Source of the DNA: an uncultured Eubacteriales bacterium
GTDB lineage: Bacteria; Bacillota; Clostridia; Peptostreptococcales; Anaerovoracaceae
DNA: 64,000 bases
Assembly: GCA_902774265.1 (NCBI GenBank)
Contig: CACYHR010000007.1
Location: 6,141 to 70,140, forward strand
Reading direction: 5' to 3'
Shown here: in pieces, positions 1 through 64,000 of the stretch
Numbering within the stretch: the stretch's first letter is position 1
Layout of the letters: each line of letters begins with the position of its first letter
The notes under the pieces: model-generated
What the model saw: only the letters and a program-made list of their open reading frames with translations
Database searches by the model: none
Told to the model about the DNA's origin: nothing
Made by a program: the position numbers and the translations under genes

Positions 1-1295
1 GCATCTGAAAGGCAATGCATCAGAATACCGTCATAACAGGCACTGTCCTGTATCGACATATATGTATCGTGATGTACCATGCCTCTTTTTTTAATACGGG
101 AAAAGTCTAACAGATCATACTGGCATATAGCTGTCCGCCCTGTTGTATAAAGGCATTTTCGCACACTGTCATATGCTATTCCGGAGCAGCTTCGGTCAAA
201 GTTTCCGATCAGATACTCCTTTGACTTTATATCATAGAGAGTGAAGCCTGCTGTACCCTGACCTTTCAGACAGTAAAGCAGATTTCGATCCGGCTCATAT
301 GTCGCTCCGTTTGGATGTCCCAGTGATACCTTCGGCTTTATTACCTTTCTGCCTGAGCCATCCTTATTATATCTCACTATTCTGGTCGGTCCGTACATTC
401 CGAATACGACCATGTATTTTTTCCCTGTATACGCAAGGCTCTGAGGGATAGTTGCACCTCCGGATCCTTTGACTCTTACAACAGCTTCGCAATTGGCAGT
501 GGATACATTATACATTATGCTTGCTTTTGATCCCTTTATTTTTACAGGATGAGCATCATAAACAGTGAACGCTATTGTTTTTTTATCTCCTGTGAATTCA
601 TCTGTTTCTTCTGCCTTGACAGTTACTACCGCCTTTCCCGGTCCGACCGTCTCTGCTCTCCCTGTTGTTTTATCGACTTTTATGATATCAGAATCACTGG
701 ACTTGAATGTCATGTTCGTATTGGCCCTTGCGTCGATCATAAACGGGTCGCTTCCGGTGAACTTTATCATTTCACTGTCGATTTCTATCTTCTGCTTTTG
801 CTGTGTCGTAAAATTCCTTATCCCGGAATAGTGTCCCTGATAATCCTGATTATCGGCTCTGATAACAAATGAATAAGTTACGCCTTCAGCAAGTCCTTCT
901 ATTTTTATGCTGTCTGACTTTACTGTTTTTTCATTCCATTTTGCAACTGTTTCCGCATCTGCATTAGAATCACTTTTCTCCGCCGCTTTACTCTTCTCGT
1001 CCTGTTCGGTATAAAAAATGTGATATTCGGTTGCATTACGGGGAGGATCCCATGTGATCGTCATACTGTCAAGATTTATATCGAATGCTGTAATGGAATC
1101 ATCAACTACATTTGCAGGGTATGTTTTGTAATGTCTGTATGCTGAAAAAACAGCCAGCAGCACCAGGGCTGTCAGGCATACCGTGAACAGTCTGATGCGT
1201 CTGATCTGTTTTTTTCTTTTTTCCTGTTTATTCCTGTCTTCTCTCTTTAGATGTTTTTCTTCTCTTCTGCTCAATTTCCGGACTCCGGTATGCAA
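1..1295 (-). CDS. Membrane-anchored secreted protein with FN3-like, Ig-like and C-terminal beta-propeller-like regions. The C-terminus is cut by the window edge. Paralog of 9977..11386.
   Basis: Not in the ORF track because it runs off the window. Manual minus-strand translation gives a basic N-terminus plus TM (RRIRLFTVCLTALVLLAVF), then ITAFDINLDSMTITWDPPRNATEYH. Further on, IPQSLAYTGKKYMVVFGMYGPTRIVRYNKDGSGRKVIKPKVSLGHPNGATYEPDRNLLYCLKG is colinear with VPQSFGYTGDKYIVAYGMSGSQRIVTFDVKGDGKSVSVPGVALGHPNGFCYSDSTGLCYCVKG of 9977..11386. Only TTG starts are in frame: 1295, or 1274 with GGAG 8 nt upstream. Confidence 0.7.
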   Translation of the reverse strand, partial: MHTGVRKLSRREEKHLKREDRNKQEKRKKQIRRIRLFTVCLTALVLLAVFSAYRHYKTYPANVVDDSITAFDINLDSMTITWDPPRNATEYHIFYTEQDEKSKAAEKSDSNADAETVAKWNEKTVKSDSIKIEGLAEGVTYSFVIRADNQDYQGHYSGIRNFTTQQKQKIEIDSEMIKFTGSDPFMIDARANTNMTFKSSDSDIIKVDKTTGRAETVGPGKAVVTVKAEETDEFTGDKKTIAFTVYDAHPVKIKGSKASIMYNVSTANCEAVVRVKGSGGATIPQSLAYTGKKYMVVFGMYGPTRIVRYNKDGSGRKVIKPKVSLGHPNGATYEPDRNLLYCLKGQGTAGFTLYDIKSKEYLIGNFDRSCSGIAYDSVRKCLYTTGRTAICQYDLLDFSRIKKRGMVHHDTYMSIQDSACYDGILMHCLSD

Positions 1296-1306
1296 TATTT
1301 TTTCGG

Positions 1307-2536
1307 TTATCCTCTCTTTACGATCTTAGCTCCGAGTTTCATCAGATCTGAAGTCGGATGCTCAAAGATCTTAAGGCTGAACAGTGCTGTCATCCCAGCA
1401 CCAATGATGCAGTACACTATGAATCCAAGCAGCATAGACATATGGCTGCCCCCGAACGCAAGTCCCGGTATCATTCCTGCTACGGATTCATCATATGTGC
1501 CGCCGAACAGCACTACCAGCTTAGGCAGTACCATCCAGTTGCGGAACAAGTAGCACAGCGGTCTGTGCCAGAAATACACGTTCAAAGTCCTCGCTCCTAC
1601 AGTTGTCACGAATTTGAGATCTTTATCAGGGATTACCTCGATTATAGCTATGGTAAGGATTATCGCAAATGCCCATACTGCAATGCGTATCCACCATCCG
1701 TTTTTATATGCGTAGCTGAAGAACTGCTGCAGAAATTCATATGATCTGCGTCCGGTAAACCACTTTCTCCAGCTGTACATACCCCATTTCCCGTTGTAAC
1801 AGATCAGCACCGTCACTATTATGATAACCCAGGCTGAGAAACGCATAAGTGATTTGCGTGTTTTTGTATTATCGTCGCCTTCCCCGCCATAGCCTTTACC
1901 TTCGAACCATGCGAGTGCCTTACGCATGTCCATATAATATCCGATGGCATAGATCGGCAGGAAGTTGATCATCCTCGAGAGGCAGAACGTATCTCCCACT
2001 GCCGGAAAATATCCGATAACCGAACTGAGTATAAAAGCGCCGGCGATAATGAAGAAAGGTTTTTTGCTTTTGCCCGGCACGGTATCTCTGCCTCCGTCTA
2101 TGAAGCGCATCACATAGAAGAGCATTTCATATTCAGCCATTACAAACAGATACCACGGAATGCCCGGTTCCTGTATCCAGTGCCAGCCCGGGTCCTGTCC
2201 CATCAGAGTGCGGCTAATCTGCAGGAATATCTTGAGGGCATATCCGCATAGAAAGAATCCCATTACTTTATCCCATCTGATATGCGTTTCTCCCTTTACT
2301 CCGGCGGCTGCTCTCTCTTCGCTGATGTACTGCTTGTGCACCAGACCTGATATGAATATAAATGCAGGCATATGGAATGTATATATCCATAAAGTAACCC
2401 ATCTTACCATATGCGAATCGGACACATAATCTGTGGTCATGTGCCCGATAACTACAAGGAATATAAGAAAGGCCTTTACATTGTCGTATTTATAGATTCG
2501 TTTTTTTTGAGACTGCATCTGTGCTGCATCTGACAT
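1307..2536 (-). CDS. Acyltransferase family 3 integral membrane protein (glycan O-acyl/O-acetyltransferase type)
   Basis: 409 aa, polytopic. N-terminal NVKAFLIFLVVIGHM motif and overall hydrophobic layout are typical of Acyltransferase_3/OatA-like proteins. Confidence 0.8.
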   Translation of the reverse strand: MSDAAQMQSQKKRIYKYDNVKAFLIFLVVIGHMTTDYVSDSHMVRWVTLWIYTFHMPAFIFISGLVHKQYISEERAAAGVKGETHIRWDKVMGFFLCGYALKIFLQISRTLMGQDPGWHWIQEPGIPWYLFVMAEYEMLFYVMRFIDGGRDTVPGKSKKPFFIIAGAFILSSVIGYFPAVGDTFCLSRMINFLPIYAIGYYMDMRKALAWFEGKGYGGEGDDNTKTRKSLMRFSAWVIIIVTVLICYNGKWGMYSWRKWFTGRRSYEFLQQFFSYAYKNGWWIRIAVWAFAIILTIAIIEVIPDKDLKFVTTVGARTLNVYFWHRPLCYLFRNWMVLPKLVVLFGGTYDESVAGMIPGLAFGGSHMSMLLGFIVYCIIGAGMTALFSLKIFEHPTSDLMKLGAKIVKRG

Positions 2537-2628
2537 TAGCTATTCCTCTCAGTCTGTGATCATTTATGACGGCCCGGATAATATTCGCGGACCGATAATC
2601 ACTGCCTTGTTTTGTTATTTTCGTTTTT

Positions 2629-2770
2629 TGTTCAACCAGGAGCAAAGCTCCAACAAGCTCGCTTGATTGAAGCGAGCGACGCCGTCAACAGACACCGGGA
2701 GCTTCAGCTCCTGAGAGCATCAGTGGGGGATTGTTACCCACCACTGATGGTCGAAAATGGAACCCGCCGG
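2629..2770. repeat. Copy A of a conserved structured intergenic element (98-nt core + 25-nt insertion + 18-nt tail)
   Basis: 2629..2726 matches 22980..23077 at 97 of 98 positions by manual alignment, and 2752..2769 is identical to 23078..23095. The flanks are unrelated. 2727..2751 is a copy-specific insertion that completes the hairpin catcagtgg/ccactgatg. Confidence 0.85.
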
Positions 2771-4029
2771 TCCTTGTCTTTATCGGCGTCTTCGTCTCCG
2801 CCTGCGTTCCTGATATTCTTAAGGAACGAAATGACAGACTGTTTCTGTTTCTCTTCTTTGATCTGAGCTAACTCCTCATCTGTAGGAGTCATAACTCTTT
2901 CTATCTTGTTTTTAACTTCTTCAACAGAAGTGTCGTAAGCCTTGTAGACCTGGAATTGCTGATTCTGCGTCAGACTCGCAACATAATCCATCGCATACTC
3001 GCCTTTTATTTTTTGCTTTTCTATGTCCCATTCGCCCATATCGGCCAGCTGCATTTTTACAAGCTGCTGCATCTCAGCACTGGTCATATCTGTGGACATA
3101 TTGTTGCTGGCGGCATCGAGTATCTTCGAATACTTTGTCAGAAGCGCCGGCGATGTCATCAGTTTTCTGAGTATCGCATCCACAACTCTCTGCTGGTTTT
3201 CTACTCTGACTGCATCCTCGCTCCCGAAAGCTTTTCTCTCGCGGGCGAATGCCAGTGCTTCCTTACCGTTCATGTGATTCCATCCTTTTTTGACAGTCCA
3301 CCAGCTGCGCTTGACAGGAACGAATTCCTTAGGCGAGTATACATCTACTCCGCCAATTGCGTTGATTAGATCTACCACAGCGGTAAAATTCATTTTGACA
3401 TAATAATCCATATTTATGCCAAGCCAGTCCTCCACGGTGTTGAGGGTCTCATCGACTCCGTAAACACCTGTATGCGTCAGCTTGTCCATCTGCTGTGCCG
3501 TATGCAGCTTGATATATGTGTCCCTCGGGATAGAAGTCAGCAATATCCTGCGTGTCTGCGGACACACGGTAACTATCATATTGACATCACTGCGCTCCAT
3601 ATCCAGACCTTTTTCGCTCTCCCACTGATCGATCCCGGTAATATATATATTGAACGCTTTTTCGGTCAGATCTTTGCCCGCTGACCTCGATGTATCCCCC
3701 GATGTACTGATACGTGCAAATGCCGTAAAAGTTCCGGCAAGATAGTATGTCCCCAGACCGTAGATACCAACAAAAATTATCGCAAAAAGAATGCCGACTA
3801 TCCTGAGCCAGCGATGTTTACGCTTAAACAGGACACAGGTAATTATCATAAGTGATGCCATAACGACCAGCAGTGCCATCGTAAGTTCCTTCGGAAATGC
3901 GTTAACCACCGTCAGCATCACCATAAAAGCTATTGCCACCAGTGACATAAGAATCATTACAACAGCGTAACCGCCTGTCGGCAGCAGTGTCTTTTTCTTA
4001 TATGAACTGTTTTTATATTGTGTTGCCAT
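2734..4029 (-). CDS. LytR-CpsA-Psr (LCP) family glycopolymer-to-peptidoglycan ligase
   Basis: N-terminal TM region. Motifs RSDVNMIVTV, LTSIPRDTYIKL and VKMNFTAVVDLINAIGGVDV are typical of LCP domains. The last 12 codons and the stop lie inside repeat copy A. Confidence 0.9.
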   Translation of the reverse strand: MATQYKNSSYKKKTLLPTGGYAVVMILMSLVAIAFMVMLTVVNAFPKELTMALLVVMASLMIITCVLFKRKHRWLRIVGILFAIIFVGIYGLGTYYLAGTFTAFARISTSGDTSRSAGKDLTEKAFNIYITGIDQWESEKGLDMERSDVNMIVTVCPQTRRILLTSIPRDTYIKLHTAQQMDKLTHTGVYGVDETLNTVEDWLGINMDYYVKMNFTAVVDLINAIGGVDVYSPKEFVPVKRSWWTVKKGWNHMNGKEALAFARERKAFGSEDAVRVENQQRVVDAILRKLMTSPALLTKYSKILDAASNNMSTDMTSAEMQQLVKMQLADMGEWDIEKQKIKGEYAMDYVASLTQNQQFQVYKAYDTSVEEVKNKIERVMTPTDEELAQIKEEKQKQSVISFLKNIRNAGGDEDADKDKDRRVPFSTISGG

Positions 4030-4044
4030 CTGACTTCTGTCCTG

Positions 4045-5295
4045 TTATCCTTCCGTTTCTTCTTCCAGACCGGCTTGTAGATTAACATCTGCACGATCCT
4101 CTTCTGTTTCCGTATCTTTCTGTTCCTTTTTTTGCTTTTGTTCCTGTTTCCTGCGTTCCCTCTCCTCGTTAAGAAGCATCACAAAGGCTTCTTTTTGAAC
4201 AGTCTCAGGATCTGCTGTAATAATACTCTTTATACCTTTTTTAGGCTGTTTAGGCACTATTATGATGCCGAGATACAGCAGCGCGATCATTGCCAGGAAG
4301 AACGCGTCCTTGTAAAGATCCCTGCTTATCAGAACGGCAACGATGCCCATTATTCCCACTATTCCGTAGATAATCAGCACCGATCTTCGCTGCCCGAAAC
4401 CGGCAGCCATCAGATGATGATGAAGATGCGCCTTATCAGCCTTCATTATCGATTCATTTTTCATAAATCTTCTGAGCATGGCAAATGCCGTATCAAAGAT
4501 CGGCACAGCCAGTACAAGCATAGGTATCAGAGCTCCGACTGTAGTCGCTCTTTTGAGTGGTGAAATAACCGACAGTACGGCGATCATATATCCGAGATAC
4601 AGAGCTCCGCCATCACCCATGAATGTTTTTGCCGGTGAGAAATTGTAAGGTAAAAAACCGAGACATCCTGCCGCGACAGCGCAGAGCGCCACGCATACCG
4701 GCATCATTCCGAGCCTTATGCCGTGGATATAGGCTACATAGGCAAGAGAAAGAGACATTATCGCCACTGTTCCGGCAGCCAGACCATCCAGCCCGTCCAT
4801 CAGATTAACAGCATTTGTAATACCTACAATCCAGATCACAGTTATGAAAAATCCAAGACCGGCTCCCAGCATAATGACTGCTTGTGATCCATGAGAAACA
4901 GCGAGCAGAGAGTGGTTTATAAACCTGATCCTGATTCCCATGGCATACATGCCTGACGCTATTACTACCTGTCCGGCAAATTTTACGATAGGCTTGAGAT
5001 CCTTCAGATCATCGAGCACTCCCAGCAGGTACATCAGCAAACCGCCCAGCATCGCAACACGTATGTTGTTGTTCATTGACGCCGGTATCAGCATCGCAGT
5101 CATCGATCCAAGGAAGATTCCCAGGCCTCCGAATCTCGGTATCGGTCTGTTATGCATCCTGCGTCCGTCTCTCGGTCTGTCGATTATGTCGAATTTATAG
5201 GCAAGCCGAATACTCAGCGGCGTCGTCAATGCCGCCACTGCTATGCCTATTACCATTACCTCCAGGATTTTTCTTAAATAAAATGTCAGTACCAT
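4045..5295 (-). CDS. tagO: Undecaprenyl-phosphate N-acetylhexosamine-1-phosphate transferase (MraY/WecA/TagO family, GT4-type polyprenyl-phosphate transferase)
   Basis: Motifs DRPRDGRRMHNRPIPRFGGLGIF, LGVLDDLKDLK and NAVNLMDGLDGLAAG; about 11 TM. Carries an unusual ~70-aa charged C-terminal tail (ERERRKQEQKQKKEQKDTETEED). Confidence 0.85.
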   Translation of the reverse strand: MVLTFYLRKILEVMVIGIAVAALTTPLSIRLAYKFDIIDRPRDGRRMHNRPIPRFGGLGIFLGSMTAMLIPASMNNNIRVAMLGGLLMYLLGVLDDLKDLKPIVKFAGQVVIASGMYAMGIRIRFINHSLLAVSHGSQAVIMLGAGLGFFITVIWIVGITNAVNLMDGLDGLAAGTVAIMSLSLAYVAYIHGIRLGMMPVCVALCAVAAGCLGFLPYNFSPAKTFMGDGGALYLGYMIAVLSVISPLKRATTVGALIPMLVLAVPIFDTAFAMLRRFMKNESIMKADKAHLHHHLMAAGFGQRRSVLIIYGIVGIMGIVAVLISRDLYKDAFFLAMIALLYLGIIIVPKQPKKGIKSIITADPETVQKEAFVMLLNEERERRKQEQKQKKEQKDTETEEDRADVNLQAGLEEETEG

Positions 5296-5333
5296 TCTAA
5301 TGTAACTTCATACGAGCTGTATCCCGCCCCGTG

Positions 5334-6821
5334 TTAAAAAACTCCTATATCGTATACATAACTGTCACGATTATAATAATTGATCTCGTAGACCCTGACC
5401 TCTCGTGTCATAGTTTTGTTATTTTTTTTGTATGCTTCTGTTTTCGTTACCCAGTGATATTTAGGGTTGCTGAAATATTCCGTAACATAAAATCTGGCTT
5501 TTCCATTGCCGTTATCAACATGATACAGGTTTTCAGCCTCATATTTTGCTTTGACTCTGATATCGGCATCGGGAGTCCCGTCTCCGCTGTCGTTACATGC
5601 CCAGGCCTTTTTGATGTATTTTTTCTGATCTTTCACATAGGTCTTAAGTATTTCACTGTTCCAGTCCAGTGCCAGTATCCTGTTGTATGGCTGCTTGTTG
5701 TTGTATGGGCTCAGCATAAGATACACATATCTCTCATCGGAGTCCATAGCCTGATATGTGCCCGGGTATTTAGCGGAAATCTTAGTTCTTACCAATCCGA
5801 TAACTCTGAAGTCCGGATCCATCACCAGCAGATCATGCGAAGCTCTCTGCAGTGCAATAAAACAGTCATACCGGGCTATGTATGATATGGCGGATAAACC
5901 GAGACTGTCAAATCTTTTCTTGCTGGTCGCCCATTTCGCTGAATACCTGTAGTTTATATTTGCATATTTTTCAAATACAGGAACAGATTTTTTCCCGGTC
6001 CCGACATTTATTATTGTCAGCTGATTGCGCCGGGCTCCTTTACCGACAACAACCAGCCTGTGCCTTTTTGTATCCAGAGCCATACCGTTTCCGTGGTTGA
6101 TATTGATAATGCCCGATTTTGCCATGACCGCATTATCTTTTTTTCTCAGTTTCAGTACCCTGCCCTTTTGGGTATATGTTGAAACCATCAGATAATACAC
6201 ATATTTGCCGTCAGTGCAGGCGCCTTGCGGAACGCTGTATCCTGTTCGTGTTTCTCCAAGCAGCTTTTTGAGATTAACATTGAGCTTTTTCTTTTTAGGA
6301 GCAGTCTTTGCACTGATCTTCTTTCGCATAGCAGCGCTGTTTGCTGTATTCGCTGCTATACTTAGCCCTGATATCTTTTCATAAGCATCTGCATCCGGGC
6401 CGTCATTCTCTTCAGTCACTTCCTTCACAGCTGCACTGTCATACGCTTCCGAGCGCTCCTCAATAACGCGGGGAAGCTGTTCATCGGAGCCGGTTTCAGT
6501 ATCATCGGCTCCGATGCTTTCACCTCTTATTTTTTCCCTGTTGTCAGAATCCTCCTCTTTACTGCTTTCGAATACATTATCCTCTTTTGCCGAAACATCT
6601 CCGGCAGCTGTATCCGCATTCCTTTCTGCATCTGAGAAAAACCCTTTTACGACACTTTTTTCATCAGCAGTAAGCGTTTCATGTAACGCTGATCCTGCAG
6701 CTCTGCCATTTGAACGCACAGTTAAATCAGCTCCGGCAAACACGCAGTCTACCGAAAGCAGTGCTATGACAAACGACATGGTCAACGCCGCTATTCTGAT
6801 GAATCTATTCCTTTTATGCAT
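5334..6821 (-). CDS. Secreted protein of unknown function. The C-terminal domain is distantly related to the propeller-like domain of 9977..11386.
   Basis: Signal peptide (IAALTMSFVIALLSVDCVFA) and an acidic low-complexity linker. Shared motif order: VPQGACTDGKYVYYL, NHGNGMALD and LSAISYIARYD versus VPQSFGYTGDKYIVAY, GHPNGFCYS and CSGIAYDRKD. Confidence 0.7.
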   Translation of the reverse strand: MHKRNRFIRIAALTMSFVIALLSVDCVFAGADLTVRSNGRAAGSALHETLTADEKSVVKGFFSDAERNADTAAGDVSAKEDNVFESSKEEDSDNREKIRGESIGADDTETGSDEQLPRVIEERSEAYDSAAVKEVTEENDGPDADAYEKISGLSIAANTANSAAMRKKISAKTAPKKKKLNVNLKKLLGETRTGYSVPQGACTDGKYVYYLMVSTYTQKGRVLKLRKKDNAVMAKSGIININHGNGMALDTKRHRLVVVGKGARRNQLTIINVGTGKKSVPVFEKYANINYRYSAKWATSKKRFDSLGLSAISYIARYDCFIALQRASHDLLVMDPDFRVIGLVRTKISAKYPGTYQAMDSDERYVYLMLSPYNNKQPYNRILALDWNSEILKTYVKDQKKYIKKAWACNDSGDGTPDADIRVKAKYEAENLYHVDNGNGKARFYVTEYFSNPKYHWVTKTEAYKKNNKTMTREVRVYEINYYNRDSYVYDIGVF

Positions 6822-6960
6822 ATACGCCAGCTTTCTCTATTGCCATTTCCGGTCCAGCCAGTAATAAGATATTTCCCTATATTGTGTCAAAAGATCAGCC
6901 GCGTGTCAGCATTCTTGTATATTTATTAAGGTATTATCGTAATTCACGTCCGATTAATAA

Positions 6961-8199
6961 TTACTGCCCGAGCAGATTTCTTATCTCCTGTTTGTAATCC
7001 TCTACTCCCGGCTGGTTGAACGGATCAATTCCCATCAGTTTGCCTGTAACAGCTGCTGTCATCATGAAGAAATATAAGAGCTGGCCGAGCGAATATTCCG
7101 TGATTTCGTCTATATCTATTCTGATGATAGGAATATCAGCTTTTCTGTGAGCTGCCATAACACCCTTTACAGCCATTGCGTTGATATCATTGAGAGATCT
7201 TCCTGCAAGTTCAGGACCGGCTGATTCAGGTACGATAACATCGCATTCTCTGCCAAGTACATTGAGTACTGTCTCAAAGAATACCTGCTTTCCCTCCTGG
7301 AGGAACTGTCCCATGGAGTGCAGATCTGTCGAAAGTGTAAGCGATGCCGGGAATAATCCCTTGCCTTCCTTACCTTCACTCTCTCCGAAGAGCTGCTTGC
7401 ACCATTCTCCTATGAGTCTCATTGACGGATCATAGTATTCGAAAACCTCTATATCCTTACCTGCATTGTTGAGAGCATGTCTCGCCAATGCATAATTGAT
7501 GCCCTCTTCTTTCCAGAATCCGTTATTCAGAGACATATCCTTGGCACCGCGTACAAATTCCCTGATATCAATGCCTGCAACAGCGAGAGGGAACATTATA
7601 CCCGGAGTGAATGCTGAATATCTGCCGCCTATAGTCGAAGGGATCTCGAATGTTACATATCCCTCTTTGTCTGACTCCTCACGCAGTATTCCCTTGTGCG
7701 GGTCGGTGATAGCTACGATCCTGGATGCGGTTTCTTCTCTGCCGTATTTTTCGTACATCCAGTCCTTTATGATGCTGAAAGCGAGTCTGCTTTCCATTGT
7801 TCCTCCGGACTTGGAAACAACGCAGACACATACATCATGCTCATCTACGATTTTTTTGAGACCGGCATGATAATAGCCACTCATGTTGTTTCCTGCGTAT
7901 ACAAGCTTCGGGAATCCGTCGCGGCATCCGCCAAGTGCCTCTTCTACAGCTGCCGTTCCGAGATATGATCCGCCGATGCCTATGACTATCAGTCTGTCGC
8001 ATTTAGAGCGGATATCTTCGGCGGTTTTTTCCATAGCCTCCATCCACTCAGCCGGAAGCTCGGACGGCCAGTTAACCCATCCGGTGAAATCCTCTTCGTT
8101 CTTTCTCAGCTCTGCGATGAGGCTCAGGGCTTTGCCGTATTCCTCGTTAAGATCGATACCATCAGCAAAAATCTGGCTCTTCTCGATATGTACCTTCAT
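6961..8199 (-). CDS. pgi: Glucose-6-phosphate isomerase (Firmicutes short type)
   Basis: Motifs LIVIGIGGSYLG, VSKSGGTMES, IGGRYS, WCKQLFGESEGKEGKG and DPFNQPGVEDYK. Confidence 0.95.
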   Translation of the reverse strand: MKVHIEKSQIFADGIDLNEEYGKALSLIAELRKNEEDFTGWVNWPSELPAEWMEAMEKTAEDIRSKCDRLIVIGIGGSYLGTAAVEEALGGCRDGFPKLVYAGNNMSGYYHAGLKKIVDEHDVCVCVVSKSGGTMESRLAFSIIKDWMYEKYGREETASRIVAITDPHKGILREESDKEGYVTFEIPSTIGGRYSAFTPGIMFPLAVAGIDIREFVRGAKDMSLNNGFWKEEGINYALARHALNNAGKDIEVFEYYDPSMRLIGEWCKQLFGESEGKEGKGLFPASLTLSTDLHSMGQFLQEGKQVFFETVLNVLGRECDVIVPESAGPELAGRSLNDINAMAVKGVMAAHRKADIPIIRIDIDEITEYSLGQLLYFFMMTAAVTGKLMGIDPFNQPGVEDYKQEIRNLLGQ

Positions 8200-8272
8200 C
8201 GTATGTCCTCCCTCGTTTAAATAATGAGATAATATATATGAAATTGTGCTCTATGCTTTGCTTAAGGGAATC

Positions 8273-8281
8273 ATTATATCA
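8273..8281 (-). promoter_or_regulatory. Candidate extended -10 promoter (TGaTATAAT) upstream of pgi
   Basis: The minus strand reads tgatataat about 74 nt upstream of the pgi ATG. No good -35 is present. Confidence 0.35.
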
Positions 8282-8286
8282 CAATA

Positions 8287-9921
8287 TCACTGCAGCACCT
8301 TATCTTTTTTGAGGCATTCCATGATACGTCCGGAGTTGTTACCGTCATTAAATTCCACGATCCTTCTGTAGCGTCTTACGTAGTCCTCATTCTGAGGCCT
8401 GCAGTAGTTTTTCTCTACAGCTGCAGTTAAATCCTCAGCACTCATGCAGACGTCTCCGAACACATTATCCTCGTTAAGCATGAGATATGTTTCTTCTCCG
8501 TAGTGCCTCATGCATTCATCTTTTTCCTCCCAGCAGAATATTACGTTTGCACCTCTGTAGAATGCATCATAGGCTATGGATGAATAGTCCGTTATCAGAA
8601 GATCGCAGTCTCTCAGCACAAGATCATAGCTGTCGGCCAGCATGATGTGACCGCCTATCGTCTCCGAATCGCGGAAACGATCCTTCATCAGAGGATGAGG
8701 CAGTATTACAACCTTCTCTCTGAGCTGAGGCGGTACAGCATTGAACATTCTGAGTATCATTCTGTAATAGCCTGTCTCTTCGAGACTGTCTCTGGCCTGA
8801 TTTGTCTCCCAGCGGCGCCAGGTCGGCATTATTATTATCCTGTCTGCGCTTTCATTTCTGTAACATTTGTCAAATTTTGCCAGTCCTGTGATATACAGGT
8901 CCTCCCTCTTCATGCCCGCAAGCTGTATGAAATGCTGCGCCTCAAGCTCGGAAGAAACCACTGTTTTGTGAAGTCTGCAGTTTTTTTGCCTGAAACCGAT
9001 ACGCATCTCACTGTTCAGCGATACCATATACATGACCCCATGCTGCAGAAAAACATACATAAGATCCCTGCTTGTCAGTTTATCCTGAACCAGTTTGCTG
9101 GCTATCCTGATCTGAAGCGCGTGATCTATCGTTTCCGAGGAAATGAACTTGTCGCACTCGAAGAACAGCTTCAGATGTCTGTCGCTATCCTTCCACACGA
9201 GATTTCTGCGATATTTTTCCGGCAGCTCCGCGATTGCCGGGTTATCCTCGTTAACCACATACCAGACATTGGAATAACCTGCATCTATCAGCTTTTCATA
9301 GAGGACGGAGGCGCTTTCCTCATATCTCGAGCAGTTTTTTTCATACATCAAAATCGGTTCTTCTGATCTGTCACGACCTTTGACCCCGGTTCCTATCCGC
9401 TGCTTTCTGGCAGCCATTGCTGCTCTGTATGCTTTTTTGAGCCGCTCCTGCCCCTCCGGATAATCATACTGATTTGCGTCTCTGACAGTAAATGTCAGGG
9501 AATTATTGCGATTCTGGCGGAAATACATCGCCATACCGTTATATATATATATCGTAGAATTTTTGTTTCTTCCCTTTTTGAGATCAAACAGAGAATAAAG
9601 TATTCTTCCGAAGTATCTGCCGTCATAGTTGACGATCAGCCTGTTCTGTATATCGAAATTCTCTGCTTCGGACTTGCTGAAAGAGAGTTCCATTTCATTG
9701 AGGCTGTAACCGTTCGGCAGTTTTCGTCCGTATCTGTCCCTGAATCTGATATCGGCGATATCCGTTCTGCTGCCTGCATCGATACTGATCCTGCCGGTAT
9801 CCACGGGTTCGGAACTTCCCTGCAATCTGATCACACATGAAGCCTTCAGATATATGCGGGACGCGTCTTCACGGGTGCTGAATTTTAATATTCCTATTAT
9901 CGGTGAGATTTTCTTTGCCAT
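8287..9921 (-). CDS. CDP-glycerol glycerophosphotransferase family protein, TagF/TarL polymerase-like (long type)
   Basis: Motifs MYEKNCSRYEESASVLYEKL, FLQHGVMYM, IIIMPTWRRW and ITDYSSIAYDAFYRGANVIF. Confidence 0.85.
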   Translation of the reverse strand: MAKKISPIIGILKFSTREDASRIYLKASCVIRLQGSSEPVDTGRISIDAGSRTDIADIRFRDRYGRKLPNGYSLNEMELSFSKSEAENFDIQNRLIVNYDGRYFGRILYSLFDLKKGRNKNSTIYIYNGMAMYFRQNRNNSLTFTVRDANQYDYPEGQERLKKAYRAAMAARKQRIGTGVKGRDRSEEPILMYEKNCSRYEESASVLYEKLIDAGYSNVWYVVNEDNPAIAELPEKYRRNLVWKDSDRHLKLFFECDKFISSETIDHALQIRIASKLVQDKLTSRDLMYVFLQHGVMYMVSLNSEMRIGFRQKNCRLHKTVVSSELEAQHFIQLAGMKREDLYITGLAKFDKCYRNESADRIIIMPTWRRWETNQARDSLEETGYYRMILRMFNAVPPQLREKVVILPHPLMKDRFRDSETIGGHIMLADSYDLVLRDCDLLITDYSSIAYDAFYRGANVIFCWEEKDECMRHYGEETYLMLNEDNVFGDVCMSAEDLTAAVEKNYCRPQNEDYVRRYRRIVEFNDGNNSGRIMECLKKDKVLQ

Positions 9922-9976
9922 AATCTGTGTCTTCCGCTTATCCTGTATCTGATGTAATGATCCGGCCGGTTTCCCA

Positions 9977-11386
9977 TCATTCTCCGAGTCCTTCTCCTAT
10001 ATCCTCAATATTGATATCCGTCTTCCAGATATAATCTACTCCGTCGGATGTATTGCACAGCAGCAGCATATATCCGTCTTTATCGCAGACTGCACTTTCC
10101 ACTTCGCTGAGGTCACACGAAATCGAACCGAGATACTTTCCGTGTCTCATATCGTACAGATCAACATAGTTGATGCCGTGCTTATTGCTTCCGGAGAGGC
10201 AGCGCATCATTATTCCTGCATGTCCCCCGCAGTCCTGCGTATATGTATGTCCGTAATGGCTGACAACACCTGTGGACAGTACTCTCGAAAAATTGCCGTC
10301 TCCGCTGAATGATACCATTGACGTCCTTGAGCTGGTGTAGAATTTATTATCCTTACGGTCGTAAGCTATACCTGAACATCCTACAGGAAGTGTTATTACG
10401 CCGTAATTGCCGCTTTCGGGATTATAAGTGACGCATCTGCCTGACCATCCTTTTACACAGTAACACAATCCGGTCGAGTCACTGTAGCAGAATCCGTTCG
10501 GGTGACCGAGTGCAACACCCGGTACCGACACTGACTTTCCGTCGCCTTTAACATCAAATGTAACTATCCTCTGCGATCCTGACATGCCGTATGCGACTAT
10601 GTATTTATCCCCTGTATATCCGAAAGACTGCGGCACAACCGCGCTTCCTGCTCCACTTATACTTTTAACCACTTCACAGTTTTCACTGTTAACATGATAT
10701 ATGGTATAAGCTTTGGCTCCTCCCGAATTCACCGGAGTAGACTCTATAATCCGCAGTTTGACCTTTTTGCTTGCCGACACATAGTTCTTATCCTCTACAG
10801 CAGTCAGTTTTAAATTTACCGATCCGCCGCGTTTGATCACAACCTTGCCCGTATCCTTATCGATCTCTGCGATTTCCGGATCCTCGGATTCGATCTGTAC
10901 CGGAGTTTCCGCTTTTGCTGACAGTTTGAACGGTTTGCTGCAGCTGAGCTTCATTATCTCATCTCTTGCTTTTACTTTCTGCGTCCGTCGGGTCTCAAAT
11001 GACTTTCCTCCGGTGAGAAAGCCTTTGCGCTCATCGCTGTCAGGTCTGACCATGAACACATACCTGGTTCCTTCCTCCAGATCTTCTACATCAGCGCTGA
11101 CCCTTACAGTTTCTTTATTCTTCGCTTTCTTCGTACTCTCAGCAGCCTCTTCGGTCACTTCGTTGTTATCCAGCGCCAGTCTGGACCAGTCCTTGTACTG
11201 TCTGCCTTTTTGTTTATAGAACAGTACATATTTTTCAACATTTCGAACCTTGTTCCATTCAAGCGTTATGTGATCCGAACCGCGTTCCACTGCCTTGAGC
11301 GAGGTGGTCTCGAACAGGCCCGGACGGGACTGATAATCCCGGTATACCACAAAAGCGGTCAGAGCCAGCATATATACAAGCAGCAC
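9977..11386 (-). CDS. Membrane-anchored secreted protein with FN3-like, Ig-like (Big_2-like) and beta-propeller-like C-terminal domains
   Basis: FN3-like HITLEWNKVRNVEKYVLFYK...GTRYVFMVRP and Ig-like KLSAKAETPVQIESEDPEIAEIDKDTGKVVIKRGGSVNLKLTA. Paralog of 1..1295. The frame stays open upstream to 11479 and encodes a basic segment (RRKTFRQKRRTVRLG). The track start at 11386 is GTG. A CTG at 11455 sits 9 nt after GAGGAG, so the start is uncertain. Confidence 0.75.
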   Translation of the reverse strand: MLLVYMLALTAFVVYRDYQSRPGLFETTSLKAVERGSDHITLEWNKVRNVEKYVLFYKQKGRQYKDWSRLALDNNEVTEEAAESTKKAKNKETVRVSADVEDLEEGTRYVFMVRPDSDERKGFLTGGKSFETRRTQKVKARDEIMKLSCSKPFKLSAKAETPVQIESEDPEIAEIDKDTGKVVIKRGGSVNLKLTAVEDKNYVSASKKVKLRIIESTPVNSGGAKAYTIYHVNSENCEVVKSISGAGSAVVPQSFGYTGDKYIVAYGMSGSQRIVTFDVKGDGKSVSVPGVALGHPNGFCYSDSTGLCYCVKGWSGRCVTYNPESGNYGVITLPVGCSGIAYDRKDNKFYTSSRTSMVSFSGDGNFSRVLSTGVVSHYGHTYTQDCGGHAGIMMRCLSGSNKHGINYVDLYDMRHGKYLGSISCDLSEVESAVCDKDGYMLLLCNTSDGVDYIWKTDINIEDIGEGLGE

Positions 11387-11510
11387 CAGACCAAGTCTTA
11401 CGGTTCTTCTTTTTTGACGAAACGTCTTACGTCTCCATGGAACTATCAGTTTCAGTTTATCTATCTCCTCTAACGGGTTTTACCTGACAGGTTTCAGACC
11501 TTTGCGTTTC

Positions 11511-12638
11511 CTATCTGTAAAACTCTTTTATGCTGTCGCAGATATATTCCACATCATCAGCCTGCAGCCCGTAATACATAGGCAGTCTCAGCAGTCTCTC
11601 GAATGTATCAGTGGTATATCTGTCCTCTCCGTGGAATCTGCCGAATCTGGTGCCGGCAGGTGCACTGTGAAGCGGCACATAGTGGAATACCGCGAGTATA
11701 TCCTTCTCCCTGAGGAATGCCGCGAGTCTTGTTCTTTCCTCTATATCCTTTGTTTTGATGTAAAACATATGGGCGTTGTGTTCGCACTCTTCCGGAACTA
11801 CAGGGAGAACTAACTTTCCCGTGTCTGCCAGAGGCGAGAGCATCTCGTAGTACTGATCCCAGCATGCCTTACGGGCGTCATTTATCACATCGGCGTTCTC
11901 GAGCTGCGCCAGCAGATATGCTGCATTGAGCTCACTCGGAAGATATGATGAACCCATATCGACCCATGTATATTTATCTACCTGTCCGCGCAGGAACTTG
12001 CTCCTGTCGGTTCCCTTTTCTCTGATAATCTCAGCCCTGTCGGCTTTCTCACCATCGCGTATCAGCAGCGCGCCGCCTTCACCCATGCTGTAGTTCTTTG
12101 TCTCATGGAAGCTGTAGCATCCGTAATCACCGATGCTGCCGAGAGCTCTGCCTTTGTATGTGGACATCACGCCCTGTGCTGCGTCTTCAACTACCAGCAG
12201 ATTATGCCTCTTTGCTATATCCATTATGGTATCCATCTCGCAGCTTACACCGGCATAATGAACAGGCACTATGACCTTTGTCTTTTCTGTCACTGCATCC
12301 TCTATCAGTTTTTCATCGATATTCTGAGTATCCGGTCTGATGTCGACAAATACCAGGTTCGCTCCTCTCAGCACAAATGAGTTAGCTGTTGATACGAAGG
12401 TGTACGAAGGCAGTATGACCTCATCTCCCGGGCCGACCTCTGTCAGTATGGCTGCCATATCAAGAGCCGTGGAACATGCCGTCGTAAGCAGAGCCTTGTT
12501 AACTCCGGTCTTCTCTTCCATCCATGCATTGCATTTTTTGGTGAACTGTCCATCGCCGCAGATCTTGTGACTGTCGATAGCCTGCGATATATATTCTTTT
12601 TCCTCTCCTATATAAGGAGGTCTGTTGAAAGGTATCAT
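11511..12638 (-). CDS. wecE: dTDP-4-amino-4,6-dideoxygalactose (Fuc4N) transaminase, DegT/DnrJ/EryC1 family
   Basis: Colinear with E. coli WecE as I remember it: MIPFNRPPYIG, KICGDGQFTKKC, ILPSYTFVSTANSFVLRGA, VPVHYAGV, FHETKNY, REKGTDRS and DKYTWVDMGSSY. Confidence 0.9.
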   Translation of the reverse strand: MIPFNRPPYIGEEKEYISQAIDSHKICGDGQFTKKCNAWMEEKTGVNKALLTTACSTALDMAAILTEVGPGDEVILPSYTFVSTANSFVLRGANLVFVDIRPDTQNIDEKLIEDAVTEKTKVIVPVHYAGVSCEMDTIMDIAKRHNLLVVEDAAQGVMSTYKGRALGSIGDYGCYSFHETKNYSMGEGGALLIRDGEKADRAEIIREKGTDRSKFLRGQVDKYTWVDMGSSYLPSELNAAYLLAQLENADVINDARKACWDQYYEMLSPLADTGKLVLPVVPEECEHNAHMFYIKTKDIEERTRLAAFLREKDILAVFHYVPLHSAPAGTRFGRFHGEDRYTTDTFERLLRLPMYYGLQADDVEYICDSIKEFYR

Positions 12639-12745
12639 CTTATTCGTCTCCCTGATTTTTCTCTTCCCGTAGCTTTATTACAATTGATCCGTCTGATCCG
12701 TCTGATTTTCCGCCGGACGCGCGGCTCTTAGGTGTATGATTTACC

Positions 12746-13765
12746 TTATCTGTTTCCGTACATCTTTTCGTAGTACTGCTGATATTCGCCGCTTATGATA
12801 TTCTTCCACCACGGCTCGTTGTCCAGATACCACTGAATGGTCTCTTTGATCCCGTCCTCAAACTTAGTCTCAGGAAGCCATCCAAGTTCATCATGGATCT
12901 TAGTCGGATCTATCGCATATCTCTGATCGTGTCCCTTGCGGTCTGTAACATAGGTGATAAGGCTTTCCGGCTTGCCGAGTTCTCTGAGTATGATCTTTAC
13001 TACCTCTATATTTGCCTTCTCGTTATGTCCGCCTATGTTGTAGACTTCACCGATCCTGCCGTTTTCAAGAATCATGTCTATCGCTCTGCAGTGGTCTTCT
13101 ACATAGAGCCAGTCTCTGACATTGAGACCCTCACCGTATACAGGCAGAGGCTTATCCGCCCTTGCGTTTGCTATCATAAGAGGTATGAGCTTTTCCGGGA
13201 ACTGATAAGGTCCGTAATTGTTGGAGCATCTGCTGATAGTAACAGGCAGCCCGTATGTCCTGTGATATGCCATCGTGAGCAGATCCGCCGATGCTTTGCT
13301 TGCGGAATAAGGGCTGGACGCTGTCAGAGGCATTGTCTCTACAAAGAAAAGGTCCGGTCTGTCAAGAGGCAGATCACCGTAGACTTCGTCTGTTCCGACC
13401 TGGTGGAATCTGCTTATGCCGTATTTGATGCTCGCATCCATCAGGACCTGTGTTCCGAGTATATTGGTTCTGAGGAATATTCCCGGATCCTCGATCGATC
13501 TGTCTACATGTGATTCCGCTGCAAAATTAACAACTACGTCCGGATGTTCCTCTTCGAAGAGAGCCTCTACGGCTTCTCTGTTTGTAATATCAGCTTTTAC
13601 GAATCTGAAGTGCGGATTATCCATTACATGTGCAAGCGTCTCGAGATTGCCCGCATATGTAAGCGCATCCAGACCTATAATGTCATAGTCAGGATGTGCA
13701 TCCAGCATGTGAAAGACGAAATTACTTCCGATGAATCCGGCAGCTCCGGTCACAACGATTTTCAT
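12746..13765 (-). CDS. rfbB: dTDP-glucose 4,6-dehydratase
   Basis: Motifs MKIVVTGAAGFIGSNF, HQVGTDEVYG, SPYSASKASAD and RCSNNYGPYQFPEKLIP. Confidence 0.95.
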   Translation of the reverse strand: MKIVVTGAAGFIGSNFVFHMLDAHPDYDIIGLDALTYAGNLETLAHVMDNPHFRFVKADITNREAVEALFEEEHPDVVVNFAAESHVDRSIEDPGIFLRTNILGTQVLMDASIKYGISRFHQVGTDEVYGDLPLDRPDLFFVETMPLTASSPYSASKASADLLTMAYHRTYGLPVTISRCSNNYGPYQFPEKLIPLMIANARADKPLPVYGEGLNVRDWLYVEDHCRAIDMILENGRIGEVYNIGGHNEKANIEVVKIILRELGKPESLITYVTDRKGHDQRYAIDPTKIHDELGWLPETKFEDGIKETIQWYLDNEPWWKNIISGEYQQYYEKMYGNR

Positions 13766-13843
13766 ATCTATTTACCTCTTAAATATTATTTACTCTGAGT
13801 TTCATTGATTAATGATTTAAAGACAACTGCATATTCGGTTTAT

Positions 13844-13871
13844 TTTATATCAGCAGTGCATGTCTTTGCAA
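13844..13871 (-). promoter_or_regulatory. Candidate sigma-A promoter for the rfbB-wecE operon (TTGCAA-16 nt-TATAAA)
   Basis: On the minus strand, -35 is at 13871..13866 and -10 at 13849..13844, about 80 nt upstream of the rfbB ATG. It lies downstream of the terminator at 13995..14030. Confidence 0.5.
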
Positions 13872-13994
13872 GAATTCTGCTCCTCACTTCACCAGACCTT
13901 CATCAAAATAGTTACAATTCAGCATTCGGCCGGTTCCATTTTAAAGGATCCTGGCTCTTCACTAAAATGTAACTCAAAATATTCCTATTCTTCA

Positions 13995-14030
13995 TTAAAA
14001 AATGCCGCAGGAATGATATCCCTGCGGCTG
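13995..14030 (-). terminator. Rho-independent terminator after the lipoprotein gene
   Basis: The minus strand reads gccgcagg-gatatcatt-cctgcggc followed by atttttt. It begins 38 nt after the stop at 14066. Confidence 0.7.
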
Positions 14031-14065
14031 CCCGTTCATGAGCAGATTATTTTCACTTATGCTGA

Positions 14066-14599
14066 TTATTCAGCCGGGGTCAGTACTATAAGATCATCCG
14101 GAATATCATGATCACGCAGCATCATAACATCATTGTCGGCTATAAACATATCGCAATTGACAAGTTCACTGGAGAGAGTAATGCCTGTCCCGTTGTATTC
14201 CCACTCGCCTGAGAATTTTTCATCTGAAACGATACCATCCCATTTGCCGTTCTTTTTGATATTAAAACTAAGGCTTCCGTACAGATAGGCAGCTCTCTTG
14301 GAAGTGGCCTCCCACTTTCCGTAAAATTCCGATTCATCAGCAGTTTTTTCCTTAACCTCAGCACCTTCTATTTCATTATCATACAGAGGGTTTTCTATAT
14401 CGTCCTCCCCTGATAATTTATCATCAAGCTTTTCAGCCATATCTTTTTCGGCCTGTTCCGAAATATCCGTTTCCTCGGTCGTTTCAGTATCATTTGACTC
14501 TTCTTTATCCTTTGCATCGTTACCGGAACATGCGGCAAAGAAGAGTGTTAAGCAAATCATCAGCAGCATTATCAATGCTTTTTTTAATGAATTCTTCAT
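14066..14599 (-). CDS. Acidic lipoprotein of unknown function
   Basis: Signal peptide with lipobox (LTLFFAAC-SGN), an acidic linker and a small C-terminal domain. Confidence 0.7.
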   Translation of the reverse strand: MKNSLKKALIMLLMICLTLFFAACSGNDAKDKEESNDTETTEETDISEQAEKDMAEKLDDKLSGEDDIENPLYDNEIEGAEVKEKTADESEFYGKWEATSKRAAYLYGSLSFNIKKNGKWDGIVSDEKFSGEWEYNGTGITLSSELVNCDMFIADNDVMMLRDHDIPDDLIVLTPAE

Positions 14600-14669
14600 A
14601 TAAGATCTCCTTTCCTATGTTATTCTCCTAATTAGGTTGCTTATTTATCATACATCCACAGAATCTTCA

Positions 14670-14698
14670 TTGCAAGAAGACTGCGGCGATGATATAAT
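14670..14698 (+). promoter_or_regulatory. Near-consensus sigma-A promoter (TTGCAA-17 nt-TATAAT) for the G5-NlpC/P60 gene
   Basis: -35 at 14670..14675, a 17-nt spacer, and -10 at 14693..14698. Confidence 0.6.
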
Positions 14699-14770
14699 CT
14701 CTTTGAATTGGCTTAAAGTTGTAATTAAATCGTAATACTATCACATCACTTGGGAAAAAGGTGCTCAGAT

Positions 14771-15823
14771 ATGCAGAACGAGAATAAAGACGAGACTATA
14801 AACGAAACTGTAACAGAAAATACAAAGCCTGATAAAAAGAAAAAAAATACTCACAGGAAGGTCGTATCTATCGCCTTCAATCTTGCTGTATTGATGGTTG
14901 GAATAGCTATCATAGCAGCCAACATAGTTACACTTTATCCTTACGCTATCACAGCAAATGACGAAGTGATCTGCTATGTCGACTGCAAGGATGAAGGTGC
15001 AGCGGCGGTCAAAAAAGCTGTTCAGAAGATCACTGATAAAGACAGTGATATACTGGCTTTTTCGGTCGACGATGAATTCAGTGTCACTCGTGTCTTCGAA
15101 ATGACAAAGGACAAGATAGATCTTAAGTCATCCGATGATGCTGCAAAATGCATAGCAAAAGCTATCAAGAAAGATCCTGAAAAGTTCCCTAAGATCGAAG
15201 TCGCTTCCGAAAAAAAAGAGATCCGCACATTCACGCCTGATCCTGTATATGAACTGGATGAAAACGCTTTTGCCGGAACAACCGTTATCAAGGATGAGGG
15301 TAAGGACGGCAGAAAGGAAGTCACTGTAAGCACGGTTTCAGTAAACGGGGAGGTCATCAAGGAAGAAGATATCGAAGAAGTCACTCTTGATGAAGGCAGA
15401 AATGCTGTTATCGTCAAGGGTAAGCTTGGGCTTCCTGAAGGTGAAGACTGGAAGACATACGAAGGAGACCCTGTTTACAGAGACGGCGAAGAGCTTATCA
15501 AGACGGCTCAGTCATATGTCGGCAAAGTACAGTATGTACGAGGCGGTACAAGCCTTGTAACAGGTCTTGACTGCGTAGGTTTTGTAATCGCTGTGTACAG
15601 ACAGTACGGTGTAAAACTATCACCTCATCTCAGAAGAGAAGGTGTCGGCGTATCTTACAGCAATGCTCAGCCGGGAGATATTCTGTGTTTCAGCCATCAT
15701 TACGGAATCTATATCGGTAACGGCAAGATGGTGGACGCTGCGAACCCTCGTGAAGATGTACGTGTCGCAAAAGTCGGAGCAGGCGGACATCTTATAGGTG
15801 TACGAAGGATAATACCGAAATAG
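14771..15823 (+). CDS. Secreted G5-domain NlpC/P60 (C40) peptidoglycan endopeptidase
   Basis: G5-like TTVIKDEGKDGRKEVTVSTVSVNGEVIKEEDIEEVTLDEGRNAVIVKG. NlpC/P60 motifs GLDCVGFV and GDILCFSHHYGIYIG. I prefer the ATG at 14771 (AAGGTG 8 nt upstream) over the track TTG at 14750. Confidence 0.85.
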   Translation: MQNENKDETINETVTENTKPDKKKKNTHRKVVSIAFNLAVLMVGIAIIAANIVTLYPYAITANDEVICYVDCKDEGAAAVKKAVQKITDKDSDILAFSVDDEFSVTRVFEMTKDKIDLKSSDDAAKCIAKAIKKDPEKFPKIEVASEKKEIRTFTPDPVYELDENAFAGTTVIKDEGKDGRKEVTVSTVSVNGEVIKEEDIEEVTLDEGRNAVIVKGKLGLPEGEDWKTYEGDPVYRDGEELIKTAQSYVGKVQYVRGGTSLVTGLDCVGFVIAVYRQYGVKLSPHLRREGVGVSYSNAQPGDILCFSHHYGIYIGNGKMVDAANPREDVRVAKVGAGGHLIGVRRIIPK

Positions 15824-15846
15824 TAAATATTAAAAACTACAGAAAT

Positions 15847-15876
15847 AAAATGAGCCCGTTCGGGCTCATTATTTTT
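15847..15876 (+). terminator. Rho-independent terminator
   Basis: Stem tgagcc and its complement ggctca flank the loop cgttcg, followed by ttattttt. Confidence 0.7.
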
Positions 15877-15916
15877 GAAAAGACAGCAAGTTAATCATTA
15901 TCTGCGGGAGAAAACT

Positions 15917-16879
15917 ATGGATAGAAGCTTATATTCGATGATAGACAATCGTAAGGTCGCAGTTATAGGTTCAGGATATGTAGGTGCGTCTATAGCATAC
16001 GCGCTTACGATCAAGGATCTGGCCAGTGAGATCGTGCTTATAGATGTAAATACCGAAAGAGCCGCTGGAGAAGCGCGTGATATACAGCATGGCATCCCTT
16101 ATATGGGTACATCATCAGTGCGTGCCGGCACATACAGCGACTGCAGTGATTGTAATCTTATAATCATTACTGCCGGACGTGCCAGAAGACCCGGCGAAAC
16201 CAGACTTGATATGATTTCGGATAATATCGGTATCATGAAAAGTGTTATAAAGAGAGTAAAGGAATACTATACAAGAGGTGTCATACTTGTTGTTTCAAAC
16301 CCTGTAGATATCCTGACATATAAAGCTGCCGAATGGATGGATCTGCCAAACGGCAAAGTGTTCGGAACCGGATGCATACTGGACACATCCAGGCTTGTCA
16401 GAGCGATAGCAGATTACACGGATATTAATATAGAAGCGATAAAATGCAGTATAGTCGGCGAGCATGGAGATACGCAATTCCCATTATGGAGCCGGCTTGC
16501 CATTGCAGGAATCCCTATGGATGAATACTGCAGCAATGTCGGTCTGGAATGGGGAAAAAAGCAGAAACAGGCTCTTTATGATGAAGTTAAAAATATGGGT
16601 GCAAGCATTATCGGAGCAAAGGGACGTACTCACTACGGGATCGCGACATGTGTATGTTCGCTTGCGGATGCTGTACTCAACCAGAGACTTACCATAGCTC
16701 CTGTCTCCTCACCGATGCAGGGAGAATACGGCATCAGCGATGTTGCTATAAGCGTTCCCTCAATAGTCGGAGTCAGCGGGGTAGAGCGCAGGCTCGAAGA
16801 GCGGCTGACGAGAGGAGAGCTTCAGAATCTCAGACGCAGTGCAGCTAAAATGAGAGAAACTCTTGATAAACTTCATTAA
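15917..16879 (+). CDS. ldh: L-lactate dehydrogenase
   Basis: Motifs KVAVIGSGYVGAS, IVLIDVN, DIQHG, IITAGRARRPGETRLD, VSNPVD and VGEHGDTQFPLWS. ATG at 15917 with GGGAG upstream. The track start at 15875 lies in the preceding terminator. Confidence 0.9.
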   Translation: MDRSLYSMIDNRKVAVIGSGYVGASIAYALTIKDLASEIVLIDVNTERAAGEARDIQHGIPYMGTSSVRAGTYSDCSDCNLIIITAGRARRPGETRLDMISDNIGIMKSVIKRVKEYYTRGVILVVSNPVDILTYKAAEWMDLPNGKVFGTGCILDTSRLVRAIADYTDINIEAIKCSIVGEHGDTQFPLWSRLAIAGIPMDEYCSNVGLEWGKKQKQALYDEVKNMGASIIGAKGRTHYGIATCVCSLADAVLNQRLTIAPVSSPMQGEYGISDVAISVPSIVGVSGVERRLEERLTRGELQNLRRSAAKMRETLDKLH

Positions 16880-16918
16880 AAAAAGCCTCCCGGTCTTGAT
16901 TGACCGGGAGGTATTTTT
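16878..16918. terminator. Bidirectional Rho-independent terminator between the convergent ldh and L,D-transpeptidase genes
   Basis: aaaaaaa-g-cctcccggtc-ttgatt-gaccgggagg-tattttt. A 10-bp perfect stem flanked by an A-run and a T-run. Confidence 0.8.
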
Positions 16919-16972
16919 AATGTAATCAGCTTTCTGATCTGACTGTATATCCTTATATGAAATCAGTCAATA

Positions 16973-18172
16973 TCAGTAAATAAGGACTCTGCTTCCCATA
17001 GGAACTTCATCATAGATCCATTTCGCATTTTTGAGCGCATTTCTTACGCATCCGCCTGATCCCGGAACTCCGAGCTTCCAGCTGGTGCGTTTGCTGTGGA
17101 GAGCATTCAGGGATGAGAAGCATGACCACCACTGAAGACCATGTCTGCTGGAAATCTTCTGATGTAATGTCATTTTTCCGAATGATGTTCCTGTCGGTGT
17201 AGGTGTGCTTGCCTTACCAGTCGAGCAATCCCAGTGTTTATCACATTCCCATCCGTCTGATGTCTTTTTGAAGTGATAAGCATGCTGTGAATAGGTGCTT
17301 ACCCATACCATTTCCTTTGTGCCGCTCTTCAGACCGTAATCGTTCATGAATTCCGTTGCTTCCTTGCGGCTGTAGTCCTTTTTCTTTTCATACTCAACCT
17401 TAGGATTTGCGGCTCTGACTCTGTTCATACAGAATCCGCTTCCGTTATGCTCGAGTATATACTGTCCGCCGGCAAACTTGGTAGCCATAACCTTCTGTCC
17501 TGACTTAAGAGTCCAGCTCTGCTTTTTTCCCCAGTGTGAGTACAGAGTGCAGCCTGCCTTCAGAGTAAGAAGATAGCGTGCAGGTCTGACGCATCTTACC
17601 TTAGTGAGCTTGGCAGTATCTGATTTAAGTTCTGTCAGTCCGTCACTGCCGCTGCGCTTAACGGCTCTTACCTTTACTGTGTATGATTTATAGATGTCAG
17701 GTGTTTTGACAACAAAACTGGTCTTTTTTACTTTTTTCTCTGCTTTGCCGTTATTAGCTTTAACAAGGTAGTAATCTGCACCTTCCGAAGCCTTCCATGT
17801 GATTGTTGCTTTTTTATATCCAGGCTTGGATTTCAGTTTCGTCGGCTTTGCAGGCTTTACAGGCTCTTCAGCCAGCAGATTGCCCTCTTCCTGAACCGTA
17901 ATTCCGTCAGACCCGGCCTCTTCTTCGATAACTGCTGCATCAGTATCAACTACATCAGCGTTTTCAACGATGACACCATCGGAAGTATTCTCTGTAACTG
18001 CATTTTCCCCGCCTTCTGCAGGCTCTTCTGTCTGGATCTCTACCTGTGCTCCTTCTGCAGGTGCCACATTCTCATCAGCCGCAAATGAAGTAAAAATGCA
18101 GCTCGTCATTATCATGATAAGAATGAGCATGATAGATATTGTTTTTGTGTTTTTCTTCATACCTTTCTCCAA
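16973..18172 (-). CDS. Secreted L,D-transpeptidase (YkuD) domain protein with FN3-like module
   Basis: Signal peptide. FN3-like KKATITWKASEGADYYLVKANNG...YTVKVRAV. C-terminal YkuD-like LHS...PGSGGCVRN. Confidence 0.75.
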   Translation of the reverse strand: MEKGMKKNTKTISIMLILIMIMTSCIFTSFAADENVAPAEGAQVEIQTEEPAEGGENAVTENTSDGVIVENADVVDTDAAVIEEEAGSDGITVQEEGNLLAEEPVKPAKPTKLKSKPGYKKATITWKASEGADYYLVKANNGKAEKKVKKTSFVVKTPDIYKSYTVKVRAVKRSGSDGLTELKSDTAKLTKVRCVRPARYLLTLKAGCTLYSHWGKKQSWTLKSGQKVMATKFAGGQYILEHNGSGFCMNRVRAANPKVEYEKKKDYSRKEATEFMNDYGLKSGTKEMVWVSTYSQHAYHFKKTSDGWECDKHWDCSTGKASTPTPTGTSFGKMTLHQKISSRHGLQWWSCFSSLNALHSKRTSWKLGVPGSGGCVRNALKNAKWIYDEVPMGSRVLIY

Positions 18173-18264
18173 TCTCTGAATGAATAATTTTAATATATTA
18201 TACAGTATTTTTTAATCAATTGGGTGATTATTATAAATTATATATTCATCTATGTCCAGTATTT

Positions 18265-20004
18265 TTATCCGGAAATCACTTTCCAGATACTATATCCTCC
18301 GATTTTTCTGACTTTTTCAAGATGTATATTCTTTTTACTGCCGCCATACCACTTATTGTAGTATTCTTCCAGCCTGCCGATCCGTTTATTTCCGATATAG
18401 TACGCATTATCGTTATCTATCAGATCCTTTATCGGATTCGTCAGTCCGTATGCTTCCAGTTTTCCCAGTACATACGGCGACATTGTTCCCCAGCTGCCTG
18501 TTCCCATTACGTTTTTATCTTTTGCTGTAGCCGGTGCTTTCCATGGTTTTATATAATCATTGCTGCTTTTCTTTTCAGTAGTAGAGAACACGAAGAAATC
18601 CGAATCGTTATTCTCAATGTATTCAGCAAGCTCCGCCGGCATGACTTTTTTCTGAACGGTCTGATAAGCATCCCGGCAGTTTGAATGCATCGGTACGAGC
18701 ATAAGCAGTGCTGCTATTACTGCAATCGCCGTCACCGCTGAGTGTATCGCTGCTTTATTCCTGCTGACATCATTTTTTATGTAGAAAACACTCGCTGCAT
18801 ACATCAGCCACATCGCAGCGGAAATATCTGCTATGTAAAATGCCCTGTATGCCGGTCTCTGCATATAGTACAGCGCGATGTACAGTGCTGCTGTCAGACC
18901 ACCGACCGCGAATATATACAGAATATGTCTTGGTTTCAGTATAAGCATCATCCATACTGCGATAATAAAGAGCAGTATAAGATGCAGTCCCGAGAAACTC
19001 AGGTTTCGTACAGCTTTGATCACATGCTTTATAAATGATTTTACGGCAGATTTCGCTGCGGCAGCGGTGCTGCTGCCTTTATCACGTGAGGATGCGTCTA
19101 TGTCCACGATTTTTTCGAGATTATCTAAACCGGCTGCTCCGTCATAGTCAAAATACCAGTGATCTATCAGGTAAAGATCATTCCCGGATATTCCTATCTC
19201 ATCATATTTTGCCGCGTTCTCATCATATCTGTCATAAACACCGAAGTCCACCACAGAAGACCTTGCCTCGCTGTATGCCTTGTATCTGCTGAGTTCCTCG
19301 CCCTTTGTGTTTGCAATATATGACATGTGATTGAATACAAAGCATCCGCCTGTCAGCACTATCAGTATCACAAATGTGCCAAGCCGTTTTGATGTCAAAA
19401 ACTTCGTTTCTCCGGAATGCTTTCCTTTATCATCATTTCTGCAGGCAATTAACCACCAGATAACATACAGACCGGCATATGCGATTGCCGGCAGCAGTCC
19501 GTCTGCTCTCAGCGCAGCCCCTGTATAAAGCAGTAAAACAGAAATAACATAATAAACGATACCGTTGTCATAGATAAAAGAGTCCGCCATTACTATGAAT
19601 CCGGCTGCAAGAACGACAGCTGATGTTTTTGTAAACTGTATAGTACAGTAATGGTCTGCGGCAAACAAAGTTATGACTGCCAGTGCGAAAACCGTGATAA
19701 GGCTGCTCGTGCTTCTGTCCATTATCATCTTTGTGATACAGGTAAATGAGAACCATGAAGCTTCGATCTGGAAGATCACATAAACATTCCATGCAGATGT
19801 TAATGCCTGCAGACTTACCAGTATCCGGCAAAGATAGTAATTCACGAAATTGACCGCCGCATAACCGTCAACGATACGTGATGCGATAGCATAGTCATCG
19901 TTTGTCTCGTACAGCATATCAGTTGCTGCCAGAATTAACGCCAGTATAATCAGATTAACGCCGGCTGCAAGCAGCCATGTTCTTTTTGATGAGTATGATG
20001 CCAT
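18265..20004 (-). CDS. Large polytopic membrane protein of unknown function with two extracytoplasmic soluble segments (candidate glycopolymer transferase or polymerase)
   Basis: 579 aa with more than 10 predicted TM segments. Soluble insert around residues 230-310 and a ~130-aa C-terminal soluble domain. No motif I can name. Confidence 0.55.
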   Translation of the reverse strand: MASYSSKRTWLLAAGVNLIILALILAATDMLYETNDDYAIASRIVDGYAAVNFVNYYLCRILVSLQALTSAWNVYVIFQIEASWFSFTCITKMIMDRSTSSLITVFALAVITLFAADHYCTIQFTKTSAVVLAAGFIVMADSFIYDNGIVYYVISVLLLYTGAALRADGLLPAIAYAGLYVIWWLIACRNDDKGKHSGETKFLTSKRLGTFVILIVLTGGCFVFNHMSYIANTKGEELSRYKAYSEARSSVVDFGVYDRYDENAAKYDEIGISGNDLYLIDHWYFDYDGAAGLDNLEKIVDIDASSRDKGSSTAAAAKSAVKSFIKHVIKAVRNLSFSGLHLILLFIIAVWMMLILKPRHILYIFAVGGLTAALYIALYYMQRPAYRAFYIADISAAMWLMYAASVFYIKNDVSRNKAAIHSAVTAIAVIAALLMLVPMHSNCRDAYQTVQKKVMPAELAEYIENNDSDFFVFSTTEKKSSNDYIKPWKAPATAKDKNVMGTGSWGTMSPYVLGKLEAYGLTNPIKDLIDNDNAYYIGNKRIGRLEEYYNKWYGGSKKNIHLEKVRKIGGYSIWKVISG

Positions 20005-20023
20005 TTCTTCAATACCTTAAGAA

Positions 20024-20050
20024 GAGTTTCCCTGAATGAAAGGGAAACTC
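20024..20050 (-). terminator. 10-bp hairpin between 20086..21531 and 18265..20004 (weak terminator or attenuator candidate)
   Basis: Stem gagtttccct and its complement agggaaactc. On the minus strand it is followed only by ttcttaagg, a poor U-tract. Confidence 0.3.
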
Positions 20051-20085
20051 CTCCTCCTGATTTCTGAAAAATCAAATCTTTTAAA

Positions 20086-21531
20086 TTATTCATTGATCCT
20101 GTAGACCTTGATCCACTTTTTACCGGATGGATTAAGTCTGTAGTTTATGCCGGATTCCGAAGTCTCAAGTCTTCCGTATGTGTGCTTGTAATTTGCTTCG
20201 GCGATATATGCCCTGCCGTTACGAACTACATAAATACATACATGCATACCGTTAGGGTGTTTGTACAATATTACATCACCGGTTCTCAGTACACTGTGAT
20301 CACCGTTGTACGCGATTCTCGTAAACAGTCCGGAATTCTCGAAGTAAGGTCCCTGATCGTCCAGTCCACGCGGACAATCCTTCGCTACTCCGCTGGATCT
20401 CAGCACTGTACCGACGAAAACGTCACAGCTGGCTCCCACCTGAGGTGCTTTCCCCCATTTTCTTCCCGGATAGACTTCATCCAGGGCTTTTTTGTAAGCA
20501 TCGGTAGCTTTTCCCGATCCGTAGTTATACTTGCTGGATGATGTATCTTCCGGCCATGCAAGCTCAAACGCTTTTTTAGTTATCTTGTTTGCTCTTTTTG
20601 CAGCTTTTACTGTGAATTTATGGCTGAATACGGTCAGCTTCCTGCCGTTTACTACAGCTACTGCCTTATAGAAAAATTTGCCTGTTTTTAGTTTGCCGAA
20701 TTTGAGACCGCTGTCAAGATCAGCAAGGTCCGCTTTTGTTCCGCTGAGATCCTTTCCGGAGGAGATGACCCATTTGCCGGAAGAATCAGCTACAACAGCA
20801 TCGAGTCTGCTCATCTTCTTTTCGGAGCGGATCGTACCCATAATACTGAAAGGACTTCCTTTTGCAATGGTGTCCGGATATCTGATATCAGACAGAACGA
20901 ATTCTACTCCGTCCGCTGTTACAGATTTGCTTCCTTCGGAGTCATCATTATCGATCTTAAGATTATCATCATCCGAACCTTCAATCTCTACAGCATCGGA
21001 TTTTACATAATAATATTTGCTGTTCTTTTTGATCTTGTACCAGAGCGCATCACTTCCGGAAGCTTTTGCAGCCAGAACAACATCGACCTTATCATCTTTT
21101 TTGAGCGATCCGGCTTTTTTCATTTTGGTGCCGGCTCCCTTATAATACTTTGTTCCGCTTGTTACTGTACCACCGGATTTACTGTACTTTATGTTTTTTA
21201 TCAGATCGGATCTGATATATCCGGTCTGCCCGGATGGTGTTTTGATTTTATACCACCTGTGGGTCTTCTTAATGCTGGTTTTTTTGATGAATACCTCTTT
21301 TTGTATCTTAACACTTGTATTTAATTTGAGAATTGCTTTATTTTTGCTGGATGTGCCGGTCCCGGATCTTACTATCGCACCGCTCTTGGCATTTATTTTT
21401 CCGGTAGCATAATCCGGAGACGCTGCATTTACATTTGTCCCGCCATATATGAACAAAGTCATGACAAGACTTATGATCAGCAGAGCCGATACACATTGTC
21501 TCCTGTTTATTCCTTTAAGACTGTCACGCAT
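20086..21531 (-). CDS. Secreted protein with two SH3b domains, a central domain and a C-terminal NlpC/P60-like cysteine peptidase fold
   Basis: Signal peptide. SH3b-like segments HRWYKIKTPSGQTGYIRSDLI and ALWYKIKKNSKYYYVKSDAV. C-terminal GASCDVFV...GDVILYKHPNGMHVCIYV (Cys/His pattern). Confidence 0.7.
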   Translation of the reverse strand: MRDSLKGINRRQCVSALLIISLVMTLFIYGGTNVNAASPDYATGKINAKSGAIVRSGTGTSSKNKAILKLNTSVKIQKEVFIKKTSIKKTHRWYKIKTPSGQTGYIRSDLIKNIKYSKSGGTVTSGTKYYKGAGTKMKKAGSLKKDDKVDVVLAAKASGSDALWYKIKKNSKYYYVKSDAVEIEGSDDDNLKIDNDDSEGSKSVTADGVEFVLSDIRYPDTIAKGSPFSIMGTIRSEKKMSRLDAVVADSSGKWVISSGKDLSGTKADLADLDSGLKFGKLKTGKFFYKAVAVVNGRKLTVFSHKFTVKAAKRANKITKKAFELAWPEDTSSSKYNYGSGKATDAYKKALDEVYPGRKWGKAPQVGASCDVFVGTVLRSSGVAKDCPRGLDDQGPYFENSGLFTRIAYNGDHSVLRTGDVILYKHPNGMHVCIYVVRNGRAYIAEANYKHTYGRLETSESGINYRLNPSGKKWIKVYRINE

Positions 21532-21573
21532 TCTCTTTCCTCCAATGCCCTTATCTCTGATGATTATTTTTTT

Positions 21574-21579
21574 ATTATA
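21574..21579 (-). promoter_or_regulatory. Candidate -10 box (TATAAT) upstream of 20086..21531
   Basis: The minus strand reads cgtgagtataat about 43 nt upstream of the ATG. The -35 is poor (TTTTTA). Confidence 0.3.
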
Positions 21580-21677
21580 CTCACGATAAACGATCTTAAA
21601 AAGGTCTATTTACATTCTTTAAGATTCTTTTTAACTGATTTGTGACTATTCAGCTCTCGCTGCGTCTTCTCCGAATA

Positions 21678-22892
21678 TCAAATCACCGGATCCGGTTCTA
21701 CTTCTATATGTATATTTTCAAGGGCGCGGTGCAGGTATTCGACTGCCTCATCGAGAGTTTCTCCCTTTGCTATCACATGCCCTATTCTGTTTGGCCCTAC
21801 CCTGAATTTACGGACATGTCTGCCCGGTTCAAAGTCAAACTGAATATCACATATATGAGGATCAGGCTGATTATTATTCTGCTGACTCGCTATATTTCCA
21901 TCTTTATCCGACATCAGCAGCATGCTCGCATTAGGTATGAACCCGTTCTTTTCAGCGTCTGCTATGACCTTTTCAAAATCATATTTTTCTCCGATCGCAA
22001 CTCTGATTATGGCTTCGTAATAATCAAAGTCATAATATATCGAAACAAGCTCTGCCAGGCAGGTTGCGCCCGATCTTCCTCCGAGTTCCAGTACATATGT
22101 CATGCCGTTGCTCAGTATGAAGTCTGCATTTATGGCGCAGTTGTCGAGTTTCATTGCTTTTGCCGCCCTGCTGAGCTGATCCCTGGCATCGGCTGCTGTT
22201 TCAGGAGACAGATCGTATGGAGCAAAGTGCCCTATAGGGACGCCTGTATCGCCTTTGAACACATAGTCTCCATGCGGCAGTATAAACTCGAGTTTACCGT
22301 CCTGCACAAAAGCCTGCGCTCCGAACTCTTCACCTTCTATATATTCTTCGACTATAAAATAGTCGGATCTTGTATTTTCGAATACTGTTTTTCTGGCTTC
22401 ATCGAACTGCTCTGCCGAATCGACCTTGACTATGCCGCGGCTTCCGGATGAATCAACGGATTTGAACATTACCGGCATCTGCAGTTCCGAAATTGTCTTC
22501 GCATAGTTTTCTTCAGCAAACGGTATCTTGCGGAACCGCGCGCTTCTGACTCCGTTCTTTTCGTATGCTTCTTTCATCAGCAGTTTATCCGTTGCTATTT
22601 CCGCTGCTCTGAAAGACAGACCTCTGAGTCCCAGTTCATCACAGACCTTGCCTATAGTGATCACGGCAACATCTGTTCCGGCTGTAACTATACCGTCTAC
22701 TTTTTCTTTTTTTGCGATCTCAAGTATGCGCTTATAATCGGTCGTATCCTCATAATAGACCTTATCCGCAAATCTGAAGCCGGGATAGTTACCGCGTATG
22801 CTGGATACGACTGTGTAAATCCCCATTCTTTTCGCCGTTTTGATCAGCGGCACCTGATATGTGCCTGCTCCGAGTATCAGTATCTTTTTCAT
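21678..22892 (-). CDS. ATP-grasp domain ligase (paralog 1)
   Basis: Motifs MKKILILGAGTYQVPLIKTAKRMG, PVMFKSVDSSGSRGIVKV, IVEEYIEGEEF and VLELGGRSG. Same architecture as 26669..27901 and 28926..30029. Confidence 0.8.
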   Translation of the reverse strand: MKKILILGAGTYQVPLIKTAKRMGIYTVVSSIRGNYPGFRFADKVYYEDTTDYKRILEIAKKEKVDGIVTAGTDVAVITIGKVCDELGLRGLSFRAAEIATDKLLMKEAYEKNGVRSARFRKIPFAEENYAKTISELQMPVMFKSVDSSGSRGIVKVDSAEQFDEARKTVFENTRSDYFIVEEYIEGEEFGAQAFVQDGKLEFILPHGDYVFKGDTGVPIGHFAPYDLSPETAADARDQLSRAAKAMKLDNCAINADFILSNGMTYVLELGGRSGATCLAELVSIYYDFDYYEAIIRVAIGEKYDFEKVIADAEKNGFIPNASMLLMSDKDGNIASQQNNNQPDPHICDIQFDFEPGRHVRKFRVGPNRIGHVIAKGETLDEAVEYLHRALENIHIEVEPDPVI

Positions 22893-22979
22893 AGTCCTTT
22901 TTTTTTATAATAAGTCGTAAGATTTATCTTAATTATCCGGCAGATCTAAACTGTATCGCGGCCTTTATGCCCTGAGAAC

Positions 22980-23131
22980 TGTTCAACCAGGAGCAAAGCT
23001 CCAACAAGCTCGCTTGATTGGAGCGAGCGACGCCGTCAACAGACACCGGGAGCTTCAGCTCCTGAGAGCATCAGTGGCGAAAATGGAACCCGCCGCCTAA
23101 GAGGCGGGGGACATCCGGTGTCTGTTATTTT
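22980..23131. repeat. Copy B of the conserved structured intergenic element, including a 12-bp long-range stem
   Basis: 22980..23077 and 23078..23095 match copy A (2629..2726 and 2752..2769). aacagacaccgg (23038..23049) is complementary to ccggtgtctgtt (23115..23126). Internal hairpins on the minus-strand reading: ggagc-tgaa-gctcc, gctcgct-ccaatca-agcgagc, ggagc-ttt-gctcc and cccgcc...ggcggg. Confidence 0.85.
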
Positions 23132-24057
23132 CTGCCTGTATACACATGCCGCACTACATATTGCGGATCATTTGTCATATTCTTGAACATCCGCCCCAGA
23201 TATTCACCTATGACCCCGAGAAACATCATTATCAGTCCCGAGAAGAAGCATATGCTTACCATCATTGAATACCAGCCTACCGCGCTTGTCGGTGCAAAAA
23301 GCTTTTTGAGTACTATGGCGATTGCACCGATTATTCCGAGTATTGAGAAGAATATACCTACCCTCTGCGCTATCCTCAGCGGTACTATGGAATAACCCAT
23401 TATATTGGACCATAGACTTATCAGTTTTTTCAGATTATAGCCCGATGAGCCGTAAGCTCTGTCATAGTGTTCCACCGGTACGCATGCTATATTCCTTGTA
23501 GTCCTGAGGAAGAGTCCCTGCAGGTGAGTGTAATGGCTCCTGTATTCTATTACGTAATCCCTTACGAATTTCCTTATTATCCAGAAGCTCGATGTCTTCA
23601 GTTCCTTAGGTTTGCCGATCAGTATCCTTACGGAGATATAATTGACCCAGCTGCCGAAATTTCTGAATATGCTGTGGTGCTTTTCCGGATAATATCCGTA
23701 TACAATGTCATAGCCTTTGTCGAATTCCTCGAACATCACCGGAAGCTGCGACGGATGAGTCTGCATATCATCATCCATTGCGATAAGTATTTCCCCTTCG
23801 GCATGATTCAGGCCGGCCATGACCGCGTTATGCTGACCGGCATTCTGTGCCAGTTCGATCACTTTGACATACGGATATTCATCGGCAAGTGCCCTTAATT
23901 CACATATCGTATCGCCTCCATCGGGCGAACTGTCATCTACCAGGACGAATTCGTATGGAGTCTTTCCCATCTCTTCCATTTTGGCAGAGGTCAGTTCCAC
24001 TACCTCACGGATAGTGTGTGCAGATTTATAGCAGGGAATTACTATTGAGTACAGCAT
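23125..24057 (-). CDS. GT2 polyprenyl-phosphate glycosyltransferase (GtrB/CsbB/ArnC type), copy a
   Basis: Motifs SIVIPCYKS, VLVDDSSPDG and IAMDDDMQ, plus a C-terminal two-TM hairpin ending GVIGEYLGRMF. The start overlaps the flippase stop by 16 nt. Confidence 0.85.
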   Translation of the reverse strand: MLYSIVIPCYKSAHTIREVVELTSAKMEEMGKTPYEFVLVDDSSPDGGDTICELRALADEYPYVKVIELAQNAGQHNAVMAGLNHAEGEILIAMDDDMQTHPSQLPVMFEEFDKGYDIVYGYYPEKHHSIFRNFGSWVNYISVRILIGKPKELKTSSFWIIRKFVRDYVIEYRSHYTHLQGLFLRTTRNIACVPVEHYDRAYGSSGYNLKKLISLWSNIMGYSIVPLRIAQRVGIFFSILGIIGAIAIVLKKLFAPTSAVGWYSMMVSICFFSGLIMMFLGVIGEYLGRMFKNMTNDPQYVVRHVYTGRK

Positions 24058-25343
24058 TCGATCTCCTTTTTCTCTTTATTAAGCGCTCTGACTGTGATGG
24101 CACCCAGCGATACAGCAAGGAATGTCATAAGGATAAGGTTGACAAGTGCCGCTCCCATGATGCCGTATGATCTGATCAGCGGCCCCGCCATCAGTTTCGC
24201 GGCAACCGCCGCAATTCCGTAGCAGTAGGTAAGCGGTCTCTGCGCTCTGATAACCGCCATCAGTGTGCTGAAATATATGCTGTATGCCAGCATGCCTCCG
24301 CTCACCATTATTACGCACAGCTCCGCTTTGTAATTCGAAAGGTCAGTGCCGAATATGATAGACAGTACAGGTATGCCTATCGTAGCGGCGACGACCACAG
24401 CCAGAACAGCCAGTCCGAGAACCACCAGACACATCTGTCTGATCATTTTTATCAGTCTCCTGAATTTAGCTGCTTCGTGTGACTGCCACATTTCAGCATA
24501 TACGACCAGTACAGGGTTGAATATAAACTGCGTCACCATCTGTACTACATATGTCGGCATAAAAATCTTATTGTATATTGACTGTATCTCATCTGTAAGA
24601 TAAGCATCAATTGCGTATTTCGGTGCGTTACTTATGTACATATTCAGGAACAGGCTCAGAAAGAGCGGGAAACCTTCTATCAGAAGCAGCCTGAATTTGT
24701 CCGCCGTGATCGACGGTTTCATCGTATCCGTATAGAATCTCGTGGCGTTTACCGATGTCAGCATCAGTACGGCAAATGATATGACAAGACATACCATGAC
24801 GGCCAGACACAGATCATGGAACACGATAAGCACGATAACATAAGCTGCTAGTTCCGCCGTATATCTTATCGATGCGGCCTTACCTGCAACATCCAGTCTG
24901 TTTTTCTGCTGCAGATGACCGTGCAGCACATCCGCATATGCCTGTATAGCTTTGATGAGGCAGATGCCCATTACTACAGAGAATTTGGAAAAGCTGTAAT
25001 CTCTGTACATGACACCGAATATGCTGTACATAAGACAGCCTGCCAGCATTGCAGCACAGCTTATGAACCTCATCGCATGGTATTCGCAGAATTTAAAATC
25101 CTCATTGATATCTGAAGACTGATAACGTCTCAGACCATACTGACCGAGGAAATACATCAGGTTGGCTTCCGCCAGCGCTATCGAGAATATACCGGCGTCG
25201 GTCTCTCCGTTCGTCCTTGTCGCTACTGCAAGAACGACCGGACTCTGCATAGCCAGTATCATTGCGTTCACGGCATTCCATATATAGGAACTGCGTCCGG
25301 TATTATTCGTTTTTTCAAGAAATCTGACTATAGCTTTTAACAT
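24042..25343 (-). CDS. MOP-superfamily (Wzx-like) lipid-linked glycan flippase
   Basis: 433 aa with about 12 TM. N-terminal layout and length are typical of polysaccharide biosynthesis (Wzx) proteins. No catalytic motif is expected. Confidence 0.7.
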   Translation of the reverse strand: MLKAIVRFLEKTNNTGRSSYIWNAVNAMILAMQSPVVLAVATRTNGETDAGIFSIALAEANLMYFLGQYGLRRYQSSDINEDFKFCEYHAMRFISCAAMLAGCLMYSIFGVMYRDYSFSKFSVVMGICLIKAIQAYADVLHGHLQQKNRLDVAGKAASIRYTAELAAYVIVLIVFHDLCLAVMVCLVISFAVLMLTSVNATRFYTDTMKPSITADKFRLLLIEGFPLFLSLFLNMYISNAPKYAIDAYLTDEIQSIYNKIFMPTYVVQMVTQFIFNPVLVVYAEMWQSHEAAKFRRLIKMIRQMCLVVLGLAVLAVVVAATIGIPVLSIIFGTDLSNYKAELCVIMVSGGMLAYSIYFSTLMAVIRAQRPLTYCYGIAAVAAKLMAGPLIRSYGIMGAALVNLILMTFLAVSLGAITVRALNKEKKEIECCTQ

Positions 25344-25348
25344 AAGTT

Positions 25349-26665
25349 TTACATTCTGCAGATAAAGCAGCGCATCTTTCCGTTCTCATCAGGAGGTATC
25401 TCATCCATCCACTCGAATACAAGCCTGTATTCCGGTCTTCCGTAGAGTTCCTCTACCTTCCTTTCGTAGAACTTCTCAATGTCCTCCTTTGTAGTATCTT
25501 GGTTTCCCGGATCCTTGACGAGCAGTATATGTATCTCATCTATTGCTGTCTGGACATATCTGAACTGAGCTATACCCGTAATTCCGTTCGGTATCTTCAT
25601 CAGTTCTGTTGCAGATGTCTCCGTACCGTCTGCATGTCTGACCATGTCATTAGTCCTGCCCTTTATGGTCTTGATATATCTTACACCCTCTACAGTCTCA
25701 GAGGTGGCAGTATCACCAATCTCATAATTGATGATAGGGAAATCCCTCTTATACAGAGTCGTTCCGATGACCCTTCCCTCATCCGCAAGCGCTCCGTTAT
25801 CGTCGATCAGATTAAGCACATGCGTATCCGCATAAATATAATACTTGTCCATGCCAGGCAGCCTGACAGCGCAGCTTCCGGTCTCATTGCATCCGTATGC
25901 ATCCATCAGTCCCGGTCCGTATGTCTCAAGCAGCAGCTTGCGTGTCATCTCATCTACCATCTCACTGACCGGAGTGTAAACCTTAGGCTGGTGTATCTTC
26001 ATATCATGCTTCTTTGCATATAGAGCCATCCTGACCAGCACATTTTTACGGAAACACAGACAATCCGGCTTGTAATCATTCACAAGCTCTATCAGATCTC
26101 TCATTCCCTCACCTACGTAAAGATGTTCCGGAACGATCTTACGTCTCATTAATCCGAGCTTCTGCACCCATGAATCACCCTTTTTAGGGTCTACTTTTGA
26201 ATGAGTCGTCAGGAAAGAGAGCATTTTGCCGGTAAAAGGTTTGTATCCGGCAAACATCAGCACTCTGATCCAGTTGGCATTCATGCATGCTGCCTCGCGG
26301 TGTGTAAGTGCAAATTTAAGAGGAACTCCTGACGAACCGCTGGTGCTGAAAATCTCCCAATCCTGAGCTTTGTCCGGATGAGCCTCGAACTCGCTCTGCA
26401 TCCATTCCCGCAGATCCTTTCTCGTCATTACAGGGAATTTTACAAGATCCTCAGTGCATGTAAAATCATCGGGCGTCAGTCCGAGTTCATCGAATTTTGC
26501 CCTGTAATAAGGCACATGAGAATATGCCCTCTTCATCGTCTTATGGACCAGCCTGTCCTGACGGGCTTTGATCTTTTTGTGATCCTGCGGCACTTTTTTA
26601 TCCAGTTTCATCAGATAATAAAATGTCATCACATTCTTGAATTCTTTTTTGATAAATGAAGCCAT
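25349..26665 (-). CDS. Adenylate-forming ligase of the phenylacetate-CoA ligase (PaaK/CapK/F390 synthetase) family
   Basis: 438 aa. Motifs FSTSGSSGVPLKF, YGCNETG and VIGTTLYKRDFPIINYEIGD, with a PaaK-like size. Confidence 0.8.
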   Translation of the reverse strand: MASFIKKEFKNVMTFYYLMKLDKKVPQDHKKIKARQDRLVHKTMKRAYSHVPYYRAKFDELGLTPDDFTCTEDLVKFPVMTRKDLREWMQSEFEAHPDKAQDWEIFSTSGSSGVPLKFALTHREAACMNANWIRVLMFAGYKPFTGKMLSFLTTHSKVDPKKGDSWVQKLGLMRRKIVPEHLYVGEGMRDLIELVNDYKPDCLCFRKNVLVRMALYAKKHDMKIHQPKVYTPVSEMVDEMTRKLLLETYGPGLMDAYGCNETGSCAVRLPGMDKYYIYADTHVLNLIDDNGALADEGRVIGTTLYKRDFPIINYEIGDTATSETVEGVRYIKTIKGRTNDMVRHADGTETSATELMKIPNGITGIAQFRYVQTAIDEIHILLVKDPGNQDTTKEDIEKFYERKVEELYGRPEYRLVFEWMDEIPPDENGKMRCFICRM

Positions 26666-26668
26666 ATC

Positions 26669-27901
26669 CTACTCCCATATCGGGCCTTTTAAGCCCTCGT
26701 TCGTTTCGATTTGTATATCTATGATATTGCGTATCTCTCCGATACGTTCGATCATCTCTTTTCTGCTGCCTGCATGCAGTATGACCGCGCAGCGCTGATC
26801 CTTGTCTTCAAGAGCATGTGTCATCATGCCGGTTTTGATATCGTTGAACTTGGTCTTGACGACATAATCCAGTTTTTCCACTTTATCCAGTCCCGCGATC
26901 GACACGATCCGTCCCTGCGGCAGATAGAAGCATGCGTACCCGGCATGACATTTGTTCATTTCAAAATCAGGTACATCATCAAGCTGTCCGAGTGCTGTTT
27001 TTACCAGGAAATCAGCTGTATCAAGACCGGTCTCAAGCTTTGCTATATGCGAGGCGATATATGTTCCGCCGCCTCTCAGTGCGGCTTCTATCAGATATAT
27101 CTCGCCTGTCTTTTCATCCATGATATATTCATTATGAGAAATGCCCTGCTTCATGCCAAAGCCCTCATTGATGCGGTTGCTGTATGCCAGCAGGCGCTCA
27201 ACGGTAAGCGGATCTGCCTCAGAAGGATACAGTCTTGAAGCAGAGGAGAAAACATTTGGGATACTGAATTCATTGAGATCTGCGTACATAAGTACTCTGA
27301 CGTGTCCGTTCACGGCTATTGAATCCACCTCGAACTGCGGACCTTCAACAAATCTCTCCACAATAATATCGCCGCTTTCGGAATACTGCTTCGCTTCATC
27401 CCACTTCTCCATGAGTTCAGCTTCACTACGGATCTTTGATATTCCTCTGCTGCTGCAGTTATCCACCGGTTTTATGATAGCCGTCCCGTTCAGGCTTCTG
27501 AATATCCGGACTGCCTCATCAGGCTCTCTGACCACATAGCTTTCTATAGTGGCAAGTCCCAGCTCTTTGCTCCTCTTCCTCATGAGATGTTTGTCGGTGT
27601 ACAGACAGGCCGTCTCGTATCCGTTACCCGGCAGTCCGAGTTTTTCCGCAACATATGCGACAGGTCTGACGAATATCTCCGCCTGATCGGAGATTATCCC
27701 GTCGATCTGTTCTCTGCGTGCCGCCTCGAGCACAAACTCAGCATCCCTTGCATCATGGAACAGCACCTTGTCAGCTGCTTTTATTCCCGGGTAGTCCCCG
27801 TCAGGTGTAACGCATATGACCTGCAGACCATGTTTCTTTGCTGCATTTATGAGGGGCATCTGGAAGGTTCCTGCCCCCAGTATCATTAGTTTAGCGCTCA
27901 A
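26669..27901 (-). CDS. ATP-grasp domain ligase (paralog 2)
   Basis: Motifs KLMILGAGTFQMPLINAAKKHG, AIIKPVDNCSSRGISKI, IVERFVEGPQFE and LIEAALRGGG. Confidence 0.8.
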   Translation of the reverse strand: MSAKLMILGAGTFQMPLINAAKKHGLQVICVTPDGDYPGIKAADKVLFHDARDAEFVLEAARREQIDGIISDQAEIFVRPVAYVAEKLGLPGNGYETACLYTDKHLMRKRSKELGLATIESYVVREPDEAVRIFRSLNGTAIIKPVDNCSSRGISKIRSEAELMEKWDEAKQYSESGDIIVERFVEGPQFEVDSIAVNGHVRVLMYADLNEFSIPNVFSSASRLYPSEADPLTVERLLAYSNRINEGFGMKQGISHNEYIMDEKTGEIYLIEAALRGGGTYIASHIAKLETGLDTADFLVKTALGQLDDVPDFEMNKCHAGYACFYLPQGRIVSIAGLDKVEKLDYVVKTKFNDIKTGMMTHALEDKDQRCAVILHAGSRKEMIERIGEIRNIIDIQIETNEGLKGPIWE

Positions 27902-27935
27902 TTTACCGTCTCTTTTCTTCTGTATATGAAATATC

Positions 27936-28922
27936 TTAAAGTTTTTCTGCTGTGTTTACACTATCTGCTGCATCATATGCTTCTGACGATCTCACTACCG
28001 TCCTGATCACATATTGCGGATTCTGGTTGAGACTGAGATATATCCTTCCGATATATTCTCCTATCACGCCAAGCACCATCATTATCATTCCCCCGATAAG
28101 TATCTGTGTTGCTATCATTGATGTCCATCCCAGCGCAATATCATCTCTTGTAAGTTTGATTATGACCAGTATGATAACTATCACAAATGCTGCTATAGCC
28201 ATCAGCATCCCGAGAATAACTGCCAGTCTCAGCGGCTTGACCGAAAAGGTCGTCAGTCCGTTGACCCATGTTGAGAGCAGTTTCTTCAGATTATAACCCG
28301 AACTGCCGGCTGCCCTGTTCTTTTGATCCACATCCACATTGCCAATATTGAATGTGGTCCTCAGCAGCAGCCCTTCCATATGCGGATATGCATTGTTGTA
28401 TCGGATTATTTCATCGATCACGAATCTCTTCGCCAGAAAATAAACTGATGTGTTCACTCCTTCCGGTTTTTCCATGCATATCCTGACAAGAGTGTCATTC
28501 GCCTTGCTTCCCAGCTTTCTGAATACGCTGCGGCGGCCTCTGTCCTGATAATTCGCGCAGACCACATCATAATTACCCTCGATCATGTGATCGTAAAATC
28601 TGAATACAGTCTCTATAGGAGTCTGTCCGTCATCATCGCTTACGGCTACAAGTTCTCCCCTTGTATATCTGAGCCCTGCCATGATTGCGCACTGCTGTCC
28701 GCTGTTTTTGGCAAGGTCTATGCCTGTTATATTGTCATACTGTTTCATCAGTTCCTGTATTGTATTCCAGGTTCCGTCCGGTGAACAGTCATTTACCAGT
28801 ATGATCTCCGATTCAAAACCATCATGGCTCTTTACGGTTTCTTCGATAGTTTTTACTACTCCCCCCAGAGTGTCCTGAGACCTGTAGCAGGGGATCACAA
28901 AAGATATCAGCATTATTATCAA
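27936..28922 (-). CDS. GT2 polyprenyl-phosphate glycosyltransferase (GtrB/CsbB/ArnC type), copy b
   Basis: Motifs SFVIPCYRS, ILVNDCSPDG and VAVSDDDGQ, plus a C-terminal two-TM hairpin ending GVIGEYIGRIY. Confidence 0.85.
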   Translation of the reverse strand: MIIMLISFVIPCYRSQDTLGGVVKTIEETVKSHDGFESEIILVNDCSPDGTWNTIQELMKQYDNITGIDLAKNSGQQCAIMAGLRYTRGELVAVSDDDGQTPIETVFRFYDHMIEGNYDVVCANYQDRGRRSVFRKLGSKANDTLVRICMEKPEGVNTSVYFLAKRFVIDEIIRYNNAYPHMEGLLLRTTFNIGNVDVDQKNRAAGSSGYNLKKLLSTWVNGLTTFSVKPLRLAVILGMLMAIAAFVIVIILVIIKLTRDDIALGWTSMIATQILIGGMIMMVLGVIGEYIGRIYLSLNQNPQYVIRTVVRSSEAYDAADSVNTAEKL

Positions 28923-28925
28923 CCT

Positions 28926-30029
28926 CTAGAATTTAAATATATAGTATCCGTGTCTGTTCGAACTGTCGGTAACGATATCGGCAAAATCCGTGTCTATATG
29001 TTCCCTGAGTATCGTTCCGGGATGTTCCTGTTTGAATTTTTCATATTCTACCACATCATCCGCATCCATAATGAAGTTGACGCCGGCAAATTCTCTGCGG
29101 CTGATCTGCGGTATCTCCGGTTCGTTCCCCATAGCAACATCTATAACCGCTCTGACATAATCATAGCCCGTGGATAATTCAACAAGATCGCTTCCGATGA
29201 AATCTCCTCCCATTCTTCCGCCGATCTCAATTATACGTATATTGTCGCCGTCTATCTTGATCTCGATATGTGCTGCTCCGTTTTCCAGGCCGAGCGTATC
29301 AAGAGCATGTTCTGATATGGCCTTTATATGTTCAACAGTATCATCATCAAGAGGAGCAGGCTCTCTGTGTCCGGTCTCTATAAAGTAAGGTGCTCCTGTT
29401 GTGATCTTTTGCGTTGCAGAAATAAACCAGTGCTTTCCTTTGAAAGAAATATACTCTATGCTGTATTCATCACCTGACACAAATTCCTCTACTACGGCCC
29501 TGTTCTCAAAACTGTATTCTCTTGCCTTGAAAATAGCGTTCCTGAGCTGCTTCAGATTGTTTACCTTGTGCACACCGCGGCTCCCGCTTCGGTCTGTCGG
29601 CTTGACGATAAGCGGATAGTTCAGATCTATTGCTGCGGGATCCGTGGAAGCGTCCACCAGCATGCTTCTCGGACTCGGATCGCCTGCAGCCTCAAACGCC
29701 TTTCTCATCCAGTGTTTATTGGTGCTGATCTTCGTTGCTTCTATCGTATTGCCGGGGAGACCCATTTTTTCTGCTATATAATTTACTGTCTCCATTGCGA
29801 GATCGGATGCTATACTGACTATTCCGTCTATTCCTATCTCTCTGCATTTTTCGAGGATCTCGTCTTTTTCCCTTATGCTTATCGGATAAAAATAATCTGC
29901 TATCTCTTCACCCGGATCTCCGGCTGCCCATGCGAAAACATGCGTCTCCAGACCCATTTCCTTAGCTTTGATTATTGAAGGCTCCTGAAACAATGCGGCT
30001 CCGATTATCGCAATTTTTTTCTTCTCCAT
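28926..30029 (-). CDS. ATP-grasp domain ligase (paralog 3)
   Basis: Motifs KKIAIIGAALFQEPSIIKAKEMG, LIVKPTDRSGSRGVHKV, VVEEFVSGDEYS and IIEIGGRMGG. I prefer the ATG at 30029 (GGGGGAG upstream) over the track start at 30101. Confidence 0.8.
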   Translation of the reverse strand: MEKKKIAIIGAALFQEPSIIKAKEMGLETHVFAWAAGDPGEEIADYFYPISIREKDEILEKCREIGIDGIVSIASDLAMETVNYIAEKMGLPGNTIEATKISTNKHWMRKAFEAAGDPSPRSMLVDASTDPAAIDLNYPLIVKPTDRSGSRGVHKVNNLKQLRNAIFKAREYSFENRAVVEEFVSGDEYSIEYISFKGKHWFISATQKITTGAPYFIETGHREPAPLDDDTVEHIKAISEHALDTLGLENGAAHIEIKIDGDNIRIIEIGGRMGGDFIGSDLVELSTGYDYVRAVIDVAMGNEPEIPQISRREFAGVNFIMDADDVVEYEKFKQEHPGTILREHIDTDFADIVTDSSNRHGYYIFKF

Positions 30030-30114
30030 CTGTTCTCCCCCTTCCTGGCAAGATTCTATCATATTGCGGACAGCTCTGCAGAGATGTACGGAATTTCTCA
30101 TAAAATAATCACAT

Positions 30115-31365
30115 TTAATGCTGTCTCATTATCCTGTGCAGTACGCGCTCCGATGCGTGCCCGTCATCGAGAGGGCAGTATCTGCTGCAGAATTCCTCAT
30201 ATTTCTCATCCGGTGTCCAGTCCTCTGTATCTTTTACTGCCTTTATGAGATCAGCCTCGTTCTGAACGATCTCTCCCGGCAGTTCATCGAGCGAGATGTA
30301 AAATCCCCTCAGCTCATTTTTGTATTGCTCCAGATCGTACATGAAAAAGATCACAGGTTTTCTCAGTATGGAATAATCAAAGAAAACGCTGGAATAGTCT
30401 GTAATCAGAATATCCGCTGCAATATAAAGATCGTTGATGTCGCTGTAGCCCGAAACATCGCGCACAAAATCTCCGTATCTGTCGAAATCGAAGCTGTTCG
30501 CTACCAGGTAGTGCGCTCTGAAGAGTATCACATATTCATCGCCGAGCTCTTTTTTGAGCCTGTCAAAATCGACTTCGGTCTTATATGTGTAGCCCTCCCC
30601 GCTGGTGTGCTGATTATCTCTCCATGTCGGCGCGTAAAGTATGCATTTCCTGCCCTCGACACCCAGTTTCTGTCTCAGGACGATGCGTTCCTCTTCTGTT
30701 GTGAGCGATAGTCTGTCATTTCGCGGATAACCCTCTTCGATTATCTTATTCATCTGCCCGGTTCTGACCAGATTCCATGCACTTGCGAATTTCTCAGTCG
30801 TAAAAGGCGACGGCGAAAGAAGATACGAGAACTTCTTCGCGTCAGTCCTGTATTTGCTGTGTATCTCCGCCAGAGAATTCATGGAGTTATCGCTCTCTGT
30901 CAGATCGTAGCCCAGCTTTTTGAGAGGGGTTCCGTGCCAGCACTGGACGTATATCTGATCCCTGCGCGGATACTGATGATCCAGCATCCTGTAATTCGAG
31001 ATCCAGTACTTCGCTGTCCTAAGGGCTATATTGTCCTCTCTCGTCCTGAATTTTACTATCCGGGTCCTCTCATTCGCGAGGAAATCGTATTTTTCCGGCT
31101 CTTTAAAGCTCCAGACGAAGCTGAAATCTCTGTATTCGGGAGCTTTCATCATGTATTCATACATCGCCTTGGGTGAATCGCTGTAACCGCGGCCGGAAAA
31201 AGTCTGGAAATAGACAAGCCTGTCGTCGGTTTTGCCGAAGGGTCTGTCGGCGACCATTTTGGCATGATAAAACTTATCTCTTCCGGTTCTTGCAGCTATG
31301 CGGAATGTCCGGTTCTTTTTCGCCAGATCAAATATCTTTTTTTTGATTATGTATGCTAATCTCAT
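30115..31365 (-). CDS. CDP-glycerol glycerophosphotransferase family protein, TagB-like (short type)
   Basis: Motifs YSDSPKAMYEY, QCWHGTPLKKLGYD, LYAPTWRD and ITDYSSVFFDYSILRKPVIFFMYDLEQY. Paralog of 38902..40164. Confidence 0.85.
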   Translation of the reverse strand: MRLAYIIKKKIFDLAKKNRTFRIAARTGRDKFYHAKMVADRPFGKTDDRLVYFQTFSGRGYSDSPKAMYEYMMKAPEYRDFSFVWSFKEPEKYDFLANERTRIVKFRTREDNIALRTAKYWISNYRMLDHQYPRRDQIYVQCWHGTPLKKLGYDLTESDNSMNSLAEIHSKYRTDAKKFSYLLSPSPFTTEKFASAWNLVRTGQMNKIIEEGYPRNDRLSLTTEEERIVLRQKLGVEGRKCILYAPTWRDNQHTSGEGYTYKTEVDFDRLKKELGDEYVILFRAHYLVANSFDFDRYGDFVRDVSGYSDINDLYIAADILITDYSSVFFDYSILRKPVIFFMYDLEQYKNELRGFYISLDELPGEIVQNEADLIKAVKDTEDWTPDEKYEEFCSRYCPLDDGHASERVLHRIMRQH

Positions 31366-31376
31366 TTTATTATTCT

Positions 31377-32546
31377 CTACTGCGCATCAGGATTATTCAT
31401 TTCTTCTGCTTCTCCGCTTACTATGCGTATGAAATTATCCATAGTGATCTTTCCGCTTATCTTCAGTCTGTTTACAGCATATCTGTCATCAGATCTGAGA
31501 GCATAATAGAACGGACGGTATGCAAATGCCATCTTGTATCCGCTGTCTTTGAGAGCTCTCTGCATCTTCTTCGAATATGTCCCCCATGGATATGCGAGAT
31601 ATCTGAAACCGAATTTGTCGCACTTTTTGCAGTCTTCAACGATCTGCTCATATGTAAATCCCTTGGCAGGCTTCTTTCCGTCTACCCTGTTATGCATATC
31701 ATATGTGTGGCTCTCAAATGAGAATCTCGGATATTCGGTCCTCATTTTTTCGATAACATCCTGCCTGACATAATGATCTTTAGGCGCGTCCGGATCAAAT
31801 TCATCAGTAACGCCTTCCGAGTTTTTGCCGATACAGAATACCGTGGCGGCCTGATCGTATTTCTTTATGATAGGATATGCCAGATAATATGTCCCGTAGA
31901 ATCCGTCGTCAAAAGTAACCATAACAGTCTTGACCGGGAACTCCTTTTTGCCTTTGTGCCACTGATAAAATTCGTCCGGAGTAATGGTCTTATATCCGTT
32001 ATCATGCAGATACTTCATATGTTCCTCAAAGGTATCTTCGGTTACAAGCAGTGTCGAAGTAAATGTATGGCCCTTTGGTATTATCTTGTGATATGTAATG
32101 ATAGGTATCTTCTGAGCGTATTTTGCAGTTTCGTACTCTGCGCTGACCTCCTCGGATGCCTCTCCTTCTGTTGCCTTGTGTGTCAGAGGATTCCTGTTTA
32201 ACGGTACTACTTTGAAGCTGTAAGGTTTATCATGCTCATAGTCCTTATATTTCCAGGATGTTGTCTCTTTGCCGTCCAGGGTGTCCGCCTTAATAAAGTC
32301 TCCCCCGTCAGACACATAAATATCATATCCGTCTGCATGCCCGGCAATGTCCCAGCTGAGTTTTATCCGCGCAAAGGTCGCCTTGGCGCTGAGACCCTGC
32401 ACCTGTTCCGGCTCAGCGTTATTATAAATAAAGAATATCGCAGCAGCGAGTACTACAGCTGCCGCAGCACATATCGCTATGAATCTCTTGAGTATACGGT
32501 TTTTACTTGTCTGTCTTTTCTTTTCCACTGCCATTAGATCATCCAC
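31377..32546 (-). CDS. Secreted polysaccharide deacetylase (CE4/NodB) with N-terminal FN3-like module
   Basis: TM anchor. FN3-like ARIKLSWDIAGHADGYDIYVSDGG...SFKVVPL. NodB motifs VTFDDGF, SHTYDMH and RYLAYPWG. Confidence 0.85.
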   Translation of the reverse strand: MDDLMAVEKKRQTSKNRILKRFIAICAAAAVVLAAAIFFIYNNAEPEQVQGLSAKATFARIKLSWDIAGHADGYDIYVSDGGDFIKADTLDGKETTSWKYKDYEHDKPYSFKVVPLNRNPLTHKATEGEASEEVSAEYETAKYAQKIPIITYHKIIPKGHTFTSTLLVTEDTFEEHMKYLHDNGYKTITPDEFYQWHKGKKEFPVKTVMVTFDDGFYGTYYLAYPIIKKYDQAATVFCIGKNSEGVTDEFDPDAPKDHYVRQDVIEKMRTEYPRFSFESHTYDMHNRVDGKKPAKGFTYEQIVEDCKKCDKFGFRYLAYPWGTYSKKMQRALKDSGYKMAFAYRPFYYALRSDDRYAVNRLKISGKITMDNFIRIVSGEAEEMNNPDAQ

Positions 32547-32610
32547 TTCCTTAGATTATAAAACTTCTCAGCAGGCTCTCTGAACATTCATATGATTCCG
32601 TATGTCTGTT

Positions 32611-34737
32611 CTAAGAAGCCTGCTTAATCTCATATATGTCAACATCATCGTTTGTATAGCACAGACTGTAGTCGCCGTTTGTCAGATCCTCTGCATCCGT
32701 AAACCTCTTGGAAACTACCACGTAATCGACGCCCAGCTCTCTTGCCTCTTCGCCGCGGTCTTCGTTTTCCGGATCGTACAGTTCCATATTCTTTTCGATC
32801 ATATCCCTTCGCAGCGTCCATTCCGCAGCAGGCAGATTGTAGCCCGAACCCGAAATATAGCTGTATCTGTTGGCATAGACCGGATAGAGGAAGAATCTGT
32901 TATCCCAGCGGTTCTCGTAGGAATACTTTTTGAGAGATACGCTGTAATATCTGTCGGTAGCCAGCAGCGCATCTTCGTCGGTATTGTTTTCGAGCCATTC
33001 CATAGCCTGATATTCATCATTGCTGATGCTGAGATATTTGTTATATGTCCTGCCCGGATCTGCAGCCTCAACCGCATTACCGATATGTCTGCAATAATAA
33101 ACTCCAAGTGACGCTGTCGTAAGCACGAGGCATATGCACATACATCCGGCACATATCTTAAATACCGTCCCGGATCTGCCCGGTTCCGGAGATTCCGCCT
33201 TGTCCTCCATATCCTCCATGAACCAGTAGGCTACCACCGGCGCGAGAAAAACCGTGACCAGTCCGAAATACACCTGGCTGTGTCCGCTGTAATTGAGGAG
33301 GAACATTGCGATAAAACCGACTGCACACTCAGCGTAGACCAGCACTCTTGCAGGTTCATATGCTTTTCGTCCGCTCAGCACCATGAAAAGCTCCCTTATA
33401 TAGCCTATGCAGAACGGCAGGAAGTACACCGTAAAGAAAAAGATCAGGAATACGACCATTACCATCATCAGTCTGACGGAATACGGCATCCCTATCGATT
33501 TGAGGAATTCTATAAGAGGTTTCTTCCAGAACGCGATGTTGCTGATGCTCGCAAAGGATATAATGGAGTTTCCTCCGCCGTTGGTCTGACCCTTGGAACC
33601 GAGTACGGTGAAATATACCAGTACGAATCCGCAGGTGTATGCCATCAGCGGCAATATCGATCTGAGCGGCATCTTCCTCATGATCATGCCGAGTAAAAAT
33701 GTACCCCAGAGCGCGCCGACAGTGACTGCACCCATCGGTCCCTTGATCCCTGTAGTCAGCATTATGAACAGCAGACAGATAATACCTTCGATCCGGTGCT
33801 TTTTATCCCCTGCCTCAAAGGAGCCGTACCATTTATCAAAGATCACTATGGTCATCAGCACAGCCGCGATACCGTAACCGGCAGAATTGTCATTTTCGAG
33901 TATGAATTTGAAGGCGAGCGATGATCTGAGATTTCTCGTCATATATATATTGGACAGGAGAAGGATCATACAGTACAATCCCGCTCTTTCTTTTTTTTCA
34001 GTCATCTCAGTGAAAAAGCTGCAGAGAGATATACCGAAAGTGAATGCCGTCATAAGAGGTCCGAACGAAAAGCTGACGAAATCTGTCTCAAGACCGAAGA
34101 GCCTTACCGGAATCGAAAACAGCATTTCACCGAAAATATGATATGTTATGATCCTCCCGTTTATCCATGGACTCTCCAGCGGATAATCGTGAGAGAGCGA
34201 GTTTACAAGCCCAAGGTGGTATGCCTTGTCGGGATTCATGTATGTAAAATCGCTCAGTTCAGGAGCCAGATACTGATACTGTGTATCAAGCAGACAGTAA
34301 AGCAGTATCAGCGCCATGAATACGCAGAACCAGACATCCGTCTCCAGGGGCTTCCATCCCCTGAACGGATCTTCTGAGCGGTCCCTGATTATCTTTACAA
34401 GATAGATTCCAGACAGCAGCGGACATACTGTATACAACAGTATATTGCTGCCGGTCAGGTCATTGATAAAATACAGTATAAGATCGATGCTCCAGCCGGC
34501 GAAAAGTGCCAGGGCAAGCGTCGTGATGCGCTGACCTTTGTCCAGTCCCGCTGCTTTGATGATCAGCAGACCCGGCAGAATCATGTATACAAGTAAAAAT
34601 AATACCATTACAGCATATCCGGGCACGGATGCCCCGTAAACCGTTATGCTGATGACGATCATTGCCGCAGCTGCGGCAATGCACAGTATCCTTATTATAT
34701 TCTGTATTCTGTTTTGCTGATCGCTGAGTGTATTCAT
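32611..34737 (-). CDS. Large polytopic membrane protein with a ~200-aa C-terminal extracytoplasmic domain (GT-C-like candidate transferase)
   Basis: 708 aa with about 13-15 TM, then a soluble tail (DEYQAMEWLENNTDEDALLATDRYYS...VDYVVVSKRF). The architecture resembles GT-C enzymes, but I cannot see a diagnostic motif. Confidence 0.5.
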   Translation of the reverse strand: MNTLSDQQNRIQNIIRILCIAAAAAMIVISITVYGASVPGYAVMVLFLLVYMILPGLLIIKAAGLDKGQRITTLALALFAGWSIDLILYFINDLTGSNILLYTVCPLLSGIYLVKIIRDRSEDPFRGWKPLETDVWFCVFMALILLYCLLDTQYQYLAPELSDFTYMNPDKAYHLGLVNSLSHDYPLESPWINGRIITYHIFGEMLFSIPVRLFGLETDFVSFSFGPLMTAFTFGISLCSFFTEMTEKKERAGLYCMILLLSNIYMTRNLRSSLAFKFILENDNSAGYGIAAVLMTIVIFDKWYGSFEAGDKKHRIEGIICLLFIMLTTGIKGPMGAVTVGALWGTFLLGMIMRKMPLRSILPLMAYTCGFVLVYFTVLGSKGQTNGGGNSIISFASISNIAFWKKPLIEFLKSIGMPYSVRLMMVMVVFLIFFFTVYFLPFCIGYIRELFMVLSGRKAYEPARVLVYAECAVGFIAMFLLNYSGHSQVYFGLVTVFLAPVVAYWFMEDMEDKAESPEPGRSGTVFKICAGCMCICLVLTTASLGVYYCRHIGNAVEAADPGRTYNKYLSISNDEYQAMEWLENNTDEDALLATDRYYSVSLKKYSYENRWDNRFFLYPVYANRYSYISGSGYNLPAAEWTLRRDMIEKNMELYDPENEDRGEEARELGVDYVVVSKRFTDAEDLTNGDYSLCYTNDDVDIYEIKQAS

Positions 34738-34780
34738 AATTATCCTGTTTTATTACCGGCTGCGCACGATGAAACACAGC

Positions 34781-35869
34781 TTAATGAAGCAGTAACTCGA
34801 TAAAATCTGCAAGCTGTCCGGTGCAGTTCTCCGTGTCGATATCGATATATTTATCTCTGAAACGCCGCAGAGCATCGATATCGTAAGGCTTTTCAAGAGC
34901 ATCCGCCAGCTTCTCTGCGTCGGTGAATACATAATCTCTGATAGACTCTTTCTCAAAATCCATATTGAGACCTGTCGTCTCTCTGTATGACTCTATATCA
35001 TATGTATACAGATACATCGGCTTGTCTGCCAGACTGGCTTCGACGACAAGCGACGAGTAATCACTGATAATAATATCAGCAGCGGCCAGCAGATCATAGG
35101 TAGGAATATCGTCTTCGTATATTATGTTTTCAGCCTGCGGAAGATCTCCTTCCGCTCTGTACAGAGGATGCATCCGCACCAGCAGTTCATATTCCGACGG
35201 ATCAAGCGATTCCGCAAGGCCCTTCACATCGGGAATGCTTCCTTTATGGAAGGTCGGCGCGTACAGAACGGTTTTTTTGCTTTGACCGGCAAGCTGAGGA
35301 TGCTTTCTGTATATTTCTGAAAGGGCTCTGTCCCTTCCTCCGCCGTGTGTCACATCCATAATGTAATCAATCCTCGGCAGTCCGCACTTGATCACACGGT
35401 TTCTGTCTGTCCTGAATGCTTCCGAAAAATATTCTGCTGTGACATCGCTGCAGCTGACGAAGCGGTCATACCCCCTGTGCATATGCATCAGCTTTGCCGT
35501 TCTCAGAGCTGTTCCGTCAGGCATTCCGACTGTCTGCCAGCCGAACTTTTTGACTGCGCTCAGAGCATGCCACATCTGTATTACTTTTGTCTTTTTCAGA
35601 TGCGGAAGCATACTGGCAGGGATGCAGTATGTGTCAAGCACAACAACATCCGCACTCAGAATGCTGATTTCCTGTCTTATGACATGACCTATATACCCGA
35701 GCGCTTTGACATAACTGTCTTTGGTGAGAAGCCTCGATAGAGTAGTTACTCTGATGCCTCTTCTCAGAAGCTCCTCTTCGAGCATACGTACATCAAGAGT
35801 CTTATCGTTGCTTTCACGGCTTATTATAGCCACATGACCCTTTTTATTTTTACCGTGCTGCTTATTCAC
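34781..35869 (-). CDS. CDP-glycerol glycerophosphotransferase family protein (short, divergent)
   Basis: 362 aa. Motifs QMWHALSAVKKFG, LYAPTFHKG and ISDYSSLVVEASLADKPMYLYTYDIESY. GTG start. Confidence 0.75.
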   Translation of the reverse strand: MNKQHGKNKKGHVAIISRESNDKTLDVRMLEEELLRRGIRVTTLSRLLTKDSYVKALGYIGHVIRQEISILSADVVVLDTYCIPASMLPHLKKTKVIQMWHALSAVKKFGWQTVGMPDGTALRTAKLMHMHRGYDRFVSCSDVTAEYFSEAFRTDRNRVIKCGLPRIDYIMDVTHGGGRDRALSEIYRKHPQLAGQSKKTVLYAPTFHKGSIPDVKGLAESLDPSEYELLVRMHPLYRAEGDLPQAENIIYEDDIPTYDLLAAADIIISDYSSLVVEASLADKPMYLYTYDIESYRETTGLNMDFEKESIRDYVFTDAEKLADALEKPYDIDALRRFRDKYIDIDTENCTGQLADFIELLLH

Positions 35870-35900
35870 CTTGATCCCGTCCTTAATCTACGGAAAATAA

Positions 35901-35917
35901 CCGGTGTCTGTTATTTT
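35901..35917. repeat. 17-nt fragment identical to the right end of repeat copy B
   Basis: ccggtgtctgttatttt is identical to 23115..23131. In both places the embedded tta is the stop codon (minus-strand TAA) of the upstream gene, in the same register. Confidence 0.6.
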
Positions 35918-38805
35918 GACAGTTCGAAGAATTCATTCACCCTGTTTTTTCCGTCCATCATGCCGTTATACTGTACTCTGGAATATTCATCTATCTTTTC
36001 GGTATATTGTGTTTCCTCATCCGAATCATAGATATTTCCGTCATTATCCTTGTAATCAATTGCATTCACGACCGGCAGTTCCGACCTCAAATCGAGAAGG
36101 TACTTGTCAAACCCGGTCAACGGCATTCCCAGTACGGATTTCATATACGGACTGATATAGTTAGCGCTTAACTCAAAATCCTGTTTCTCTTCGATGTCAT
36201 AATTAGCCCATATCATGAACGGAACCTGATGCGTCAGATCTGCCCATTCCAGATCGCTGATACCCTTATGGCTGTTTTTCATGTTTTCCAGGAATATTTC
36301 ATCCGATCTCGGCTGATGATCTCCGAAGAACACGATGACAGTCTCTTCATCCACATTGCTGAAATAGTCAATCAGATCCTCAAGAGCTTCATCGCTGTAC
36401 TTTATCAGATTGACGAACTGCAGCTCAGTCTCATCTCCCATGTCTGATTCATCTATAGTTATACCTTTATTCACGACACCTTGCTTAATACTATAGGCGC
36501 CATGATTCTGTATAGTCACATTGAACAGGAAGAACGGCGCATCCTTTTCGGATTTGCGGTATTTTTCATATTCTTCTTCAACTATATCATAATCATGCTC
36601 ATCAGACAGATAATCTCGTATATTTCTCGGTTCTTTAACATCGTCAATCGACATGTGTTTGCTGAATCCGAGCAGAGGATAAACTACATTTCTGTTGTAT
36701 GAATTGATCATTCCCGGATGGAAAGCAATTCCTCCGCCGTATCCGAGATCCGAAAGATAGTACGCAAGCGACGGTATCTCGGATCTGATTACGCTGCGGT
36801 AAGGAACCGACATGTACGGCAGAAATCTGACCGAAAAACCTGTAAGCGATTCAAATTCGGAGTTTGCGGTAGATCCTCCGTATATCGATGAATCCATCGT
36901 TCCCTTGATCGCATTATCCTTAATACTGCGGTAAAACGGCATCCAGTCCTTATTGGATCTTATTTCTCCGAGAACAGAAAGATCTGCAAAGGATTCGTTC
37001 ATTATAAAAATGATATTAGGCGTTTTGCCGCTCACCTCTTCGGCTTTGACTGCCTTGTCTGACGGATACTTCCGTGCAAGTTCCGTGATTTCATCAGGTG
37101 AATAGCCTTCCGGTTTGGATACTATGGAGTTCTTTACCGTTACGGCAAATGAAAGGGCGCATCCGTTTTCCGTATAGGAGTCTTTCGGCTTGAAGCCCGA
37201 TACCCTTATTTCATGAGCCGGCAGGATATCAGAAGTAAACACTACATAGCGGACGGTCATCGTCCATATCACAAGTATCACCAGCGGAACCAGTCTCTTC
37301 CTGAATTCCAGACCCTTATTCGGAGGCGGAGCCAGCGCCGCAGCGCAAAACATGCAGGTTACGAATACCGCTGTCAGAAATACCTTGCTGTATGTGAGCG
37401 AATATGTTCCTGCTACCTGCATTGCAGTTCCGGTCTGTGCGAAATCTGTTGCTATAAGAGGCGTATCCCTGAACTGCAGCAGAGCATAGTTTACCAGGCC
37501 GAATATCGAACCGGTAAGCGCAGTCAGCAGCGCAGTGAGACGGGTATTGTTGCTCACAGTAAATATGGCCCACCAGATCAGTCCTATTATTAACAGATTC
37601 AGTATGCCGAGCAAAGAAAACAGCTCTATGACGAATGAGCCCGTCTCGGTCTCCAGATATTTTTCTATTATGTAATACGTAACCAGCGGCGCAGCAGCAA
37701 AAATCACCAGTGCTGCTGTCCTCGCAGGCTTATACTTCGGATACTTCTTATCAAGCTCCTCAAACGGCAGCAGTACGAAAAAGATCGTAAGCAGCAGAAC
37801 AATGCCGATAAAAACCAGAGTCCCTGTCTCATATGACAGTTTCTGATATTCCATTTCAAAAACTTTATCCTGCTCTATTTCCCCATCCGTCTCAGCGGCA
37901 AACAAACCGCGCTTTGCTCTCATCAGCGGATCATTCAGCAGCACCAGACTTATCGGACCGTCACCGTCAACGTCTATACTCTCCAGCACGATAGTATATA
38001 CCTGTCCTTTGACGACAGGAGTTGATGCATTTTTGTATGATCTTTCACTTGTTGATACTATGCGGTTCTGATTTGCATCCTCTGAGCTCTGACCCAGCAC
38101 AAACTGGGTCTTTTTGTTTATATTGATCTGAGATGCATCCAGACTCGTGCTTGATATCCTCTTGCCGTTGCTGTCCTCCAGCGACACTCTAACCTTTCCT
38201 GTTGCTGAACTTGCCTTTGGATTGCGTATCCTGATAAAGATATTACCTATTGCTCCGGACTCTGCAACAAAGGACTGTCTCATAGTATGATTGCCTTTGA
38301 TCGGGTATTTGACCTTCTGAGTCAGCAATGTCTTATCAAACAGATTGATTTTTTCTCTGCTGCGAAGATTGTCTTTGTTTACAAACAGAAAAATCACTGA
38401 AGACAAAATCAGCAGTACGATCAGCACCTGTCTTATCAGCTTAATGCGCTGTTCTCCGGTACGCTTTCCGAAATCTCCGCGTTTCCATGCGACATTTGTT
38501 ATTGTGTCTTTTTCTGCAGATGATTCCTTTTGAGTTGTCACCGGAGTCTGCTTCCGGCCTGTCTTCTGACCTGTCTCCTTATCCCGGATCGTCTCCTGAC
38601 TTGCCTCAGGATTTGTTTCCGGACTCTCACTCCGGATTCTCTCCAGTACCTGTTCCAGCTCTTCCTGAAGCTTTTCCTCTGCAGGATCCGGCTGTTCTTC
38701 CTGCTTTGCTGTGTTCTGCGCTGCTTTATTCTTCGCCTTCTTCTGAAGTTCTTTATTTTGATTTTTATTCTGTGTTTTTTTCTTTTTCCTTTTTTTCTTA
38801 CTCAT
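35911..38805 (-). CDS. LtaS-family (sulfatase-fold) phosphoglycerol transferase with an extra ~330-aa N-terminal module
   Basis: C-terminal catalytic domain with IIFIMNESFADLS, GGSTANSEFESLTG and IVFFGDHQP. Five TM precede it. The N-terminus has a Lys/Glu-rich tail, one TM and a ~190-aa extracytoplasmic domain that is not part of canonical LtaS. Confidence 0.85.
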   Translation of the reverse strand: MSKKKRKKKKTQNKNQNKELQKKAKNKAAQNTAKQEEQPDPAEEKLQEELEQVLERIRSESPETNPEASQETIRDKETGQKTGRKQTPVTTQKESSAEKDTITNVAWKRGDFGKRTGEQRIKLIRQVLIVLLILSSVIFLFVNKDNLRSREKINLFDKTLLTQKVKYPIKGNHTMRQSFVAESGAIGNIFIRIRNPKASSATGKVRVSLEDSNGKRISSTSLDASQININKKTQFVLGQSSEDANQNRIVSTSERSYKNASTPVVKGQVYTIVLESIDVDGDGPISLVLLNDPLMRAKRGLFAAETDGEIEQDKVFEMEYQKLSYETGTLVFIGIVLLLTIFFVLLPFEELDKKYPKYKPARTAALVIFAAAPLVTYYIIEKYLETETGSFVIELFSLLGILNLLIIGLIWWAIFTVSNNTRLTALLTALTGSIFGLVNYALLQFRDTPLIATDFAQTGTAMQVAGTYSLTYSKVFLTAVFVTCMFCAAALAPPPNKGLEFRKRLVPLVILVIWTMTVRYVVFTSDILPAHEIRVSGFKPKDSYTENGCALSFAVTVKNSIVSKPEGYSPDEITELARKYPSDKAVKAEEVSGKTPNIIFIMNESFADLSVLGEIRSNKDWMPFYRSIKDNAIKGTMDSSIYGGSTANSEFESLTGFSVRFLPYMSVPYRSVIRSEIPSLAYYLSDLGYGGGIAFHPGMINSYNRNVVYPLLGFSKHMSIDDVKEPRNIRDYLSDEHDYDIVEEEYEKYRKSEKDAPFFLFNVTIQNHGAYSIKQGVVNKGITIDESDMGDETELQFVNLIKYSDEALEDLIDYFSNVDEETVIVFFGDHQPRSDEIFLENMKNSHKGISDLEWADLTHQVPFMIWANYDIEEKQDFELSANYISPYMKSVLGMPLTGFDKYLLDLRSELPVVNAIDYKDNDGNIYDSDEETQYTEKIDEYSRVQYNGMMDGKNRVNEFFELSK

Positions 38806-38846
38806 ACAATATTTTTCATTCTTCTCACTTTACAAAAATCCGATTG

Positions 38847-38855
38847 ATTATATCA
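38847..38855 (-). promoter_or_regulatory. Candidate extended -10 (TGaTATAAT) internal promoter upstream of the LtaS-family gene
   Basis: The minus strand reads gtgatataat 42 nt upstream of the ATG at 38805. There is no clear -35, and the context is AT-rich. Confidence 0.3.
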
Positions 38856-38901
38856 CTAAGCTCTCATAAATGCTCATTATTTCTACAAAAAAAGAAGAAA
38901 A

Positions 38902-40164
38902 TCATCTGATAACGGCATGCACAGCTCTTTCTGATGCGTGTCCGTCGTCAAGATATGTAAATCTGTTATTAAATTCAAAAATCCGTTTCTGCCACTCATC
39001 ACTGCGGAACCATGTGTCAGATATTCTGATCAGCTCTGTCAGTTCCTCCTGATTCACCGCGACCGGACCCGGCAGTTCTTCAAGACCCAAATAAAGGCCT
39101 CTCAGGCTGTCTCTGTAGTATTCCAGATCATACATATAAAAGATTACCGGTCTTCTAAGCACGGAATAATCAAAGAAGACGCTCGAATAGTCTGTCATCA
39201 GCATGTCAGCTGCTATATACAGTTCGTTGATCTCCTGCCACCCGGATACATCTATAATAAATCCGCTGTATCGGTCCCGCTTTTCCTTATCCCGGATAAA
39301 ATAATGGGTTCTGAACAGTATCACATACTCGTTGCCGAGATCTTCTCTCAGTTTTTCCATATCGAGAGGCTCTCTGTAGCCATACTCTCCCACATCAGTC
39401 AGATTATCCTCCCTGTATGTAGGCGCATACAGTATAGCCTTCTTTCCCTCAGGAATCCCTATTCTCTCTCTGATCTCTTTTATCCGAGCCGGGCTGCAGT
39501 CCGCCAGAGAATCGTTTCTGGGATAGCCTGTCTCCAGTATCACATGCTCCAGGCCAAGCTCCTTCAGACCGAACGCGGAACTCAGTTTTTCACTGCAGTA
39601 TGCTGAAGGCGATATGAGGTGATCATATCTTCTGACATCGCTGAATATAGCCTTTTTCGTTTCTTCGGCTGATTCAGTTGCCTCAGTTGTAATATCAAGA
39701 CCCAGTTTTTTGAGCGGCGTGCCATGCCAGCACTGCGTATAGATCTGGCCTTTCCTTTTTCCGACTGCTGCAGGCAGTCTGGTGTTTGTGAACCAGTATC
39801 CCGCAGTTGCATATGTCCTGTAATAGTCCTCCGAGCCCCATCTTACCAGTTTTGTGCGGGGGTTATCCCCGACATACCTGAATTCGTCCATAACACTGTC
39901 CCTGAAACACCATACGAAGCTGTATGAGCTGTACTCATCACAGCCGAGAAGATATTCGTATATCGCCCGCGGGCTGTCAGTGTATTTGCGTCCTTTGAAA
40001 CACTCAAATACTATCAGTTTTTCATCTATCGGCATGCCGGAGAATTTATTATATCTGTGTTCTCTCTTGCGGCCGATCAGACTGTTTCCAAACCGTCCTA
40101 TCCATTTTCCCTGTTTTTCGGCATCTATAAGATATTTTTTAATGCTTTTTTTGAGCTGTCCCAT
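38902..40164 (-). CDS. CDP-glycerol glycerophosphotransferase family protein, TagB-like (short type)
   Basis: Motifs YTDSPRAIYEY, QCWHGTPLKKLGLD, LYAPTYRED and MTDYSSVFFDYSVLRRPVIFYMYDLEYY. Confidence 0.85.
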   Translation of the reverse strand: MGQLKKSIKKYLIDAEKQGKWIGRFGNSLIGRKREHRYNKFSGMPIDEKLIVFECFKGRKYTDSPRAIYEYLLGCDEYSSYSFVWCFRDSVMDEFRYVGDNPRTKLVRWGSEDYYRTYATAGYWFTNTRLPAAVGKRKGQIYTQCWHGTPLKKLGLDITTEATESAEETKKAIFSDVRRYDHLISPSAYCSEKLSSAFGLKELGLEHVILETGYPRNDSLADCSPARIKEIRERIGIPEGKKAILYAPTYREDNLTDVGEYGYREPLDMEKLREDLGNEYVILFRTHYFIRDKEKRDRYSGFIIDVSGWQEINELYIAADMLMTDYSSVFFDYSVLRRPVIFYMYDLEYYRDSLRGLYLGLEELPGPVAVNQEELTELIRISDTWFRSDEWQKRIFEFNNRFTYLDDGHASERAVHAVIR

Positions 40165-40167
40165 ATT

Positions 40168-43100
40168 TCACCGTCCGCAGCTCCGAAGGAATTCATATGT
40201 CCTCCGGCAGTTTTGCTTATCTCTGTATGCGTAGAAACGATCCAGCTTTCCGGCATATGCCGGCTGTATCCTGTATCCGTCGCTTATCACTCCCCCGACT
40301 GCTTCCAGCAGTTCATCCGTATCAGCAGCACATACCCCCGGGAGATCCTTCCTGAGATCTATATATGCTCCGTGTTCCTCCAGATATCTGTCCAGATCAA
40401 AGTGATAATAAATCACAGGCTTGTCCATGTAGAGCATATCCCAGCATACGCTTGAATAATCAGTGATCATCATGCTGCTTCGCATCATTATCTCATTCAG
40501 CGGCTCTGCACCAAACGGGACAAGCCGTATCCTGTCTGAGCTGTCAGCAGTGAAATCACTCAGATATCCTGCAAATTTCGGATGAAGATAGAATATCGCT
40601 GTAAGATCATTCTCTTCCAGCATTTCCGTGAACCTGCTGCTGCTTATAAGGCCCTGATAATGCCTGTAGTAATCGCTATTTCTGAATTCCTCATCTCCCG
40701 AATCCTCAAGCCACACCCTCCAGGTAGGCATTATAAGCAGAATTCGGTTCTGCCCGCTGCTCTTGTCTTCAAGCGCATCCCATCGTGTAAATCCGGTTAT
40801 CGGAACATTCTCCTCTTTGTAGCCGAAATTCTGTACTATAATATCTTTTTCGAGATCGGATGTCGCTGCAAAGTATTTCATCGGCCTCATTCCCTGACTG
40901 CCAAAAATATGATCCACTCTCTTCATTGCGGTTACCCCGTGCTGCAGGAAGAACACATCCTTTTTTTCTATCCTGCTGAATACAAGGCTCTGCTTTGTCC
41001 TCCAGGCATACAGATGCTGCACTGAATCTGTAGCTATATAAATGTTTGCCGCCATGGCATATACCATATGCCTTATGCTCATGAAAGGTATGACCGCCCG
41101 TCCGTAGCTGCTGACATATTGGTAATCTTCTGATTTCTTATCTATAACATAATAGTATTTATTTCTTTCGCTTTCCGGCAGACTCTTCCTGCAGTATTCA
41201 AAATAGCGCACTCCGTTGTCCTGTGCAGTCCTGCAGAATTTTTCATATATTATATGTATATCTTTTTTCCGGAGTTTTTTTCTGAGGACGAGGTATATAA
41301 GCATGGCTGCGATTTCTTTGATCCTTGTCATGCAGTTGTCGTAGCCGTTATCCTCTCTGCAGCACAGTTTCAGGCGGGCGCCGCTGCCTGTATACGGATA
41401 CAGTATCATTTTTTCGCCGAGGCGCGACTGCATATTTCCGAGTTTGAGCATGTATCTGATCCGGCGTTTTCTGACTCTGACTCTGAGCCTGAATTCCCTG
41501 CCGCCGGTCTCCGCCAGTACAAAACAATTCCATCTCAGCGGTACAAACTCAGCAGCGGAATAATCGACATCTGCGGTAACGGTGCAGCCCTCAGCACTGC
41601 CGGTGCAGACAGTATCAGCCTTAATTATCGTATTTTCGTCATTGTCCAGTGTAAAGATCACTGCTTTTATTTCATCTGCATCCCAGCCGCACATATCTAT
41701 TTTCACCCGGAAGCCATTTCTTCCGAATTTCAGTGAGTGCAGCATTCCGACATCAGAAGTATACGGTCTCTGTACCTGCAGATTCGGGAAAATGCGGTCA
41801 TTATCAAGCTTTTTAATTCTTTTCGCTGCTTTTTTTGATCCTGCAGCCGCAAGGATATCATCCTTCTTTGTGCGCGGTGGCGAGTCCGATGTAATGATAT
41901 AGTCAAAACGATCATTGAATTTATCATGCAGCATCTGCCCTATCCCGTCTTTGAACCATTTACGGTAGAGCAGTACGACAGAATCAGATATCTCCGCAAA
42001 CTGAGCTGTCGCTTCTATATCTGACAGATTTTTGAACCTCTCCGGCGAAATGACTCTGAGCTGTCTCCGGCTGTTCCTCGAATAATCCTCGATCTGCAGT
42101 TTTGATTCATCGCCCTCCAGAAAACATCTGAGCAGATTCTCCGTACAGTCCGGCGAATCATATTTTATGAGATCTCCGATCAGACTGTCTGAAGAGTAAT
42201 CATCGCAAAGGCTGCTGTCCGATGAAATGCAGCTGCAGAATTCCTCAACATCATATATCTGCCTGAACGGCAGATCTTTCACATCAAAATACATGCCTCG
42301 ATCCTTCATGTATTTTTCATAATCATACATAAACAGGACTATCGGCTTTGATGTAAGCGCATAATCAAAGAAAACGCTTGAATAATCCGTTATCAGTGCG
42401 TCAGTACAGTTCAGGAATTCATAATTGCTTATATCTGACGGAAACGCTCTGATATGATCATACTCATCAAATGATATACCGCCGGCAATTATAGGATGAA
42501 ATCCGACAAACATCAGCTGATCACTACGCATGCTGCGATCCAGCCTGCTGAAGATATTCCGTACCTCTTCAAAGTACGATTCATTTTCTATATCCCTGTT
42601 GCTTGTTCCTCTCCATGTCGGCATATAGGCATAGACCTTTTTATCGCTTATCCCCAGTCTGCTTCGAATGGCTTCGGCATTATCATGATCAAAGAAGACT
42701 TCATTACGCGGATAACCGCTCATCACTATGCGGCCGGTATACAATCTCTCAAGGTTATAGTCTCTCATAATCACCGATCTGGTGAATTCATTAGGGAACA
42801 TGATATGTGTAGCCTGCAGAAAATTATGCTGGACATTGTACATGGATTCGATGCCTTCCCGCATCTCCTTTCCCAGTGTCTTGAGAGGGGTCCCGTGCCA
42901 CGTCTGCAGGTACTTCTGTCCGGATCTGCGAACAAAAAAAGCAGGCAGCGAGGCATTGGATATGATATATTCTGCTGTTGCCAGTACTTTTGCGTATTCT
43001 TCGCTCCTTATATCGAGCAGCTCTGCTTTTATACCGGTATCGGCAGCCCGTCCGGCTTGTTCCTCTTTGTTGTTTACGGCAAAGAACATTCTGTATTTGC

Positions 43101-43293
43101 CCGGATACAGTCTTTCTATCTCTCCGGCACAAACCAAAGGAGAGTCACTTATGGTTTTACCATGAAATGACTCCAGCAGTATAGTATTCGGACAGATATC
43201 CGAGTGTTCGAGGTGATATCCGTAGCTGTATGTCAGATCCTCTGTCCTGTCGTGGATCTGTCTGATTGTTTTTTTAATCTTTTTTCTGATCAT
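40168..43293 (-). CDS. Fusion protein with two CDP-glycerol glycerophosphotransferase domains (TagB-like N-terminal half, TagF-like C-terminal half)
   Basis: N half: QTWHGTPLKTLGKE, YMPTWRG and ITDYSSVFFDYALTSKPIVLFMYDYEKY. C half: IYEKFCRTAQDNGVRYFEYC, FLQHGVTAMKRVD, LIMPTWRVW and ITDYSSVCWDMLYMDKPVIYYHFDLDRY. Confidence 0.85.
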   Translation of the reverse strand: MIRKKIKKTIRQIHDRTEDLTYSYGYHLEHSDICPNTILLESFHGKTISDSPLVCAGEIERLYPGKYRMFFAVNNKEEQAGRAADTGIKAELLDIRSEEYAKVLATAEYIISNASLPAFFVRRSGQKYLQTWHGTPLKTLGKEMREGIESMYNVQHNFLQATHIMFPNEFTRSVIMRDYNLERLYTGRIVMSGYPRNEVFFDHDNAEAIRSRLGISDKKVYAYMPTWRGTSNRDIENESYFEEVRNIFSRLDRSMRSDQLMFVGFHPIIAGGISFDEYDHIRAFPSDISNYEFLNCTDALITDYSSVFFDYALTSKPIVLFMYDYEKYMKDRGMYFDVKDLPFRQIYDVEEFCSCISSDSSLCDDYSSDSLIGDLIKYDSPDCTENLLRCFLEGDESKLQIEDYSRNSRRQLRVISPERFKNLSDIEATAQFAEISDSVVLLYRKWFKDGIGQMLHDKFNDRFDYIITSDSPPRTKKDDILAAAGSKKAAKRIKKLDNDRIFPNLQVQRPYTSDVGMLHSLKFGRNGFRVKIDMCGWDADEIKAVIFTLDNDENTIIKADTVCTGSAEGCTVTADVDYSAAEFVPLRWNCFVLAETGGREFRLRVRVRKRRIRYMLKLGNMQSRLGEKMILYPYTGSGARLKLCCREDNGYDNCMTRIKEIAAMLIYLVLRKKLRKKDIHIIYEKFCRTAQDNGVRYFEYCRKSLPESERNKYYYVIDKKSEDYQYVSSYGRAVIPFMSIRHMVYAMAANIYIATDSVQHLYAWRTKQSLVFSRIEKKDVFFLQHGVTAMKRVDHIFGSQGMRPMKYFAATSDLEKDIIVQNFGYKEENVPITGFTRWDALEDKSSGQNRILLIMPTWRVWLEDSGDEEFRNSDYYRHYQGLISSSRFTEMLEENDLTAIFYLHPKFAGYLSDFTADSSDRIRLVPFGAEPLNEIMMRSSMMITDYSSVCWDMLYMDKPVIYYHFDLDRYLEEHGAYIDLRKDLPGVCAADTDELLEAVGGVISDGYRIQPAYAGKLDRFYAYRDKQNCRRTYEFLRSCGR

Positions 43294-43299
43294 TTCGCA

Positions 43300-44133
43300 T
43301 CAGATACCGACATCTGAATTATCTTCACTGACATTGTCGTTCTCTTTTTCTGCGGAAAGGTTGTTCAGAAGATCATCTTCCGTTTTTTCCTTTTTCTTCT
43401 TTTTTCTGGATTTGCAGTTGACCTTAAAGTAATCCACAGCCTCTTGATACGGTCCGTCAAAGCATATCCTTCCCCTGTGCAGCACGATGCCTCTGTCGCA
43501 CAGCGCTCTGCCGACACTGATATTGCTTATGGTCATGAGCAGTGTATTGTTTTCGTCAAGCTTTTTTTGAAGACGCGATATGAATTTGAGGTCATATTTT
43601 GTACCGCCGAAACTGAATGCATCATCAAACAGCATTATATCAGGACGATTTTCGGTATTAAGCAGGAATCCGAGTCTTGCCGCCGCTCCCTTAGGATATA
43701 GTTTCACAGGCTGATCGATGATTTTTTCAAGTTTTGCAAACTCGATATAGCTTTGTTCTTTTTCACTTATTGTTTTTTCCGGCCACCCGAGAATAGTCCC
43801 CATAATATGCAGATTTTCCCGGCCTGACAACCCGTTATCGAATCCGAGCCTGTTATCCATAACTGAAGTCAGATCCCCGTTTATCCTGAACTTACCGCCA
43901 TCAGGCTTAATTGTACCGGAAAGTATTTCCATAAGCGTAGTCCTTCCCGATCCTACGACGCCCAGCAGTCCGACTTTTTCTCCCCTGTTTATTTCAAAAC
44001 TGACATCGCGGAGAACCTTGGCTGTTCTGCCCGTATTCATGCCCAGAATAAGATGCTGCAGTCTCTGATGATTGCTTTTGTAATATCTGTATGATTTTGA
44101 AATATTACTGACCGATATAACCGGATTTTCCAC
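43300..44133 (-). CDS. tagH: TagH/Wzt-like ABC transporter nucleotide-binding protein with substituted catalytic motifs
   Basis: ABC NBD layout adjacent to an ABC-2 permease. Walker A reads GVVGSGRT (Arg where Lys is expected), the signature position reads YPKGA, Walker B reads IMLFDD, and the H-loop position reads ISN. Lys/Glu/Asp-rich C-terminal tail. Confidence 0.75.
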   Translation of the reverse strand: MENPVISVSNISKSYRYYKSNHQRLQHLILGMNTGRTAKVLRDVSFEINRGEKVGLLGVVGSGRTTLMEILSGTIKPDGGKFRINGDLTSVMDNRLGFDNGLSGRENLHIMGTILGWPEKTISEKEQSYIEFAKLEKIIDQPVKLYPKGAAARLGFLLNTENRPDIMLFDDAFSFGGTKYDLKFISRLQKKLDENNTLLMTISNISVGRALCDRGIVLHRGRICFDGPYQEAVDYFKVNCKSRKKKKKEKTEDDLLNNLSAEKENDNVSEDNSDVGI

Positions 44134-44145
44134 AGGCAGTCCCTC

Positions 44146-44949
44146 CTAAATAATCTCCGCCATAATATTCTTCAGGCGTTTATAAAGCAAGACTGTTATT
44201 ATCAGCATCACCAGCATCACACATGCAAAATATTCAGTGTATATAGTCCTCTGCCAGAACCATTCATTAAAGGCAATAGCGCTTCTGTATCCTTCTATCA
44301 GATAAGTGATAGGATTGAGCAGAAAAATATGGCGGTGCCGCGGCCTGGAGTCAAAGAGAACACCGGACAACCAGAAAAACGCCGGTCTGATAGCTTTGAT
44401 AAAATCAAAAATGTCTGCGCTCACCACATTCAGCATTCCGAACATAAATGACCACAGATAATTGAACAGAATAAGCAGTATTGTTACCAGAGGGATCTGC
44501 ACCCAGTATATGCTTGGTCTTACTCCGAGTATGACTGCGATGCACAATACAAAGATGACCATGATCAGATGGATCAGAAGATTCGTCAATACCGGGATCA
44601 TAGGTATCACCGGTATGGGATATCCTGCTTTGATCACGAGTGCTTTATTCTGTTTGAAACAGACGGGACCTCCGCCTATAAGATCTGAAATAAAAAACCA
44701 TCCGGACATACCCGAGATAAGCCAGACAAAATACGGACAGTCGATTCCGTCGATATCCTTCGCACCCTTGAAACCCATGCTCATGGCAAAATAAAACATT
44801 ACCATGTACATCAGCGGTTTACAGAGCGACCAGAACCATCCGAGATCCGACGAAGAATTCTTTTTTTTGAGATACATCTTCGCGATCCTGAAAATGCGCG
44901 GAAACAGCCTGATATTACATTGTATTATTTCTCTGAACGCCTTAACCAT
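44146..44949 (-). CDS. tagG: ABC-2 type (TagG-like) glycopolymer export permease
   Basis: Six TM. The N-terminal RIFRIAKMYLKKKNSSSDLGWFWSLCKP aligns with the TagG N-terminus as remembered. I prefer the ATG at 44949 over the track TTG at 44970, which lies inside the promoter -10 region. Confidence 0.8.
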   Translation of the reverse strand: MVKAFREIIQCNIRLFPRIFRIAKMYLKKKNSSSDLGWFWSLCKPLMYMVMFYFAMSMGFKGAKDIDGIDCPYFVWLISGMSGWFFISDLIGGGPVCFKQNKALVIKAGYPIPVIPMIPVLTNLLIHLIMVIFVLCIAVILGVRPSIYWVQIPLVTILLILFNYLWSFMFGMLNVVSADIFDFIKAIRPAFFWLSGVLFDSRPRHRHIFLLNPITYLIEGYRSAIAFNEWFWQRTIYTEYFACVMLVMLIITVLLYKRLKNIMAEII

Positions 44950-44958
44950 AGTTACTGC

Positions 44959-44986
44959 ATTATAGCACAAATCTGTAACCTTACAA
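44959..44986 (-). promoter_or_regulatory. Strong candidate sigma-A promoter (TTGTAA-16 nt-TGcTATAAT) for tagG and downstream genes
   Basis: On the minus strand, -35 is at 44986..44981 and -10 at 44964..44959 with an extended TG. The tagG ATG begins only 9 nt after the -10. Confidence 0.55.
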
Positions 44987-45033
44987 CATTCAATTTATAC
45001 AGACATAGTATCTGCCGCCGGGCCTCGCTCACA

Positions 45034-46119
45034 TCACTCACCGGCATTTTTGAAATCCTCTTTGAGGTAGTGATGTTTGTAATACTTCCTGTATTCCTTC
45101 ATATAATCTGTATAGTCGGAATCGAGTCTTTTCTTCACTTCATCGCTGACCTGCCACTGAGGTATATCGTATTTTTCCAGTATGTATTTGCCGAGATATT
45201 TCGTTGCCTTACGTGCTCCCATGAGATTCAAATGATGATGATCATAAAAATCCTTACGGTAATCTATTCCGCTCTCTTCCATCACCTCATCCAGGTTGAA
45301 ATCAAAATAGTCTATTCCCGCTTCTTCGCAAAGACGCGATGCTGTCAGATGATTTCCATAGGTGAAAGTTGTCCCCGGCATAGTGACTATCAGCAGATTT
45401 ATACCGTTCTTCTTTGCGCAGTCAGCGATCTTCAGATACTCCTCCCATGCGTGTTCATCATAATCCTTGGGTTTTTCCTCCGGATCGTAGAATTTCCTGT
45501 CCGGAAACGTCCGTATCTCCTTGACTCTGTGCTGACCTCTCATGAAATCATGATCGGGATAATTGGCCTCAAGATAATCTTCGTATGTGATTTCATTCCA
45601 CCTCGAATGGTACCTGAGTACAGGAAAAGCAAAACTGAGCAAACTCTCGTCATGATCCATCTTCTTTATTTCCGCAACTGTCTGCATCTTAAGCATGGAA
45701 AAATTCTTATAATCGAGAGACTTTCTGATAAACGGTTCCTCTTTTGCATACGGATAGCCCGAAAAAAGCTGTGTTATCCCCAGTATAACGAGCTTTGGTT
45801 TCTGGTATTTCAGAGCCTCCTCCAGATCGAACAGGGCTATCTCGGGAGCCTGCTTTGAATCACCTCTTGTATATGCCGATATTCCGTAATTGTGCCAGAA
45901 TTCGTTTGGCGACAGTCCGTTTCTTACCGTGCTGCTGGCAACTATGAGCACATCAAGAGAATCCCTGTCTGCTTCATAGAAGGATCTTGACTGTCTTGTT
46001 TCCTCGCTGTCATAAGGAATATACAGTATGCCGAGCGGTATCAGCAGAAATGCGGCAATCAGCAGAAATACGATGACCCTTATTATCAATTTTAAGCTTA
46101 GATTCTTTTCGTCTGTCAC
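45034..46119 (-). CDS. DltD-like/SGNH-like membrane-anchored acyl-transfer protein
   Basis: N-terminal TM, then LDVLIVASSTVRNG (Ser block) and C-terminal FYDHHHLNLMG (Asp/His block), as in DltD-type esterase/transferase folds. The assignment rests on layout and operon context. Confidence 0.55.
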   Translation of the reverse strand: MTDEKNLSLKLIIRVIVFLLIAAFLLIPLGILYIPYDSEETRQSRSFYEADRDSLDVLIVASSTVRNGLSPNEFWHNYGISAYTRGDSKQAPEIALFDLEEALKYQKPKLVILGITQLFSGYPYAKEEPFIRKSLDYKNFSMLKMQTVAEIKKMDHDESLLSFAFPVLRYHSRWNEITYEDYLEANYPDHDFMRGQHRVKEIRTFPDRKFYDPEEKPKDYDEHAWEEYLKIADCAKKNGINLLIVTMPGTTFTYGNHLTASRLCEEAGIDYFDFNLDEVMEESGIDYRKDFYDHHHLNLMGARKATKYLGKYILEKYDIPQWQVSDEVKKRLDSDYTDYMKEYRKYYKHHYLKEDFKNAGE

Positions 46120-46122
46120 ATC

Positions 46123-47628
46123 TTACTCCATCATCGATCTGAGTTCAGTGAGATTTATCTTTCCGTTGAAACTCTTTGGCAGTACATCGAGTTTTTTATA
46201 TTTGCGCGGCACCATAAACGCCGGAAGTATTTCCCTGAGATGGCGTCCGATCGCTTTCTGATCTGTCTCTCCCGAATAGAACAGCCATATCTGCTGCTTT
46301 TCTTTATTATACATGCAGACTGCCTCTCCTGTTTCAGGCATTGCAAGCACTGCCGCCTCAATCTCTCCGAGCTCCACCCTGTGTCCCATATGCTTGATCT
46401 GGTGATCCTTTCGGCCGAGGAACTCGAGATTGCCGTCCGGCATATATCTTCCGATATCTCCGGTGGCATAGATTATTTCTTCGTATACATCATTTGCAGG
46501 GTTTACAATAAACGCTTCCTTTGTCTTTTCCGGATTCCTGTAATAACCGAGAGAAATCGAAGTTCCGCGTACGCATATCTCGCCCTGTTCTCCGTATTCC
46601 GCCTCTCTGCCGTTCTCATCAAGCAGTATTATACCGGTATTTCTGAAAGGAACTCCTATTGGCAGAGTTTCATCATCCTGTACCGGATGATCTACAACAT
46701 AATATGTGCAGCTCGCCGTGATCTCCGTTGGCCCGTAGTGATTGACAAACAAAGCATCCGGCAGATTATCCTGCCAGACACGCAGATGTCTGCATGGCAT
46801 TACCGATCCGGTAAAGATCACCTTTTTGACGGTTTCAAGCTTTTTGCTGTCAAATACCCTGAACTCCGAACAGAGAACCAGCGCTCCTACCACCCAGCAA
46901 ATCGTGCTTACTCTGTGTTCGTTTATATAATCGAAAAGCGCGGCCGGTATAGAGAAATATTTTTTCGGTATAAATACCGTCTGCGCACCGGTCTTAAGCG
47001 GTATATACAGATCTCTTATTGCCGCAATATAGTCGAGAGGCGACTGATTTCCGTATATCTCATCCGGGCCGAGATCAAATGCTTCCGTAAAAGCCTCTAT
47101 ATAATCTATCAGCTGCCGGTGTGATTCTATCACGCCCTTTGGCACTCCCGTAGATCCTGATGTGAATATCACATATGCGGGATCTGTGTCCATTGCACGG
47201 CTTCTTACTGCATCAAGTGCCGCCTTGTCCGTATCCGCACAGATCAGCTCCGGAGCAGTAACAACTTCACCGTCAAAATCCAGCCCGGAAACGAATTCCA
47301 TGTCTTCTTCTCCTGCAAGCATAAGAGATGCTCCTACAGTCTTTATAATCAGATTGATCCTGTATGCAGGAAGATCACGGCTGACAGGAACATAATAGGC
47401 ACCGGCATACAGCACTCCGTAATACATGACCGGGGTCATAAGGTTCTTTTCCGCTACGACAAGCACCGGCTTACGCGGATCGATCTTCTTAGAGAGCAGA
47501 CTCCCGGCCCTGCGTGAAAGTTCGAGCAGCCTGCCGAATGTTATGCTGTCTTTTTCATCCCGGTAAACAAGTCTCTCCGGATAATCAGCTGCAGTTTTTT
47601 CAAGATATTCAAGAACGTTTATATTCAT
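46123..47628 (-). CDS. Stand-alone adenylation enzyme, DltA-like (carrier-protein ligase)
   Basis: 501 aa. Motifs YVIFTSGSTGVPKGV, NHYGPTE, YATGDIG and GRKDHQIKHMGHRVELGEIE. Its size and adjacency to a 77-aa carrier protein match DltA. Substrate is not inferable. Confidence 0.75.
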   Translation of the reverse strand: MNINVLEYLEKTAADYPERLVYRDEKDSITFGRLLELSRRAGSLLSKKIDPRKPVLVVAEKNLMTPVMYYGVLYAGAYYVPVSRDLPAYRINLIIKTVGASLMLAGEEDMEFVSGLDFDGEVVTAPELICADTDKAALDAVRSRAMDTDPAYVIFTSGSTGVPKGVIESHRQLIDYIEAFTEAFDLGPDEIYGNQSPLDYIAAIRDLYIPLKTGAQTVFIPKKYFSIPAALFDYINEHRVSTICWVVGALVLCSEFRVFDSKKLETVKKVIFTGSVMPCRHLRVWQDNLPDALFVNHYGPTEITASCTYYVVDHPVQDDETLPIGVPFRNTGIILLDENGREAEYGEQGEICVRGTSISLGYYRNPEKTKEAFIVNPANDVYEEIIYATGDIGRYMPDGNLEFLGRKDHQIKHMGHRVELGEIEAAVLAMPETGEAVCMYNKEKQQIWLFYSGETDQKAIGRHLREILPAFMVPRKYKKLDVLPKSFNGKINLTELRSMME

Positions 47629-47734
47629 TTGCGATATCTCCTTTTTACTCCGTACAGACTGTCCCCTTTCCCTGCAAACAGTTCAGTCCGCAGTTCAGTC
47701 AGGGGTTCCGGTTTACATATGCCGGACACATATG

Positions 47735-49315
47735 TCAGAACGTACGGTATATGAATGTATTCGCATCATAGCCGACACCATAGACGCCGAACACGATTAT
47801 TGCTATAAATCCTCCCAGATATATGAACCATCTGAACAGGAGATTCTGTCTTCCGATGACATCTCTGATCACATAGCCCTTTTCCTGTGCGATACTTACT
47901 CCAAGCCAGATCAGAAGACAGACAGCTATCAGCTGAAAATCCCTCGGAAGCATGCCAAGGGTAAATATTCCTCCGTTGAACAGTTCCTCAGGGTTGAACA
48001 CGAACATTGCTCTGATCATGCGGACCGCAACCAGAAAACGCGGTCCTCTGTCAAAGAATCTCCCTATTGTGATCAGAGTAAAGGTCCTGATCATGAGGAA
48101 AAGCTTCCAGCTCCAGGCATCCGTATTGATTCGCAGTATTTCTGCCAGCCTCTTGAACTGCGGCTGAAAAATCAATCCTATGTTGATAAAAAACGCCTGA
48201 TAAAATCCATATACAAGATATTTGATCTGTGCTCCGTGCCAGATGCCGATGATCACGAACGAGGCTGTCTGGGCAATGATTATCGGAGTCAGTTTTCCTA
48301 TCCTGTCTCCGAATATATTTCTTGCTTTTTTTGTCATTTTGCTGAATGACTTAGAAAGTGATATAGGATAAAAGATATAGTCCCTGCACCAGTTTCCCAG
48401 ACTTACATGCCAGCGTCTCCAGAATTCATTCATATTGAGGGAGAAATACGGCCTTTCAAAATTCTCGATCAGTTTGATCCCGAATATCTGTGACACTCCC
48501 TGAGATATATCCATACCTCCGGAAAAATCCGCGTACAGCTGTATCGAATATCCGACTATGCCCGCTATCACATAAACGCCCGAGTAATCCTTATAATTAT
48601 CAAAGACCGTACTAACCAGTACAGCGACACGATCCGCTATGACCAGTTTTTTGAAGAAACCCCACATTATAAGCTGGGCTCCCCTTGTGACTCTTGTATA
48701 GTCAAATTCATGTCCTTCATACAGCTGCAGTGCAAGCTGATCATAACGGCTGATAGGCCCCTGTATGATCAGCGGGAACCATGACACAAAGAGGGCAAAT
48801 CTGACCAGGCTTGTGTCCGGATCGTATTTGCCTCTGTAAAGATCGATTATGTAGCTCATCGACTGGAATGTATAGAAAGATATACCCAGCGGTATGAGTA
48901 TGCTCGATCCGACATGCATCCAGTCGGCATGCAGCAGCTCTGCGAGCATATCAATATAGGTCCCGAAATACTTCATTACTGCAAGTATTCCGAAATTCAG
49001 GATCAGGACGGCGAGCATCCATTTTTTCTTTTCTTTTTTGCTCTCCGCCTTCAGTTCCTTGCGTGCGGCCCTGTCGAATTCTCCTTCGCTGAGGCGCTTT
49101 CTGTAGCGTTCCTCACATTTACCTATCTGTCTGCCGCCATAGTATGTAGTGACAGTTGTTATAAGCAAAAAAACAAAAGACTTCGGGCTTGCCAGCAGAT
49201 AGAATATATAGCTGGCAGCCAAAAGCACCATCCAGCGCTTCTTTGCCGGCATCACAAAATATATGCCGGCAATTACCGCAAGAAAGATTATAAAACTGAT
49301 CGATGTTATGGGCAT
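47735..49315 (-). CDS. MBOAT family membrane O-acyltransferase, AlgI-type rather than DltB-type
   Basis: 526 aa. Motifs PLGISFYTFQSMSYIIDLYRG and EFWRRWHVSLGNWCRDYIFYP. Has a charged insertion (KCEERYRKRLSEGEFDRAARKELKAESKKEKKK) after TM2. Confidence 0.85.
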   Translation of the reverse strand: MPITSISFIIFLAVIAGIYFVMPAKKRWMVLLAASYIFYLLASPKSFVFLLITTVTTYYGGRQIGKCEERYRKRLSEGEFDRAARKELKAESKKEKKKWMLAVLILNFGILAVMKYFGTYIDMLAELLHADWMHVGSSILIPLGISFYTFQSMSYIIDLYRGKYDPDTSLVRFALFVSWFPLIIQGPISRYDQLALQLYEGHEFDYTRVTRGAQLIMWGFFKKLVIADRVAVLVSTVFDNYKDYSGVYVIAGIVGYSIQLYADFSGGMDISQGVSQIFGIKLIENFERPYFSLNMNEFWRRWHVSLGNWCRDYIFYPISLSKSFSKMTKKARNIFGDRIGKLTPIIIAQTASFVIIGIWHGAQIKYLVYGFYQAFFINIGLIFQPQFKRLAEILRINTDAWSWKLFLMIRTFTLITIGRFFDRGPRFLVAVRMIRAMFVFNPEELFNGGIFTLGMLPRDFQLIAVCLLIWLGVSIAQEKGYVIRDVIGRQNLLFRWFIYLGGFIAIIVFGVYGVGYDANTFIYRTF

Positions 49316-49342
49316 TTGCTCAATATCTCCTGTTGTCTTTTA

Positions 49343-49576
49343 TTAGTCCTGAAGTCTTTCGATCATATCCAGGAGTCTGTCGACGGAGTTGAAATTGTCC
49401 GGAATCAATTCATCAACAGTGATCTCAATGTCAAATGCATCATTGAGTTCTCCTACCAGAGCAACTATATCCAGAGATTCCAGAATATTATCATCGATAA
49501 GAGCCTCTTCACCCTCAAAATCCGTATCCGGTCTGATGTCTTCAAGTATCTCCAGTAATTCTTCTCTCATACTCAT
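49343..49576 (-). CDS. Small acyl/aminoacyl carrier protein, DltC-like
   Basis: 77 aa and acidic. The phosphopantetheine-site context DDNILESLDIVALVGEL resembles the DltC motif GLLDSFGTVELL. Confidence 0.75.
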   Translation of the reverse strand: MSMREELLEILEDIRPDTDFEGEEALIDDNILESLDIVALVGELNDAFDIEITVDELIPDNFNSVDRLLDMIERLQD

Positions 49577-49639
49577 ATCTTTTCTCCTGTTTTACAGTAT
49601 TTTTCGCTTTTGCCGCTCGTTTTGCTGCTCAGCTCTTCT

Positions 49640-49668
49640 ATTATATTATCATAACAGGCCGGATTCAA
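49640..49668 (-). promoter_or_regulatory. Near-consensus sigma-A promoter (TTGAAT-17 nt-TATAAT) for the Dlt-like operon
   Basis: On the minus strand, -35 is at 49668..49663 and -10 at 49645..49640. The 5' UTR is about 57 nt, with AGGAG before the ATG at 49576. Confidence 0.6.
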
Positions 49669-49739
49669 CTCAATCACAGCAAGTAATCTCATACCGGCGC
49701 ATAATTGAACCGTTGAATTTGCTCCATAAGCGCTCGTGA

Positions 49740-49748
49740 TGCTATAAT
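49740..49748 (+). promoter_or_regulatory. Candidate extended -10 promoter (TGcTATAAT) for ugd
   Basis: tgctataat lies 39 nt upstream of the ugd ATG. AAAGGAG is the ribosome-binding site at 49771..49777. The -35 is poor. Confidence 0.4.
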
Positions 49749-49786
49749 TATTTAGCAATTTTTAAAATAGAAAGGAGTTCCCTATT

Positions 49787-51010
49787 ATGAAAATCACAGT
49801 TGCCGGAGTCGGCTATGTAGGACTCTCACTTGCCGTACTTCTTGCACAGAACCACGAAGTTACCGCTATTACAACTACAGAAGCAAAGGCCGAAAAGCTG
49901 AATCAGTTCTACAGCCCTATACAGGATGATGAGATAGAACGATTCTTCGCCGAAGCAAGAGCCGGCGAACGCAAGCTTGATCTGCATACTACTACAGATA
50001 AAGCCGCTGCATACTCCTCGGCAGAGCTTGTAATAATCGCAACACCTACCAATTATGACGATGTCGGACAGTTTTTCGATACAAGCGCCGTTGAGGATGC
50101 AATCGAATGGACTCTGAAGGTCAATCCGGATGTCATGATGGTGATCAAGTCAACTATTCCGGTAGGCTATACGGACCATGTTCGCGAAAAATACGGCATT
50201 GACAATATAATATTCAGTCCGGAATTCCTTCGTGAATCAAAGGCTCTCTACGACAATCTTCACCCGAGCAGAATCGTTGTCGGAGCTTACGACCATCAGA
50301 AGGCTGCTGCACAGGATTTTGCAGAGCTGCTTCTTGAAGGCGCACGTACAGAAGAGAAAAGAGCCGGCACTGCTCCGCAGGATATTCCTATCCTCATTGC
50401 TCATCCTACAGAAGCAGAGGCTATTAAGCTGTTTGCCAACACATATCTCGCAGTCCGTGTCAGCTATTTTAATGAGCTTGATACTTATGCCCAGACCAAG
50501 GGTCTCGATACTCAGCAGATAATCGACGGAGTCTGCATGGATCCGCGCATAGGCGGTCATTACAATAATCCTTCGTTCGGTTACGGCGGCTACTGCCTTC
50601 CAAAGGATACAAAACAGCTGCTTGCCAATTACAAGGATGTTCCTCAGACAATGATCGAAGCCGTCGTAAAATCGAATTCAGTCAGAAAAGATTTTATCGC
50701 CGACCAGATTCTGGCCAAAAATCCTAAAGTCGTAGGCGTATATCGTCTGACTATGAAGAGCAACTCGGACAATTTCAGAGCTTCTGCTATACAGGGAGTT
50801 ATGAAACGCATCAAGGCAAAAGGAATTCCTGTCGTAGTATACGAGCCGACTCTCGAGGATGGAAGCGAATTCTTCCGCAGCAAAGTCGTCAATGATCTCG
50901 ACAGATTCAAAAGCGAATGCGATGTAATAGTGGCCAACAGATTCGATGAATCCGTGCTCGGTGATGTAAGAGACAAGGTATATACCAGAGATTTATTCAG
51001 AAGAGACTAG
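49787..51010 (+). CDS. ugd: UDP-glucose 6-dehydrogenase
   Basis: Motifs [47 protein letters not shown] and [13 protein letters not shown]. Confidence 0.9.
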
Positions 51011-51012
51011 TG

Positions 51013-51060
51013 AAACGACTAAAGAAGAGACTTACGAAGAGACTTACGAAGAGGCTTACT
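51013..51060 (+). repeat. 12-nt tandem repeat (about 4 units; aagagacttacg twice exactly, flanked by two degenerate units) immediately upstream of the beta-helix protein start
   Basis: 51025..51036 and 51037..51048 are identical. 51049..51060 reads aagaggcttact. 51013..51024 matches at 8 of 12 positions. Confidence 0.7.
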
Positions 51061-52866
51061 ATGAAGAAAAAACTATTAACAATCGGTCTATGTACCGTGC
51101 TGCTGTTCGCCTTATCGGTCTTTGTCGCAGCAGCAGAAGATGAGGAATTAAGCGATTATCAGCAATTCGTGAACCGGCTTGTACCGGGCAGTACAATCAA
51201 TATAGACGAATGCATAACTATACCTGCAAATACTCATCTTGATCTCAACGGCTGTACTGTCATAAGAAGATCCGGGTATGCTTTTGAACTGAGCGGCAAT
51301 CGTTCATCTATCGAGAACGGAACTATATCCGGCGGCGGAATCAGAGTTGACGAAGATGATCCGGACGGGTATATCAGAAATCTTCAGATCAAAAATCCTG
51401 ACGGAAACGGAATATTCGTTTCAGGCAGTATCGGAGATATTTCCGGATGTACCATTACCGGTTCTGAAGATGCATCAATTTACTTCAGAGGAGGCAGCTC
51501 AGGAAACATTACAGGCAATACCATTACAGACAGTCAGGATGCCGGCATAATGATGTACAACAAATCCTCCTGCGGCAATATTCTGCGGAACAATATCAGC
51601 AACTGCGAGGATCACGGCATAAGACTCTTCGGTTCATCAAGCGATTCAGTAAACAACGGCTGTTCTGCCGGTGATATTATGGATAATACGATCACTAACT
51701 GCGGAGGCCACGGCATCAGTCTTTACCACGGATCACACTGCGGAAAGATAAACGGAAACACTCTCAAAAAGATCGGCGGAAAGCACGATGGCAATTCTGA
51801 TAATCCTGTCGGTGATTTCGGGATAATGATCAACAGCGGATGTCCGTTCCCGTCATATGCCGCCGAGATAACCTACAATACTCTAGATACTATCGCCTAT
51901 GCCGGAATCGATGTCTTATGTGAAAAAAGAAACTCATCAGGCAGGAATAACGGCGCCGCATATATCGAAGGCGATATAGCATACAACACCGTTACAAATA
52001 CCGGTACGTGGAACAAAGGTATCGACTGGTCAAAGGGAAGCGCCGGAAAACTGCATCCTTGCGAGGGATCGATCTATGTCGACTCCTACGCAGAGGTCCG
52101 CGGTGATATACACGATAATACAATTAGCAATTCCAATGACAATGGTATCTGCGTGCTTACCTATTCACGCGTCAACGATATTTACGGCAATGATATCAGC
52201 AAATGCAAATGCGCAGGAATAAACGCCGGAGATCACTCCGTGATCAGCGGGGATGTTTATGAAAATAAAATCAAATCTTCGAAGGTATACGGCATAATGA
52301 TCAATAACGGCTCTAAAGCCGACGGCAGCATACGCAATAATACTGTTACATCAACCGGTAAGGACGGAATAGCTGTTATGAAGGGTTCAAAGGCCTCAAA
52401 GATCAGCAGCAACAATATCACCGGCTCCGGGCTTTACGGTGTTATAGCAGCCAATAGCAATGCTGTTATCGATGATCTTTCAAAGAACAAGATCTCTGTC
52501 AAAGGTTCGAAAGACAGCATGGGCATAATATGCAACAGCGGTTGTGCTATCAAAAAGATCAGCGGCAATAAGATCAGCGGTAAGTTCAGCAGAGGTATAC
52601 GCATCAAGGATCCGACTGCAAAGATCACTATCAAGTCGAACACGACAACTGCCGGCAGTCCGAAATCCGTACAGACCATCGGTATATCAATACAGGGCTG
52701 CAAAAACAAAACCATCACTGTAACATCAAATAAAATTACCGGGAACAATACCGGTGCGGGGATCTATATTCAGACAAGCTCCGGAGTGATCAAAAAGAAC
52801 ACAGTCAAAAAATCAAGAAATGCTGTATCCGTAGTTAAAGGACGCTATAAGGTAAAAATATCCTGA
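51061..52866 (+). CDS. Secreted right-handed parallel beta-helix repeat protein (pectate-lyase-fold; candidate glycan-binding or glycan-degrading protein)
   Basis: Signal peptide MKKKLLTIGLCTVLLFALSVFVAAA. Many 22-25-aa repeats of the form I.(N/D)N.I....(D/H)GI.(L/V). I prefer the ATG at 51061 over the track GTG at 51010. Confidence 0.75.
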   Translation: MKKKLLTIGLCTVLLFALSVFVAAAEDEELSDYQQFVNRLVPGSTINIDECITIPANTHLDLNGCTVIRRSGYAFELSGNRSSIENGTISGGGIRVDEDDPDGYIRNLQIKNPDGNGIFVSGSIGDISGCTITGSEDASIYFRGGSSGNITGNTITDSQDAGIMMYNKSSCGNILRNNISNCEDHGIRLFGSSSDSVNNGCSAGDIMDNTITNCGGHGISLYHGSHCGKINGNTLKKIGGKHDGNSDNPVGDFGIMINSGCPFPSYAAEITYNTLDTIAYAGIDVLCEKRNSSGRNNGAAYIEGDIAYNTVTNTGTWNKGIDWSKGSAGKLHPCEGSIYVDSYAEVRGDIHDNTISNSNDNGICVLTYSRVNDIYGNDISKCKCAGINAGDHSVISGDVYENKIKSSKVYGIMINNGSKADGSIRNNTVTSTGKDGIAVMKGSKASKISSNNITGSGLYGVIAANSNAVIDDLSKNKISVKGSKDSMGIICNSGCAIKKISGNKISGKFSRGIRIKDPTAKITIKSNTTTAGSPKSVQTIGISIQGCKNKTITVTSNKITGNNTGAGIYIQTSSGVIKKNTVKKSRNAVSVVKGRYKVKIS

Positions 52867-52922
52867 TCCGGGATCAAGCAGGGGATCAAGTCCATCTGCA
52901 TTCTGCATAATGAAATTTGAAA

Positions 52923-52967
52923 CCGCCCGGTTTCTGAGATCAGTCTCAGAAACCGGACGGTTTTTTT
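52923..52967 (+). terminator. Strong Rho-independent terminator, possibly also serving the convergent minus-strand gene
   Basis: Perfect 13-bp stem: ccggtttctgaga, loop tcag, tctcagaaaccgg. It extends to ccg.ccgg/ccgg.cgg with one mismatch and is followed by ttttttt. Confidence 0.85.
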
Positions 52968-53026
52968 AATTGCATATGTATCAGTCTGAGCGGCCGATGT
53001 TTCCCTCGATGCTTATCATCAGGGTA

Positions 53027-54667
53027 TTACAGGTTTCTCTCCTTGAGAGCCTTGCATACTCTGGCTGAATTATCAGTATCGAGATAAGCGAACATATCGG
53101 CACGTTTTGCCTCAAGCTCTTTTTTCATGACAAATCCGTTTTCGATATAATCATCTATAGCCTGAAGAAGTTCATCAGCAGTCTCTGCTCTCTCTCCCGG
53201 ACTGTCTTTGCGGAGATCAATATAGCTGCCCCATGTATTGAGATAGTCCTCCATATCGAACTGATAGAGAACTATAGGTTTGCCCATATAGAACAGATCC
53301 CATGAAATACTTGAATAGTCTGTAACGAGCAGCTTGCAGCGCATCATCAGATCATCAAGAGCGTATTCTCCGTAAGGGATTATCTTTACCCTGTCACTTC
53401 CGCCTGTAAATGCATCGATGTGCTCTCCGATCGACGGATGCAGATAGAAATTAAGCGTAAGATCGTGTTTTTCGAGCTGCTCCATAAGATGCGGAGAATT
53501 GATCAGCTCCATATATCTTTTGTAATATTCACTCTCGACAAACTTTTCTCTCTCAATACCGAACACCCATCTTCTGTGAGTAGGCATTACCAGTATCTCG
53601 CGATAATTCTCTGATTTATCTTCAAGAGCATCGAAACGCGGATAGCCGGCAACAGCAACCTGGTGATAACCAAAGCCAAGCTCCTCTCTGAATATGCGGG
53701 CTTCGGCATCAGAAGTTACGGTACAGAGCACGGATCTCATGTTCTGCTCCTCGAAACTCTCGTTAAGTCTCTTAAGTGCCAGCACTCCGTGTCCGAGGAA
53801 TACGTGATTCTTTCTGCGAATCGAGCTGACAAGGAGACTGTCCTGATTCTGCCATACATATGAATGGTTACGCGCATCCGAGCTTATCAGAAGCTGACAT
53901 CTCAGCATATATACCATATATCTGAGACTCATGAATTTCAGTATATTGCGTCCGTATTTGCTTACTTTTTTATAATCAACGGCATGCTTGTCTATGACAT
54001 AGTAGATCTGCCTGTTAAGAGCTTTTTCCATGTCATTTTCCATGCAGTAGCGGAACAGATAATATCCGTTGTCCTGCGCTTTTTCACATCTCTTCTCGTA
54101 TATCATCCATACAGGAGGCTGATCCATATAGCGCTTGCGGTTGAATTTGAATATCTTTGTAGCACAATATTCCTTCCACCTTGTATCCATGCCGTCGTAA
54201 CGGTTCTTCTCTCTGTATCGAAGGCCCCAGTCACCGCCTCTTGCTCTGTACTGGAAGACTATCATATCGCCCGGCAGATCACAGTTGTTCTTATTGAACA
54301 GAAATTTTTTCGGTGTAACCGCGTGCGATCTCGGCACCTGTATGCTCGCGTAGCAGGTCTTCCCGTCTTTAACATAGACCACGCGAATAGACCAGTGTGT
54401 CATCTTGAACGGAAAAGCCTTCAGATCCAGATGCAGCTTCATTTCTATATTTCTGCCTGCCTCTTTTATCTCTTCCGCTTCGACAAAATACTCTTCTATC
54501 TCGTCTTCTATTCTGTAATTATAGCTTAAACAGAATCCTTTCCACTCTGCGCCGGATATCGGACATTCTGCGACTGCCGTCAGATATCCTCCTCTGATCT
54601 CAGAAGATTTCAGATACGCAAAGAGGTTTCCGTGTTCATATTCACCGCTTACCAATCTGTATTCCAT
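53027..54667 (-). CDS. CDP-glycerol glycerophosphotransferase family protein, TagF-like (long type)
   Basis: Motifs IYEKRCEKAQDNGYYLFRYC, FLGHGVLALKRLN, LVMPTHRRW and VTDYSSISWDLFYMGKPIVLYQFDMEDY. I prefer the ATG at 54667 (GGAGG upstream, 16 nt after the upstream stop) over the track start at 54766. Confidence 0.8.
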   Translation of the reverse strand: MEYRLVSGEYEHGNLFAYLKSSEIRGGYLTAVAECPISGAEWKGFCLSYNYRIEDEIEEYFVEAEEIKEAGRNIEMKLHLDLKAFPFKMTHWSIRVVYVKDGKTCYASIQVPRSHAVTPKKFLFNKNNCDLPGDMIVFQYRARGGDWGLRYREKNRYDGMDTRWKEYCATKIFKFNRKRYMDQPPVWMIYEKRCEKAQDNGYYLFRYCMENDMEKALNRQIYYVIDKHAVDYKKVSKYGRNILKFMSLRYMVYMLRCQLLISSDARNHSYVWQNQDSLLVSSIRRKNHVFLGHGVLALKRLNESFEEQNMRSVLCTVTSDAEARIFREELGFGYHQVAVAGYPRFDALEDKSENYREILVMPTHRRWVFGIEREKFVESEYYKRYMELINSPHLMEQLEKHDLTLNFYLHPSIGEHIDAFTGGSDRVKIIPYGEYALDDLMMRCKLLVTDYSSISWDLFYMGKPIVLYQFDMEDYLNTWGSYIDLRKDSPGERAETADELLQAIDDYIENGFVMKKELEAKRADMFAYLDTDNSARVCKALKERNL

Positions 54668-54683
54668 GTCTTTTCCTCCGCTG

Positions 54684-57245
54684 TCACAGTCCCTGCTCCG
54701 CTTCCAGAACTGCTGCAAATACACGCTCGCAGTTGTTTCTGTCCGTATAAGGGAAGAAGTCCTCAACTCTCTTTACATATATATCCTCCATCTGACATCC
54801 GTTTTCAATATAGTGAATGAGAGCATCTACTGTTTCCTCGACCGTGTTGGTTATCGGGCCGAAACCGTCTTCACGATATGTGAAATATCCTCTGTCCCAT
54901 GAGTGATCCTGATAGAATGTCGCTTCATCAAACTGTGAATAAACCAGAGGCTTCTTGAGATAAGCGAAATCGAACGCTACACTTGAGAAATCCGTCACCA
55001 TTATGCTGCTCTCTCTGAACAGAGTCTGGTAATCCGCGACGGTACTTCCGACCTCGATCACATCATTACTTTTAAAATTGCCCAGCTGTTCTTCAAGTAC
55101 CGGATGGAGATAGAAGGTTCCGGTAAAACCGTTCTTCCTCATCGTATCAAGCAGCCTCTCATCATTGATCAGCGCATTATAGAACTTGAAATAATCCGTA
55201 TCCTTGAAATCTACAATATATCCTCTCTTTGCCGTACCTTTTCTTCTCTCACCCTCTATATTCTTTCGCCAGGTCGGCAGAATCGTGATCTTCTTCTGTC
55301 TCTCGTCATAGAGATTATCAAATCTCGGAAGTCCTGTTAGCTTGACTTCACGCTCCGTATAGCCGTAGTAGCCTGCTATTATAGCATCATGTTCACGGGT
55401 ACTGGTCGAGAGTATTATCCTTATATTCTTCTGCAGCTTGTTGAGCCATCTGCTCTGGTCATCCTTGGCTACACCGTGACGGAGATATACAAAATCGAAT
55501 TTGCAGAGATTGCGGTAGTATGCCTGTGAATGTCCGAGCAGCCTTACTTCGAGATCGTTGGCCGCAGCCGAGATGATCTTGGTTGCCTCGAAGAATTTCA
55601 TTTTATGTCTCAGAGAACCGTAATCCAGTACCGGTCCGATCGCCTTCATACGATCATAATCTTTGCTGGTTTTCTGCAGAACGAACATGACCTGACGCTT
55701 TTTCGGCATATCCGTTTCATTCATCAGATATTTGAAGAAATGCTCGCCGTTATCTCCCGCAATGTGAGGGCGGTCGGCAACTATCCATACAGGTTTCCTC
55801 TGAAACAGGTGATATCCGAAATGAAGCAGACGCATCATTGCGACCTTGTGTCTTCCGAGCCTGCACAGCTGCTTCAGGAAACGCCACTCTGCCGCGATAT
55901 GGGAACCCGGAGTAACTTTCCTGACACTGAGTTTGCCATAGAATAATGTTACAAGATAACCGTTTTTTACAAAGTAGGCATTATCATCCCAGTCTGTAAG
56001 GTGCGAGAACTTGCCCATACGCGGATTCAGGAAGAACTGTCTGCCCTCCGGATTCTCCAGTACAGCTATAAAATCGCAGTTATCGCGAAGAGGAATGCTG
56101 ACTTCATATTTCTGAGCCTCATGGAGCAGTTCCCCGGTTATGCTCTTTATATCCCTGTTCGGATCATGCTTTAGCTCGAGATAGTGGCGTGTACCGTTAT
56201 CCTCGCTGATAAACAGTCTGTATCCCTTTCCGAGCATGTTGAGATCGGTAGTTCCCGTAATGTACATAGTATCATTTTCGATCTCTATTATATTGTATCT
56301 GATCCTCTGCTTTTTCCCGACATTGAACAGTCTGATACCGTTCCAGTATACTGTTCCGTCATCGTTTATTGACGCATCTTCAATTATGTCCCTGTCATAT
56401 TTAAGCTTCAGCATTTTCCGTTCTTCATGGAAAGTTGAGAACTGATATGACAGTATGGTCTTGTCCTTTACAAGAGCAAGACAGTCTCTGACAGCTTCTA
56501 TATCTGTCTCCTTGCTGTTGTCCACATATTCGCGGATCAGTTCTATTATGCAGGCCTCCGTATAGTAAACAGCACCCGGATAATTCTTTTTTGTAAAATC
56601 TGCAAGTGACTTGAGGATCTCCGGATCCGGATGATATCCGATAGCTGACGGTCCTACGTGATACCAGGATTCGTAGCACATATAGTATCCGGCGGCTTTG
56701 ATCGTGGTCATGATAAATTCCGCGATCGATGCCATATCCCCTTCAACCAGCTTTGTTATATCCGTAACCAGATCTCTTCTGATCAGCGTGCCTCTCGAAG
56801 TAAGCTTCGGATAAGTCGTCTCAACGCCGCAGCTGCATATATCCGATTTGACTTTTTTGATGTTTATCTCAAAATCTTTATTCAGACAGATAATTCCGTG
56901 CTTTTTCTTCCGGACCAGAGCAAGGATCTCCGGCAGTGCATCCTCTTCGAGAGTATCTCCGTTCTCCATCAGAAGTACATATTTGCACCCTTCAGTTTCC
57001 TTATTGATACTGTCCGCCGCTGCCGCTTTTACGATTTTTGCAGCATTGGATAACTTCGCTGCTCTTTTACAGCGAACCTCAAGATCTGACTGTCTGCACG
57101 AATCAGTAACAAATATCCCGATTTCTTCAGGATCGTAATCCGGCTGAGTAATGATACTGTCGAGGGTCATTATCAGTGATTCCTCGAAGGCATCTGATCC
57201 TACTTTTGACTTTAGTACTATGTTCAGCTTTTTTTTCTTATCCAT
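54684..57245 (-). CDS. TagF-like CDP-glycerol glycerophosphotransferase with a ~450-aa N-terminal extension (degenerate GT-A-like region)
   Basis: C-terminal IVADRPHIAGDNGEHFFKYL, YLRHGVAKDD, ILPTWRKN and VTDFSSVAFDFAYLKKPLVYSQFDEATF. The N-terminal region has no clear DxD motif. Confidence 0.8.
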   Translation of the reverse strand: MDKKKKLNIVLKSKVGSDAFEESLIMTLDSIITQPDYDPEEIGIFVTDSCRQSDLEVRCKRAAKLSNAAKIVKAAAADSINKETEGCKYVLLMENGDTLEEDALPEILALVRKKKHGIICLNKDFEINIKKVKSDICSCGVETTYPKLTSRGTLIRRDLVTDITKLVEGDMASIAEFIMTTIKAAGYYMCYESWYHVGPSAIGYHPDPEILKSLADFTKKNYPGAVYYTEACIIELIREYVDNSKETDIEAVRDCLALVKDKTILSYQFSTFHEERKMLKLKYDRDIIEDASINDDGTVYWNGIRLFNVGKKQRIRYNIIEIENDTMYITGTTDLNMLGKGYRLFISEDNGTRHYLELKHDPNRDIKSITGELLHEAQKYEVSIPLRDNCDFIAVLENPEGRQFFLNPRMGKFSHLTDWDDNAYFVKNGYLVTLFYGKLSVRKVTPGSHIAAEWRFLKQLCRLGRHKVAMMRLLHFGYHLFQRKPVWIVADRPHIAGDNGEHFFKYLMNETDMPKKRQVMFVLQKTSKDYDRMKAIGPVLDYGSLRHKMKFFEATKIISAAANDLEVRLLGHSQAYYRNLCKFDFVYLRHGVAKDDQSRWLNKLQKNIRIILSTSTREHDAIIAGYYGYTEREVKLTGLPRFDNLYDERQKKITILPTWRKNIEGERRKGTAKRGYIVDFKDTDYFKFYNALINDERLLDTMRKNGFTGTFYLHPVLEEQLGNFKSNDVIEVGSTVADYQTLFRESSIMVTDFSSVAFDFAYLKKPLVYSQFDEATFYQDHSWDRGYFTYREDGFGPITNTVEETVDALIHYIENGCQMEDIYVKRVEDFFPYTDRNNCERVFAAVLEAEQGL

Positions 57246-57269
57246 ATCTCCACCATCTGCTTCAATAGA

Positions 57270-58442
57270 TTAGTTGTCTTTTTTGAAGAATTTGAATTGC
57301 TTGTCTGTAAAAGCACTCGGATTGTATGCTACCAGCACAACATCCGGCCGGTATTTCTCACAGGCATAGCTGATGCTCTTATCATATCTGCGCAGATCAA
57401 CTGCTATGACCTTTGATGCATCCAGTGCAATAAACGGCTCTATCACACAGGAAAAAGAGTCTCTTACAAGAAGTATCACCGGGCCGTCTTTATTCAGCTT
57501 GTTTGTCAGCTCATTGACAGCATATTCCTTGCCTATATATGTCGAATAGCTGTTATTGACAAAATCCGATCTTTTTTTGATATTATCCCAGAGATACACA
57601 GCATCAGCGAACTCACCTTTTCGCACATCTGTCCCGCTGTCACTTTCACCGGTAAACTCCATATCCGTTTCAAATTCCGGATAAATGATGTCAATATCAT
57701 CCAGACCGGCATACCACGCGCCGACTCTCCTGCCTACGGCTCCCAGCATATAATCAGTATACGTTTTTTTATCATAGTTATCGTAATCATAGTGTGATTT
57801 ATCAACTGAATATCCGTATTTTTTGCCGAGATGATCCATAATCATGCCCGATGCATTCATTCCTGTCTCCGGTTTCCAGTGATGATCGGTCGTGAAGAAG
57901 TATTCTTCCCACTTATCCGCATCCATATTATCGCGTACGTCAACGACATCGACACCGTTTTCCTTCAGTCCTGCCGCCATCTCATCCGCATTTTCATTTC
58001 CACCTGTATGCATGCCCGGAGGCATGACAGAATCATCCTTTATCTTAAAAGGCAGCTGAGCATACAGAAACTTTATCCCCATTTCTTCTGTCTGATCACG
58101 AAGTTTTGTTACCGCATCTATGTAGTCGGACATATCTTTTTTCTTCTTATTATACATTATCTGACCGTTGGTCAGTTTAAGTACATCATAATTACCGTCA
58201 GTCCCGGGAACCAGTGTCATCCCCGTCATCCTGTAGAATCCGCCGTTGAGATTGATCCAGGTGTAACGGAACTGAAAGTTTTCGGTTATGCTTTCCTCTA
58301 TTTCCGACCTGAGAGCCGTAAAACCTTTATAATCAAAGAAAGAACGGGCAAGGGATCTTGATCTGTAAACAGTTCCCGCACCTATGACAAAAATCAGTAT
58401 CAGGAAAAATAATGTCAGTATTTTTCTTCCTGTTTTCTCCAT
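57270..58442 (-). CDS. DHHW-motif protein (AlgJ/AlgX/PatB-like extracytoplasmic O-acyltransferase partner of MBOAT)
   Basis: N-terminal TM, FFTTDHHWKPETG motif, and a position directly downstream of an AlgI-type MBOAT. Confidence 0.8.
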   Translation of the reverse strand: MEKTGRKILTLFFLILIFVIGAGTVYRSRSLARSFFDYKGFTALRSEIEESITENFQFRYTWINLNGGFYRMTGMTLVPGTDGNYDVLKLTNGQIMYNKKKKDMSDYIDAVTKLRDQTEEMGIKFLYAQLPFKIKDDSVMPPGMHTGGNENADEMAAGLKENGVDVVDVRDNMDADKWEEYFFTTDHHWKPETGMNASGMIMDHLGKKYGYSVDKSHYDYDNYDKKTYTDYMLGAVGRRVGAWYAGLDDIDIIYPEFETDMEFTGESDSGTDVRKGEFADAVYLWDNIKKRSDFVNNSYSTYIGKEYAVNELTNKLNKDGPVILLVRDSFSCVIEPFIALDASKVIAVDLRRYDKSISYACEKYRPDVVLVAYNPSAFTDKQFKFFKKDN

Positions 58443-58454
58443 CCGAATGCTCTC

Positions 58455-59867
58455 CTAAAAATTGAAATAAATGAACGGGTTATATGAATTCTTGACTATG
58501 AATGATACCGAAACCATAAACAGTACAGCAAGTATAAATGCCCCGGCAAGACCTGCAGCTCTGTTGTTTGATACTCTGTCCGCAGCCTTTCGGATCAGCG
58601 GAGTGGAAACGACAGCAGCCACCGCGAAAAGCCATGCGTACTGTCTGAAATACAGCAGGAATCCGTCACTGACAATACCGTTCATGTTCAGATACATATC
58701 TTTGTAATACTCGATCGCCTTGCCGATGTTTTCCGCTCTGAACAGAACCCAGCCGTTTACTACAAAGAACAGTGTATATACATGCTTTATAAAGTGATGT
58801 TTTCCTTTTTCATCCTTTACATCATAGCCGGAATATTTTTCGAATATCAGCAGTACAAAATACATTAACCCCCAGAATATAAACGTCCAGTTTGCGCCAT
58901 GCCATATACCCGTGCAAAGCCACACCATGAATATATTGAATATATGTCTGGCATGAGATTTGGTGCGGTTTCCTCCCAGAGGTATATAGAGATAATCCCT
59001 GAACCATGATCCGAGTGAAATGTGCCACCTTCTCCAGAATTCTGTTATGGACATGGAAATATACGGATAATCAAAGTTTTCGCGGAAATGGAAACCGAAC
59101 ATCAGTCCGAGTCCGATAGCCATATCCGAATAGCCGCCGAAATCAAAATATATCTGGAATGTATACGCCGCAGCGCCAAGCCATGCCAGCAGAACGGAAT
59201 TCTCACCCGAAGTGCTGAATGCATAATCCGCTATGATTGCCATATTGTTAGCGATCAGCACCTTTTTGGACAGACCTATTATAAATCTGAAAACTCCTGT
59301 TGAAAAATCGTCAAAGTTTTCTTTTCTGAAATTGATCTCCTCTGCTACAGTCCTGTATCTGACGATAGGGCCGGCGATCAGCTGAGGGAAAAATGAAATA
59401 TAGAGTCCTACATTCAGGATGTTCTTTTGTACTGCTCCGTCTTTGCGATATACATCGATCACATATGACATTGCCTGAAAGGTAAAGAAAGATATCCCGA
59501 TCGGAAGCTCTATCACAGGCACATTGATGCTGTTCAGCCCTAAAAGCTTGAGATTTGTCAGAGTAAAAGTAAGGTATTTGAATATAAACAGTATCAGCAG
59601 ATTAAAGAAAACATCACCGAAAATCACAATGTGTGTTTTTCTCTTATCATCCCTCACCCTGTCGACCATCAATCCGGCGATCCAGTTGATAAAGATCGAC
59701 AGCATCATTATCAGCACGAACCTCGGTTCCCCCCAGGCATAAAAAAACAGGCTTGCCAGCAGCAGAAATACATTCTGCGCAGGCCTGCTCTTCCGGAGGA
59801 GAATGTAATATACAAACAAAACCTCGGGTAAAAATACAAATATGAATATACTGCTGGAAAATAGCAT
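58455..59867 (-). CDS. MBOAT family membrane O-acyltransferase (AlgI/PatA type)
   Basis: 470 aa. Motifs PIGISFFTFQAMSYVIDVYR and EFWRRWHISLGSWFRDYLYIPLGGNR. Confidence 0.9.
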   Translation of the reverse strand: MLFSSSIFIFVFLPEVLFVYYILLRKSRPAQNVFLLLASLFFYAWGEPRFVLIMMLSIFINWIAGLMVDRVRDDKRKTHIVIFGDVFFNLLILFIFKYLTFTLTNLKLLGLNSINVPVIELPIGISFFTFQAMSYVIDVYRKDGAVQKNILNVGLYISFFPQLIAGPIVRYRTVAEEINFRKENFDDFSTGVFRFIIGLSKKVLIANNMAIIADYAFSTSGENSVLLAWLGAAAYTFQIYFDFGGYSDMAIGLGLMFGFHFRENFDYPYISMSITEFWRRWHISLGSWFRDYLYIPLGGNRTKSHARHIFNIFMVWLCTGIWHGANWTFIFWGLMYFVLLIFEKYSGYDVKDEKGKHHFIKHVYTLFFVVNGWVLFRAENIGKAIEYYKDMYLNMNGIVSDGFLLYFRQYAWLFAVAAVVSTPLIRKAADRVSNNRAAGLAGAFILAVLFMVSVSFIVKNSYNPFIYFNF

Positions 59868-59906
59868 TTCGGGTCCCGTTTACTCCTTTGCAATAAAATC
59901 CTGCTA

Positions 59907-59935
59907 ATTATATATAAGATTTATTTGCTCGTCAA
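59907..59935 (-). promoter_or_regulatory. Near-consensus sigma-A promoter (TTGACG-17 nt-TATAAT) for the MBOAT-DHHW-TagF operon
   Basis: On the minus strand, -35 is at 59935..59930 and -10 at 59912..59907. AAAGGAG is the ribosome-binding site before the ATG at 59867. Confidence 0.6.
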
Positions 59936-59958
59936 TTATACATATTCGTGCATTCTAA

Positions 59959-61095
59959 TCAGCTGCACACTATAACAGTCGTTCCTGTGCTTACCATATT
60001 ATACAGTCTTCCGGCGTCGCCTGCTTTCATATTTACACAGCCGTGTGATCCGTTTCTGATATAAGTGCTGCGGCTGTCTATCTGCGCATCGCTCCTCCAT
60101 GTGGCATCATGTATCCCGTATCCGCCGTAGCGGAACAGCATCCAGTAGCTCACATGCAGATTCCATGTAGGTCCGACCAGATTTACATTACGGGATTTGC
60201 TCATAATCCTGAATACTCCTCTCGGAGTGTCATTTACGCCTCTCATTCCCGTAACGACATTCGCTGTCATCTTGCGCTTCCCGTCCCTGTAGAATCGCAG
60301 TTTCTGTTCCGATATATCTATCAGTACGAACGTCCTGTATTTTGTTTTATAGTAGATCAGGCCGCTGAGGCTGCCATCCTTGTTGGTAGTATATTTCTTT
60401 CCGCCTTTGGTTTTGAACTTCCCTTTGACCATGGCTCCGGAATCATCAAGATAATAGACCTTATCTCCGATCAGGCGAAATCCTCTTCCTGCAGGTTTTT
60501 TGTTCACGGTAAACCAGTATTTTCTGCTCCCTGCTTTGACCCATTTGCCTGCGGTATCCTTGCTAATATTCTTTTTCAGAGCGCCGCTCTTGCTGAACAG
60601 GCACCATCTTACGGATTCCTTTTTTTCACCGTAAAGCCTCAGTTTCTTCCATCTGTTTTTGACGAATTTACCATTGCTGCCAAGGTAGTACCATTTATCA
60701 TTTTCAAAGACCCATTTATTCTTAGCCTTCAGCTTTTCGATTTTTTGAGTCTCTTCTGTTCCGCATTGCAGACATATATGCTTACGGCTGCCGCTTTTAT
60801 GATATGTCGGTTCCGTTATGACCTCCCATTCGCCCCACAGATGTCCTTCTGAGCAGTCATCTGCCTCTGCAGCTGTCTCTTCAGATATCTCTTCCGAAAT
60901 ATCTGCTGATCCGTCCGCTGCGTTCGTACCGGCATTCATTTCTGCGCTGTCTGCCGCAGCAGTTACAGCATCATCCTCCGTGATACCGGTTTCCGTGATA
61001 TCCTCTGCATAGACCGCATTAAAAGAGAATAACAGAATCATCAAGCCTGTCATCAGCAGTAACAAGTATTTTATTCCTGCTTTTTTAATATCCAC
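59959..61095 (-). CDS. Secreted L,D-transpeptidase (YkuD) with cell-wall-binding repeats
   Basis: TM/signal segment, acidic linker, CW_binding-like repeats (WVFENDKWYYLGSNGKFVKNRW, GDKVYYLDDSGAMVKGKF) and YkuD motif IHDATW...GSHGCVNM. I prefer the GTG at 61095. The track start at 61176 would overlap dtd. Confidence 0.75.
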   Translation of the reverse strand: MDIKKAGIKYLLLLMTGLMILLFSFNAVYAEDITETGITEDDAVTAAADSAEMNAGTNAADGSADISEEISEETAAEADDCSEGHLWGEWEVITEPTYHKSGSRKHICLQCGTEETQKIEKLKAKNKWVFENDKWYYLGSNGKFVKNRWKKLRLYGEKKESVRWCLFSKSGALKKNISKDTAGKWVKAGSRKYWFTVNKKPAGRGFRLIGDKVYYLDDSGAMVKGKFKTKGGKKYTTNKDGSLSGLIYYKTKYRTFVLIDISEQKLRFYRDGKRKMTANVVTGMRGVNDTPRGVFRIMSKSRNVNLVGPTWNLHVSYWMLFRYGGYGIHDATWRSDAQIDSRSTYIRNGSHGCVNMKAGDAGRLYNMVSTGTTVIVCS

Positions 61096-61150
61096 GCTCC
61101 TGTTCCTCTCTTCCTGCGTACAGAACTGAAGGTCTGTCTTGCTCCGGCAC

Positions 61151-61597
61151 TTACAGTCTGTCAGAATCCAGAACAATGGTGAACGGTCCGTCGTTCAGCA
61201 GACTGACCTCCATATGCTCTCCGAATGCGCCTTTCTCTACGACAGGAACTCTCTCTCTGCACTTCTCCAGCATATATTCATACAGAGCATTTGCCTTATC
61301 CGGCGCCCCCGCCTCAACAAATGACGGTCTGTTGCCTTTTTTGCAGTTGGCATAGAGCGTGAACTGCGATATCAGCAGCAGTTCACCGCCGACATCCGCC
61401 AGCGACAGATTTGTCTTTCCGTCCGCATCCTCGTTGATGCGAAGCTTGATCATCTTGTCGACCATCTTGTCGGCCACCGCCTCATCATCTGCATCGGACA
61501 CTCCGACCAGAGCCATATATCCTCTGCCTATCTTTCCTATAACTTCATTATCTACCGTTACAGATGCATGCTGCACCCTCTGGATCACAAATCTCAT
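61151..61597 (-). CDS. dtd: D-aminoacyl-tRNA deacylase
   Basis: 148 aa. Motifs [26 protein letters not shown] and [10 protein letters not shown]. Confidence 0.95.
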
Positions 61598-61636
61598 TAT
61601 CAGGCTACTCCTGTTTTAAATAATTTTTCCTAAGTG

Positions 61637-62815
61637 TTAATTGAATATCCTCTTTACTTTGCATGGTCTGCCGTACGCGCCGCCGCCCATACCGCTCTCT
61701 ATCACATGCATTCCGACAGAAGTTGAATGTATGATCCTGTTGTTTCCGAGATAGATGGCGACATGGATCACTACCCCTCTGCTGTTGCTGAAAAATATCA
61801 GATCGCCTCTCTTGCGTTCGCTGTACGGAACGGTCCTGAGAGTGTTCATATTCGCGATATTGCGTGACTCATATTCGTAAGCAGGCTTTTTGTGCCTGTA
61901 TGGGTTGGACGGCCACAGATCGACGCCCGCTCCGTAGCATGCCTGCATCACCAGACCTGAGCAATCGAGGCCCTTGCCCGGTTTATCGGACTGACAGACC
62001 ACATATCTGTCTCCCTTGTATTTATATGCAGTCTTTATCATCGCCTCTATATGGTCTTTTTTTGTGCTGGATGCATCGATCAGTACAGGCGAAGTATAGT
62101 ATTTCAGTCCGTGCTTTGATATCTTATCCTTTATCTGTACATATTTCGCCGGATTCTGGTATACCCGCCTGAATTCTGCAGCACTGCAATGAGATATCCT
62201 GACAGTTTTGTCTTCAATTTTGAATCCGACAACGATATATTCGTATTTGGTCTTATCCTTGCTTGTTGCTTTTTTGTCCGTATATGAAGTCTTTCCCGCT
62301 GCTGTCATGCCCAGCTCTGTATAGATGTCTGAACCTTTCTTTTTGCGTAAAACTATATATCCGTCGAGCTTTGCGTCATTCTTTGCGGCAGTCCATGTGA
62401 TTTTGCGGCCTCCGCCCTTTACCATTTTGAATATTGCAGACTTTGGTTTGTATGAATTGCCGAGAGGCTTTTCAGTCAGCACATCGACTGATTTGAATCT
62501 GAGACTGAAGCCATCCTGATTGAACTCCCTAGCCTCGCCCTCTCCGGTATCAGCCGGTGTTTCAGACGAAGCAGGCTCTTCCGGATTATCCTCAGTATCA
62601 GCACCATCCTCAGCAACTGCTTTTCCTGCCGCTTCATCATATGCATCATTGCTGTCCGCCGGTGACAAGCCTGCTTCGGATACCTGCTCTTCTGTAACAG
62701 ATAAGTAATCCTGCTCTGCATCAGCGAACACGCCAAAAGGCATGAGCGATACGCTCAGTACAAACGCCAGTATGATGCTTATATTCTTTATGCTCTTTTT
62801 TAATGTATCCTTCAT
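61637..62815 (-). CDS. Secreted NlpC/P60 (C40) peptidoglycan endopeptidase with FN3-like module
   Basis: Signal peptide, acidic linker, FN3-like RKITWTAAKNDAKLDGYIVLRKK...YIVVGF, and catalytic GLDCSGLV...GDLIFFSNSRGVVIHVAIYLG. Confidence 0.85.
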   Translation of the reverse strand: MKDTLKKSIKNISIILAFVLSVSLMPFGVFADAEQDYLSVTEEQVSEAGLSPADSNDAYDEAAGKAVAEDGADTEDNPEEPASSETPADTGEGEAREFNQDGFSLRFKSVDVLTEKPLGNSYKPKSAIFKMVKGGGRKITWTAAKNDAKLDGYIVLRKKKGSDIYTELGMTAAGKTSYTDKKATSKDKTKYEYIVVGFKIEDKTVRISHCSAAEFRRVYQNPAKYVQIKDKISKHGLKYYTSPVLIDASSTKKDHIEAMIKTAYKYKGDRYVVCQSDKPGKGLDCSGLVMQACYGAGVDLWPSNPYRHKKPAYEYESRNIANMNTLRTVPYSERKRGDLIFFSNSRGVVIHVAIYLGNNRIIHSTSVGMHVIESGMGGGAYGRPCKVKRIFN

Positions 62816-62887
62816 TGGTTTTATCTTGGTATCCCCCGGATCAGGCAGGAACCGATATCATCTATCTGAACTCTGTACTCTGTCCTC

Positions 62888-63928
62888 CTATTTTCCGTAT
62901 CCCTCCGGGTTGCTGCTCTGCCATTTCCACGCATCACGACAGATTTCTCTGATACCGCGGCTTGCCTTCCATCCGAGCAGCTCTTTTGCCTTATCTGCAT
63001 CAGCCCAGCTATCCTGAACATCACCGGCTCTTCTCGGTCCAATCTCATATTTTACCGGCTTTCCGCAGGCTTCACCGAATGCCTTAACCATGTCCAGTAC
63101 GCTGTACGGCTCGCCTGTACCGAGATTGATCACCTCGGTTCCCTTGTGTGCGGCGCAGTATTCTGCTGCTTTGACATGACCCTCAGCAAGGTCCATTACA
63201 TGTATGTAATCACGCCTGCATGTCCCGTCAGGCGTATCGTAGTCATTGCCGAACACTGTCAGATGATCGCGCCTTCCCACCGCTACCTGCGATATATACG
63301 GCATCAGATTGTTAGGTATACCTTTCGGATCCTCTCCTATCAGTCCGCTCTCATGAGCTCCCACCGGATTAAAATATCTGAGCAGCACTACCGAAAGACC
63401 GGCACTGCCGCCGGATGCATCGCCGGCACTTGCTTTCTGCGCATCGGTCAGGATCTGCTCCTGCATCCACTTTGTCCATCCGTAAGGATTGGTACAGCTG
63501 CCTTTAGGCATATTCTCCGTGAAAGGCGGTATATTATCCTCACCGTATACAGTCGCCGAGCTCGAGAACACTATATTGCCGAGGCCAAGTTCCTTCATGC
63601 ATTCGAGCAGTGTCAGCGTCGTGTCTATATTATTCCTGTAATATTCGACAGGCTTTTCGACAGATTCTCCGACAGCCTTGAGTCCGGCAAAATGTATTAT
63701 GCAGTCAGGCATCTCCCCGGCAAGGATTTCTTTCATTTTACTCTTGTCTGCAACATCAGCTTCATACATGCTGACGCTTTTTCCCGTGATCTTTTCCACA
63801 CGTCTGATGGCTTCCTCAGAACTGTTATAGTAATTATCGACCACGGCAACCTCGTGCCCTGCCTCCAGCATCGCCACAGCTGTATGTGATCCTATATAAC
63901 CCGCTCCGCCTGTAAGAAGTGCTTTCAT
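62888..63928 (-). CDS. galE: UDP-glucose 4-epimerase
   Basis: Motifs MKALLTGGAGYIGSH, SSSATVYG, NPYGWTKWM and RYFNPVGAH. ATG at 63928 with AGGAGG upstream. The track start at 63976 adds 16 unlikely residues. Confidence 0.9.
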   Translation of the reverse strand: MKALLTGGAGYIGSHTAVAMLEAGHEVAVVDNYYNSSEEAIRRVEKITGKSVSMYEADVADKSKMKEILAGEMPDCIIHFAGLKAVGESVEKPVEYYRNNIDTTLTLLECMKELGLGNIVFSSSATVYGEDNIPPFTENMPKGSCTNPYGWTKWMQEQILTDAQKASAGDASGGSAGLSVVLLRYFNPVGAHESGLIGEDPKGIPNNLMPYISQVAVGRRDHLTVFGNDYDTPDGTCRRDYIHVMDLAEGHVKAAEYCAAHKGTEVINLGTGEPYSVLDMVKAFGEACGKPVKYEIGPRRAGDVQDSWADADKAKELLGWKASRGIREICRDAWKWQSSNPEGYGK

Positions 63929-64000
63929 CTGAGAACCTCCTGTTTTCACAATAATAATTCTTTCGTGCAAACGCATACTTATTCAGATATAATAGTATCA

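Follow-up and report, generated by a model that had tools for sequence, protein, structure and literature searches.

The Arn pathway (ArnB, ArnA, ArnC, ArnD, ArnE/F and ArnT) puts L-Ara4N on lipid A. To our knowledge, VpsH of Vibrio cholerae is the only CapK-like enzyme that has been studied genetically. The glycine amide that GulNAcA bears in the VPS of that species depends on this CapK/PaaK-like protein (PMC13463779). Cj1438 of Campylobacter jejuni HS:2 joins a GT2 and a TupA-like ATP-grasp amidoligase in one protein (PMC11800379). LTA/WTA systems that combine a CsbB or GtlA/GtrB-type GT2 with GtcA and YfhO/GtlB transfer plain GlcNAc, Gal or Glc (PMC5836110, PMC7389260). The locus described here carries a module for whose enzyme set we found no description in the searchable literature. 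Our best reading is that the unit delivered would be an N-acylated (aminoacyl and/or 2-hydroxyacyl) 4-amino-4,6-dideoxyhexose, by an Arn-like or CsbB–YfhO-like three-component route. That is, we propose with moderate confidence that the module acylates a 4-amino sugar, loads it onto undecaprenyl phosphate (Und-P), flips it and adds it to a polymer of the cell wall.

The window (the whole 64,000-nt stretch of DNA analysed) contains seven cassette genes running in the same direction on the minus strand, in the order AG3, GT2b, AG2, CapK/PaaK-like, Wzx-like, GT2a and AG1. The features discussed below, by coordinates and strand, were as follows:

28926–30101, minus: AG3, LAL-like ATP-grasp ligase, accessory cassette
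27936–28922, minus: GT2b, GtrB/ArnC/PgfS-like polyprenyl-phosphate glycosyltransferase, accessory cassette
26669–27901, minus: AG2, LAL-like ATP-grasp ligase, accessory cassette
25349–26665, minus: CapK/PaaK-like adenylate-forming ligase, core gene
24042–25343, minus: Wzx-type (Polysacc_synt) flippase, Pfam PF01943
23125–24057, minus: GT2a, ArnC/GtrB-like Und-P glycosyltransferase, core gene and AG1 partner
22893–23124, minus: GT2a/AG1 spacer of 232 nt, terminator-like hairpin and structured repeat
21678–22892, minus: AG1, ATP-grasp ligase with LAL_C2 domain, core gene
11511–12638, minus: WecE, dTDP-4-amino-4,6-dideoxyhexose transaminase (NF008687, 636 bits, cutoff 375)
12746–13765, minus: RfbB, dTDP-glucose 4,6-dehydratase (TIGR01181, 490 bits, cutoff 365)
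15875–16879, plus: L-LDH-family 2-hydroxyacid dehydrogenase (TIGR01771, 328 bits, cutoff 304)
18265–20004, minus: TM579, GT-C fold membrane glycosyltransferase of 579 aa (AF2 model and Foldseek)
31377–32546, minus: membrane-anchored, PgaB/IcaB-like CE4 polysaccharide deacetylase (Polysacc_deac_1, E 2e-14)
32611–34737, minus: TM708, polytopic membrane protein with a C-terminal extracytoplasmic domain (weak DUF6541 match, E 0.004)

Open reading frames were found for all seven cassette genes, with spacings from AG3 to AG1 of 3, 34, 3 and 5 nt, a 16-nt overlap between the Wzx-like gene and the start of GT2a, and 232 nt. The last of these spacers holds a terminator-like hairpin at 23108–23089 and a 98-nt structured repeat at 22980–23077 that is 99% identical to positions 2629–2726. 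AG3 most likely starts at position 30029, with an ATG that follows the ribosome-binding site GGGGGAG, and its product would be 367 aa. Around the cassette lie teichoic-acid genes: several TagF-like, TagH, a TagO-like GT4, an LCP protein and an LtaS-like protein. These results agreed with the sequence-only reading, which had described seven minus-strand genes with short gaps, a repeat copy in the 232-nt gap and a teichoic-acid setting; its family assignments for the seven proteins also held in Pfam/NCBIfam profile searches. No housekeeping enzyme was among the seven.

The three ATP-grasp proteins all matched Pfam ATP-grasp_4, with E values from 1e-22 (AG3) to 2e-11 (AG2). AG1 scored 50.9 bits for LAL_C2 against a cutoff of 29.4, AG2 scored 23 bits, below that cutoff, and AG3 was without the domain. 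Pairwise identities of 27–31% bore out the earlier view that they are divergent paralogs. The nucleotide-loop string K-P-x-D-x-S-G-S-R-G, claimed for all three, was exact in AG3 only; AG1 has K-S-V-D-S-S-G-S-R-G and AG2 K-P-V-D-N-C-S-S-R-G. Comparison with the PDB placed entry 4dim and the L-amino-acid ligases nearest to all three: AG1 was roughly 45% identical to 4dim over its full length (alignment judged by eye), AG3 matched 4dim best and then the ligase BL00235, and AG2 matched 4dim, BL00235 and BacD. Entry 4dim is labelled GAR synthetase and has no function assigned. With 4dim and the L-amino-acid ligases (BacD/YwfE, BL00235, RizA) the module enzymes share a pre-ATP-grasp domain, ATP-grasp_4 and LAL_C2, but they fall far under the BacD and DdaF equivalog cutoffs, lie in a glycan rather than an antibiotic context, and have a sugar-borne amine as predicted nucleophile. 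AG1 had more than 2400 homologues at E≤1e-20, the best name among those listed being 'ATP-grasp domain-containing protein'.

GT2a and GT2b, 41% identical to each other, both matched Glycos_transf_2 and aligned over their full length with ArnC and PgfS. GT2b (Pfam GT2 E 2e-26) scored 148 bits with PgfS and 140 bits with ArnC, both under the equivalog cutoffs; GT2a scored 147 bits with the ArnC model over residues 4–306 and 138 bits with PgfS. The C-terminal two-TM hairpin previously noted in both was recovered as two hydrophobic segments each (GT2b 225–284, GT2a 229–277). The multi-TM Wzx-like protein scored 30 bits with Polysacc_synt (PF01943) against a cutoff of 28.2, and in some relatives ArnE/F-like small flippase pairs replace or accompany it.

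TM579 is predicted from its structure model to transfer the sugar from Und-P to an extracytoplasmic acceptor. The AF2 model had pLDDT 93.2 and pTM 0.92, and the top 11 Foldseek matches were all GT-C enzymes (ArnT 5ezm first, then among others PglB, STT3, EmbC and DPY19; probability 0.87–1.0, TM 0.28–0.43). Residues Y32-E33..D36-D37, after TM1, are invariant. In relatives TM579 adjoins GT2a-AG1, and in Lachnospiraceae its position is occupied by YfhO (identity E 2e-106). The logic of loading on Und-P, flipping and transfer, put forward in the sequence-only reading, was strengthened by this GT-C fold and by YfhO at the same position. Two further membrane proteins may contribute. TM708, whose single-sequence structure model was unusable (pLDDT 42), is a possible second transferase; homologues adjoin the CapK-like gene in four loci (L016, L021, L024, L034), and a Coriobacteriaceae locus encodes a DUF6541 protein. 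The CE4 deacetylase (89 bits with the PgaB model, below cutoff) is a possible extracytoplasmic de-N-acylase; its gene is peripheral and accompanies the module in few loci.

Like the CsbB/GtcA/YfhO systems, the module has a hairpin GT2 as predicted Und-P-sugar maker, a dedicated flippase, a GT-C transferase (YfhO in Lachnospiraceae, TM579 here) and a teichoic-acid context. It differs in that its flippase is Wzx-type (ArnE/F-like in relatives) and not GtcA, in that TM579 has no sequence-detectable relation to YfhO, and in the addition of WecE, ATP-grasp and CapK-like ligases, absent from the known systems. With Arn it shares a predicted aminotransferase-made 4-amino sugar, its proposed N-acylation before ArnC-like transfer to Und-P, flipping of the lipid-linked sugar (by ArnE/F-like pairs in relatives), a CE4 deacylase-type gene nearby and a GT-C final transferase, ArnT being the best structural match of TM579. 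In contrast to Arn, the module occurs in Gram-positive hosts, would use a dTDP-6-deoxyhexose (WecE) rather than a UDP-pentose, lacks the ArnA formyltransferase, with acylation predicted to be ATP-dependent via ATP-grasp and CapK-like ligases, and has a wall polymer rather than lipid A as predicted acceptor. No module gene reached the cutoff of an Arn equivalog model.

Across 160 related loci we found a recurring core of adjacent GT2a-AG1, the CapK-like ligase, a flippase, WecE and a GT-C transferase. The seven genes as a whole do not co-occur as a unit, and only the core recurs: AG3-GT2b-AG2 is present in few close relatives, with other GT2/ATP-grasp cassettes or nothing in the same slot elsewhere, and AG3 has orthologues in just three of the related loci (L002, L003, L033). 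Of 44 loci anchored on the CapK-like gene, all flanked by 7 kb or more in both directions, 41 had a GT2, 40 an ATP-grasp, 38 a flippase, 28 a large polytopic or GT-C protein, 21 WecE and 16 a 2-ketoacid reductase. The 36 AG1-anchored metagenome contigs, each of at least 12 kb, usually had the order YfhO-WecE-GT2-AG-Wzx-CapK(-PanE), with GT2a in 34/36, CapK-like in 32/36, a Wzx-type flippase in 29/36, YfhO in 26/36 and WecE in 22/36. A same-strand GT2 lay within 400 nt of 119 of 148 ATP-grasp genes from three bacterial lineages, usually at translational-coupling distances. Because the compact Lachnospiraceae operon contains neither an ACP nor an N-acyltransferase, the two ligases would have to perform the acylation.

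RfbB and WecE, identified by equivalog scores, would make dTDP-4-amino-4,6-dideoxyhexose, nominally dTDP-Fuc4N, and WecE is the predicted source of the amino sugar. In the window both genes lie about 9 kb downstream of the cassette with unrelated genes between, and RmlA was not found there. Synteny suggests the tie to the cassette: in Anaerovoracaceae, Lachnospiraceae and Coriobacteriia the module contains or adjoins WecE orthologues that are 66–83% identical. No more than about half of the loci have WecE within 10 kb.

The CapK-like protein scored 84 bits (E 6e-24) with TIGR02155 against a cutoff of 646, matched PaaK in the PDB (2y27, E 9e-15) and carries the precomputed Pfam domain PF27533 (CapK_C); an STSGSSGxP loop and a C-terminal GK are invariant. 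In many genomes the CapK-like gene adjoins a 2-ketoacid reductase gene, LDH-like or PanE-like. The two reductase families are unrelated and lie 4–30 nt from it; for the LDH-like genes the distance was 4–22 nt in the five relatives with complete flanks that were measured. This tight linkage suggests that, besides amino acids, a 2-hydroxy acid is an acyl donor, a possibility that the sequence-only reading did not raise. The window's LDH-like gene is 71–74% identical to family members in relatives, and its product is a candidate source of the acid on which the CapK-like enzyme acts; scoring as an L-lactate dehydrogenase, it could be housekeeping instead. The tie of the CapK-like enzyme to the ATP-grasp step is not obligatory, because its gene also occurs with a PanE-like reductase alone, neither a GT2 nor an ATP-grasp being close by (L043, L044, L058, L060), and beside TagF/RfbB with no ATP-grasp (L024).

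In the proposed pathway, the free 4-amino group would be N-acylated at the expense of ATP while the sugar is carried by either the nucleotide or the lipid. AG1, of LAL type, would contribute an amino acid via an acyl-phosphate, and the CapK-like ligase would activate its acid as an acyl-adenylate; this acid is probably a 2-hydroxy acid, for example L-lactate, from the LDH-like or PanE-like reductase. VpsH is a precedent, a CapK-like protein that V. cholerae needs in order to add glycine to a lipid-linked sugar (PMC13463779). A peptide built by four successive ligations, as the sequence-only reading suggested, would be speculative. Family and topology suggest that ArnC-like GT2a loads undecaprenyl phosphate with the N-acyl sugar; Wzx would then flip the lipid-linked sugar across the membrane, and TM579, by its modelled fold, would pass it to the extracytoplasmic acceptor. 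From its context, this acceptor in the present organism is most likely TagF-made teichoic acid.

The same donor pathway might instead serve protein O-glycosylation, the Und-P-sugar being used on secreted or membrane proteins as with streptococcal PgfS/GtrB and a GT-C enzyme. The PgfS scores of the GT2s nearly equal their ArnC scores, the module is flanked by fn3/YkuD, SH3 and GH25 wall proteins in Anaerovoracaceae and Lachnospiraceae, and the Lachnospiraceae loci adjoin capsule-type or wall-enzyme genes and lack TagF genes. Glycosylation of proteins by GtrB/GT-C systems has been documented (PMC12041528). However, the module of the window, like those of its Anaerovoracaceae relatives, sits within a TagF/TagGH locus, on the same strand and directly after a TagF gene, and the N-terminal linker of the flanking YkuD protein is acidic, not Ser/Thr-rich. 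We consider this explanation unlikely.

Amidation of a uronic acid is rather improbable. In that case the CapK-like enzyme and/or the ATP-grasps would activate the C6 carboxylate of Ugd-made GlcA or another uronic acid and couple amino acids or amines to it as amides, followed by Und-P delivery, and the window does contain ugd (49787–51010). Precedents are VpsH, likened here by description as a CapK/PaaK-like adenylate-forming enzyme of a glycan locus needed for the glycine amide on lipid-linked GulNAcA (PMC13463779), and Cj1438C, a GlcA-amidating ATP-grasp fused to a GT2, which resembles the module in coupling GT2 and ATP-grasp amide ligase in surface-glycan biosynthesis (PMC11800379). Yet ugd lies about 20 kb from the cassette on the opposite strand, and Ugd homologues occurred in 0/160 related loci, whereas WecE recurs. 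Of the two acceptors first suggested, the 4-amino group of dTDP-Fuc4N was thus favoured and the carboxylate of UDP-GlcA was not. VpsH serves a Wzx/Wzy repeat unit in which a uronic-acid carboxylate is amidated; here acylation of an amino sugar is proposed, the co-occurring partners being WecE and a 2-ketoacid reductase and not a uronic-acid gene. The Cj1438 substrates are a GlcA carboxylate and an amine phosphate, its GT2 is a polymerising transferase rather than an Und-P loader, and AG1–AG3 (ATP-grasp_4/LAL_C2) did not match its TupA-like family.

We regard as very unlikely a scenario in which the ATP-grasp and CapK-like ligases produce a small metabolite or cell-wall precursor (a free dipeptide, a depsipeptide or an acyl-amino acid) unconnected with the glycosyltransferases, with coincidental clustering. 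The nearest characterised relatives of the ATP-grasps are L-amino-acid ligases that produce free dipeptides, the pairing of reductase and ATP-grasp is reminiscent of VanH/VanA, and CapK and PanE pairs exist away from glycan genes. Against this stand the GT2–ATP-grasp adjacency in three lineages and the flippase and GT-C enzyme that flank the module. A housekeeping identity of the ATP-grasps (PurK/PurT/PurD, Ddl or CPS fragments, in the locus by chance), which the sequence-only reading had named as a possible refutation, has next to no probability and is effectively refuted: weak sub-threshold family matches and the 4dim label speak for it, but every score against the PurK/PurT/PurD/Ddl/CPS/BacD equivalog models was far under the curated cutoff (purD 58 versus 288, purT 48 versus 502, Ddl 53 versus 243), three paralogues share one variable glycan cassette, and the 4dim name stems from an uncharacterised structural-genomics deposit.

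Returning to N-acylation of the amino sugar, AG3-GT2b-AG2 would form a second, strain-variable GT2/ATP-grasp set leading to a second or longer-chain decoration variant. We concluded that the module is widespread among gut and rumen Gram-positive anaerobes, and that the cassette in this window is an expanded copy of it.

We examined the seven minus-strand genes that the sequence-only reading had described as a decoration cassette within a teichoic-acid operon. All seven open reading frames were present as described, and Pfam and NCBIfam profile searches upheld the families assigned to their products. In the order of transcription they are:

28926-30101, minus strand: AG3, ATP-grasp ligase
27936-28922, minus strand: GT2b, undecaprenyl-phosphate (Und-P) glycosyltransferase
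26669-27901, minus strand: AG2, ATP-grasp ligase
25349-26665, minus strand: CapK-like (PaaK-like) adenylating enzyme
24042-25343, minus strand: Wzx-like flippase
23125-24057, minus strand: GT2a, Und-P glycosyltransferase
21678-22892, minus strand: AG1, ATP-grasp ligase

The spacing along this series was 3, 34, 3 and 5 nt, followed by a 16-nt overlap and a gap of 232 nt. The start of AG3 probably lies at 30029, with a strong ribosome-binding site ahead of it. A promoter scan gave a result not above shuffle expectation. The claimed teichoic-acid setting proved genuine, as the flanks carry wall-polymer genes: several TagF/TarF/TarB-like genes, TagH, a TagO-like GT4, an LCP ligase, an LtaS-like protein and Dlt-like genes. 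The 232-nt gap between GT2a and AG1 holds one copy (copy B, 22980-23077) of a structured intergenic repeat of ~115 nt (RNA fold z-score −3.7), which was 99% identical over 98 nt to copy A (2629-2726); an insertion of 25 nt distinguishes copy A. Each copy was located just 3′ of a minus-strand gene, copy B after a terminator-like hairpin, and the repeat is the exact point at which a metagenome contig of the same species (L001) breaks off. The repeat belongs to no Rfam family (a scan of window positions 14-36 kb gave no match), and the copy in the gap did not match plasmids.

AG1, AG2 and AG3 are ATP-grasp_4 proteins in Pfam, with pairwise identities of 27-31%. The nucleotide-loop motif that the sequence-only reading had assigned to all three was exact in AG3 and inexact in AG1 and AG2. 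Against LAL_C2 (cutoff 29.4 bits), AG1 scored 50.9 bits and AG2 scored 23.4, under the cutoff, and AG3 had no match; thus, AG1 alone combines an ATP-grasp core with LAL C-terminal domain 2, the architecture of L-amino-acid ligases (LAL). At E ≤ 0.01, none of the Pfam matches of the three proteins was to the TupA-like ATP-grasp family, which includes the Cj1438C amidoligase of Campylobacter (PMC11800379). The nearest solved structure for all three was PDB 4dim, followed by the L-amino-acid ligases BL00235 and BacD. Entry 4dim, a structural-genomics deposit for an uncharacterised Anaerococcus prevotii protein, is named ‘phosphoribosylglycinamide synthetase’, and AG1 aligned with it over the full length at roughly 45% identity (alignment judged by eye). 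Judging by sequence, 4dim is a full-length member of this glycan-associated ATP-grasp family, and its deposited name is probably wrong. AG1 had more than 2400 homologues at E ≤ 1e-20; among those listed, the fullest name was ‘ATP-grasp domain-containing protein’.

GT2a and GT2b, which are 41% identical, aligned over their full length to ArnC and PgfS with 138-148 bits (NCBIfam). Both scored under the equivalog cutoffs, indicating that they are members of the GtrB/ArnC/PgfS family and not orthologues. Each has two C-terminal hydrophobic segments (roughly 225-285), which form the two-TM hairpin of this family. The 433-aa Wzx-like protein matched Polysacc_synt with 30 bits, just over the cutoff of 28.2, and its gene overlaps GT2a; a dedicated flippase for a lipid-linked sugar is therefore encoded together with the GT2.

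The 438-aa CapK-like protein is a distant PaaK relative: it scored 84 bits against TIGR02155 (PaaK, cutoff 646), too low for assignment as a phenylacetate-CoA ligase. A Pfam-A profile search found no match in the release scanned; the recently defined CapK_C domain (PF27533) is precomputed on this exact protein and on nearly all homologues among the matches listed. The adenylation loop is intact, with T108-S-G-S-x-G-x-P115 and G429-K430 invariant, and together with CapK_C this gives the protein the features of the CapK-like, glycan-associated adenylating enzymes. The weak matches in profile and PDB searches included NatL2, AjiA1 and BagE, PaaK-family ligases in which the adenylate is condensed directly with a nucleophile. 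Copies 85-91% identical to the CapK-like protein occurred in rumen Anaerovoracaceae/Mogibacterium MAGs, copies 68-71% identical in Coriobacteriales/Atopobiaceae MAGs, and copies 52-75% identical in Lachnospiraceae, including Dorea, Marvinbryantia, Muricoprocola aceti, Jingyaoa shaoxingensis and strains 3-2 and MD308.

The substrate of the CapK-like enzyme is suggested by its neighbors. The window contains the following gene:

15875-16879: L-lactate dehydrogenase (L-LDH)-family gene, with 71-74% identity to genes of its ORF family in relatives

The distance between this LDH-like gene and the CapK-like gene, measured in five relatives with full flanks, was 4-22 nt. In Lachnospiraceae the site beside the CapK-like gene is taken by a PanE-type 2-ketoacid reductase that is unrelated to the LDH-like one, and such a swap between non-orthologous reductases points to a 2-hydroxy acid as the compound activated by the CapK-like enzyme. 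We also observed the CapK-like gene and a PanE-like reductase as an isolated pair in six loci (L043, L044, L058, L060, L062, L063). In L044 the pair sits among helicase, ABC transporter and RNA methyltransferase genes, with no GT2 or ATP-grasp gene within 10 kb, suggesting a sub-module with a life of its own.

We mapped the window proteins on 80 CapK-anchored genome loci and 80 AG1-anchored metagenome loci, and took counts over 44 CapK-anchored loci (≥7 kb flanks) and 36 AG1-anchored contigs (≥12 kb). The seven genes, whose co-occurrence as a unit was one of the checks set by the sequence-only reading, do not travel as a single block. What recurs is a core of adjacent GT2a and AG1, the CapK-like gene, a flippase (Wzx-type or an ArnE/ArnF-like pair), a WecE aminotransferase and a large polytopic membrane protein. 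A same-strand GT2 was found within 400 nt of the ATP-grasp gene in 119/148 cases.

Partner genes in CapK-anchored loci and AG1-anchored contigs
GT2: 41/44; 34/36
ATP-grasp: 40/44; anchor
CapK-like: anchor; 32/36
Flippase: 38/44; 29/36
Large TM or GT-C protein: 28/44; 26/36 (YfhO)
WecE: 21/44; 22/36
2-ketoacid reductase: 16/44; 6/36

The module was common in human-gut Lachnospiraceae (Dorea, Marvinbryantia and relatives) and rumen Anaerovoracaceae, and was found in some Coriobacteriia. The compact operon of Lachnospiraceae has the order YfhO-WecE-GT2-AG, Wzx (opposite strand), CapK-PanE, and contains neither a carrier protein nor an N-acyltransferase. Lachnospiraceae modules adjoin capsule-type and wall-enzyme genes, not TagF genes. 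A search of the window for homologues of RmlA, PanE, YfhO, ArnE/F and DUF6541 found none. The remaining part of the seven-gene series, AG3-GT2b-AG2, was confined to a few close relatives (L002, L003, L033). It fills a slot (26669-30101), running from a TagF gene (30115-31365) to the CapK-like gene, that is hypervariable among close relatives: L129, L087 and L009 have a different GT2/ATP-grasp plus ArnE/F-like cassette there, and in L004-L008 it is empty. The slot thus behaves like a variable serotype-type insert.

Four further window genes bear on the sugar and its transfer:

11511-12638: WecE, 636 bits (cutoff 375)
12746-13765: RfbB, 490 bits (cutoff 365)
18265-20004, minus strand: TM579, membrane protein of 579 aa
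32611-34737, minus strand: TM708, membrane protein of 708 aa

The orthologues of this WecE and RfbB are those found inside the module elsewhere. In line with the proposal that the two enzymes supply a sugar with a free amine, with no N-acetyltransferase nearby, both exceeded their equivalog cutoffs, and an acetyltransferase was absent from the conserved module and undetected among the window genes scanned. RfbB and WecE of the dTDP-Fuc4N(Ac) branch of ECA biosynthesis are therefore present, and the N-acetyltransferase WecD and the transferase WecF of that branch were not found. TM579 has no Pfam match and adjoins GT2a-AG1 in relatives. A model built from a 42-sequence alignment (pLDDT 93, pTM 0.92) gave, in Foldseek, GT-C glycosyltransferases as all of its best 11 matches, with ArnT first, then PglB, STT3, EmbC and DPY19; a Y-E-x-x-D-D motif after the first helix was invariant. 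TM579 provides the nearby GT-C transferase, and YfhO holds the equivalent position in Lachnospiraceae. Comparison of TM579 and TM708 with YfhO, DUF6541 and the f33 family gave nothing significant (Pfam; hhalign with small family alignments). TM708 is a conserved polytopic protein that has many invariant residues and an extracytoplasmic domain at its C-terminus, and lies directly beside the CapK-like gene in several relatives. Its profile had no match among PDB sequences, and its single-sequence AlphaFold model was unusable (pLDDT 42).

By analogy, the module genes match in logic both the Arn pathway and the CsbB/GtcA/YfhO glycosylation of teichoic acids. All three components of the GtrB/CsbB, flippase and GT-C system were found in the window, and this Und-P delivery route is already known (PMC5836110, PMC7389260). 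The Arn likeness is one of logic and not of membership, because the set of Arn orthologues is lacking: the aminotransferase is WecE and reached only 191 bits against the ArnB cutoff of 631, the GT2s scored 140-147 bits against the ArnC cutoff of 529, an ArnA-like formyltransferase was undetected among the window proteins scanned, and ArnE/F-like genes occurred only in relatives. In the proposed scheme, the nucleotide of a 4-amino-4,6-dideoxyhexose would be made by RfbB and WecE, as identified computationally, and its amine would be acylated by the ATP-grasp and CapK-like ligases. An ArnC-like GT2 would, going by its family, place the acylated sugar on Und-P; the lipid-linked sugar would be flipped across the membrane, and a GT-C enzyme, so assigned by its modelled fold, would pass it to a presumed wall acceptor. 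A 2026 study found that the CapK-like VpsH of Vibrio cholerae is required for glycine addition to a lipid-linked sugar (PMC13463779), and VpsH is the first genetic precedent for CapK-like enzymes in glycan tailoring. VpsH acts on a carboxylate, unlike the amine acylation proposed here. A search of the full-text literature for this enzyme combination found nothing.

Other outcomes were weighed against this scheme. The acceptor step may instead be protein O-glycosylation. A uronic-acid amide route, with UDP-GlcA as the acceptor that the sequence-only reading had named as plausible alongside dTDP-Fuc4N, is disfavored, because none of the 160 related loci has a Ugd homologue; the window's own ugd lies 20 kb off on the other strand. 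The coupling of GT2 and ATP-grasp genes makes it unlikely that the product is a free dipeptide or depsipeptide. A housekeeping role of the ATP-grasps, one of the counter-readings raised earlier, was excluded, as all three scored several-fold under the curated equivalog cutoffs for PurD, PurK, PurT, Ddl and CarB; scores for BacD (52-59 against 850) and DdaF (24-42 against 840) were likewise far below cutoff. We concluded that the overall scheme of sugar-amine acylation and delivery to the wall is a well-supported comparative-genomic prediction. In its full form it is more tentative: it is possible, if somewhat doubtful, that LAL-type ATP-grasps and the CapK-like ligase equip an Und-P-carried 4-amino-4,6-dideoxyhexose with an N-acyl chain of aminoacyl, 2-hydroxyacyl or short peptide-like type, and that the GT-C enzyme grafts this sugar onto teichoic acid or other wall polymers. 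Such a class of wall decoration would not have been recognised before, and would be widespread among the Clostridia and Coriobacteriia of gut and rumen.

Two further features of these loci were observed. Secreted fn3-type wall enzymes, including YkuD L,D-transpeptidase-like, SH3 and GH25 proteins, recur beside the GT2/ATP-grasp module in Anaerovoracaceae and Lachnospiraceae, and may be binders or acceptors of the decorated polymer. The window also has a DltA-like amino-acid adenylation enzyme with 255 bits, well under the DltA cutoff of 560; this score and two MBOAT/DltB-like genes raise the possibility of a second acylation route at this locus, non-canonical and operating in addition to classical D-alanylation or in its place. 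The genes are:

16973-18172, 20086-21531 and 9977-11386: fn3-type wall enzymes, window
2237-4153 and 15098-16972: fn3-type wall enzymes, related locus L105
5337-7067: fn3-type wall enzyme, related locus L114
46123-47628, 47735-49315 and 58455-59867: DltA-like adenylation gene and two MBOAT/DltB-like genes, window

Phage adsorption, immune recognition, the targeting of autolysins and resistance to cationic antimicrobials all depend on how wall polymers are decorated; to our knowledge, almost nothing is known of such decorations in the anaerobes that dominate gut and rumen. The module joins a known delivery route to two ATP-dependent ligases, and what these ligases do in glycan tailoring has hardly been explored. 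Because cultured carriers exist, among them Muricoprocola aceti, Jingyaoa shaoxingensis NSJ-46 and Lachnospiraceae bacteria 3-2 and MD308, the prediction is directly testable, and these carriers and the breadth of the module in the human gut make it attractive experimentally. If true, it would give a function to the large ‘ATP-grasp domain-containing protein’ family, PDB 4dim included, would add sugar-borne amines as a new substrate class for ATP-grasp ligases, and would widen the role now emerging for VpsH and other CapK-like ligases. Strain-specific surface chemistry would then be set by which GT2/ATP-grasp cassettes, and how many, occupy the hypervariable slot, and the module would serve as a genetic marker of strain-level surface diversity in the microbiome.

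Follow-up and report, generated by a model that had tools for sequence, protein, structure and literature searches.

Two near-identical stretches of folding DNA lie as direct repeats 20,351 nt apart in the window (the whole 64-kb stretch of DNA analysed here), both of them between same-strand genes of cell-envelope polysaccharide loci, and they raise the question of whether the sequence is a regulatory RNA of these operons or a repeat that happens to stand in them. Pairwise comparison within the window showed that 2629-2726 (copy A) and 22980-23077 (copy B) were identical at 97 of 98 positions, and an 18-nt block directly after the match was shared as well (23078-23095 in copy B, 2752-2769 in copy A). 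The DNA flanking copy A was unrelated to that flanking copy B. The 41-nt core of the two copies occurred exactly twice in the window, with none expected from shuffled sequences. The sole difference in the matched 98 nt was an A at 2670 against a G at 23021, the last loop base of the middle hairpin (P2). An earlier note on this DNA had described the two stretches amid unrelated flanks and the single substitution in a hairpin loop, and both observations were confirmed. The minus-strand genes ending at the copies are those of LCP (2734-4029, copy A) and GT2 (23125-24057, copy B), and the next minus-strand start, earlier placed about 90 nt away, was measured at 94 nt downstream of copy A (Acyl_transf_3) and 89 nt downstream of copy B (ATP-grasp).

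The duplicated element is real, as had been noted, but its unit of ~172 nt is longer than the ~116 nt first proposed, as judged with an nhmmer profile of 173 positions built from 20 full-length relatives. Two 5' hairpins, P1 and P2, are followed by an 11-12-bp closing stem, P3, around P4-P6, and the order of the parts is TT[A/C]AAC, P1, P2, GACGCCGTC, P3 enclosing P4, P5 and P6, and AT(A) (Table 1). Single modules were lost or expanded among the relatives, giving copies of 59-191 nt. Copy B contained the full element except the 25-nt apex of P5, which is present in the same-species contig L001. Copy B runs antisense to both neighbouring genes, GT2 and ATP-grasp, and the TTA at 23125-23127 in its right end corresponds, in reverse complement, to the TAA stop codon of GT2. 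P6 of copy B is followed on the minus (operon) strand by UUCCAUUUU and scored as terminator-like (site 23108-23089, tail TTCCATTTTC). A conserved intrinsic terminator was rejected because the U-run after P6 is subfamily-specific, being absent in the Ruminococcus-type subfamily of the alignment with 31 relatives. The element was judged to be non-coding, since the open frames in six-frame translation differed between subfamilies.

Table 1. Parts of the repeat located in the window
Feature	Positions	Strand	Evidence or remark
Copy B, TTCAAC...TGTTAT	22982..23128	+	nhmmer profile 1-173, E=1.6e-41; alignment with 31 relatives
Left junction motif TTCAAC	22982..22987	+	TTAAAC in the Ruminococcus-type subfamily
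Hairpin P1, GGAGC-AAA-GCTCC	22990..23002	+	sequence; RNAalifold prediction
Hairpin P2, GCTCGCT-TGATTGG-AGCGAGC	23008..23028	+	sequence of both copies; RNAalifold
P3 5' arm, AACAGACACCGG	23038..23049	+	pairs with 23115-23126
Hairpin P4, (G)GAGC-TTCA-GCTC(C)	23049..23062	+	sequence; RNAalifold
P5 5'-arm remnant (apex and 3' arm deleted in copy B)	23064..23077	+	alignments
Hairpin P6, CCCGCCGCC-TAAGA-GGCGGGGG	23089..23110	+	sequence; terminator-like scan
P3 3' arm, CCGGTGTCTGTT, and terminal AT	23115..23128	+	sequence
Copy A	2631..2769	+	nhmmer profile positions 1-139
P5 of copy A, CATCAGTGGGGG-ATTGTTA-CCCACCACTGATG	2718..2749	+	sequence
Element-encoded LCP ORF tail, RRVPFSTISGG and stop	2734..2769	-	protein and DNA alignments
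Solo right terminus, 17 nt, CCGGTGTCTGTTATTTT	35901..35917	+	exact match, 0.01 expected by chance

Related copies were numerous in other genomes. With nhmmer, at least 89 copies bearing the left end were found in 16 MAGs of ruminant-gut Clostridia belonging to two orders, beside unrelated genes, and a scan of species-representative genomes gave at least 96 loci, a sample biased towards close relatives because the scan pattern fixed the P2 stem. The hosts among the matches listed were Peptostreptococcales (Mogibacterium, Anaerovoracaceae) and Eubacteriales (Ruminococcus). Full-length copies from the two host groups were 86.5-90.3% identical, and an identity of about 90% between two orders makes the repeat a marker of gene flow. 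Ruminococcus RUG11231 had at least 33 copies among the matches listed, 28 of the 33 being cut by contig or locus ends, and the same-species contig k141_697539 (20,505 nt) had both of its ends inside the two window copies, an assembly break; the repeat thus visibly fragments MAG assemblies. Errors of MAG binning could inflate the counts per genome, although copies were also present on contigs of 100-387 kb. No protein family recurred beside the copies among 424 flanking ORFs. The copies often lay at contig ends and occurred in both orientations relative to the neighbouring genes (48:24 and 22:9), and among the 22 right ends abutting an opposite-strand gene, 14 lay -4 to +47 nt from the stop codon, with a 4-nt overlap with the stop codon in seven.

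In a related species, whose LCP is 77% identical, the synteny PGI-GT4-LCP-Acyl_transf_3 was kept and the 32-nt spacer was without the element. Metagenome pattern scans gave no empty GT2/ATP-grasp site and no match to the species-specific P3 variant; window proteins looked up in other assemblies for copy B and the solo terminus gave no exact products or lay on contigs that ended early, and the intergenic DNA next to orthologous genes in two MAGs of Ruminococcus, L021 and L043, was too diverged for alignment. As no filled and empty pair was found within one species, we infer the exact boundaries of the element and the act of insertion. Plasmids and phages gave no match by blastn, nor did IMG/VR for the left-half or right-end patterns, and the literature search turned up neither a paper containing the P2 core sequence nor a specific account of a repeat of this type from Ruminococcus or Clostridia. 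With no Rfam model either, the repeat family appears to be uncatalogued.

The dozens of copies through ruminant-gut bacteria argue that the sequence is most likely a small non-autonomous mobile element, not an operon switch. We therefore consider it likely that both loci are copies of a non-autonomous, hairpin-rich and protein-free interspersed repeat family rather than a regulator of the glycopolymer operons. The earlier note had named a small non-autonomous mobile repeat as one of two readings, and this reading is the one upheld by the copies beside unrelated genes, the empty syntenic spacer and the contig breaks at the copies.

Structural analysis of the family showed that its fold was conserved. 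Across the family, 94.8% of the cells were paired, against 39-51% for slid partners, and RNAalifold, run without a supplied structure, recovered P1-P4 in full, with parts of P5 and P6. The hairpins described earlier, three in number, were present and conserved, as was the 12-bp stem. In P3, changes on both sides were found in six of the 11 pairs, with 98% of cells paired, and six of the nine outer pairs of P5 had compensatory changes, such as CATCAGT/ACTGATG versus CGTCGGT/ACCGACG. P1 was paired in 97.5% of cells without any compensatory change, P4 was invariant but for single mismatches, and the invariance of the P2 stem is uninformative, the search pattern having required it. Wobble pairs on the + strand (G.T in 26 cells versus A.C in 12 overall, and 8 versus 0 in P3) place the selected fold on this strand, antisense to the operon of the window. 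The + strand was antisense to the neighbouring genes about 2:1, one third of the copies being opposite, and where the skew was clear (73 loci) it was the C-rich strand in 51, with 10 more loci near zero. The minus strand folded strongly too (-67.7 kcal/mol and z = -3.4 for copy B, z = -5.4 for copy A).

The two ends of the element differed from each other. At the left junction, TT was invariant (81-82 of 82), position 3 was A or C, AAC was invariant and the bases upstream were variable; the right terminus was TTAT(A). TTCAAC/TTAAAC is the left terminus of the element or else a target motif present beside every copy. Only TnnAAC(A) was common to the left end TT[A/C]AAC[A/C]AGG and the reverse-complemented right end TATAACAGAC. 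Terminal inverted repeats of at least ~10 nt were absent from the family, the exceptions being the rearranged single copies L040 and L012, whose inverted ends are perfect. The longest string common to both flanks averaged 5.04 nt, against 4.69 nt (range 4.41-5.08) in shuffled, mismatched pairings, so that no target-site duplication is present; at most a shared TT is possible. Both termini were kept in the internal-deletion derivatives L038, L045, L060 and L080. No transposase domain was found among the 20 window ORFs, no TnpA, TnpB or IscB in ~600 kb of flanks of the copies, and no mobilising enzyme in a database search with the translated element, which returned only host proteins with ORF calls running into copies. 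Movement of the element would depend on an enzyme supplied in trans from another place in the genome.

As for the route, the asymmetric ends, the subterminal hairpins, the left-adjacent motif, the lack of duplication and the strand-specific pairing point to HUH-type, single-strand 'peel-and-paste' transposition of the IS200/IS605 PATE kind, and make the repeat a candidate for such mobilisation in Clostridia; we regard this route as possible, and on present evidence rather doubtful. PATEs of IS200/IS605 carry no genes, depend on mobilisation in trans and integrate beside a fixed motif with no duplication (PMC10055086). The rumen repeat is like them in being ORF-less, in its size of the order of ~100-200 nt, in its differing ends with subterminal hairpins, in the lack of a target-site duplication, in what may be the short fixed motif abutting the left end and the similar pentamer that ends the right, in the selection for pairing of one strand and in its many copies, presumably moved in trans. 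It is unlike them in that no TnpA/TnpB partner with matching ends was found and in that the left hairpin begins just 2-3 nt from the junction, and unlike the PATEs that bear omega-RNA in giving no Rfam match of the omega-RNA type. In ~70% of loci the folding strand is the C-rich one and runs antisense to genes, opposite to the IS608 rule of top strand on lagging template, which weakens the case for the HUH route. Membership of the PATEs is accordingly treated as a lead, not a finding. In addition, the repeat shares with MITEs such as Correia/NEMIS, RUP and ERIC/IRU a length of 100-170 nt, many intergenic copies and strong folding of the transcript, and it has the traits of classical, DDE transposase-derived MITEs of being small, ORF-less and multi-copy with unrelated flanks, but the terminal inverted repeats and target duplications of MITEs (TA for Correia and RUP) are absent. 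As side effects, Correia/NEMIS, RUP and ERIC/IRU influence termination, processing and mRNA stability, and they can supply stops or protein tails.

Among the alternatives, a repeat maintained by the host in the manner of REP/BIME/REPIN or BOX, stabilising the upstream mRNA or acting as a weak terminator, survives best and is still unlikely. The position of copies near gene 3' ends, the modular build from hairpins kept by compensatory changes, the absence of a transposase nearby, and P6 with its U-run, which in the majority orientation resembles a terminator on the gene-sense strand, all agree with it. REP/BIME/REPIN sequences, which are moved by RAYT, a Y1 HUH enzyme, are likewise extragenic, often just after stops, with hairpins preserved by compensatory mutations, and a single-strand-acting enzyme is plausible for the rumen repeat too. 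However, an identity of ~90% across two orders argues for horizontal spread, not for vertical, host-specific repeats, and the Ruminococcus-type subfamily is without the U-run, the strand that the wobble pairs point to is antisense to most neighbours, and one third of the copies stand in the opposite orientation. The REP unit of 20-40 nt with its tetranucleotide (GTAG) head, the inverted doublets and the species-specific vertical inheritance are also lacking in the rumen repeat, a 172-nt unit with six different helices. The BOX elements of Streptococcus pneumoniae, arranged as boxA-boxB(n)-boxC, are modular stable hairpins that encode no protein, are co-transcribed with their neighbours and are known from one species group. 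The strings of stable hairpins with a variable number of modules and the more than 100 protein-free intergenic copies are features in common, but the sequence is unrelated, and the rumen repeat crosses orders, has sharp asymmetric termini and is closed by a long-range stem. A repeat of the REP or BOX kind would be multiplied by a single domesticated RAYT-like enzyme and would not be a freely transposing parasite.

A more far-reaching version of the mobile-element reading would make the repeat a new ORF-less element that is mobilised as a single strand, carries P3-P6 as a functional RNA or ssDNA scaffold, crosses orders of rumen Clostridia and preferentially replaces host stop codons; this combination as a whole strikes us as improbable. 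Such a scaffold might, for example, be a guide of the omega-RNA type that a transposon nuclease would use in trans. Slightly less probable again is the specific proposal that the repeat is an IS200/IS605- or IS607-type element without ORFs, in which P3-P6, the right 115 nt, form an omega-RNA-like guide scaffold. In that case a TnpB- or IscB-like nuclease encoded elsewhere would use the scaffold in trans, with the flank as the guide. The fold, with its covariation and its tolerance of wobble pairs, is on a single strand and reaches up to the boundary of the element, as it would for such a scaffold, and the size of P3-P6 presumably falls within the range of omega-RNA scaffolds. No match was obtained in Rfam on either strand at E up to 10, however, and no TnpB, IscB or TnpA gene was found near any copy examined. 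The left-adjacent pentamer TTAAA/TTCAA resembles the right-terminal TTATA, in the way that similar left-adjacent and right-terminal motifs are reported as the TAM and TEM of ISGst elements, and PATEs 'often encode omega-RNAs' (PMC10055086). Against this, no sigma70-like promoter was found around copy B, the two around copy A lay outside the element, and read-through cannot supply such an RNA because the folding strand is antisense to the neighbours in two thirds of the copies.

The cis-acting RNA put first by the earlier note, a minus-strand leader or intercistronic RNA for antitermination, attenuation or processing that serves distal genes of the glycopolymer operons, has become very improbable. 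The strong folding of the minus strand and the position of both window copies between same-strand genes of polysaccharide loci fit it, and the structured, RNA-like sequence in long polysaccharide operons resembles EAR and other processive-antitermination or riboswitch leaders. Unlike these leaders, the repeat is multi-copy, has no tie to a gene class, stands in both orientations beside unrelated genes in its relatives and is missing from the syntenic LCP-Acyl_transf_3 operon of the related species. The G.T intermediates favour the opposite strand, and copy A lacks the closing stem and half of P6. Rfam gave no matches at the gathering score in the whole window and 13 related loci, and at E up to 10 only chance-level matches, scoring 15 bits where the cut-offs are 45-90, for a window copy and a full-length relative on both strands. 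The alternative pairing GCUCCAA/UUGGAGC, proposed earlier as the switch, gained weak support, as the change was compensated in two of the nine distinct variant sequences (relatives L029 and L097); the other seven were uncompensated, being single transitions on the less constrained loop side. A duplicated folding sequence in polysaccharide operons mimics a riboswitch or antiterminator, and its identification as a genome-wide repeat removes a false lead.

Recombination sites are the least probable of all: two direct copies 20,351 nt apart could suggest attL/attR of a 20-kb island, which was rejected on account of the dozens of other copies and the lack of an integrase or recombinase among the tested ORFs in or around the segment, and the P3 palindrome, whose base carries a nearly invariant AAC/GTT around a length-variable centre and which folds strand-specifically and stands 3' of ORFs, recalls an integron attC site, which was rejected because the pairing of R''/R' boxes (RYYYAAC/GTTRRRY), the spacer, intI and the cassette arrays were not found, the AAC/GTT having no outward pairing as the R box requires, the stem running continuously for 11-12 bp with no central bulge or spacer, the copies lying kilobases apart among ordinary genes and the conserved 56-nt P1-P2 arm having no attC counterpart.

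If both loci are copies of the non-autonomous repeat, the window copies would have landed at the LCP and GT2 stop codons and would be co-transcribed in reverse complement, placing very stable hairpins between genes of cell-envelope loci and hence in their mRNA; copy B would also add the terminator-like P6 with its U-run. Such hairpins could dampen read-through or alter mRNA stability as a side effect, and any effect of the element on the operon is best read as a by-product. The coding sequence itself has been changed at copy A. This copy has P5 intact and is truncated on the right, where the 3' arm of P3 and half of P6 are missing; compared with the same-species contigs L098 and L099, it carries a 47-nt deletion at the junction 2769/2770 that includes the LCP stop codon. 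Owing to the deletion, the last 36 nt of copy A are read as the LCP C-terminus, with 11 codons and a stop in place of the native KDKEK and stop, and the ORF is identical to P0001 as far as the element-encoded tail. The intergenic position just after a minus-strand stop codon, earlier ascribed to both copies, was confirmed, with the correction that copy A is in part read as LCP coding sequence. In this way the repeat alters the ends of genes: it provides stop codons, and the LCP enzyme of the window has gained an 11-residue tail from it. Both window copies, we infer, are already decaying by internal deletion. The solo 17-nt right terminus, which overlaps the minus-strand stop codon of a sulfatase-domain ORF (35911-38805, Pfam), is probably the remnant of a third copy.

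The hairpin-rich element present in two copies in the window is likely to be a mobile repeat of the non-autonomous kind, as opposed to a regulator of the surrounding operons. The earlier note had proposed either a small mobile repeat or a cis-acting RNA; the former fits the spread of the family, the unrelated flanks and an empty site in a relative, but the latter, as an operon regulator, does not. The stretches 2629-2726 and 22980-23077 were confirmed as near-identical, with a single difference (97 of 98 positions matching), and the 18-nt block at 23078-23095 recurred at 2752-2769, where in copy A it was preceded by a 25-nt hairpin-forming insert missing from copy B. A 41-nt core occurred exactly twice in the window (0 expected by chance), and sequence comparison gave no alignment between the flanks of the two copies. 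The minus-strand gene context and the three small hairpins described in the earlier note were correct, as was the 12-bp stem (23038-23049 with 23115-23126), and both strands folded well above shuffled sequence (z = -3.4 to -6.4).

Features of the window and helices of the repeat (consensus of about 172 nt, in window + strand orientation)
Feature	Position	Strand	Sequence	Remark
Copy A	2631-2769			right end missing
Copy B	22982-23128			P5 apex missing
LCP gene	2734-4029	minus		borders copy A
Acyl_transf_3 gene	1307-2536	minus		borders copy A
GT2 gene	23125-24057	minus		borders copy B
ATP-grasp ligase gene	21678-22892	minus		borders copy B
Solo right terminus	35901-35917		CCGGTGTCTGTTATTTT	17 nt
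Sulfatase-domain ORF	35911-38805			
44-nt direct repeats	30373-30416, 39166-39209, 40435-40478, 42361-42404			
ORFs with 44-nt repeats	30115-31365, 38902-40164, 40168-43293	minus		two repeats in the last
Left junction			TT[A/C]AAC	
P1			GGAGC/GCTCC	
P2			GCTCGCT/AGCGAGC	
Linker after P2			GACGCCGTC	
P3 5' arm			AACAGACGCCGG	
P4			GAGC/GCTC	
P5				hairpin of about 12 bp
Spacer between P5 and P6			GAAAATGGAA	
P6			CCCGCCGCC/GGCGGGGG	
Linker after P6			ACAT	
P3 3' arm			CCGGCGTCTGTT	
Right terminus			AT(A)	

Copy B represented the whole unit minus the 25-nt P5 apex, which was retained in a same-species contig (profile match and alignment). Since the site of copy A carried a full copy in two same-species contigs, the window's copy A has a 47-nt deletion, which took the LCP stop codon, a P3 arm and half of P6; the LCP protein of the window ended in 11 element-encoded residues, RRVPFSTISGG, and the same-species version in KDKEK. 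Relative to the same-species ENA contigs, the deletions lie at 2769/2770 in copy A and 23077/23078 in copy B and reflect strain polymorphism or assembly error. Internal deletions in both copies of this strain are consistent with decaying insertions. The TTA of the solo right terminus serves the sulfatase-domain ORF as its stop codon; this terminus was bordered by a 7-nt inverted repeat (AAAATAA...TTATTTT) and is probably the leftover of a third copy.

Species-representative genomes were scanned for a pattern that fixed the P2 stem only, giving at least 96 loci, 13 of which were chance matches in GC-rich taxa; the remainder were true copies also bearing the flanking hairpins. A profile made from 20 full-length copies detected in these loci at least 89 copies with a left end, in at least 16 MAGs, and among the matches listed every MAG with copies came from ruminant gut. 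At least 33 copies were found in the Ruminococcus MAG RUG11231, 28 of them truncated where a contig or locus stopped. Copies began with TTAAAC at the left end in Ruminococcus and its relatives (order Eubacteriales) and with TTCAAC in the Peptostreptococcales group (Mogibacterium, Anaerovoracaceae, 'Clostridiales'), to which the window belongs; the named relatives of its LCP protein were Mogibacterium. Full-length copies of the two groups shared 86.5-90.3% identity, far above the expectation for non-coding DNA of separate orders. An Rfam search, suggested in the earlier note, matched no family, plasmid and phage collections held no similar sequence, and no entry or paper on the repeat was found in catalogues and literature. 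A same-organism ENA contig of 20,505 nt started and stopped inside copies A and B, 20,351 nt apart, which is typical assembler behaviour at repeats.

The structure was conserved across the family. Over 32 copies, 94.8% of the helix cells were paired, against 39-51% with partners slid by 1-3 columns, and 12 pairs had changed in both partners (5.7 in shuffles). This support came from P3, where 6 of the 11 pairs had changed in this way, and P5, where 6 of 9 had; P1, P4 and P6 hardly varied; pairing in P2 was uninformative because the scan pattern had fixed this stem. In L029, the most divergent member, P3 was entirely different yet fully paired (AACACGCGCAG/CTGCGCGTGTT), and RNAalifold recovered the same helices with no structure supplied. 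The covariation in P3 and the RNAalifold fold therefore show that the closing stem is a true conserved feature. Intermediates on the + strand comprised 26 G.T and 12 A.C cells overall (8 and 0 in P3), with more G.T cases in short copies; given this excess, the strand selected for folding is the + strand, antisense to the window operon. Of nine distinct variant sequences, two (L029 and L097) carried a compensated change in the alternative helix GCUCCAA/UUGGAGC of the earlier note, and the other changes were single loop-side transitions; the loop side is simply the less constrained partner, and these variants argue weakly for such a helix.

Modules were both lost and gained. Copies of 59-141 nt lacked P5, P4-P6 or almost everything between the ends, and others carried additional hairpins (up to 191 nt). 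Two singletons of RUG11231, both rearranged copies, had palindromic ends and resembled classical MITEs: a 66-nt perfect palindrome from two right ends (L040:2606-2672), and a minus-strand copy (L012:7218-7299 and downstream flank) with an inverted left end as its right side. Other short sequences lay within P4 or P6 of some copies (L037:1496-1598, L011:1599-1675, L080:1229-1292, L079:6926-8000), and L011 and L080, two loci of one Anaerovoracaceae MAG, had the same insert. This points either to extra modules of the hairpin type or to another small element that targets these hairpins.

The left junction TT[A/C]AAC and right terminus TGTTAT(A) were almost invariant, and the DNA outside was variable. 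No target duplication was detected (longest string common to both flanks, 5.04 nt on average against 4.69 in the control), the ends matched inversely in TnnAAC alone, and the two tandem pairs (L041, L066) had one TT in common at the junction. A relative with a 77% identical LCP kept the order PGI-GT4-LCP-Acyl_transf_3, but its spacer measured 32 nt and lacked the element; this between-species case was the sole empty site obtained, and metagenome scans matched neither a within-species empty site nor a species-specific copy. In other samples (L100-L103), three short contigs with the same-species GT2 gene, each from a different sample, all stopped about 186 nt before its stop codon, and in a fourth, L101, GT2 was shorter (236 aa) and the DNA after it was different; beyond that point the locus therefore differs between strains. 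The 424 flanking ORFs contained no recurrent protein family. Adjoining genes were antisense to the + strand about twice as often as sense (48:24 at the left end, 22:9 at the right). Skew was clear at 73 loci, and at 51 of these the + strand was the C-rich one; another 10 loci were near zero. Where an opposite-strand gene preceded the right end, its stop codon shared exactly 4 nt with that end in 7 of 22 cases, the TAA stop being the complement of TTA within TGTTAT; copies A and B and the solo remnant show this overlap too.

As a structured interspersed repeat, the element follows the same mode as BOX, REP/BIME, Correia/RUP/ERIC and the palindrome-associated transposable elements (PATEs) of IS200/IS605. 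PATEs are moved in trans, integrate next to a fixed motif with no target duplication and frequently carry guide-RNA scaffolds (PMC10055086). The repeat has some of their features but not all. It resembles them in its asymmetric ends with subterminal hairpins and in the lack of a duplication, and the constant motif beside the left end, the similar pentamer at the right terminus and selection on one strand are reminiscent of them too. By this analogy, mobilisation by a PATE-like, single-strand HUH route is conceivable but rather doubtful. The window ORFs, flanking ORFs and translated-element search yielded no TnpA or TnpB partner, and with respect to both skew and genes the repeat is oriented contrary to the IS608 rule (top strand on the lagging-strand template); both count against this route, and the orientation is puzzling. 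As for regulation, the host operon reads both copies as the reverse complement, and the terminator-like scan showed that copy B places the 12-bp stem, GC-rich hairpins and a terminator-like P6 with UUCCAUUUU immediately after the GT2 stop codon, which could lower read-through or change mRNA stability. However, the U-run was missing from the other subfamily in the alignment and the element was dispensable in the related species; any effect on the operon is a by-product. A classical MITE was rejected for want of inverted repeats and duplication, and REP and attC because the repeat lacked their tested defining features.

For riboswitch searches the repeat is a useful negative; in rumen MAGs it is both a practical nuisance and a marker, and it sets transposon biology a modest puzzle. 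In two database proteins (P0121, P0122), gene callers ran real proteins into the repeat, giving one 45-residue C-terminal tail and one 50-residue N-terminal extension; the family is thus a source of spurious termini in protein databases. Separately, the 44-nt direct repeats of the window (64-86% identity) presumably represent a conserved stretch of paralogous glycopolymer-locus enzymes.

Follow-up and report, generated by a model that had tools for sequence, protein, structure and literature searches.

The only ABC ATPase gene of the window (the whole stretch of 64,000 nucleotides that was analysed) encodes a TagH/Wzt-fold ATP-binding subunit, hereafter the NBD, in which all the catalytic motifs are substituted, and we consider it rather likely that this protein of a rumen bacterium serves a TagG-type polymer export channel as a subunit that binds ATP but does not hydrolyse it. 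Since the residues for hydrolysis are lost and those for nucleotide binding are kept in a conserved family, the exporter probably works without ATP hydrolysis. The positions of the NBD, its motifs and the neighbouring genes are presented in Table 1.

Table 1. Features of the NBD and of its locus, with positions in the window
Feature	Position	Strand	Remark
TagH/Wzt-fold ABC nucleotide-binding subunit (NBD), catalytic motifs degenerate	43300..44133	-	277 aa, GTG start
Shine-Dalgarno AGGAGG	44142..44147	-	8 nt 5' of the GTG of the NBD; shares bases with the permease stop codon
Segment between strands 1 and 2 (TarH gate loop), residues 18-35	44029..44082	-	retained
Walker A GVVGSGRTT, residues 58-66	43936..43962	-	Arg64 for Lys; reference GxNGxGKST; alignments
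Signature YPKGA, residues 146-150	43684..43698	-	TagH/Wzt counterpart YSSGM; alignments
Walker B and D-loop, residues 165-177, DIMLFDDAFSFGG	43603..43641	-	alignments
H-loop region TLLMTISNI, residues 197-205	43519..43545	-	His-less; alignments
C-terminal tail, residues 242-277	43303..43410	-	KKKKKEK basic run, then acidic stretch ending DVGI
TagG-like ABC-2 permease, partner of the NBD	44146..44970	-	274 aa from the listed TTG (start putative)
1041-aa protein, two TagF-type (PF04464) domains	40168..43293	-	start 6 nt past the NBD stop codon
TagF-type glycerophosphotransferase	38902..40164	-	420 aa; PF04464 350 bits; next gene, same direction
Wzx-like gene	24042..25343		present in the window

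Identity of the subunit and its genomic context

Among 44 scanned open reading frames of at least 150 aa, only that of the NBD matched PF00005 in a profile search (47.5 bits for a cut-off of 25), which agrees with the sequence-only reading that the locus holds a single ABC ATPase. With the TagH model NF010066 and with NF010065, the protein scored 136.5 and 131.6 bits, below the equivalog cut-offs of 320 and 538, and the HMMER alignment with TarH (6jbh) reached an E-value of 1.6e-40. The AlphaFold2 model showed a pLDDT of 89.5 overall and of at least 93 across residues 1-240; when it was submitted to Foldseek, TarGH, WzmWzt and TagH were found at TM 0.7-0.8 and every top match was an ABC NBD. 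A Pfam profile search of the protein gave no match to PF14524, the C-terminal carbohydrate-binding domain of Wzt, and the chain extends only 37 residues beyond the core of the NBD, as an acidic tail that is disordered. A predicted dimer of the NBD (residues 1-242 of each chain, together with ATP and Mg) scored 0.00 in two runs without controls, which carries no weight for or against such a complex.

The partner permease had no Pfam match at E 0.01, and its KpsM/Wzm matches were weak. Compared with the canonical TagG proteins of the host's bacterial family, it scored 158-189 bits along its length (about 1e-48 to 1e-57), in line with the earlier view that the adjacent permease looks intact. Scores of 215-263 bits were obtained against the permeases of the degenerate systems described below, and the permease gene displayed one non-synonymous versus five synonymous differences. 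A TagG-like permease lies directly upstream of the NBD in the window and at loci L031, L032, L033, L035 and L116, and likewise at L034, which carries a variant altered in the H-loop only. TagF-type or ATP-grasp genes adjoin the NBD-permease pair in the window and at L032, L033, L034 and L116. The 1041-aa protein encoded next to the NBD showed TarF/TarL/TarB-like matches, all below cut-offs, and the window contains nine PF04464 genes together with an LCP gene and a GT4 gene. The NBD is thus found in a TagH-type context, with a translationally coupled TagG-type permease inside a teichoic-acid synthesis locus, and the conservation and coupling of the permease-NBD pair argue that the pair still has a job.

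Substitution of the catalytic motifs

The register of the motifs was set by aligning the protein, residue by residue, with TarH (6jbh) and Wzt (6amx and 6m96) in HMMER, and by an hmmalign table. In this register the substituted motifs stand at the canonical positions, and both the profile and the structure-based alignments bear out the claim that all the catalytic motifs are changed: the Walker A Lys, the YSSGM signature, the catalytic Glu, the D-loop Asp and the H-loop His are all missing from the NBD. At Walker B, DIMLFDD replaces D(I/V)LxxDE, with Asp170 retained and Asp171 instead of the catalytic Glu; the D-loop reads SFGG for SVGD, with Gly177 in place of the Asp. The H-loop reads TLLMTISNIS for TxxFVSH and lacks the His in either register, the column being occupied by S203 according to the profile and by N204 according to phmmer against TarH. 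By comparison, 220 canonical TagH/Wzt domains all have the Walker A Lys, S147, E171 and D177, and 219 have H203. The Q-loop region had been described as normal, which stands in part: GRENL is retained with N107, but upstream of it the protein carries D93 and R95 at positions where E and G, respectively, prevail in the canonical domains (174 and 191 of 220).

A group of degenerate TagH-like proteins

Out of four hallmark changes, 267 TagH/Wzt domains showed none in 222 cases, one in 3 cases (two of them fragments) and at least two in 42 cases, the latter being 40 whole proteins and two fragments. These 40 whole proteins of 244-292 aa, namely the protein of the window and 39 others that share this kind of loss, form the group analysed here. 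The H-loop His is absent from all 40. The catalytic Glu (E171) is present in 11, and residue 171 takes 11 different residues in the group; the D-loop Asp (D177) is found in 8 and missing in 32. At the position of the Walker A Lys we observed R in 24 proteins, K in 15 and V in one, which leaves K or R in 39 of 40. The Walker B Asp (D170) is kept in 38 proteins and the A-loop aromatic residue at position 15 in 39 of 39, and other kept positions are G63 (39/40), S/T65 (38), N107 (39), T197 (40) and C212 (40). The residues for nucleotide binding, i.e. the Walker A glycines, Lys/Arg and Ser/Thr, the Walker B Asp and the A-loop aromatic, are fixed in the group, and so is the core of the fold. Basic residues typical of the group lie near the site (R/K95 in 32 of 40, K148 in 16 of 40).

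Column entropy in the group was 2.29, 2.33 and 3.15 at residues 147, 148 and 150, and 2.93, 2.41 and 2.81 at residues 171, 177 and 203, while it was close to 0 at 150, 171, 177 and 203 in the 220 canonical domains. The mean over residues 1-240 was 1.92 in the group versus 2.06 in the canonical domains. As judged by entropy, constraint is relaxed at exactly the hydrolysis columns and not overall. The proposal that the NBD is catalytically impaired or repurposed is supported by these alignments, the whole group being His-less and mostly devoid of the Glu, the Ser and the Asp.

In the tree, 44 degenerate rows fell on one side of a branch with an SH-aLRT of 86, and the same branch was recovered with an SH-aLRT of 77 after the removal of 47 motif columns, which gives moderate support to a single origin of the degenerate group. 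In the NBD, G103 and G025, one close pair, differ by 2 non-synonymous and 10 synonymous changes (pN/pS about 0.06); by this measure the degenerate group is under purifying selection. A metagenome scan returned one true group member (L116), and in a scan of a genome collection all 80 loci among the matches listed were canonical or fragments. In a class-level profile search the scores of degenerate and canonical proteins overlapped; among the 30 loci listed, only G000 and G024 were degenerate, and about 100 further matches lie outside this classification, so that the degenerate type may also occur beyond the host's bacterial family.

Tandem Wzt-like proteins with two NBDs (about 780-820 aa) were considered as a model of a canonical half joined to a degenerate one and were rejected: nearly all halves keep the four hallmarks, with Gln in the His column of a single half.

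Authenticity and expression of the gene

An independent DNA run (X2) spans the whole NBD gene without any base substitution within it, and a contig from an RNA library, covering 43488-43664, shows no difference over the codons from Walker B to the H-loop. Sequencing error had been named as a possible source of the substitutions; independent DNA carries the same codons and does not restore the consensus residues, and the substitutions are not an assembly error. One independent DNA contig, at a depth of 3.3, has a 1-base deletion at 43562 that leaves a protein of 199 aa; the deletion is possibly an error, though it could also mean that some strains can do without the gene. The RNA-library contigs are short and cover parts of the NBD and permease genes, so that gaps in coverage carry no meaning, and such libraries can hold DNA. 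The evidence for expression of the NBD gene is weak.

Copy number of TagH-type genes

In the host's bacterial family, 73 of 201 genomes have 78 TagH-type places, all of which were classified. The degenerate type occurs in 6 of the 201 genomes, each with a single TagH-type place. No second TagH-type gene was found in the host genome (90.8% complete, 110 contigs), where the next-best score with the TagH model is 81 bits and belongs to a DrrA/NodI-type subunit that has a neighbouring permease of its own; the portion absent from this assembly could still contain a canonical tagH. Likewise, there was no second TagH-type gene in four other genomes of the degenerate type, nor in that of the H-loop-only variant, with next-best scores of at most 75.9 bits, and the sixth degenerate-type genome (G138) had one TagH match. 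Genome G140 is only 83% complete.

Gate segment and acidic tail

The segment that serves as gate loop in TarH, a role described in the accessible part of PMC7078476, is well preserved in the group (n = 39), with Y18 in 33 proteins, N21 in 36 and Q23 in 35. We rejected the segment as a gained constraint, the canonical TagH proteins of the host's bacterial family carrying a similar motif. In the tail, residues 258-277 have a pLDDT below 50, and at least 8 D/E are present in 37 of the 40 group members versus 1 of 14 canonical TagH proteins of that family. The acidic tail probably serves for docking or gating.

Proposed function and alternative explanations

The reading that we favour would make the NBD the cytoplasmic subunit of a TagG/TagH-type complex (type V ABC, Wzm-Wzt-like) that has turned pseudo-ATPase. 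Mg-ATP would still be bound, with very slow hydrolysis or none, and its role would be structural or allosteric, like that of the ATP in degenerate sites of heterodimeric ABC exporters; since the two subunits of the dimer come from a single gene, both sites would be degenerate. A lipid-linked anionic polymer would then pass through the TagG channel without a cycle of ATP hydrolysis, and flux could be driven by synthesis inside and irreversible consumption outside, possibly with the membrane potential acting on the polyanion, an energy source to which we come by inference only. A more specific version, which we hold as possible but doubtful, is that TagG and the NBD constitute an ABC-derived, hydrolysis-free channel for polyanionic wall polymers, with ATP as a structural ligand and the acidic tail as a mimic of the polyanion. 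ATP would hold the two identical degenerate sites together, the membrane potential and irreversible capture outside would draw the polymer out, and the tail might plug or gate a basic entrance on the cytoplasmic side, or bind the TagF-type polymerase and let synthesis deliver straight into the channel. If true, this would be the first natural homodimeric ABC exporter without any working ATP site.

Both key changes in the NBD are conservative (Lys to Arg and Glu to Asp), and since 15 of the 40 group members keep the Lys and 11 the Glu, residual or alternative catalysis may be possible. The NBD could accordingly be a working but slow or unconventional ATPase, with catalysis by Arg64 and Asp171, or by residues particular to the group such as Lys148 and Arg95, and hydrolysis driving export. 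The preserved charge at both key positions, the near-constant K/R of Walker A and Asp of Walker B and the basic residues at 95 and 148 point in this direction, and as the sole TagH-type subunit in six genomes the protein leaves no other candidate of its type where something must move the polymer. Nevertheless we regard this as unlikely: the substitute positions vary, with 11 residues at 171 and an entropy of 2.33 at 148, all 40 proteins lack the H-loop His and 32 the D-loop Asp, and in ABCB1, according to the accessible part of PMC7756269, a Glu-to-Asp change is as disabling as Glu-to-Gln or Glu-to-Ala, with equal residual activity. A non-transporting pair, serving as a membrane scaffold or regulator for TagF-type and ATP-grasp enzymes that dock on the tail, with export through the Wzx-like flippase or another route, would account for the gain of the acidic tail in 37 of 40 proteins, for the TagF-type or ATP-grasp genes that directly adjoin the pair and for the Wzx-like gene in the window. 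It is an improbable explanation, however, for a permease that is a full-length TagG homologue with substitution counts indicative of purifying selection and an NBD that retains its membrane-facing gate segment, in degenerate-type genomes where a TagF-made polymer has no alternative exporter of the TagH type.

ABC dimers are assembled head to tail and their ATP sites are composite. Since the ATP-site half and the signature half of the NBD are both degenerate, a mixed dimer would likewise be left without a consensus site. This bears on the earlier suggestion that the partner of the NBD is a second, canonical one with its gene elsewhere, which would supply one working ATP site, a design that the accessible part of PMC7756269 presents as common among ABC exporters with a degenerate site, and for which the incomplete host genome leaves some room. 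With no second TagH/Wzt-type gene found in any of the six genomes, and the next-best host subunit adjoining a permease of its own, the suggestion does not hold up well and such a partner is very unlikely. Still less credible is a decaying relic without function, for which the 1-base deletion in the low-depth contig and the patchy occurrence in the host's bacterial family (6 of 201 genomes) could be invoked. The conservation data already contradict it: the group comprises 40 proteins, all intact and conserved in core and length, pN/pS is low, the ribosome-binding site is strong and the genes are translationally coupled, the fold is confident and the gained tail is conserved.

Comparison with known systems

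The export of polymers by TagGH/TarGH and by Wzm-Wzt is a textbook example of transport powered by ATP hydrolysis, and TarGH serves as a target for antibiotics. With TarGH of A. herbarius (6JBH) and S. aureus (9CFL) and the N-domain of B. subtilis TagH (7DD0) as references, TarGH/TagGH gave the best sequence and fold matches of the NBD (TM 0.74-0.80), and the likeness extends to a short subunit of one domain whose gene comes right after that of a TagG-type permease, to the teichoic-acid neighbourhood and to the gate segment. The NBD differs from these proteins by the replacement of the Walker A Lys, signature Ser, catalytic Glu, D-loop Asp and H-loop His, by its score below the cut-off of the TagH model and, compared with the canonical TagH proteins of the host's bacterial family, by an acidic C-terminal tail that they mostly lack. 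An ATPase activity of 18.5 mol/min/mol is given for TarGH in the accessible part of PMC7078476. The A. aeolicus Wzm-Wzt structures (6M96, 7K2T and 8DNE) resemble the NBD at 29-30% identity and a TM of about 0.75, and we expect the pair of the window to share their type V architecture, which forms a channel; in contrast to Wzt, the NBD has no C-terminal carbohydrate-binding domain and its catalytic motifs are degenerate.

As in TM287/288, TmrAB, ABCC1 and site 1 of CFTR, the catalytic Glu and the H-loop His are lost and the signature is altered, while the ATP-binding residues are kept. Degenerate sites of this kind hold ATP for minutes and have a structural role, according to the accessible part of PMC7756269. 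In those exporters, heterodimeric or full-length, one consensus site is nevertheless always present and drives the cycle, whereas two identical degenerate sites are expected here. A literature search that reached few subscription journals returned no description of a degenerate TagH/Wzt, nor of any homodimeric ABC exporter in which the two sites are both degenerate. The Walker A Lys-to-Arg exchange, for example RecA K72R, is a classic change in which nucleotide binding is kept and hydrolysis is greatly slowed. The Arg is carried naturally by 24 of the 40 group members, whereas the RecA variants are laboratory mutants of unrelated ATPases, which makes this parallel a lead only. The NBD and its relatives point to an unstudied envelope-polymer pathway of uncultured rumen and gut Clostridia, with teichoic-acid-type genes beside many amino-acid ligases. 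They raise the question of how far polymer translocation depends on ATP turnover, and how far ATP binding, an outside sink or the membrane potential would suffice, and the degenerate lineage would offer a natural counterpart to the Glu-to-Gln and Lys-to-Arg mutants of the field.

Results

The NBD gene, its motifs and sequencing checks

The NBD gene (GTG start) encodes 277 aa. The AGGAGG 8 nt upstream of the start shares bases with the stop codon of the permease gene in front of it (a 274-aa membrane protein), so the two look translationally coupled. The protein scored 47.5 bits against the ABC_tran domain profile (cut-off 25), and its best curated-family matches were models of the TagH teichoic-acid export subunit, far under their cut-offs (136.5 vs 320; 131.6 vs 538). 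The closest solved structures by sequence were TarH (6jbh, E 1.6e-40), A. aeolicus Wzt and TagH. The AlphaFold2 model (37 relatives) had a mean pLDDT of 89.5, at least 93 in each 10-residue block to residue 240, and its nearest folds (TM 0.7-0.8) were S. aureus TarGH, WzmWzt, B. subtilis TagH and A. herbarius TarH.

According to the sequence-only reading, all catalytic motifs of this TagH-like ATPase are substituted. HMMER alignments to TarH and Wzt and profile-based tables, with checked coordinates, gave the same motif register and bore this out. The His column falls on S203 by profile and on N204 by phmmer, the His being absent under both. The Q-loop region had been called normal, which held for GRENL; just upstream, in what we take to be the Q-loop position, stand D93 and R95, against Glu (174/220) and Gly (191/220) in canonical domains.

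Motifs of the window NBD and their state in the 40 whole proteins of the degenerate group
Motif	Window NBD	Canonical	Group
Walker A	GVVGSGRTT	GxNGxGKST	R 24, K 15, V 1
Signature	YPKGA	YSSGM	S/T-x-G 1/40
Walker B	DIMLFDD	...DE	Asp 38/40
Catalytic position			E 11, D 7, A 7, G 5, S 3, C 2, N/T/F/Q/V 1 each
D-loop	SFGG	SVGD	Asp 8/40
H-loop	TLLMTISNIS	TxxFVSH	His 0/40

These changes are not a sequencing error. X2, an independent DNA run from another study, spans the whole stretch with no base substitution within the NBD gene and one in the permease, and a 181-nt metatranscriptome-library contig over the Walker B to H-loop codons showed 0 differences and no deletion. The X2 contig carries a 1-base deletion within the NBD gene (depth 3.3), in agreement with a 199-aa shortened protein from the protein search (P0002), and reflects an error of assembly or else a strain whose NBD copy is broken. 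Most runs containing the stretch bore bovine or sheep gut labels, and some bore soil or food-production labels.

A conserved group with the same losses

A word-indexed protein search returned 13 proteins at 41-66% identity (213-407 bits), with canonical Wzt well apart at no more than 147 bits. An exhaustive search covered 1.84 billion representative proteins, the best 150 matches being listed. We aligned 267 TagH/Wzt domains of 216 proteins to one profile and scored four hallmarks (Walker A Lys, signature S/T-x-G, catalytic Glu, H-loop His). The scores were bimodal: 222 domains had no change, three had one (two of them fragments) and 42 had at least two, namely 40 whole proteins of 244-292 aa, the query included, and two fragments. 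Judged by this alignment, the NBD is a member of a conserved group with losses of the same kind, not a one-off. Database names of its members are generic, e.g. 'ATP-binding cassette domain-containing protein [Bacillota bacterium]'. Among search proteins P0072-P0138, many Wzt-like proteins of about 780-820 aa (some about 525 aa) hold two tandem NBDs, a fused form; every half but one (P0083 first half, Gln at the His column) has all four hallmarks.

Column entropies were compared between the 40 members and 220 canonical domains. At the hydrolysis positions 171, 177, 203, 147, 150 and 60 the group reached 2.93, 2.41, 2.81, 2.29, 3.15 and 3.45, vs about 0 in canonical domains, and over residues 1-240 it was no more variable overall (mean 1.92 vs 2.06). 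Nucleotide-binding and core positions were fixed (G58 36/40, G63 39/40, K/R64 39/40, S/T65 38/40, D170 38/40), as were aromatic 15 (39/39), N107 (39/40), T197 and C212 (both 40/40), R214 and G227 (both 39/39). Such a pattern is expected of a domain that continues to fold, to bind nucleotide and to meet its permease but has ceased to be under selection for ATP hydrolysis. Selection was visible in the single close DNA pair (genomes G103 and G025), which differed at 2 non-synonymous and 10 synonymous sites of the NBD gene and at 1 and 5 of the permease gene.

At least eight Asp/Glu within 22-50 residues past the NBD core were found in 37/40 members, and an acidic tail in 1/14 canonical TagH of the same bacterial family; from these counts, the tail is a feature gained by the group. 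It is frequently preceded by a short basic run, its final residue is often Phe, Tyr, Leu, Ile or Val, and in the window NBD it was modelled at low confidence. Between strands 1 and 2 lies a membrane-facing segment, described for TarGH as forming the substrate entrance (PMC7078476), that is well conserved across the group. Its candidacy as a group gain was rejected: it is retained, since the family's canonical TagH has a similar motif.

A maximum-likelihood tree was built from 114 rows: the query, 39 proteins of the group, 19 relatives' loci and 55 canonical domains, of which 45 were single-domain ones drawn at random and 10 were tandem. Fragments were omitted, as was a copy identical to the query. 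The tree placed all 44 degenerate rows on one side of a branch (SH-aLRT 86), next to canonical TagH of Bacillota, the family's own among them. This grouping persisted without the 47 motif columns (SH-aLRT 77), and a single origin is favoured, not proven. The NBD of one genome (G190:C68, L012/L034) keeps the Walker A Lys, YSSGM, DE and D-loop Asp, with Gly at the H-loop His, but R95, the acidic tail and a permease of the degenerate type are already present. G190 shares a genus with G103, whose NBD is degenerate (3/4 hallmarks changed). The G190 NBD may be a transitional form, although in the tree it lies beside the canonical clade.

Sole TagH-type subunit, locus and partner

In the window's own genome (G000; 110 contigs, 90.8% complete), the second-best match of the TagH model, at 81 bits, was a DrrA/NodI-type subunit; it has an ABC-2 permease of its own, next to a cobalamin gene. 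TagH-type matches occurred in 73/201 family genomes, at 78 places, all classified: six genomes had the degenerate type (G000, G140, G103, G025, G024, G138), G190 the H-loop-only difference (Gly) and 66 canonical forms. A second TagH-type place was found in 0/6 degenerate-type genomes, contrary to the suggested pairing with a second canonical NBD encoded elsewhere, and the model's next-best match was at most 75.9 bits in G140, G103, G025, G024 and G190. Neither of the two other genomes placed in the same genus as G000 (G112, G194) gave a TagH-type match; they measure 1.6 and 1.3 Mb, vs 3.26 Mb for G000. A class-wide sample comprised 399 scored genomes; of the 30 loci listed from it, those of G000 and G024 alone were degenerate.

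The window is a large envelope-polymer locus. Near the NBD, all on the minus strand, the order is MBOAT, DltA-like, 361-aa protein, permease, NBD, 1041-aa double TagF-type (starting 6 nt past the NBD stop codon) and 420-aa TagF-type.

Features of the locus (window positions unless stated)
Feature	Position	Remarks
NBD	43300..44133 (-)
TagG-like permease	44146..44970 (-)
X2 deletion	43562	1 base
Metatranscriptome-library contig	43488-43664
Nine TagF-type (PF04464) genes	within 8287-57245	among them the 1041-aa double-domain protein; long N-terminal extensions in the forms of 853 and 579 aa
Two MBOAT systems	45034-49315; 57270-59867	one MBOAT gene each: one with adjoining AlgX/DHHW-like protein, other by DltA-like adenylating enzyme and 361-aa protein (no family match)
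Three ATP-grasp ligases	21678-30101	interspersed with two GT2 genes, Wzx-like gene and 438-aa protein (no family match; may be a polymerase)
LCP ligase, GT4 (TagO/WecA-like) gene, LtaS-like sulfatase-domain protein
ORFs of 495, 579, 708 aa	5334-6821; 18265-20004; 32611-34737	no Pfam match at E 1e-4
H-loop-only NBD (G190)	5278-6219 of L034

In relatives' loci L031, L032, L033, L035 and L116 (from the metagenome scan), the gene just upstream of the degenerate NBD encodes a TagG-like permease of about 270 aa, as does the gene just upstream of the H-loop-only variant in L034. Neighbours there include TagF-type enzymes, sugar-transfer-associated ATP-grasp proteins, Mur-ligase/LRR fusions, Asp/Glu racemase, D-Ala-D-Ala ligase and PGA_cap proteins; this richness in ATP-grasp, Mur-ligase-like, racemase and PGA_cap genes suggests that degenerate-NBD loci make amino-acid-decorated polymers. 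The window permease was closest to degenerate-system permeases (215-263 bits), then to the family's canonical TagG (158-189 bits).

Discussion

An ABC dimer has two composite sites, in each of which the Walker half of one subunit meets its partner's signature. Because of this geometry, a homodimer of the NBD would hold two identical degenerate sites, and a mixed dimer no canonical site. Walker A Lys-to-Arg generally spares binding and cripples hydrolysis, and the H-loop His is required for hydrolysis. According to PMC7756269, degenerate sites of heterodimeric exporters hold ATP and act structurally, and Glu-to-Asp in ABCB1 is as disabling as Glu-to-Gln or Glu-to-Ala.

The analysis establishes the fold, the permease partner, the locus context, which residues were lost and which were kept, selection and the sole-copy status. 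The reading that we consider rather probable is an NBD subunit that would bind Mg-ATP without useful turnover, beside a TagG channel that would let a lipid-linked anionic polymer through downhill. The polymer would be pushed by synthesis and pulled by irreversible outside ligation, possibly aided by membrane potential. The role of the acidic tail would be docking of a partner or gating of the entrance. That the NBD is a real ATPase, though a slow one, seems unlikely to us; some members keep the catalytic Glu or the Walker A Lys, and none keeps the H-loop His. Still more doubtful is a scaffold without a role in transport. A hidden partner subunit is very improbable, no second TagH-type place having been found in the six genomes, and a relic, set beside the fixed core positions and the synonymous differences of the close pair, is slightly more improbable still.

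A full-text literature search, largely outside subscription journals, returned no account of such loss for TagH/Wzt or any homodimeric ABC exporter. The window NBD appears to work like, and to descend from, TagH/TarH, but it fails the curated score of that family and five of its defining catalytic features, and for this reason we do not class it among TagH equivalogs. In concept it comes nearest to the degenerate sites of heterodimeric ABC exporters, from which the window system differs in that no consensus site is left.
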